From Planctomycetota bacterium (GTDB taxonomy: Bacteria; Planctomycetota; GCA-002687715; DRQF01): DNA of 25,378 nucleotides. The stretch's first letter is position 1, and each line of letters starts with the position of its first letter. A program made the translations under genes and the position numbers. The DNA lies in contig JALTLO010000172.1 of the NCBI GenBank assembly GCA_027001995.1, forward strand, positions 8,293 to 33,670, written 5' to 3'. The notes under the pieces were generated by a model that was not told where the DNA came from, searched no databases, and saw only the letters and a list, made by a program, of their open reading frames with translations. Below, one piece after another: positions 1 through 25,378 of this stretch.

Positions 1-267
1 GTTGAGAAACCTTCCAAGCCCGCTACGAATATGGCGGTCACGGGAATCTATTTCTTTGATGCCGGTGTCTTTGACTTCATTAAAAAGTTGGAACCATCCG
101 CTCGGGGCGAATTAGAGATCACGGATGTCAACAATTTCTACATCAATGATGGTACTATGACTTGGGCTAAGCTCGATGGCTGGTGGACAGACGCTGGTAC
201 CTTTGAATCTTTACATCGCGCTTCGAACTTGGTGGCTGAGGGCGGTGCGAACCGTATGGATAAGTGA
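1..267 (+). CDS. rfbA: Glucose-1-phosphate thymidylyltransferase (RmlA/RfbA, SpsI-like), 3' part only; the gene starts upstream of the window
   Basis: Frame is open from base 1 ([20 protein letters not shown]...). It contains the RmlA motifs [20 protein letters not shown] and [10 protein letters not shown]. The TGA stop overlaps the GTG start of rfbD. Confidence 0.9.
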
Positions 268-1127
268 AGATTCTTGTCATCGGTGCGGACGGGATGCTCG
301 GCCAAGATGTTGTTCGCGAGTTCGCAGGCGATTGCGAAGTTGTTACTTCGACATTGGATGGCAAGGGTGCAGACCACAAACTAGACATCACTTCCGCATC
401 TGAGACGGAAGCGATTATCGTCGCTGTGGGTGCGGATTTGGTGGTAAATTGTGCCGCCTATACTGCCGTTGATAAATGCGAAGAGGAAAGAAATCTCGCA
501 TTTGAAATCAATGGGGTCGGGGCCGGACATATTGCCCAGGCTTGTGTGAAGGCCAAGAGTAAACTCTTTCACATCAGTACAGATTATGTCTTCGACGGCG
601 AAAAGGGCGAAGCCTACTTAGAAACCGACGAACCAGGCCCCCAATCAGTCTATGGCGAAAGCAAGCTGGCAGGGGAGCAAGCGGTGATGGCTGCTGGCGG
701 CGATTGGTATGTAGGGCGGATCCAGTGGCTCTATGGCGCTGGGGGACCCAACTTCGCTGAAACCATGATTTCTCTCTCAGAGAGAATGCCTCAACTGAAA
801 GTCGTTGACGACCAAGTCGGCTGCCCAACGTGGACTGTCGAAGTGGCAAAATGTATGCGGCGCATAGTAGAAAAAGGTTCCTTCGGTCTTTACCATATGA
901 CCGCCAAAGGGCAGACAACTTGGCATGGTTTTACCAAGGCTTTGATGAAAGCGATCGGTAAAGAAGGCTATGTTGTTGACCCTTGCACGACCGATGAGTT
1001 CCCGAGGCCTGCCCATCGCCCAAAGAATTCAGTCCTGAGAAACGCACACTTAGAGAATACCATAGGTGATGAGATGCTCCCCTGGGACGAAGTCATCAGC
1101 GCCTACTTGAGGAGCAGAAATCAATGA
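264..1127 (+). CDS. rfbD: dTDP-4-dehydrorhamnose reductase (RmlD)
   Basis: GADGMLG nucleotide-binding motif, [19 protein letters not shown], catalytic YGESK (YxxxK), [10 protein letters not shown] and the C-terminal FPRPAHRP motif. It lies between rmlA and rmlB. Confidence 0.95.
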
Positions 1128-2143
1128 CGACTTGGTTAGTGACAGGTGGTGCCGGATTCATCGGAAGTAACTTCATTCATCTCTTGCGTCGTGAGCGGCC
1201 TGACGTTCGGATTGTGAACGTCGATGTTTTGACTTATGCGGGTAATCTGGAAAATCTCAAGGATGTTCCCGAAGGCGAAAAGTACCGTTTCGTCCGTTGT
1301 GATATTGCCGACAAGCAAGCCTTGGCTGATGCCATCGACGAAGAGGTCGACGCTGTTGTTCATTTTGCTGCGGAGAGTCATGTCGACCGTTCGATCGAGG
1401 ATGCTTCTGCTTTTCTGCGAACCAATGTCATTGGCACTCAGGTCATGATTGACTTGGCGCGCGCTTGGGACGTTGAGAAATTTGTTCATGTGTCTACGGA
1501 CGAAGTGTATGGCAGTTTGGGGGACGAGGGGCTGTTCACAGAAAGCACACCCATGAGTCCCAACAGTCCGTACTCAGCTAGCAAGGCCGCATCAGATCTT
1601 CTGGTTCGGGCGGCTGTCGAAACCCATCAATTCCCGGGTGTGATTACCCGTTGCTCCAATAACTATGGTCCCTATCAGTTTCCTGAGAAGCTGATCCCTT
1701 TGATGATCTCCAATGCCATGGAAGATAAGGCCCTGCCCATCTATGGCGACGGATCAAATGTTCGCGATTGGATTTGGGTCGACGATCATTGCATGGGTAT
1801 CTTGCTTGCCTTGGAAAAGGGAAAAAGTGGTCAAGTCTACAATCTAGGCGGCAAGAGCGAATTGACGAACATGGCCGTGGTGAAGGCTATTCTCAAGAGT
1901 GTCGACAAGCCTGAGTCTTTGATTACTTACGTCACCGACCGCAAAGGGCATGACAAACGATATGCCATCGATTGTAGCTTCTCCGAGAAGGAGCTTGGAT
2001 TCGACCGGACTCTCGATTTCGATGAGGGACTGAAAAAGACTGTGGCCTGGTATCTGGACAATGCTGATTGGTGGCAACGCATCAAGACCGGTGCCTACAT
2101 GGAATACTATGATCGTCACTATGGCAAGGACCTCTCCGAATGA
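1124..2143 (+). CDS. rfbB: dTDP-glucose 4,6-dehydratase (RmlB)
   Basis: VTGGAGFIGSNF, LTYAGN, HFAAESHVDRSI, HVSTDEVYG, PYSASK, CSNNYGPYQFPEKLIP and DRKGHDKRYA. ATGA overlap with rfbD. Confidence 0.97.
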   Translation: MTTWLVTGGAGFIGSNFIHLLRRERPDVRIVNVDVLTYAGNLENLKDVPEGEKYRFVRCDIADKQALADAIDEEVDAVVHFAAESHVDRSIEDASAFLRTNVIGTQVMIDLARAWDVEKFVHVSTDEVYGSLGDEGLFTESTPMSPNSPYSASKAASDLLVRAAVETHQFPGVITRCSNNYGPYQFPEKLIPLMISNAMEDKALPIYGDGSNVRDWIWVDDHCMGILLALEKGKSGQVYNLGGKSELTNMAVVKAILKSVDKPESLITYVTDRKGHDKRYAIDCSFSEKELGFDRTLDFDEGLKKTVAWYLDNADWWQRIKTGAYMEYYDRHYGKDLSE

Positions 2144-2883
2144 CCGAAGAGGTTGATGGACGACCACTCTTGTCTGTCGTCATGCCTGTCTACAATGAGG
2201 AAAGCACTCTCGATGAGATCTTGGATCGCGTCTTGGCAGTTCCCATTGACATGGAAATCATCATGATTGACGATGGCTCCTCTGATCGCTCCGTGGCGAT
2301 TGCCAAGGCTCGGGTGAACGATCGTATCCGTCACATCCAACATGAAGAAAACACCGGGAAGGCGGGGGCTTTGGCCACTGGGTTCAAGGCTGCTCGGGGA
2401 CGTATTGTCATCATTCAGGATGCTGATCTCGAGTATGACCCAGCGGAATATCCGCAGATCATCGCGCCTATCTTGGAAGATCGCGCCGATGTGGTTTTCG
2501 GTTCCCGTTTTCAAGGACATCAGGAGAAGGTCAATCTTTTCTTGCACTATGTGGCCAACCGCCTTCTCACCTTGCTTTCTAATGTTTGTACAAACTTAAA
2601 TCTCAGCGACATGGAGTGCTGCTACAAAGCTTTTCGTCGGGAGGTAATCCAAGCCATCACCATTGAGGCTGGGCGCTTTGCGGTGGAGCCGGAGCTTACT
2701 CAGAAGGTCGCGAAAATGAAGTTGCGCATTTCAGAGGTCCCCGTTTCCTACGACGGCCGCAACTACGACGAGGGCAAGAAGATTGGTTTCGTTGATGCAT
2801 TGGAAGCGGTGGTGGCCATCTTTCGTTTCAAGATGTTTTGGAAAGCCCCGCAGAAATTCCACTTGCCGAAGTGGCGCGAATAG
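2140..2883 (+). CDS. Glycosyltransferase family 2, DPM1/ArnC-like (probable polyprenol-phosphate glycosyltransferase)
   Basis: LSVVMPVYNE, IDDGSSD, NTGKAGA, IQDADLEYDP (DxD), VFGSRF, DMECCYKAF, and EVPVSYDGR..EGKKIG, typical of soluble DPM1-like GT2s. ATGA overlap with rfbB. Confidence 0.88.
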   Translation: MTEEVDGRPLLSVVMPVYNEESTLDEILDRVLAVPIDMEIIMIDDGSSDRSVAIAKARVNDRIRHIQHEENTGKAGALATGFKAARGRIVIIQDADLEYDPAEYPQIIAPILEDRADVVFGSRFQGHQEKVNLFLHYVANRLLTLLSNVCTNLNLSDMECCYKAFRREVIQAITIEAGRFAVEPELTQKVAKMKLRISEVPVSYDGRNYDEGKKIGFVDALEAVVAIFRFKMFWKAPQKFHLPKWRE

Positions 2884-2965
2884 GCGATCAGGCAGACTAC
2901 CGGTACGATCTATCCAAGCTGATCCTCGGTTTGGGGAATTTAATTCACAAAAAAAACTACTTTGC

Positions 2966-2994
2966 TTGGTGAAGTGACTCAAAGCTGGCAGAAT
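2966..2994 (+). promoter_or_regulatory. Candidate sigma70-type promoter for the wza operon
   Basis: TTGGTG (2966-2971), a 17-bp spacer, then CAGAAT (2989-2994) with an extended -10 TG at 2986-2987. An AT-rich tract with A8 (2949-2956) lies upstream where an UP element would sit. Both hexamers are imperfect. Confidence 0.3.
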
Positions 2995-3261
2995 CGCCCT
3001 GTGACGCCGTTTTATCTCTCACCCGCTTTCGTGGTCGGCGATGGTACTTGTTCTAAATAGAAAGTTGGCAAAACAACATTCTATGGAGAAAAAGATACCG
3101 TTTACGCCAACTTTTTGGCGTGAGGTGTATTTTCGGCCGACGAAAGTCGATAAAGCGAAAGAGGATAGGGTGTTTGGCCCATTTTGGGACTTACCCCCAC
3201 AGTTGAGATTCCGATTCTAACTCAGAAGCCGGAAGAAATTGCCCCTTTGCGGGAAGGTGAA

Positions 3262-4038
3262 ATGACGGAATTGCGCCAGATAACAGCATTGACGGCTCTC
3301 CTATTGTTGGTTTGTTGTTCCAATGGTCCTAATAGCGAGTATGCCGAATTCGGCAACCGAGTGAATACTTCGGGATTTGGGCACAAATATGCTCAGCCAG
3401 ATGACGCCACGGAGTTTGTCATTGGCCCTGGCGATTCCATCAATATCCAGCTCTCAAACAACCCAGCTCTCAGTGGCACCCAACAAATTCGTCCAGAGGG
3501 TGATATCACCATGCCATTTGTTGGCAACATCAAGGTGGCTGGCCTCACCCCAAGTCAAATACGGGACAAGATTGAGATTCTCATGAGCCCGTACATTCGG
3601 GAAGTGACCGCTCAAGTGATTCCGGTCAGCATTGTCAGCAAGAATATCTACATCATCGCCAAGGACCTCAACGGGGCTCTCCAATTCCAGTCTTTGGCCA
3701 TGGCCGGCGATATGACTCTCTTGGATATGTTCGCCCAAATTGGCGGTGTTCCTGTTCTGGCCGATGACTGCCACGTCAAAGTCATTCGGGGCGACCCACT
3801 GCATCCCAAGGTCTTGAATATTAACGTGCGGGACATGGTCGTGAATGGCTTCACTGCCGCCAACATTCAGATGAAACCAGATGACATGGTCTATTTGCCA
3901 CCAACATTTTGGGCTCGGGCAGCCATGGCTGTACGCGAAGTCACCAGTCCTGTGCGTGAGCTCTCCAATAGTCTGAATGGTGTTCTTGGTGCTGTCAGCA
4001 TCGCCCAAGGCAATCCCCGTCGACGTGGTAGGAGGTAA
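3262..4038 (+). CDS. wza: Polysaccharide export (OPX/Wza-like) lipoprotein, short form, 258 aa
   Basis: ATG at 3262 follows a GAAGGTG Shine-Dalgarno and is preferred over the TTG at 3184. It has a lipoprotein signal (MTELRQITALTALLLLVCC), the Poly_export motif IGPGDSINI...IRPEGDITMPFVGNIKVAGLTPSQI and an SLBB-like segment ending NIQMKPDDMVYLP. Confidence 0.88.
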   Translation: MTELRQITALTALLLLVCCSNGPNSEYAEFGNRVNTSGFGHKYAQPDDATEFVIGPGDSINIQLSNNPALSGTQQIRPEGDITMPFVGNIKVAGLTPSQIRDKIEILMSPYIREVTAQVIPVSIVSKNIYIIAKDLNGALQFQSLAMAGDMTLLDMFAQIGGVPVLADDCHVKVIRGDPLHPKVLNINVRDMVVNGFTAANIQMKPDDMVYLPPTFWARAAMAVREVTSPVRELSNSLNGVLGAVSIAQGNPRRRGRR

Positions 4039-4046
4039 TAGAACTG

Positions 4047-5705
4047 ATGTCAACAACAGAGATACAAACAGTTCTTCCACAACCTGTTGAACAGGATACT
4101 GGGCCGGGGATTGCAGAATACTTGGGTATTTTTCGTCGCCGTATCAAGCTGATCGTCATTCCCTTCTTCTTGTCCTTTGTTCTGTCGGCAGTGGTGGCCT
4201 ATGTCATCCCCGCAGAATTCACTCAGTCGACCAAATTCAAGATTTCAGATCCAGGTCTTACGCGAAAACTGACGTCTGGTGTTACGGGTGGCATCACCCA
4301 CAAACCCCTGCTTCGTACCATGAGTTCTGACATCAAGAATAGGCGTTTCTTAGGGCCTATTGTCGCCAAGGTTGGCCTCAACGAAGGATTCAATCTGAAT
4401 GACCCTCTAGAAGAAACCGATTTCTACGCCTATGTCTTCAAGAGTCTGAAGATCACCGTTCCGAATCAAAGGGAGCGCTTGGCTCCTGGACCTGATCTTG
4501 TGACGTTTACTTACACTGGGCGTAGTCAGGCCCGTAATGTTGAGTTCCTCAACGAGATTCGTGATTCCTATAAAGAACACTTCCGTCGCCAGTACCGCCG
4601 GACGATTCGTGGAATCTATGATCAGCAGCGAGCGGCCGTTCGTGATGCCCGAGATGCACTTGCCTTGATGGAAGCTGGGTACGAAGATTTTCGCAACAGC
4701 GAGGACTACCGCTTGGTGGGCATCAAGAAGGATCATCTCAAGCAGATGGCTGACCTTCGAGACCGGGAAAACACATTGCGCTTCAAGATCAATGGTATTC
4801 AGTCACAGCTTCAAGCCATCAAGATGCAGCTCCGTGACCAAAACCAAACTTCAAGCGTGCTAAACCAAGTAGCCAATCCTCAGCGTGCGATTCTCAAAGC
4901 TGCCATCGCCAATGAGCAGCAAATCTTGAATGACTGGGTGGTTGTCAAAGGTTGGACCGATCTCATTCCAGCAGTGGTGGCTCAGAAAGAGAAGATTGCC
5001 CAAATGCAAGAGCAGTATTTGGCACTTCCGGTCAACATCAACGGCGGTAGCGTGTTGCAAATCAATCAGGTCTACACCCAGCTCCAAGTGGATCGCAACA
5101 ATTTGCAACGGGAGCTCAACGGCGCCCGCGACATCTTGGGTCAAGTGACTCGACGTATCGAGACCCTTCAGGGAGAGCTGTCAAAAGAAATTGACCTGAC
5201 CAGAGCGGATGCCAAGTTCTTGGCTGACATCGCTAAGCTGAAGCACAAAGAGGCGATCATCTCCGGAAAATTCGACAAGGTTCAAGGGGAGTGGCGCAAT
5301 ATCCAAGGGGAGGGCAGTGATCTCTTCGAGACCCTCGATTTGCCCAATCCGAACACCAAGCCTGTGTTTCCGTCGATTCCACTTTTCCTGGCGATTGGTG
5401 CTGGTTTTGGTTTGATCCTGGGACTGGGATTAGCATTCCTCAAAGAGTTCTCCAGCCAGACTTACTTGACCCCGAATCAAGTCCAGAGCCGCCTGACTGT
5501 GCCCATCTTGGGTGAGGTGAGCGAGATCAAGACTCAAGAAGAGTTGGATGCGGAGCAGGGGCGAAAGAGGCGCAACTATGTGGTGGGTGGTGTGATTGTG
5601 GCAATCATTGCATTTGTGCACTATTGCTACTTTGAAGCTACCATGAGCCACCTATTGCCCCCCATTGTCATTGACGTTTTCGATATGTTGTACAAGGGAA
5701 GTTAG
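4047..5705 (+). CDS. Polysaccharide co-polymerase / chain-length determinant (Wzc N-terminal/GumC-like, no fused kinase domain)
   Basis: N-terminal YLGIFRRR followed by a TM helix and a long Gln/Leu-rich coiled-coil periplasmic region. Then the Pro-rich PNPNTKPVFP, TM2 (AIGAGFGLILGLGLAFLKE), the juxtamembrane segment LTVPILGEV and a third hydrophobic helix near the C-terminus. It lies directly after wza. Confidence 0.85.
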   Translation: MSTTEIQTVLPQPVEQDTGPGIAEYLGIFRRRIKLIVIPFFLSFVLSAVVAYVIPAEFTQSTKFKISDPGLTRKLTSGVTGGITHKPLLRTMSSDIKNRRFLGPIVAKVGLNEGFNLNDPLEETDFYAYVFKSLKITVPNQRERLAPGPDLVTFTYTGRSQARNVEFLNEIRDSYKEHFRRQYRRTIRGIYDQQRAAVRDARDALALMEAGYEDFRNSEDYRLVGIKKDHLKQMADLRDRENTLRFKINGIQSQLQAIKMQLRDQNQTSSVLNQVANPQRAILKAAIANEQQILNDWVVVKGWTDLIPAVVAQKEKIAQMQEQYLALPVNINGGSVLQINQVYTQLQVDRNNLQRELNGARDILGQVTRRIETLQGELSKEIDLTRADAKFLADIAKLKHKEAIISGKFDKVQGEWRNIQGEGSDLFETLDLPNPNTKPVFPSIPLFLAIGAGFGLILGLGLAFLKEFSSQTYLTPNQVQSRLTVPILGEVSEIKTQEELDAEQGRKRRNYVVGGVIVAIIAFVHYCYFEATMSHLLPPIVIDVFDMLYKGS

Positions 5706-5708
5706 AGC

Positions 5709-6611
5709 ATGTATGAGGATTTCCTCGGCTTTGACCGAGCCCCATTCAACAATACACCCGATACGAGCTTCTACTTTCCTAGTGAAAGGCATAATGAGGC
5801 TTTAGCTCAGCTGCTTTACACCGTCGAAGCCCGAAAGGGTTTTGCTGTCATCACGGGTGAAATCGGAGCCGGTAAGACAACATTGTGCAGACGCTTGCTT
5901 CGCCAACTCGATGAAGACGCATCAACAGCTTTGATTACCAATCCACGATTGACTGGAATCCAGTTGCTGTACAGCGTGGCGCGAGAGTTTGGTCTTGAGG
6001 TTGACCAACAAGTAAACCGGGTCGCTATCATTGACGCCATCTATGAGTATCTCATTGAGATGATGGCTCAAGATCGCAATGTCATCTTGGTCATTGACGA
6101 AGCCCAGAATTTGCCACTCAGCACACTTGAAGAAGTGCGTTTGATTTCGAATTTGGAAACAGAAACTGAGAAACTGATTCAAATTCTCTTGCTCGGTCAG
6201 CCTGAGTTGAAGCGGAAGCTTGAGCATCCAAGCCTTTTGCAGCTGCGGCAACGGATTGCCATGCGCTATCACTTGACTGCTCTCGATCAGGAAGAGATGC
6301 AAAATTACATCCATCATCGGATGAAAGTCGCGGGCCGTCATCATTCTGTCCGGTTTTCATCCCGGGCACTGTCAATGATCTATCGCTATTCGAATGGCGT
6401 TCCGCGCTTGGTCAATCTACTTTGTGACCGGGCATTGATCACGGCATTCACCATGGAAACGAACAAAATAGCGGCTCAAGTTATCTTAGCTGCGATTCGC
6501 GAAATTGAAGGACCTGACTGGACCTTCAAGAAGGTTGAGTCACAAGAAAAATCGTCGAAGGGTCGTAAATCGTTTTTGCGGCTACCGTTTTTCGCCAATA
6601 AGACCCGATAG
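5709..6611 (+). CDS. ExeA/GspA-family AAA ATPase (PEP-CTERM/XrtA-locus type), no peptidoglycan-binding domain
   Basis: MYEDFLGFDRAPFNNTPD N-terminus, Walker A GEIGAGKT, Walker B ILVIDEAQ, LEEVRLISNLET, LLGQPEL, QLRQRI and SNGVPRLVNLLCDRAL are ExeA-family signatures. It is only 300 aa. Confidence 0.92.
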   Translation: MYEDFLGFDRAPFNNTPDTSFYFPSERHNEALAQLLYTVEARKGFAVITGEIGAGKTTLCRRLLRQLDEDASTALITNPRLTGIQLLYSVAREFGLEVDQQVNRVAIIDAIYEYLIEMMAQDRNVILVIDEAQNLPLSTLEEVRLISNLETETEKLIQILLLGQPELKRKLEHPSLLQLRQRIAMRYHLTALDQEEMQNYIHHRMKVAGRHHSVRFSSRALSMIYRYSNGVPRLVNLLCDRALITAFTMETNKIAAQVILAAIREIEGPDWTFKKVESQEKSSKGRKSFLRLPFFANKTR

Positions 6612-6637
6612 TTGTCTTAGGCAAAGAGGATTGATTC

Positions 6638-7603
6638 ATGGGTCGGATACACGACGCGCTCAAGAAAGCTGAAGAAGAGCGCAAGAAAAAACGAGCGCAG
6701 AAAGGTCAAGGCGATTTCTCGTCTGCGGCTCCTTCTGTAGCCAATCTGCCCGAGGTCGAAGAAGCAGAGCCGGCGAAAACGACGAAGCGTCAACAGCCAG
6801 TGCATCCTCGGTCTCATCCGAATCCGAAACCGAAGCCAGTGGGGAAAACCGCAGTTTCTGAACCGGCTCGGCCCGCGAAGAAAAAGGGGATTGCCGCTGG
6901 TCTGCAGAAGGCTTCCTCGACACGCATTGGACCCCCTGAAGCACAATTTGGCGAGTTGCTCTTGGCTTGGCATGCACCTTCCGACGTACGGAGTGAACAG
7001 ATCCGGTCTCTGCGGACGAACATCCTCAACCTAAATCCTACTCCAAGAACCATGGCTTTCGTGAGCTCAGTTGGAGATGAAGGAGCGAACCTGGCAGCAG
7101 CAAACTTAGCCGTTTCTTTTGCCGAAGACCAAAGCAAGTCTGTTCTTCTGGTTGATGCCAATATCCGCAGCGGTGGTTTGGATGGATTCTTCGATGTGGC
7201 TCGAGATGCTCCTGGTTTCACTGATATTCTACGGGGCAAGCTTGATCCCAACCGAGCTGTTCTGGAATCGGGTGTGCCGAACCTTTTCTTAGTGAATGCG
7301 GGCAACGAGGTCAGCAATCCTGGAGGATTGCTTTCAGCTACAGAGTTGAAGAGAATCATTGCAGAGTGGTCAAAGCGATTTGATCGTGTCTTGATTGTCT
7401 TGCCTCCAGTTGGCGAAGCCAATGACGCTGCGGTGGTCGGAAGAGAGGTTGACGGAACGGTAATGGTTATCAAGCTCGGATCAACGCCCAGACGAGAGAC
7501 GGAGCACGCCTTAGATGCCTTGGCTCATTCTGGTGTGCGTGTTCTTGGTTGTGTCGTCACCAACGCTGGTGCGGTCAAAGATCCTTCTGAATCGAAGTCA
7601 TAA
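6638..7603 (+). CDS. CpsD/CapB-family bacterial tyrosine kinase homologue, predicted catalytically dead (pseudokinase)
   Basis: BY-kinase scaffold: EQIRSLRTNI, AANLAVSFA, VLLVDAN, PGFTDIL, PNLFLVNAG...NPGGLLS, VDGTVMVI, T.R and VLGCVV. Walker A reads GDEGAN (no Lys), Walker A' reads DAN and Walker B reads VLIVLPP (no Asp). There is no Tyr cluster. Confidence 0.85.
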   Translation: MGRIHDALKKAEEERKKKRAQKGQGDFSSAAPSVANLPEVEEAEPAKTTKRQQPVHPRSHPNPKPKPVGKTAVSEPARPAKKKGIAAGLQKASSTRIGPPEAQFGELLLAWHAPSDVRSEQIRSLRTNILNLNPTPRTMAFVSSVGDEGANLAAANLAVSFAEDQSKSVLLVDANIRSGGLDGFFDVARDAPGFTDILRGKLDPNRAVLESGVPNLFLVNAGNEVSNPGGLLSATELKRIIAEWSKRFDRVLIVLPPVGEANDAAVVGREVDGTVMVIKLGSTPRRETEHALDALAHSGVRVLGCVVTNAGAVKDPSESKS

Positions 7604-7617
7604 CGGCATTATCATTG

Positions 7618-8820
7618 ATGGACATTCTCTATCTCGTTCATCGGATTCCCTACCCACCGAACAAGGGTGATAAAATTCGCTCTTATCGTTGGCTGGTGCA
7701 CTTAGCAGAAACCCATCGTGTTCACGTGGTGACTCTCTACGATGACCCACAAGATCTTAAACACTTAGAAGCTCTGGGGAGGCACTGTGCCACGTTGAGA
7801 GCCCACCGTTTGCGGACATGGACGGCGAAAGCCCGGGCCCTCGTGGCTTTGGCGGGAGACCGCCCCCTCAGCCTTCCCTATTTCTATCATCCCGAAGCCA
7901 AGAAATCGGTTGCTGAGATTCTCAGGAATGAGTCCATTGATTTGGCTTTGATTTATTCTTCGTCCATGGGGCAATATGTGGATGAGTTGGAGAATGTCCC
8001 AAGAATTCTTGACATGGTTGATGTGGATTCGGCGAAGTTCGCGACCTACAGCGACTTGGGAGGTGGTTTTTCAAGCCGTATTTACGGCTTGGAAGCACGG
8101 CGTTTGGCTCGTTATGAAGAAGAACAAGTTCGTACTCTTGATCGGGTGATCCTTTGTACAGAACCCGAAGCAGAACTCCTCTCCACCCGGGTTCCTGATG
8201 CCAATAAAGTTGTGGCCATTGGTAATGGGACGAACCCACCTAATGCTGCCTTGATTCCCGTTTCCCGGCAACCAAGAAGCATTGTCTTTGTCGGGGCTAT
8301 GGACTATCAGCCCAATGTTGACGCAGTGATTTTTGCTGCCAAGGAAATCATGCCCTTGATTCGCAAAGTGAAGCCAGAGGTTTCTTTTGTCATCGTTGGC
8401 AGAGACCCAAGTGTTGAGGTGCGCAAGCTTGGGAATCTTCCGGGCATTGAAGTCACTGGGGCGGTGGATGATATTGGGGTCTACTTGAAAGACGCCTGCT
8501 TGAGTTTAGTGCCCTTGCGGATCGCTCAAGGGATTCAGAACAAGGTCTTGGAAGCCATGGCTTGGGCCCTTCCTGTGGTGACCAATAAACGAATCGCAAA
8601 CTCTCTTGAGTCCGATGTGGGGGATGTCCTATGTGCAGCGGAAACGGCAGAGGAATATGTTGAACAAGTGCTGCGACTCTTGGATAGCGAGGAGCTACGC
8701 TCCAGGATTGGCCAGGCTGCCAGGGAATTCGTCATTGAGTCGTTTAGCTGGCAGCCTCGACTAGCTCAGCTTGATGCCCTAATCGAAGAAGTTGTTCCCA
8801 TGAAACGAGTGCGTGTATGA
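7618..8820 (+). CDS. Glycosyltransferase family 4, PEP-CTERM/XrtA-system type (TIGR03087-like)
   Basis: Characteristic N-terminus ILYLVHRIPYPPNKGDKIRSY, DMVDVDSAKF, FVGAMDYQPNVDAV and PLRIAQGIQNKVLEAMA. ATG at 7618 (alternative TTG at 7615). Confidence 0.9.
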   Translation: MDILYLVHRIPYPPNKGDKIRSYRWLVHLAETHRVHVVTLYDDPQDLKHLEALGRHCATLRAHRLRTWTAKARALVALAGDRPLSLPYFYHPEAKKSVAEILRNESIDLALIYSSSMGQYVDELENVPRILDMVDVDSAKFATYSDLGGGFSSRIYGLEARRLARYEEEQVRTLDRVILCTEPEAELLSTRVPDANKVVAIGNGTNPPNAALIPVSRQPRSIVFVGAMDYQPNVDAVIFAAKEIMPLIRKVKPEVSFVIVGRDPSVEVRKLGNLPGIEVTGAVDDIGVYLKDACLSLVPLRIAQGIQNKVLEAMAWALPVVTNKRIANSLESDVGDVLCAAETAEEYVEQVLRLLDSEELRSRIGQAAREFVIESFSWQPRLAQLDALIEEVVPMKRVRV

Positions 8821-9938
8821 CCATTCACGTCGTCCATTTGGTTACTTCATTCGACATGGGGGGGCTGCAAAACGGTATCGTCAACCTCATGAACCATGGG
8901 GATAGAAATCGAATCAAGCATACTGTTTTGTCCATTCGTTCTGATGTTCAACTTAAAGAACGTCTGCACTATGGGGAGGTTCGTTCCATCGGTTTGGGAC
9001 CTGGGCGTCATGGGGATGCCTACAAACAAATCGCAAAGGTGTTGAAAGATATCGAACCGGATATCTTGCACACCCGAAATTGGGGCACCTACCCCGATGG
9101 CATTCTTGGGGCTCGAAAGGCTGGGGTGGCGAAGCGCGTCCATGGCTTTCATGGGCGAGACCTTTCGAATGCTCAAGGTGAATCCTTGAAACGTCGGATC
9201 ATGGGCAAGATTCTCTCCTATGCAACCGATAGAATAATTACACTAACTGCTTCTATGAAGCGGGAATACATGCGTGACTATTGGGTCCAGGCCAGTAACA
9301 TCGAGGTGATTCCCAACGGCATCGATTTGGGGAGACTCGATAGTTTTCAAGCGGACGTAGCTTGTCGTTCTTCATTCACGGTCGTGTGTGTTGGAAGATT
9401 GGATGCCGTGAAGAACTGGCGTTTGCTCATCCAGGCATTCGCCGCCATGAAGCATCGGGAAGCGAGCGATCTGCTTGTGATCGCTGGCGATGGAAATGAA
9501 AAGGACCGGATTGAAACAATGGCTCAAGAGGCTGGCATTTCAAAATCCCTGAGGATGCTCGGTGCACGCAGTGACGCTCCTTGCGTTATGAAAGCGGCCG
9601 ATGTCTATGTCCAACCGTCCTTCTATGAGGGCATGTCGAATACCATTGTTGAAGCCATGGCCTGTGGCGTGCCAGTTGTTGCCACCCGGGTCGGAGGCAA
9701 CGAAGATGTGGCTGGTGTCGAGGACACAGCCGTCTTGGTGGAATCAAATAACGTAGGTGAGATGGCCCAAGCCCTCGATCGTCTCAAGTCAGACCGTGCA
9801 AGTACTCAACGCATGGCCTCCGCGGGGCGGGCAAGGGTTCTAAGTCGATTCGGCTTAGAAAAAATGGTGTCTTCCTACGAGTCAGTTTATGAAGATGTTG
9901 TCGGGCAAGATCGTGGTGAGGGGAGGAACATCGAATGA
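8817..9938 (+). CDS. Glycosyltransferase family 4, PEP-CTERM/XrtA-system type (TIGR03088-like)
   Basis: HVVHLVTSFDMGGLQNGIVNLMNH, PDILHTRNW, VHGFHGRD, VGRLDAVKN and PSFYEGMSNTIVEAMACGVPVVATRVGGN (EX7E). ATGA overlap with the upstream GT. Confidence 0.88.
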   Translation: MTIHVVHLVTSFDMGGLQNGIVNLMNHGDRNRIKHTVLSIRSDVQLKERLHYGEVRSIGLGPGRHGDAYKQIAKVLKDIEPDILHTRNWGTYPDGILGARKAGVAKRVHGFHGRDLSNAQGESLKRRIMGKILSYATDRIITLTASMKREYMRDYWVQASNIEVIPNGIDLGRLDSFQADVACRSSFTVVCVGRLDAVKNWRLLIQAFAAMKHREASDLLVIAGDGNEKDRIETMAQEAGISKSLRMLGARSDAPCVMKAADVYVQPSFYEGMSNTIVEAMACGVPVVATRVGGNEDVAGVEDTAVLVESNNVGEMAQALDRLKSDRASTQRMASAGRARVLSRFGLEKMVSSYESVYEDVVGQDRGEGRNIE

Positions 9939-11302
9939 GCGTTAGATTTGCTTTTATGCTTGTTCTCGTGCCAATCCTCTTGGTCTTGACTATTCGGAAG
10001 CCCATTTTCGGCCTCTACGCCACCATCGTCATGTATTACTTTCGCCCCGATGTATGGGATCAGCCTTCTTGGTGGCAACCAGTTTTTTGGTTGACCATCA
10101 CCACCATCGTTTCCTGGGGTATACGTGTCAAGACTGTGCGTATGCCCGGCATCATGCTGATGGCCATCGCTGTGATTCCAGGGATGATTCTGTCTACACT
10201 GACGGCGGCTATGGATAGCGATGTCTCTATGGAGGCGACGGTCGTTGTCATCAAGCTGATCATCGCCATGTTCCTTGTCGTCCAGCTACTCCGCACCCCG
10301 AAGGACGTTTTGACTTTCTTATGGATGAATGTTCTGGCGAACTTGTGGACATTGAAGTCTGTGGTTTTGATCACTGCCGGTGGCGGCGATGCTTCCCGTG
10401 CGAACGTGGCTGCAGCCCAAGGGGGTGGGGCAAACTACCTGGCTATGACTTTCGTCATGGCGCTTCCTTTGCTCTACTTTCGCTATCTCCATGGTAGCCC
10501 CCGAGAGAAAAAGGCAGCTTTTTGGATCGCTCCTTTTATTCTCTTCGGCATCATGGGGACGGGTTCCCGCGGCGGTTTCCTGACGATGTTTATCATCATG
10601 GTCTTGATGACCATGCGTTCCAAGCAGAGAGCTAAAGGATTTGCCACCATCGCTGCGATGTTGGTGATCTTTATCGTTGTCACACCGTCAGAAAAATGGG
10701 ACCGATTCGGGACAACATTCGAAACGAATACGCAGCAACGGGGATTTGCGGCGAATAGTCGTCTCGAATTGTGGCGAGCTGGATGGAAGATGTTTTTGAC
10801 GTCGCCGATTACTGGCGTTGGTCACGACAATTTCCAAAAGCTTTCGCCCCGCTACACCGGCTACTTTGCTGGTAAGACCCCTATACCATACAGACCAGAA
10901 CTAGAAGGAACCAAAGGGCACAGTGGATTTGTGGCTCACAGTACTTGGGTGCAAACTCTCGCGGACGGTGGCTTGGTTACGTCTTTTCCCTTCTTCGCAC
11001 TCTTCTTCATGTGCTGGGTCGCTCTACGGCGGACCAGAAGAATGCCACTTCCTCCTGAAGAGAAACAGGAGGTCTACATGATTAGTCAGATCTATGAGCT
11101 GACACTCCTGGCTTTTGTCATTGCTTCTACCTTTGGTAGCCATTTGAAGATCGACTTCCTTTGGTGGTACTTTGGTGGTGTTGCGGCCTTTGAGATTATT
11201 GTCCGCCAACAAGTGGCCCAGTGGCAACAACTTCAACGCAGCGTTTTCCTTCAAGAGCAGAATGCTCATAAGGCTGCGCAAACGACGGAAGCGACGATCT
11301 AA
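9935..11302 (+). CDS. O-antigen ligase/Wzy-like membrane protein (putative polymerase or O-glycosylation ligase)
   Basis: About 12 hydrophobic segments, GGANYLA, TGSRGGFL, SRLELWRAGWKMFLTSPITGVGHDNF and VAHSTWVQTLADGG match the Wzy_C/O-antigen ligase pattern. The N-terminal YYFRP motif is like that of exosortase-locus ligases. Confidence 0.85.
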   Translation: MSVRFAFMLVLVPILLVLTIRKPIFGLYATIVMYYFRPDVWDQPSWWQPVFWLTITTIVSWGIRVKTVRMPGIMLMAIAVIPGMILSTLTAAMDSDVSMEATVVVIKLIIAMFLVVQLLRTPKDVLTFLWMNVLANLWTLKSVVLITAGGGDASRANVAAAQGGGANYLAMTFVMALPLLYFRYLHGSPREKKAAFWIAPFILFGIMGTGSRGGFLTMFIIMVLMTMRSKQRAKGFATIAAMLVIFIVVTPSEKWDRFGTTFETNTQQRGFAANSRLELWRAGWKMFLTSPITGVGHDNFQKLSPRYTGYFAGKTPIPYRPELEGTKGHSGFVAHSTWVQTLADGGLVTSFPFFALFFMCWVALRRTRRMPLPPEEKQEVYMISQIYELTLLAFVIASTFGSHLKIDFLWWYFGGVAAFEIIVRQQVAQWQQLQRSVFLQEQNAHKAAQTTEATI

Positions 11303-11305
11303 ATC

Positions 11306-13207
11306 ATGTGCGGAATTGCAGGCGTTGTGGCGCCCAAAGATCGCGAAGACGCGAGTTCGCGAGATGTCAGGCGGATGTGTGCTCAACTGGCCAAGCGAGG
11401 TCCAGACGGCATTCACCAAGAACGCCTTGATGGTGTCGTGTTAGGGCATTCAAGGCTCGCCATCATCGACCTCAATACCGGCGATCAACCCCAAGGGAAT
11501 ACGGACGGTTCGGTGAAAGTCGTTGTTAACGGCGAGATTTACAATTACATCGAGTTACGTGCGGATCTCAAGGACCAAGGATATCAGTTTAAGACGGAGA
11601 GTGATATCGAGGTCATTCCCCATCTCTACGACAAATATGGTGATGATTTTGTACAACACCTTCGTGGGATGTTCTCCATTGCTCTGTGGGATTGTCGCCA
11701 GCGACGTTTAGTTTTGGTTCGTGATCGTTTGGGCAAGAAGCCCCTCTACTACGCCGAGTACAAAGACCGTTTTTATTTCGCCTCAGAATTGAAGTCTATT
11801 TTGCAAATCGAAGATATCGAGTTGCATACAGACTTGGAGGCCATGGAAGACTTCTTTACCTTCCAGTACATCCCTTCGCCAAAAACGGCGTTTCAGGAAA
11901 TTCGCAAGTTGCCCGCCGCAACCATGATGACGTGGAAGGACGGCAAGTCTTCGTTTAGGAAGTACTGGGAACCATCCCTCGTGGTCGACATGACTATGAC
12001 GGAGGAAACCGCCTTAGAGCGTTTCGAAGAACTCTTCGACGAAGCAGTTAAGCTGAGGTTGCGTTCAGATGTCCCTTTGGGGGCCTTCTTGTCCTCCGGT
12101 ATCGACAGCACTTTGGTGGTTGCCAGCGCAACAGGGCTCCTTGATACTGCACTGCGCACGACGACCATCGCTTTTGATAGCGCCAATAATGATGAAGTGC
12201 GTTTGGCAGAAGAAGTGGCCAAGAAATTCGGCACGAATCACCAGACGAAATCGATTCACGCCGATGTGCGGGAGACCCTTGAGCGCGTGAGTTCCTACTT
12301 GGATGAGCCTTTGGGTGATTCGAGTACGCTTCCCAGCTTTCTCGTTTCCAAAGCGGCCAGAGAAGACGTTAAAGTCGCTATTTCTGGTGATGGTGGTGAC
12401 GAAAGCTTTGGCGGATATGCGAGGCGCTACTCTCAGAACCTTATGCTCGACAAATGGCGCCGTAAACTCCCTGGCGATCTTGGCAGGAAGCTTGTTGGGC
12501 TTGTGTCGTATCTTTATCCCAAAATGGATTGGGCTCCCCAGCCGTTTCGGTTGAAATGGGGATTGCGAAATCTGTCGGTGACCGCCGAGGAAGCCTATTT
12601 TCTCGATATGTCGGTGTTTCGTCCAGAGAACAAGAAAGAATTGTACCGCTCTGAATTTCGCCAAGGCCTCGATGGGTATGACGCAAAGAATGTCTTCATG
12701 AGGCATTTTGCCGAAACAGAAGGCCATGATCTTCTCACCCGCATATTGAAGTTGGACTTGAACACTTACTTGGCGGATGGCGTGTTGGCAAAAGTCGACC
12801 GCATGAGCATGGCGAACTCATTGGAAGTTCGTTCGCCTCTTCTCGATCATAAAGTTGTCGAATTTGCATTTAGTTTGCCTCGATCTCTCAAGATGCAAGG
12901 GGGGCAGGGCAAACGAATTCTCCGAGCTATGTCGTCGAGGCGAGTGGGGGACGAAGTTGCGAAGGCTCCCAAAAGTGGATTCGCCCCGCCCTTGGCCAAT
13001 TGGTTACGCAATGAATTGCGAGAAGTCTTTCAAGATTTCGTTTTAGAAAACTCTCATGGCGTTCATCTTCTCTTGGAAAGTAAAACCATTCGAAAAATGT
13101 TCGAAGATCATTGCGCCAAGAAAGCGAATCATGCCCGTCCGCTTTGGCTGATCCTGAGTTTTGAAATGTGGTTCCGATCTTTCGGCAGTCGAGCTCGTCT
13201 CCTATGA
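11306..13207 (+). CDS. asnB: Asparagine synthase (glutamine-hydrolysing)-like amidotransferase, probably amidating polysaccharide sugars
   Basis: N-terminal MCGIAG (Ntn Cys), RGPD, LGHSRLAIIDL, NGEIYN, RDRLGKKPLYY, FASELKS, FLSSGIDS, SGDGGDESFGGY and KVDRMSMANSLEVRSPLLDH. It is embedded among glycosyltransferase genes. Confidence 0.92.
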   Translation: MCGIAGVVAPKDREDASSRDVRRMCAQLAKRGPDGIHQERLDGVVLGHSRLAIIDLNTGDQPQGNTDGSVKVVVNGEIYNYIELRADLKDQGYQFKTESDIEVIPHLYDKYGDDFVQHLRGMFSIALWDCRQRRLVLVRDRLGKKPLYYAEYKDRFYFASELKSILQIEDIELHTDLEAMEDFFTFQYIPSPKTAFQEIRKLPAATMMTWKDGKSSFRKYWEPSLVVDMTMTEETALERFEELFDEAVKLRLRSDVPLGAFLSSGIDSTLVVASATGLLDTALRTTTIAFDSANNDEVRLAEEVAKKFGTNHQTKSIHADVRETLERVSSYLDEPLGDSSTLPSFLVSKAAREDVKVAISGDGGDESFGGYARRYSQNLMLDKWRRKLPGDLGRKLVGLVSYLYPKMDWAPQPFRLKWGLRNLSVTAEEAYFLDMSVFRPENKKELYRSEFRQGLDGYDAKNVFMRHFAETEGHDLLTRILKLDLNTYLADGVLAKVDRMSMANSLEVRSPLLDHKVVEFAFSLPRSLKMQGGQGKRILRAMSSRRVGDEVAKAPKSGFAPPLANWLRNELREVFQDFVLENSHGVHLLLESKTIRKMFEDHCAKKANHARPLWLILSFEMWFRSFGSRARLL

Positions 13208-14370
13208 AGGTCGTGAGTGTCTCCACCATTTTTCCGAGCTTAGAGATTCCTGCTCCAGGAATCTTCATCAAAGAACGCTTGCTAGGCTTGCCCGAGGATA
13301 TCGAAGCATCCGTCTTACGCCTAAGGCCGTGGTTTCCAGGTCTGGGGCTTATCAAACCTGAGCAGCGACTTTCCTATCCGGCTCAGGAGTCGGTCCAGGG
13401 TTTATCTGTTGCGGATCGCAGATTCTCTTACCTTCCAGGAATTCAGAAGCATCGTGATGGTGATCTTTTGGCCAGGGGATTAGATCGATTCCTTAATGAA
13501 TTTGGCGGAAGTGTTGACCTGATCGACGCTCATTTTGCCTTCCCCACTGGCTTTGGGGCGGTGAAGGTTGGAAAGAAACGGGGCAAACCAGTATGCATTA
13601 CACTTCGTGGCACTTTGGCATCATATGCCCATGACGCCCGACGGACTAAACTCAAAGAAGCTCTTCTTGGAGCCGATCGAATCATCGCCGTGTCGGCTTC
13701 TCTTGGGAAATTGGCCGAAGAGATTACGGGACAATCTTTGGATGTCCGTGTGATAGGTAATGGCATTGATGTGGACAAATTCGTCCAGATGGATCGCTGT
13801 GTATGCCGTCAATATCTTGGTCTTCATGAAGAAGGCCCGACCTTGTTGACCGTGGGGGGGCTGGTACCGCGCAAGGGAGTTCATCGCGTCCTAGATGCAC
13901 TACCTGCTCTCCTGAAGGATCATCCGAACCTCAAATATTTGGTGGTGGGTGGGGCCAGTGTGGAAGGTGATTTCGCTGCAGAGGTTAAGTCGAAAATTAT
14001 TAACTTGGGGCTTGAGAAAGTGGTGGACTTGGTCGGAGCTGTTGACCATGGCTCATTGCCAACCTACTACGGGGCTGCTGACGTATTCTGTCTTTCTACT
14101 GCCAATGAAGGGTGGGCTAACGCTCTTCAAGAGTCTCTCGCTTGTGGCACTCCAGTGGTAACAACGGATGTCGGCGGCAATCGAGAAGTTGTTGGCAGCG
14201 AAAATCATGGAATTGTTGTTCCATTTGGCGAGCCTGATATCCTGCGGGATGCTATTGTAGACGCGCTCAACAGAGATTGGGATCATGAAGAAATCTCTCG
14301 TTGGGGCCGCCGGAGGAGCTGGCGTGACGTTGGAAAAGAAGTAGCCGAGGTTTTCCGGGAGATAGGATGA
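13204..14370 (+). CDS. Glycosyltransferase family 4 (TuaC-like)
   Basis: ATG at 13204 overlaps the asnB stop (ATGA) and gives MKVVSVSTIFP...PGIFIKER. Motifs: DLIDAHFAFPTG, ITLRG, IGNGID, VGGLVPRKG and EGWANALQESLACGTPVVTTDVGGN. Confidence 0.9.
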   Translation: MKVVSVSTIFPSLEIPAPGIFIKERLLGLPEDIEASVLRLRPWFPGLGLIKPEQRLSYPAQESVQGLSVADRRFSYLPGIQKHRDGDLLARGLDRFLNEFGGSVDLIDAHFAFPTGFGAVKVGKKRGKPVCITLRGTLASYAHDARRTKLKEALLGADRIIAVSASLGKLAEEITGQSLDVRVIGNGIDVDKFVQMDRCVCRQYLGLHEEGPTLLTVGGLVPRKGVHRVLDALPALLKDHPNLKYLVVGGASVEGDFAAEVKSKIINLGLEKVVDLVGAVDHGSLPTYYGAADVFCLSTANEGWANALQESLACGTPVVTTDVGGNREVVGSENHGIVVPFGEPDILRDAIVDALNRDWDHEEISRWGRRRSWRDVGKEVAEVFREIG

Positions 14371-16439
14371 GCGCGCCAAAGCGAAGTACTTGGATCGTCA
14401 CGGCCATTGTCGCTCTCGCTTTTGCTCTTCGACTTGTGGGTGTCTTCGATGAAGCACTCCCATTTAGCTTTTATCCTGACGAAATCAACAACGTCGAAAG
14501 AAGTGTCAACTTCTACAATCCGGCGACTGGCTTTGAGCTCAACCCTCATTGGTTTCACAAACCAACACTTGGCTACTATCTCAACTTTTTTTGCTTTGGC
14601 GTTTACTACCTATTCGGTCACTTCATCACGGGTCAATTCGACAGCGCAAATGATTTTGCAACGGCTTTCCTCAACCAAGAACGTACAGGTTTCTACGTTA
14701 TTGGACGGCTGATTCAGGTGTTCTTCGGTAGCTTGACCGTATGGGTGACCTATCGGGCTGGTCGATTGCTCCATGGAAGACAGTTGGGATACATCGCAGC
14801 CTTTTTCTTGGCGATTGCACCGGCGCACATTGAGTTTTCTTGTCTGGTCAAGAATGATGTTTCGTCGTGTTTCTTGGCATCCTTGGCGTTTCTGGGGTGT
14901 CTTCATGTTTTGCGATTGGGGCGGGGCAAAGACTACTTTTTCGCCGGTTTCATGATCGGGGCGGGCTGGGCCACTAAGTATGTCCCTCTGACTTTGGCAC
15001 CCAGCTTGTTGGCAGCACATTTACTTCGTCCAGTTGACGAACTCTTGGGCCCCAAGAAGCATCGCTTGCTTGTTCTTGCTGGTTTGGCCTTTCTCCTGGC
15101 AGCTTTCGCCGGTTCGCCATTCAATTTCCTCGATCCCGCAGGCTACCATGCATCAATCAAGAGAATCGTCGATGGGGTGGGAGGGGTCTTCTTTGGCGCT
15201 GGTGAGGTGGATTCCATGAAGTATGGACTCCTCGAATTGGCTCGCTACGCCTTTGCCAAGACTGTCAGGGTGGAAGTTTTTACTTTGCCTTTGTCGATCC
15301 TTGCCTTGTTGGGGTTGATGTTTGGGTTGAAGGAAGTGGGGAAGAAAAAAGCTCTTCTTCTATTGGGATGGGTCTTTGTGACCTATGTTGTTTTGGTGGC
15401 ATTCAACGCTCAGCGAGTTCGCCCCAATCACATCATTGCAGTCATGCCAGCTCTCGCATTGTTGTCAGGCTTAGGGTTGATGGCAATCGGCGCCACGCTT
15501 GCCCGTCTCACAGGCAAGAAACAAGGGCTGATCATGGGCCTGTTTTTGGTGCCGCTTGTCATCCCCTTGGGTGGAACTCCTGCGGATGCCATTGCGACTC
15601 AATTTCGCCGGGTGAAAAGGGAGCCTCCTCAGTCATTGGCACTGCGATGGATGGAAGAAAATTTGGACGAGGGGGCAACGATTCTCAATGTGGCCGAAGT
15701 TCTACCGCTTATTTCTTCCCGTCCTCGGCAAGAATGGCTGCAAACTCGCATCTCCTTTGAGTTGGCTCTTTCTGAGCGCTACTTAGCTGACAACCGTGAG
15801 AGGCTGGCGCGGGCCTCGGCTAACGAAGTAAAGGCATTGCGCCTGGGAGCGGCCCATCATGAGCACCGTTTGATTTGGTGGAGGACCCAGGCAAAGAAGC
15901 TCTCTTTGAGCATGGCAGCGGCACCGTCCTCGAAGTTTAAGCGTTTCGACAATCTCATCATGCTGAGTCCATGGCAGACGGAGAAGAGTGAGAAAGTGTC
16001 TTCGGCGGCATTCGGTTTCAACGATTTGTGGGATCGTTTTCCATTGCCATCCGTGGGGCGTCTTCGAGAACAAGTTCCTGGCCTTCAGGACTTGCCACCT
16101 GTGGAGTGCTATCGCGGGGCTGCCAATTTGGATCGCAGTCAACTGAGCCTCCCATTGCGTGTTCGCTTGGGTGTCCTTCCTAATCGCCCGGTTGATTTCG
16201 TCGTTTGCAGTGAATCTTCTTATGGTAATTTTGTTCGACCAGAAGAAGGGAGTCGCCCTCCAGAAGTGAGCCGACGAAAACGTGCGAGTTTCAAGACTTG
16301 GGCTGCTTTCTACGATGACCTGAAGGCCCACTACAATTACTGGGAATTCTCGGGTGATCGGAGTCTCGATTTGTGGAGTGTTCGCATTTACGATCTGAGG
16401 CAGCGATTGCCCGCAAACACCGCTACGCGACTGCGCTGA
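14367..16439 (+). CDS. GT-C fold membrane glycosyltransferase (ArnT/PMT-like, family 39/83) with a long C-terminal extracytoplasmic region
   Basis: After TM1 (LAFALRL) comes the acidic YPDE motif, followed by WFHKPTL, GRLIQVFFG, AAFFLAIAP, KND and GAGWATKY. It has about 11-13 hydrophobic helices and then about 270 hydrophilic residues. ATGA overlap with the upstream GT4. Confidence 0.8.
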   Translation: MSAPKRSTWIVTAIVALAFALRLVGVFDEALPFSFYPDEINNVERSVNFYNPATGFELNPHWFHKPTLGYYLNFFCFGVYYLFGHFITGQFDSANDFATAFLNQERTGFYVIGRLIQVFFGSLTVWVTYRAGRLLHGRQLGYIAAFFLAIAPAHIEFSCLVKNDVSSCFLASLAFLGCLHVLRLGRGKDYFFAGFMIGAGWATKYVPLTLAPSLLAAHLLRPVDELLGPKKHRLLVLAGLAFLLAAFAGSPFNFLDPAGYHASIKRIVDGVGGVFFGAGEVDSMKYGLLELARYAFAKTVRVEVFTLPLSILALLGLMFGLKEVGKKKALLLLGWVFVTYVVLVAFNAQRVRPNHIIAVMPALALLSGLGLMAIGATLARLTGKKQGLIMGLFLVPLVIPLGGTPADAIATQFRRVKREPPQSLALRWMEENLDEGATILNVAEVLPLISSRPRQEWLQTRISFELALSERYLADNRERLARASANEVKALRLGAAHHEHRLIWWRTQAKKLSLSMAAAPSSKFKRFDNLIMLSPWQTEKSEKVSSAAFGFNDLWDRFPLPSVGRLREQVPGLQDLPPVECYRGAANLDRSQLSLPLRVRLGVLPNRPVDFVVCSESSYGNFVRPEEGSRPPEVSRRKRASFKTWAAFYDDLKAHYNYWEFSGDRSLDLWSVRIYDLRQRLPANTATRLR

Positions 16440-16678
16440 GCTTTCTTTCTTACCTATTATGTTGTGTTGTATATAAAAAACGACGATCAGGAGTGATTTC
16501 CTCATGGGCTTTCGAGGCAAAATGGACGATAAGACGGGGTGCAAGGCGAGTTATCACAACCTGGAGCATGAAAATAATTTGGGGTTATTATTCGAGAACC
16601 ATGTGTAACCCATCCTAAGTTGTTTTCTATCTATAGGTAAGAAAAGTCGTCTCGAATCAAGATTTTACGTCTTTTCAG

Positions 16679-16706
16679 TTGATGGACATAGCGGCAAGAG
16701 TATACT
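16679..16706 (+). promoter_or_regulatory. Candidate sigma70-type promoter for the priming transferase/deacetylase unit
   Basis: TTGATG (16679-16684), a 16-bp spacer, then TATACT (16701-16706), within a 426-bp AT-richer intergenic region. Confidence 0.45.
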
Positions 16707-16865
16707 GGCGGCACTTCCAGGTGGAATTTCTTGCCGGGAAGGACTTTTCGTTGCCAATGAGCCAATTTAGACGCCTATGACTCTGACGGGTCTCTTTTTT
16801 TCAAAGAGATCGTAGTCTAACGACTTGTGCCTGTATCATGATGATGCTGTGTCACGTCATTCAGG

Positions 16866-17537
16866 GTGGCCGCAAGAGATATTGCACCTTTGGGTGCTGA
16901 TTGGATGAACATGATCCTGACCTTAGGGACAGCGACGATTGCACCAAGGAAGCGTTATGGAACGCTTAAGGGTGCTGTGGACCGCCTGCTTGCGCTGGTT
17001 GGTCTGATCGTTCTTCTGCCTCTGTTGGCTCTCATGTGCGTCATCATCAAGATGACATCCCGTGGTCCGGTCTTCTTCCAACAGGAGAGAGTTGGCCAGG
17101 GGGGCGTTTGCTTTAAGATCCTCAAGCTACGAACCATGATTCAAGATGCAGAATCGTCCACTGGCCCGATTTGGGCCCAAGACAACGATCCCCGGGTCAC
17201 ACGTTTTGGTCGGTTCATGCGTTTGAGCCATTTGGACGAAATGCCTCAGCTCATCAATGTTCTTATCGGCAATATGAGTTTGGTGGGGCCCCGACCAGAA
17301 CGTCCTGTATTCGTTGAGCAATTCAAGCGTCAAATCCCAGACTACAGCCACCGCCTGGATGTGAAACCGGGTATCACTGGCTTGGCTCAGGTCTACCACA
17401 GCTACGACTCGACTCTCCGCGATGTCCGAAAGAAGCTCGCCTACGATCTTCTTTACATCAAAAAGATGTGTTTGATGACCGATATCATTATCATCTTCTT
17501 GACGGTCCGCTGCCTGACTGGGCGCGGCGCGAAGTAG
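16866..17537 (+). CDS. Priming (initiating) sugar transferase, stand-alone Bac_transf/WcaJ-C-terminal phosphoglycosyl transferase
   Basis: KGAVDRLLA plus a single hydrophobic helix, SRGPVFFQQERVG, KLRTM, DPRVTRFGRFMR..HLDEMPQLINVL.GNMSLVGPRPERP, KPGITGLAQV and KLAYDLLYI. The start is uncertain: GTG 16866, ATG 16905 or ATG 16911. Confidence 0.93.
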   Translation: MAARDIAPLGADWMNMILTLGTATIAPRKRYGTLKGAVDRLLALVGLIVLLPLLALMCVIIKMTSRGPVFFQQERVGQGGVCFKILKLRTMIQDAESSTGPIWAQDNDPRVTRFGRFMRLSHLDEMPQLINVLIGNMSLVGPRPERPVFVEQFKRQIPDYSHRLDVKPGITGLAQVYHSYDSTLRDVRKKLAYDLLYIKKMCLMTDIIIIFLTVRCLTGRGAK

Positions 17538-17567
17538 GAGCGAGTCATTCCTTCTGTTCAATCTACA

Positions 17568-18476
17568 TTGCCGATCCGCGCCTTAGGTGCGTCTGCAAAA
17601 AACGCCATGACCATCGACGTGGAAGATTACTTTCAAGTCGGTGTCTTTCAAGATCGGCTGCACCCAGGTGAATGGTCGAACTTCGAGCTTCGCATTGATC
17701 GCAATCTTGAGAAATGCTGCCAGCTCTTGGATGACGTGGGCGTGAAAGCCACATTCTTTGTCCTGGGGTGGGTGGCGGAGCGGATTCCAAAGGCAATCAA
17801 GCGCCTGGCAGATGAAGGCCATGAGGTTGGCAGCCATGGTTTCAATCATCAGCCCATTTGGAAGCTTGATGAAAAGGAATTCTCGGAAGACATCGCTCGG
17901 TCTCAGGGTGTCTTAGGAGAGATCCTGGGGGCAACTCCGACCTGTTATCGAGCGCCCTGTTTCAGTGTGACCGCCAAAACACTCTGGGCTTTGGATATTT
18001 TGTTTGAGGCTGGCTTCACCCATGATTCCAGCATTTTTCCAGTGCAACATCCGGAATATGGCATTCCTCATGCCCCGGAGGGTCTTCATCGCATCCAGCT
18101 TCCCAATGGCGGTGAACTAAGTGAGTTCCCCATGACGGTGGGCAGTCTACTGGGTAAGAAGCTCGCTTTCTGTGGGGGCGGTTGGTTTCGCCTGTTTCCC
18201 TATGGTTTGATCCAAAGGTCACTGAAGAAGAGCCAGGGTACTCGCCCGTTTGTCTTCTATTTGCATCCTTGGGAGCTTGATCCGGACCAGCCGAAGCTTT
18301 ATGACCGAACTGGACGTTTGGGCCGTTTCCGGCACTACGTCAACCTAAAGACCAACGAAGCGAAGTTTCGCAGGCTATTGGCGGACTTCGAATTTGGCAC
18401 GATGCGCTCCGTCTTCGACGCCACAGTCGAGGCCAACGGGGAGCTCCCCTTGGTCGACTATGGTCTTTCCAGGTAG
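17568..18476 (+). CDS. Polysaccharide deacetylase, XrtA/PEP-CTERM-locus type (NodB/CE4 domain plus DUF3473-like C-terminus)
   Basis: NAMTIDVEDYFQV, KATFFVLGWVAE, GHEVGSHGFNH, YRAP, DSSIFP, GGGWFRLFPY and FYLHPWELDPDQP. The metal-binding motifs look intact. There is no signal peptide, and the TTG start is approximate. Confidence 0.9.
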   Translation: MPIRALGASAKNAMTIDVEDYFQVGVFQDRLHPGEWSNFELRIDRNLEKCCQLLDDVGVKATFFVLGWVAERIPKAIKRLADEGHEVGSHGFNHQPIWKLDEKEFSEDIARSQGVLGEILGATPTCYRAPCFSVTAKTLWALDILFEAGFTHDSSIFPVQHPEYGIPHAPEGLHRIQLPNGGELSEFPMTVGSLLGKKLAFCGGGWFRLFPYGLIQRSLKKSQGTRPFVFYLHPWELDPDQPKLYDRTGRLGRFRHYVNLKTNEAKFRRLLADFEFGTMRSVFDATVEANGELPLVDYGLSR

Positions 18477-21400
18477 CCTCTTGGGTCGAGCAGGAATCGA
18501 CGATCTTCAAGCTTTCCTAAGAATGTAGCATCAGGTTGGTCCAAGGTTTGAATCATCTGCAAGGCACGGCTCACACGTTTTGCTGAAGCTGGTTGGCGAT
18601 CCAAATAAGCCGTGACGTTCTTTCTTGCTTCTGCGTTGGCCCCCCGATGGTAAGCATATTTGGCAAACGTCAATTGGACTTCATCGTCAACAGCTTGGTA
18701 GCGATATACAGCTTGTTTCAACAATTCATATCCTTCTTGGGAGTTGGGATTGCGCTCCAGCATGAATGTTCCGACGATTTGACTGTAGTCGAAGGCACGT
18801 TTCTTCTTGGGAACACGGCTCCTAATCAACTCGGCAGCACGGTCTTTATGACCAGACTTGAAGAGTGCCCGGGCTTCCTGCCGTGCAAGGGCAAAGGATT
18901 CTTGTTGGCAAGTGTGAAGCAAGAATGCTGCTTGTTCGTAGAGACCGTCTTGGCTCAGCGAGCGAGCTAAGTCCATTTTGAAGGAATCACTGAATCCAGG
19001 ACGCTTCAAGATAAACTTGACGAGTGTTTCTAAGTCACCGTAGTCTTTGGTTTGCAAGTAGCCCTGGGCATAGATCGATAGGCCAGCTTCGTCGGTCATG
19101 TTAGATGAGTCGAGAATGTCTTTGACGATCGAAATTCCCTTGAGGTAGGTGGCGGGCGATCCCATGAGCGCACGGGCCCTCAACAGGCTGATCTCTCGAT
19201 TGCGATTGGGCAAAATCTCCTCTATCTGTTTGGCGGCGGCCGCAGCATATCTGAGGGTGTGCTTTTCCCCAGCAAAGACAAAAAAGCGCGCCAGTTGACT
19301 GACAAACTCTCGTCTTTCACCTGTTGTTTTTGTCGGTGTGGAAATGAGTATGAGAAGGGCGTCGCGCTCGGCGGTGCTGGGGAATCTGAGTGTGCTGGCG
19401 AGTTTTTTTGCTCCAGAGATGTTCCCGGACAAGAGTGCCCGGAGCATGTTTGCCATGATAGGCGTCTCACTGGAAACGTAAGGGGGGTAACGTCCACTCT
19501 TTTTCCTCAGCACACGGTTGAGCATACCCCGGTGATCGGTTGCGGCTGAAATCACAGCGAGAGCATAAGTGGGAAGCTTCTCAGGCCGTAGATCCCAAGA
19601 TTTCTTGATGTGTTTGAGAGCTTCTTTGTAGTCACCTTCGGCGAGGGCAACGACACCACGGTCGTACCAGGCATTCGCAGCATCTGGAGCTACTTGAGTG
19701 GCTGCCAACACCGCCTCCTTAGCTGAGGGATCGGCTGCTGCTACCAAGAGCCTCGCCACATGAGCCGAGTACCCCGCGGGGACTTCTTGTTTGGCCACGG
19801 CAATCGAAACAGACTTCTTCATGAATTCGAACTGCTTCTTTTCTGCCAGCATTTCGATGAGTTGAGTCCAGACTGCAGTTCTGTATTGAGCGGGGACTTT
19901 CGCCAAGGTGGTTTGAAGAATTTCCACTGATTGCAAGAAGTTCCCATCTGCGTCTTGCAGCAATGCGCGCATGCGGTTCTTCATGCCAGGAGGAACCGAT
20001 GGGAGCTTGATGAGCTCAGCATTGAATTGCCCCGCCGCCTTTCGTTCGCCAAGCTTGAGGGCGGTGGTGATGCCCAGTTCGATAATCTCGGGTGTGGCAG
20101 CTGATTCTAGGATCGCTGCGTCAACGATGCTCAGTATCTCCGGGAAGGCTTTGTGGCTATTGCAGAACTCAGCCGCCCAAGAGAAACTCTCGTAGTTTCT
20201 TCCACGACGTCGAAGCCGGGCTAACAAATTAAGGAAGTTCTCTGTGTCGTTGGTCTTTCGATAAGCCGCAGCGAGAATGGAGACTGCTTCGGAATCGATT
20301 TCTTTGTCTTCAAAAACCCGTGCCGCTAAGAATCGAATGACCAGATCGTTTCGCCCAGCTTCTGCGAGTTGTTTGGAAAGATCAATCAAGTGGGAAACTC
20401 CGAAACCGAAGGTGGTGACGGACTTATCTAATCTCTCTAACGCTTTGTTTTCCATGCCTGCTTTGAGCTGAAGAAGTGCCAAATCGACGTTCTCTTCAGA
20501 AGTGCCGACTCCAAGTTTCTCAATCATGGAAATTGTGGCTTTGGCGAATTCCTTTTGCCCTTGGAGCAGGAGCAGTTCGGTGACCCGGTGAAGAGTGGCA
20601 CGGTCGCGACCACCTTTCTTGATCCAAATCTGGGCCTCCTTAAGGGCGGCGTCCTGCCGGTTCTCAGCCAATAGAATGTCGAAGCGGATGCGGTGGAGTT
20701 CTGCAAGTTCCGGGTCGAGGGCCGCAGCGTGGTCGAGAAACCGGGCAGCTTCGGCAATCTTGCCGCCAATCACCTCATTGCGCGCTACTCCGATGTGGGC
20801 AGACACGGCATAAGGTCGCTCTCGCACAGCTTCTTTGAAGGAGACGATTGCCAAATCGTTCTTTCGTAAGTGTTCGAAAGCTCGCCCCGTACTCATCATC
20901 ACATTGAAACGGGCTGCATCTTGTTTGGGGCAACGCTTGAATAGGTCCACAGCCAAGCTCCGAGCCTTTTCAACGCCCCCAGCATCGATCAAGAGGTCTA
21001 AATAGCGTCTGCCGATGTCGAAGTCGTTGCGATCTTCCTCAAAGAGAACTTGAGCCGTATTGAGGGTTTTTGGCAGCAGGTCGTTGCGCGCCACGAAGGC
21101 TTCCATGAACTTCCGCAGTTCTTTGTTCGCCTCGCTTCCGACCACTTTGAACTTAGAACCGAGTTGCTTGTTCAGATAGGCTCGGGCATCTTCAATCCAG
21201 CCCATGCCCTCCATAGCTTGAGTTTTCAGAAGAACCGCCTCCCAGTCCCTAGGTCGGGCTTCGATGACTTTGTCCAATACGGAGTTCGCCCGATCAAACT
21301 TGCCCAATTTTAACAGGCAGGAGACATAAGTCGGAACAAACTCGCGGCCTCTATAGCGCTTGCCAACGGCGACTTCTAAGAATGGGTAAGCCGCATCGTA

Positions 21401-22555
21401 GTCACCGTTCTTAAAGAGGCTGGCGCCTTTGATAAAGTTGACTGTCGGATACTTGGGTTGAATATTGAGCCAATAGTTCGCAATTTCTAATGCCTTTTCG
21501 TCATTTCCCAAACCTCGGTGCGCCTCTGCTAAGACCCTTTCGTAGACGTAAGGGCGGTGCCCTTTGGAGTCTGATTTCGTCTCAAGTATCAAGGCGATGG
21601 ATTCTTCGTAGGCCCCTAACTTGAGTTTGGATTCCGCCAAGCGAAGCCGCGCTCGCCTTTGCTGAACCGGAAGAAGGGTCTCTCGGGTGACTTCTCCAAG
21701 AAGCTGCGATTTCTGGGTCTCCAAGACCGCGCGAAGATGAACCTCAAAATCAGATTGTCGTCTTCTGACTTCGTAGATGTCAGCTAAGAGGATGTGGGAT
21801 AGGACTGGCGCCGACTGGGTTGGATCAGCCTCAAAGTTTGAACAAGCCTTCAGGAATGCGATATTGGCAGTTACTAAGTGTTCATGAGCTCTCTCGATGA
21901 TATTCGTAAGGACGGCGATTTTCTTGAAAGCGTGCTCCCGTTGCAGGCGAGCAAGCATTTTATCTAAGCTGGCAGCATAGATCTTTGAATCTGCCAACAC
22001 CACGCGACGGGCGTAATTTCCGTACCTGACGGCGGGCCCGTCTCCGATGATCGGGGCCAAGAGCTGAGTGGCGCGGGTGAGATTCTGATTGCATTTCCAC
22101 ATATGGAAGCGGGCAGCGATTTCTTGGGCCAAAGTGGACTGATCGAATCGATCGCCCATGGCCGATTCTATCTCTGATTCCGCATCCTTGCTGCGTTCGT
22201 CATCCAGATAGGTCTCGATGGTGCGATAGAGTGCTTGCTCCCCCCAGGTCGAGTCAGAGCGAACTTTGACGTAGTCGGCCAGAGCTTTTTGACTGTTCCG
22301 CCGGCGCTGTTCGCAGTAACCCCGGTAGTAGCGGGCTTCCATGTCTTTGGGGTCAGCCTGAATCATGCGATCAAAACTGTCTTTGGCCGCCGCAAAGTCT
22401 TCGTTGCGTAGCTCTTCTAAGGCGGATTCTCTCAGGCTTGTGCCCAGGCTTCGTATGATGAAGAAAGCGGAAATTCCGACTACCGCCACGATGGCGATCC
22501 ACGCGCTGCGTGCCAAACCTGTTTCCTGAGATTCTTGCATTCGATTCAAAGTCAT
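18458..22555 (-). CDS. Very large tetratricopeptide-repeat protein with an N-terminal membrane anchor (1365 aa)
   Basis: Hydrophobic segment AWIAIVAVVGISAFFII, followed by many TPR-like units (e.g. AAAKDSFDRMIQADPKDMEARYYRG, AARFLDHAAALDPELAELH, APDAANAWYDRGVVALAEGDYKEALKHIKKSWDLRP). AGGGA lies upstream of ATG 22555. The 3' end overlaps the deacetylase gene by 19 bp. Confidence 0.85.
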   Translation of the reverse strand: MTLNRMQESQETGLARSAWIAIVAVVGISAFFIIRSLGTSLRESALEELRNEDFAAAKDSFDRMIQADPKDMEARYYRGYCEQRRRNSQKALADYVKVRSDSTWGEQALYRTIETYLDDERSKDAESEIESAMGDRFDQSTLAQEIAARFHMWKCNQNLTRATQLLAPIIGDGPAVRYGNYARRVVLADSKIYAASLDKMLARLQREHAFKKIAVLTNIIERAHEHLVTANIAFLKACSNFEADPTQSAPVLSHILLADIYEVRRRQSDFEVHLRAVLETQKSQLLGEVTRETLLPVQQRRARLRLAESKLKLGAYEESIALILETKSDSKGHRPYVYERVLAEAHRGLGNDEKALEIANYWLNIQPKYPTVNFIKGASLFKNGDYDAAYPFLEVAVGKRYRGREFVPTYVSCLLKLGKFDRANSVLDKVIEARPRDWEAVLLKTQAMEGMGWIEDARAYLNKQLGSKFKVVGSEANKELRKFMEAFVARNDLLPKTLNTAQVLFEEDRNDFDIGRRYLDLLIDAGGVEKARSLAVDLFKRCPKQDAARFNVMMSTGRAFEHLRKNDLAIVSFKEAVRERPYAVSAHIGVARNEVIGGKIAEAARFLDHAAALDPELAELHRIRFDILLAENRQDAALKEAQIWIKKGGRDRATLHRVTELLLLQGQKEFAKATISMIEKLGVGTSEENVDLALLQLKAGMENKALERLDKSVTTFGFGVSHLIDLSKQLAEAGRNDLVIRFLAARVFEDKEIDSEAVSILAAAYRKTNDTENFLNLLARLRRRGRNYESFSWAAEFCNSHKAFPEILSIVDAAILESAATPEIIELGITTALKLGERKAAGQFNAELIKLPSVPPGMKNRMRALLQDADGNFLQSVEILQTTLAKVPAQYRTAVWTQLIEMLAEKKQFEFMKKSVSIAVAKQEVPAGYSAHVARLLVAAADPSAKEAVLAATQVAPDAANAWYDRGVVALAEGDYKEALKHIKKSWDLRPEKLPTYALAVISAATDHRGMLNRVLRKKSGRYPPYVSSETPIMANMLRALLSGNISGAKKLASTLRFPSTAERDALLILISTPTKTTGERREFVSQLARFFVFAGEKHTLRYAAAAAKQIEEILPNRNREISLLRARALMGSPATYLKGISIVKDILDSSNMTDEAGLSIYAQGYLQTKDYGDLETLVKFILKRPGFSDSFKMDLARSLSQDGLYEQAAFLLHTCQQESFALARQEARALFKSGHKDRAAELIRSRVPKKKRAFDYSQIVGTFMLERNPNSQEGYELLKQAVYRYQAVDDEVQLTFAKYAYHRGANAEARKNVTAYLDRQPASAKRVSRALQMIQTLDQPDATFLGKLEDRRFLLDPRGYLERP

Positions 22556-22873
22556 CTTCTGTCCCTATTGGGGGTTCAACCCGCAAATTCCTGTCGCTCT
22601 TGCCGAATCGTCGAAACTACTGACGTTGATACCTTTATCGCGATTTCTCCCCCTCAAACCCAACCTCTTGTTCCCAGTTTGACCGCATTTCCTCGTCTTT
22701 TCCAAAAGTCCGTCCTTTTTCGATCATTTCCGTCTCTTCTGGGGACGATAGGGGGAAGGTACGGGAGAGTTCACCAAGCTTTCACGCACAATTCAAACGC
22801 AACTTACACGCAGATGGAACTTTGATTGTGTTCACTTGCCTCCCGCAAAATGGAAAGGCAGGCAAAATCAAAG

Positions 22874-22892
22874 CCAACGTACCAACGTACCA
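22874..22892 (+). repeat. 8-bp tandem repeat (CCAACGTA x2 + CCA)
   Basis: Direct reading: CCAACGTA at 22874-22881 and 22882-22889, then CCA at 22890-22892. It lies just upstream of the GAGAG/ATG at 22901. Confidence 0.7.
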
Positions 22893-22900
22893 GAGAGATC

Positions 22901-23497
22901 ATGTCTTCAACCAAACAAAAAAACGAACTGACAGCTCCCTTACGACGGACAGCCACAATCCTCGAAATCGAAATTGACTTAATGGGTCGATTCCAGAGAT
23001 TTCTGCGGGGTTGGATCGGCCAGAGCCAAAAACCTCACGATTGTTCCGGGGATCAGGAGCGAATCCAGGAGTTTGTCGGTTCCTTCGTTGAGAATTTCCA
23101 CTTTCTTCGCATCGAGTCTGTCCTATTTTTGTGCGAAGAAGCGGGAAATCGGCGAATCAGTTTGTGGTGGGGCAAGTTTGTTGTGCACCAAGATCGGATT
23201 CGGGATCGTTTGGAAGGTATGCGTAGGGCGGCAAACTCTGAGCAGATCGGCACCCATACTGCTTTTCTTTGGGCTTCAGCAGCTTTGTGCCAAGAATTGA
23301 GACTCTATTTGCACTGGAGCGATCGGGTCTTGCTTCCGGAACTCAGAGCCTGTGTTTCCCCCGCTTTGGACCTTCTATTGGCATCCCGCTTAGAATTGGA
23401 TCGGGCGGAAGAGGTCACCCATTATGCTCAGGCGGAGAGCTTGCTTCTCCGTTTCGAAGAGGCCCAGGATTGGGGGCTTCCCTGTTCGCAAGTGTGA
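22901..23497 (+). CDS. Hemerythrin (HHE)-like four-helix protein with degenerate metal ligands
   Basis: The helical pattern EFVGSFVENFHFLRIESVLF ... VVHQDRIRDRL ... LRLYLHWSDRVLLP aligns by eye with the hemerythrin motifs HxxxEExxLF / EHxxxR / LRxHIxxEDxVLFP. ATG 22901 follows GAGAG; the ORF track starts at TTG 22826. Confidence 0.6.
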   Translation: MSSTKQKNELTAPLRRTATILEIEIDLMGRFQRFLRGWIGQSQKPHDCSGDQERIQEFVGSFVENFHFLRIESVLFLCEEAGNRRISLWWGKFVVHQDRIRDRLEGMRRAANSEQIGTHTAFLWASAALCQELRLYLHWSDRVLLPELRACVSPALDLLLASRLELDRAEEVTHYAQAESLLLRFEEAQDWGLPCSQV

Positions 23498-23555
23498 TTC
23501 CTTCAGGCTTGATGGTTTTACCGAAAGAATTCGACATCTGGCCTTGGTTCGTCGT

Positions 23556-24185
23556 TCAAGGAGTCGTTCCTGCGGCGAACTTGACCTGCCCCTGTGAATA
23601 CTTCGCTTTTCCATCCAGAATCCAAGAGATTGCCAAAGGAAGGGCACGGCACTCCTCGGCAAACACACGGCAAGCCAAGGTGTCTTCGTCATCTTCGGGC
23701 AAGACGGGCACTGGGATTTGCAGGACATATGGGCCATTGTCATAGACGTTGTCAACGAAATGCACGGTGCACCCGGAGACACGGACACCGGCTTTTAACG
23801 CCGCTTCGTGGACATGGTGTCCGAAATAGCCCTGCCCCCCGAATAGCGGCAGGAGGCTGGGGTGGATGTTGATTACTTTTCCCACCAAAGAGTCTGGCAG
23901 TTGATAAAATGACAAATACCCAGCCATAACCACCAAGTCAGCAGCTAATCTCTCAATGGCCTGGGTGTTCTGAGCGCTAAATTCTTCGACAGAACCAAAA
24001 TCTCGTCGACGTATGATCTCGACGGGAATCCCCGCAGACCGGGCGATCTCTACCCCCCGAGCTTTCTTGAGGGAAGAGATGACACCCACGACTTGGCAGT
24101 CGAGGGCTCCACTTTTTATGTGGTCTAAGATGTTTGCCAGACTCCGGCCTGAGCCAGAGAGCATGACACAAACCCGCCTTCCCAT
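23556..24185 (-). CDS. purN: Phosphoribosylglycinamide formyltransferase
   Basis: VMLSGSG, LVVMAGY, INIHPSLLP.FGG, VHEAAL..GVRVSGCTVHFVD..YDNGP and DTLACRVFAEE. The catalytic Asn/His/Asp residues are present. Confidence 0.93.
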   Translation of the reverse strand: MGRRVCVMLSGSGRSLANILDHIKSGALDCQVVGVISSLKKARGVEIARSAGIPVEIIRRRDFGSVEEFSAQNTQAIERLAADLVVMAGYLSFYQLPDSLVGKVINIHPSLLPLFGGQGYFGHHVHEAALKAGVRVSGCTVHFVDNVYDNGPYVLQIPVPVLPEDDEDTLACRVFAEECRALPLAISWILDGKAKYSQGQVKFAAGTTP

Positions 24186-24187
24186 GA

Positions 24188-25006
24188 TTAGCTCAGCTCC
24201 TCGAGCAATCCTTTGACTATGGTGTTTAGCTTGGGCTCAGCTGTGGCTGCTACGGCCAAGATATCTGCCAGTGCCACGGGATGGAGAGCATCAGGGAGGC
24301 AGGAGTCGGTGATAATGGAAAAAGCACAGACCTTCATCGACTCATGGTTGGCCACAATAACTTCGGGAACGGTGCTCATCCCCACTAAATCAGCACCAAG
24401 AGCTTTCAAGAAGCGATACTCAGCACGAGTTTCCAAGCAAGGGCCCGGGACAGCCACGTAAACGGCGCGGTGCATACGAATGCCAGCCTTCAAAGCAACA
24501 TTTTCTGCAAGGGTCGATACTTCTTTGTCATAGGGGGCACTCATATCAGGAAAACGGGGACCTAAGGTGTCGTCATTGACACCTATGAGTGGGTTGCCCC
24601 CCAAGAAATTGATGTGATCTTCCAAGATACAAATATCGCCAACGTCGAATTTTGGGTTCATACCACCGCAGGCATTTGACACCAAGAGTAGTTCCGCGCC
24701 CATGGCATGCATGACTCGAACCGGAAATGTCACTTGCTGAAGATCATAGCCTTCGTAGAAGTGGAAGCGCCCTTTCATTGCGACAACCTTCTTGCCGCAC
24801 AAAATGCCACAAACAAGTTCACCAGCGTGGGATTCCACGGTGGATTTGGCGAAGTGGGGGATGTCGCCGTAGGGCACTGTAATGGCATCTGTGAGCTCGT
24901 TGGCCAAGCTTGAAAGCCCTGTCCCAAAGATGATCGCCACGTCTGGACGGAAGTTGTTGGTCTTCTCCGCAATCACGGCGAGAGCTTGGTCGATTTCTGC
25001 TTTCAT
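24188..25006 (-). CDS. punA: Purine-nucleoside phosphorylase (trimeric, PNP/XapA family)
   Basis: ATG at 25006 follows an AAGGAGA Shine-Dalgarno, so the ORF-track extension to 25126 is not used. Motifs: IIFGTGLS, YGDIPHF..STVESHAG, GRFHFYEGY, VSNACGG, DHIN, GPRFPDMS, GPCLETRAE and VGMSTVPEV. Confidence 0.94.
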   Translation of the reverse strand: MKAEIDQALAVIAEKTNNFRPDVAIIFGTGLSSLANELTDAITVPYGDIPHFAKSTVESHAGELVCGILCGKKVVAMKGRFHFYEGYDLQQVTFPVRVMHAMGAELLLVSNACGGMNPKFDVGDICILEDHINFLGGNPLIGVNDDTLGPRFPDMSAPYDKEVSTLAENVALKAGIRMHRAVYVAVPGPCLETRAEYRFLKALGADLVGMSTVPEVIVANHESMKVCAFSIITDSCLPDALHPVALADILAVAATAEPKLNTIVKGLLEELS

Positions 25007-25100
25007 TGAGTCTCCTTGGTGCCGAAGCATCCCGCTAATGGCGGGGTACAAACTTCGAAAGTGTCCAGTAGTCTTTGTCTTAAATGCTTTGGCATTGCCT

Positions 25101-25378
25101 CTATTCGAGGGCAGAGGTGCCGTCACTGTTCATCAAGTATGTTCGGGTACCGCGATAGCGCTGAACGAATTGGCTCAATTGTTTCTTGATGCGCACCCAG
25201 TGCCCGACAGTTGTCGAAGTTGCGGCTTCCCGGCGGAGCCTCTTGACATCAGCCAAAATCTTCTTGGCCTCCAACTCTTCATTCAGCACTTTCTTGATGG
25301 CCTGAAACTCATCTTTCACTTCTTGGCCTTCACCATCGAGCTTGGTGGCTATCTGGTCCATAACTTCCCGGGCGATGT
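25101..25378 (-). CDS. Hypothetical protein, C-terminal fragment (gene begins beyond the window)
   Basis: The frame stays open from the window edge (..IAREVMDQIATKLDGEG...) to TAG at 25101-25103. The sequence is helical and charged, co-oriented with punA-purN, and no family was recognised. Confidence 0.6.
   Translation of the reverse strand, partial: IAREVMDQIATKLDGEGQEVKDEFQAIKKVLNEELEAKKILADVKRLRREAATSTTVGHWVRIKKQLSQFVQRYRGTRTYLMNSDGTSALE

Follow-up and report, generated by a model that had tools for sequence, protein, structure and literature searches.

A helix shared with GspB-type proteins as a candidate ATPase docking tag on a BY pseudokinase of a planctomycete exopolysaccharide cassette

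The window analysed here, a whole stretch of 25,378 nucleotides from a Planctomycetota bacterium (contig JALTLO010000172.1), carries a co-polymerase (PCP), an ExeA-type ATPase and a BY-kinase homologue as consecutive ORFs on the same strand, separated by gaps of 3 and 26 bases. They lie between an outer-membrane export (OPX) gene and the remaining genes of a polysaccharide cassette, and comprise the following features:

3262..4038, + strand: OPX (Wza-like) export lipoprotein, likely outer partner of the PCP (PF02563, 70.3 bits)
4047..5705, + strand: PCP-2 type co-polymerase (552 aa), no kinase domain, three hydrophobic helices (profile, hydropathy)
5493..5519, + strand: LTVPILGEV segment of the PCP, residues 483-491, likely a cytoplasmic loop (sequence)
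5709..6611, + strand: ExeA-type AAA+ ATPase (300 aa) of the exopolysaccharide-linked, TIGR03015-like subfamily (profiles, model)
5856..5882, + strand: intact ATPase Walker A, GEIGAGKTT, residues 50-58 (sequence, alignment)
6084..6107, + strand: intact ATPase Walker B, ILVIDEAQ, residues 126-133 (sequence, alignment)
6564..6593, + strand: basic-hydrophobic C-terminal motif of the ATPase, RKSFLRLPFF (conservation)
6638..7603, + strand: stand-alone BY pseudokinase (321 aa; TIGR01007, 118.5 bits, above the cut-off of 108.05)
6638..6706, + strand: N-terminal helix MGRIHDALKKAEEERKKKR, likely docking tag for the ExeA-type ATPase (conservation, profile)
6995..7015, + strand: EX2RX2R oligomerisation motif, kept (E120, R123, R126; sequence)
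7064..7093, + strand: degenerate Walker A, DEGAN at 147-151, Lys to Ala (against BceF, Etk and Wzc)
7145..7168, + strand: degenerate Walker A', DANIR, second Asp to Asn (against BceF, Etk and Wzc)
7388..7408, + strand: degenerate Walker B, VLPP, Asp to Val (against BceF, Etk and Wzc)
7618..18476, + strand: remaining XrtA-type cassette (TIGR/Pfam profile matches), with two GT4 glycosyltransferases (TIGR03087, TIGR03088), another GT4, a Wzy-type polymerase (TIGR03097/PF04932), an amidotransferase (TIGR03108), a PMT-type transferase, an initiating sugar transferase and a deacetylase (TIGR03006)

The OPX gene is placed at the ATG at 3262, which has a purine-rich stretch upstream; the ORF-finder start is the TTG at 3184.

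By its gene content, the trio is part of the known XrtA/PEP-CTERM-type exopolysaccharide cassette, here in a planctomycete. The families of this cassette (TIGR03007, TIGR03015, TIGR03018, TIGR03027, TIGR03087, TIGR03088, TIGR03097, TIGR03108 and TIGR03006; PMC1569441) give the top NCBIfam match to the majority of the genes here, and the PCP, ATPase and kinase were already catalogued there as a component. TIGR03087 and TIGR03006 score above their own cut-offs in the downstream cassette, whereas the PCP (88.3 bits with TIGR03007, cut-off 278.85), the ATPase and the kinase all fall below the cut-offs of their XrtA families, and the OPX lipoprotein reaches 96.4 bits with TIGR03027 (cut-off 180). 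A further difference is that the kinase is dead here, whereas 32 of 32 distinct over-cut-off TIGR03018 kinases are intact by reading. Cassette gene order is mostly common to the relatives, and the order PCP-ATPase-pseudokinase is kept in all 17 that could be assessed, with a median identity within the order that is far higher for the ATPase (59%) than for the kinase (34%) or the PCP (28%, in 17 relatives). The search of this genome, which is 92% complete, detected neither an exosortase (PF09721) nor the TIGR03016 barrel; the exosortase is present in 7 of 22 relatives, in four of them about 5-9 kb from the pseudokinase. PEP-CTERM substrates (TIGR02595) gave no match here, although the control genomes gave none either. 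Because the ATPase is kept in genomes with no detected exosortase (16 of 23), it appears independent of protein sorting, and a role in serving the exosortase was rejected.

The PCP shows hydropathy peaks at about residues 32-58, 439-466 and 511-530, and TIGR01006 matches its residues 428-494. The first-pass annotation of this DNA, which had pointed out the three adjoining genes, described a PCP with the LTVPILGEV segment, no kinase domain and no Tyr cluster. All of this stands, but the third hydrophobic helix (~511-530) had been overlooked. Both this helix and a segment like LTVPILGEV are present in 17 of 17 relatives, and, because the helix is conserved, the segment would be a cytoplasmic loop between TM2 and TM3 and not a free tail. 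By analogy with CapA/CapB and EpsV/EcpK (PMC12004946), this loop, at residues 483-491 of a kinase-less PCP in a Wzy-dependent cluster, likely binds the pseudokinase.

The predicted structure of the pseudokinase consists of a helix (3-23), a disordered region (25-100) and a folded core, whose best Foldseek match is the Wzc kinase 3la6 (E 4e-18), Etk and CapAB being also matched. Active BY-kinases are defined by features that include a Walker A motif GX5GK[S/T] with a catalytic Lys (PMC9800525). This motif, Walker A' (DXDXR), Walker B (DX2P) and the C-terminal Tyr cluster were all sought and all are missing, so that the protein is a stand-alone BY-kinase fold with no working catalytic motif and no Tyr tail. 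The earlier claim of "no catalytic residues" is slightly overstated, since D173, the first of the two Walker A' Asp residues, is retained, although the Walker A Lys, the second Walker A' Asp and the Walker B Asp are gone; that of "no tyrosine" is exact, with none in 321 aa (about 5e-5 by chance at the 3.0% Tyr of the locus). None of the 23 orthologues in the order has all three motifs or a tail Tyr, which argues that kinase death is no one-off decay; a frameshift or assembly error was likewise rejected, the orthologues being in the same state. The EX2RX2R motif, which has a role in oligomerisation (PMC9800525), is exact in 21 of 23 orthologues and has Lys at its final position in the other two.

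This 92%-complete genome yielded no second BY-kinase, and neither did 21 of the 23 genomes of the order. The other four TIGR01007 matches of this genome resemble, by sequence reading, Mrp, ParA (two of them) and BioD, and an active kinase acting in trans was rejected on these grounds. Two genomes of the order (G013 and G022) have a second long-frame TIGR01007 match, that of G013 being an intact Tyr-tailed kinase at another locus. No CpsB/CapC-type phosphatase was found in this genome; four LMW phosphatase-family genes lie on other contigs and none in the locus. With dead motifs, no Tyr and no second BY-kinase found, the usual autophosphorylation cycle appears impossible here, as had been proposed, and within this order the module keeps a single intact NTPase, the ATPase.

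This ATPase consists of an AAA domain alone, with no transmembrane segment and no periplasmic domain. TIGR03015 is its top family (297.2 bits over 267 of 269 positions, short of the cut-off of 324.5), PF13401 gives 94.8 bits, and its structure model (pLDDT 89.3) is nearest to the solved folds of MuB, Orc/Cdc6 and TnsC. The intact Walker motifs claimed earlier are confirmed; K56, D130 and E131 are invariant in 53 aligned homologues, in which R182 and R233, which we take to be the arginine finger and sensor II of AAA+ anatomy, are also invariant. The RKSFLRLPFF motif is found throughout the ATPases of the order and is missing from most others; residues 287-298 are modelled with low confidence. 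In the ATPase tree, one branch (SH-aLRT 92) splits all 62 kinase-linked ATPases from 59 GspB-like-linked ones, and on this sequence evidence the former are a dedicated polysaccharide subfamily in four phyla. The ATPase falls on the side of the over-cut-off TIGR03015 members (loci of G393, G273, G375, G257 and G245), and the surrounding cassette genes confirm its XrtA-type placement. In one alphaproteobacterial family, 105 of 151 genomes carry it. The ATPase is most likely an ancestral part of the cassette, an assembly or remodelling factor that docks on the pseudokinase helix.

The case for docking comes from the first residues of the pseudokinase, of which M1, G2, R3, D6, A7, L8, K10 and A11 are invariant in 10 aligned orthologues. 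Of 62 non-kinase genes that immediately follow an ExeA-type ATPase, picked with no motif filter and judged by eye, 58 have the start M-S-x-I/V-x-x-A-L; six of ten such post-ATPase genes that were scanned match the GspB domain PF16537, three of them above cut-off. With a helix profile trained solely on these non-kinase genes, the pseudokinase ranks first among the 3882 ORFs of its genome (28.9 bits). An FHA membrane protein of this genome bears the same helix. Among 51 stand-alone kinases chosen by kinase family alone, a looser pattern, devised post hoc on data already seen and matched by 207 of 3882 background ORFs, is present in 14 of the 20 that have an ATPase no further than about 8 kb away and in none of the 31 that lack one, 22 of these 31 being a single clade. 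Five of the six ATPase-linked kinases missed by the pattern have an internal L-L/F-E-R-A variant, which is also present in 10 of 10 further ATPase-selected loci of the same family. The three Planctomycetota stand-alone kinases from genomes with no ATPase match at E<=1e-20 (G024, G026 and G039) all lack the helix. The helix tracks the ATPase across unrelated families (GspB-like, TPR and BY-kinase). Since partners of ExeA-type ATPases in secretion systems bear it too, the pseudokinase likely offers the adjacent ATPase a handle for assembling or remodelling the export channel, and the suggestion that the pseudokinase is a scaffold linking the ATPase to the PCP gains sequence support. One pseudokinase with no ATPase within 8 kb (L211) has a helix-like start, and 8 of the 30 best-scoring GspB matches do not score for the helix. 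Independent pairs (one starred, five overall), drawn from a quick tree of the kinases, are underpowered for ATPase against either helix or pseudokinase. A complex prediction of ATPase 1-270 with helix 1-30 (53-row alignments) gave 0.29 against a mark of 0.32 and was counted neither way.

The helix is also amphipathic (moment ~0.6) and basic, and could instead bind the membrane or self-associate. We regard it as rather unlikely that the pseudokinase is a passive PCP scaffold like EcpK, its helix binding the membrane or another helix while the ATPase targets the PCP, Wzy, TPR or FHA protein. This reading is consistent with the direct binding of EcpK to EpsV, for which no ATPase is described in the available part of PMC12004946, and with the absence of the helix in roughly one of every two short GspB proteins encoded next to GspA (19 of 39, in a sample enriched for short ORFs), but a general membrane anchor is a poor account of a helix that follows the ATPase across protein families and whose pattern is missing in 31 of 31 ATPase-free kinases. 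That the kinase homologue is a decaying remnant, in a cassette that functions with no kinase, is very improbable: every catalytic motif and the Tyr tail are gone and the kinase branches are long, yet all 23 genomes of the order have an open frame across the matched part, and the helix and EX2RX2R are conserved even though motif losses differ by lineage.

The model of the first-pass annotation makes the ATPase the motor of export, acquired or retained as a substitute for the phosphorylation cycle that was lost; this model is improbable. The absence of another intact NTPase in the module, of a second BY-kinase in most of the order and of a CpsB/CapC-type phosphatase in this genome all agree with it, as do the ring motif retained in spite of the lost phospho-switch and, by the tree labels, recurrent kinase decay in ATPase-linked lineages. 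The correlation between kinase decay and ATPase retention that the annotation had itself put forward as a test fails, since 28 of the 62 kinase-linked ATPases lie beside intact Tyr-tailed kinases, the sister clade of the order's ATPases (L044, L047 and L050; 96, starred) has intact kinases, and one sample of 31 stand-alone kinases with no ATPase includes 8 pseudokinases; the independent pairs, underpowered as they are, show no ATPase-pseudokinase trend. The polymer of Wzy-dependent systems is made in the periplasm, whereas the ATPase is cytoplasmic. No result obtained here demonstrates that the ATPase drives export as a motor, and ExeA, the nearest relative to have been studied, works as an assembly factor.

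The phosphorylation-independent part, whose novelty the annotation could not verify, is already published: EcpK/EpsV of Myxococcus xanthus and HfsB/HfsA of Caulobacter are PCP-2 systems with a BY pseudokinase (PMC12004946). They share with this locus a stand-alone BY-kinase fold with no working Walker motifs or Tyr tail, a PCP with no kinase domain and a proposed scaffold role; they differ in that the pseudokinase here keeps the whole fold, EX2RX2R and an N-terminal GspB-type helix, adjoins an intact ExeA-type ATPase, and is accompanied by a PCP with a third hydrophobic helix. No ATPase partner is named in the available part of that paper, which leaves the driver of the cycle unsettled. TIGR03015 gave no match in the Caulobacter control genome at E<=1e-30 and, from this and the EcpK/HfsB systems, pseudokinases in general do not need an ExeA-type ATPase. 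ExeA-ExeB and GspA-GspB are secretin assembly pairs (PMC4098917, PMC9239104) of the same AAA+ family, in which the partner gene also follows the ATPase, often with the same helix start, and encodes a scaffold towards the outer-membrane channel. Unlike ExeA/GspA of type II secretion, the ATPase here has neither a transmembrane nor a peptidoglycan-binding part, sits on a separate branch, and is followed not by gspB but by the gene for a cytoplasmic, helix-bearing pseudokinase. In the promonan pathway of Sphingomonas sp. LM7, the AAA+ ATPase PrmE, whose gene lies with wza, wzz and the gene of a CapB-type kinase described as bona fide, is required for a Wzy-dependent polymer; prmE deletion abolishes the polymer and is complemented, and the authors present PrmE as a second ATPase with no earlier link to polysaccharide assembly (PMC11340318). 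PrmE may belong to another AAA+ subfamily, since similar EpsF/EpsG-type clusters hold a larger, distant Cdc6-like ATPase (12-21 bits on the ExeA profile, hhalign E 5e-9); the prm gene order was found in none of eight stand-alone-kinase clusters examined. A helix tag or an ExeA-BY-kinase link was not found in the open literature searched, nor did the passages searched in PMC5532660, PMC13453990, PMC2907700 and bioRxiv 10.64898/2025.12.21.693542 bear on the question.

The explanation that we somewhat favour as a whole is that the dead-kinase scaffold recruits the ATPase through its helix and that the ATPase assembles or remodels the PCP-OPX channel. The trio would be the part of a cassette for Wzy-dependent exopolysaccharide that exerts control at the inner membrane. 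In it, the Tyr-free kinase, likely still ring-forming, probably binds the cytoplasmic loop of the PCP, while its N-terminal helix, carried on a long flexible linker, likely recruits the intact ATPase. The latter would act in a way similar to ExeA-ExeB in secretin assembly and not as a motor that pushes the polymer. We infer each of these binding steps and the ExeA-ExeB-like role from sequence, as the dead kinase, the intact ATPase, EX2RX2R and the helix shared with GspB-type proteins are directly legible there. The ATPase would be ancestral in this cassette type and work beside active kinases too, kinase death being a later event in this order. In a structure paper of 2026, the Wza-Wzc channel is reported to remain assembled through the phospho-cycle (PMC13469938, abstract), which implies less need for repeated disassembly.

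How dead-kinase PCP-2 systems switch state is a question that the description of EcpK raises, and the helix makes it testable; it also bears on the function of TIGR03015, a family of XrtA-associated ATPases named with no function. A bolder possibility, which we consider tentative and on balance doubtful, is that an AAA+ remodeller is a fourth core part of a widespread branch of Wzy export, gripping the BY-kinase ring by a portable GspB-type tag, so that the kinase was free to die in this planctomycete order and ATP-driven pulling on the tag, in place of Tyr phosphorylation, would switch the PCP ring. If true, this would explain in mechanical terms how systems with a pseudokinase cycle; the ATPase may also act on other proteins that bear the tag, for instance the FHA membrane protein encoded in this genome. 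Since environmental bacteria often carry such cassettes, an assembly step that depends on energy would matter for the biology of biofilms and activated sludge, and for the engineering of polysaccharide export.

The three consecutive genes of the first-pass annotation are present in the window, as a reading of its ORFs confirmed:

4047..5705, plus strand, polysaccharide co-polymerase (PCP)
5709..6611, plus strand, ExeA-type AAA+ ATPase
6638..7603, plus strand, BY pseudokinase

The PCP lacks a kinase domain and contains LTVPILGEV (residues 483-491), both as first described. PCP-2 proteins of the textbook type have two transmembrane helices. Here, and in 17 of 17 relatives, the C-terminus beyond the putative kinase-binding loop holds a third hydrophobic helix (residues ~511-530) and a short amphipathic end (window 5577-5702, plus strand).

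In an NCBIfam profile search the best family for most genes of the locus belongs to the XrtA/PEP-CTERM set (TIGR03027, TIGR03007, TIGR03015, TIGR03087, TIGR03088, TIGR03097, TIGR03108, TIGR03006 and TIGR02917), with matches to TIGR03087 and TIGR03006 that exceed their cut-offs, indicating that the trio is an arrangement already catalogued. Its gene order is kept in all 17 loci with a long enough contig, out of 18 fetched. The word "ATPase" is absent from the main text of the PEP-CTERM paper (PMC1569441). No exosortase was found in the window's genome (92% complete); 7 of 22 relatives have one, at most about 9 kb from the pseudokinase in 4 of these. Neither a TIGR03016 barrel nor a CpsB/CapC phosphatase was found in the window's genome, and its three weak Wzx-family matches lie on contigs other than the window's. 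Two further genes accompany the trio:

14367-16439, plus strand, GT-C type membrane glycosyltransferase of 690 aa (PF13231), within the cassette and retained in relatives
18458-22555, minus strand, TPR protein of 1365 aa (TIGR02917, 85.7 bits, under cut-off)

The glycosyltransferase suggests that the glycan is also attached to proteins or lipids, despite no exosortase being found. The TPR gene converges on the cassette end, with homologues at the equivalent place in three relatives (G002, G014 and G017).

The third protein of the trio has a BY-kinase fold (alignment, structure model and Foldseek), scoring over the TIGR01007 and under the TIGR03018 cut-off. It has no tyrosine in its 321 residues, as had been noted, and the claim that it retains no catalytic residue is nearly right: the Lys of Walker A and the Asp of Walker B are gone, as is the second Asp of Walker A', but D173 is kept. 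None of 23 orthologues (the window's included) has the complete set of three motifs or a tail Tyr; GK survives in 6, DxD in 10 and the Walker B Asp in 8, indicating that separate lineages lost separate parts. EX2RX2R is exact in 21 of them, the other two having Lys at the last place. The pseudokinases of this planctomycete order form a single clade (starred in the kinase tree, support 99), and in 21 of 23 genomes they are the sole BY-kinase match. Loss of the activity motifs and Tyr tail thus spans the whole order. At the opposite extreme, a clade of over-cut-off TIGR03018 kinases (22 loci, within L169-L196) has tails with 10-19 Tyr, and neither helix nor ATPase within ~8 kb.

Walker A and Walker B of the ATPase are both intact, as claimed, and K56, D130, E131, R182 and R233 are unchanged across 53 aligned homologues. 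Its predicted structure (pLDDT 89.3) is nearest to MuB, Orc/Cdc6 and TnsC, and its close homologues are labelled Planctomycetota. Within the order's loci it is far better conserved (median identity 59%) than the PCP (28%) or the kinase (34%). The basic-hydrophobic motif RKSFLRLPFF at its C-terminus (window 6564-6593, plus strand), order-wide and absent from most other homologues, may be a tail binding membrane or a partner. One stop breaks the ATPase frame in G008 (L009:145-1044, plus strand) and in G083 (L045:7406-8299, plus strand), which may be an assembly error or a genuine loss. The sole other ExeA-like ATPase in the window's genome (C134:851-1705, plus strand, locus L037; 27% identity) comes after an ORF resembling an integrase and has the look of a transposon helper, which agrees with the similarity of the family to MuB and TnsC.

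The ATPase had been proposed as a motor that took over from kinase autophosphorylation, a reading that now appears improbable. Kinase motifs were read in ATPase-picked loci (20 Planctomycetota stretches and 80 loci of many phyla) and in a kinase-picked set (60 stretches from 251 sampled genomes of the phylum of Acidovorax soli). Stand-alone kinases lie within 4.5 kb of 62 ATPases (duplicate loci and truncated or broken ATPases excluded). Of these ATPases, 28 lie beside an intact kinase with at least two tail Tyr, 24 beside a pseudokinase (19 of them in the order) and 10 beside a kinase with intact motifs and fewer Tyr, one such kinase being truncated at a contig boundary. All three loci in the sister clade of the order's ATPases have intact Tyr-tailed kinases, and in the kinase-picked set pseudokinases make up 8/31 kinases without the ATPase versus 2/20 with it. 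The ATPase therefore came before kinase loss, and is not generally a substitute for the phosphorylation cycle. In a quick tree the 62 kinase-linked ATPases all fall on one side of one branch, with 59 others opposite (SH-aLRT 92).

According to the orthologue alignment and structure model, a conserved helix (residues 3-23; window 6638..6706) stands at the N-terminus of the pseudokinase, followed by a disordered linker (25-100). By eye, an M-S-x-I/V-x-x-A-L start occurs in 58 of 62 non-kinase genes directly after an ExeA-type ATPase (first gene at 80 loci, kinases excluded, no motif filter), and two of the four genes without it come from polysaccharide loci that encode a helix-bearing kinase elsewhere. 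Ten such partners were scanned (GspB domain in six, three over cut-off; one TPR protein; three without a match); the variety of GspB domains is described in PMC9239104. With a profile from the 62 partners, the pseudokinase is the top-ranked of the genome's 3882 ORFs. A looser pattern, composed after the data were seen (background 5.3%), matches 14/20 ATPase-linked versus 0/31 ATPase-free kinases of the kinase-picked set, 22 of the 31 belonging to one clade and an independent-pair test falling short of pairs; it also matches 17/17 and 6/6 kinases in two ATPase-picked sets. An internal helix variant occurs in 5 of the 6 misses and in 10/10 further loci of that family, and was not seen by eye in eight stand-alone kinases of the family without an ExeA-type ATPase. 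Among GspB-domain proteins, the helix was scored in 22 of the best 30 matches in the order of G309. In 40 GspB loci selected for short frames it is lacking in 19 of 39 with the ATPase, suggesting that the tag is dispensable for some GspA-GspB pairs, and also in the sole ATPase-free locus.

An FHA-domain protein of 198 aa (C112:14569-15162 of the window's genome, minus strand; locus L229), whose C-terminus holds a hydrophobic helix, starts with the same tag (MGRIQDALHRAQ). The tag is retained in four orthologues (G002, G004, G005 and G008), weaker in that of G003 and missing from close paralogues. No ExeA-type ATPase was found in the six stretches fetched around these FHA genes. The single ATPase of the cassette may have this protein as a second client. 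The gene's first 31 codons recur exactly at the end of contig C17 (C17:86919-87011, plus strand), probably an overlap of adjacent contigs.

Assembly or remodelling of the channel formed by the PCP and OPX, the Wza-like outer export lipoprotein, is the role somewhat favoured for the ATPase. A passive pseudokinase scaffold beside an ATPase unlinked to it is a less probable reading, though likelier than a replacement motor. On the model of CapA/CapB and EpsV/EcpK, the pseudokinase would be held by the PCP loop, which would also complete its fold, and the retained EX2RX2R, which forms the octamer interface of active kinases (PMC9800525), suggests a pseudokinase ring lacking the phospho-switch. On its 75-residue tether the helix would bring in the ATPase, by analogy with ExeA, whose cytoplasmic ATPase domain is required for the complex with the scaffold ExeB (PMC4098917).

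Pseudokinase/PCP pairs have been published as a phosphorylation-independent subfamily, with speculation about binding and unbinding cycles whose driver is unnamed in the available text (PMC12004946). PrmE, an AAA+ ATPase required for a Wzy polymer (PMC11340318), possibly belongs to another AAA+ subfamily than the window's ATPase. A different, larger Cdc6-like AAA+ ATPase lies 4-7 kb from the kinase in 5/8 EpsG-type stand-alone-kinase clusters (family of G262):

L241:15722-16999, minus strand, larger Cdc6-like ATPase
L244:12604-14013, plus strand, larger Cdc6-like ATPase
L246:12810-14243, plus strand, larger Cdc6-like ATPase
L247:12712-14148, plus strand, larger Cdc6-like ATPase
L248:12601-14148, plus strand, larger Cdc6-like ATPase

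This is a second AAA+ family linked to polysaccharide export, possibly that of PrmE. No literature on the shared helix or an ExeA-BY-kinase link was found in a search of sources other than subscription journals. Phosphorylation-independent pseudokinase/PCP pairs, the need of a Wzy polymer for an AAA+ ATPase and the trio itself were already known; the helix, as read from the sequences, would link ATPase and pseudokinase as an adaptor, a hypothesis that is directly testable.
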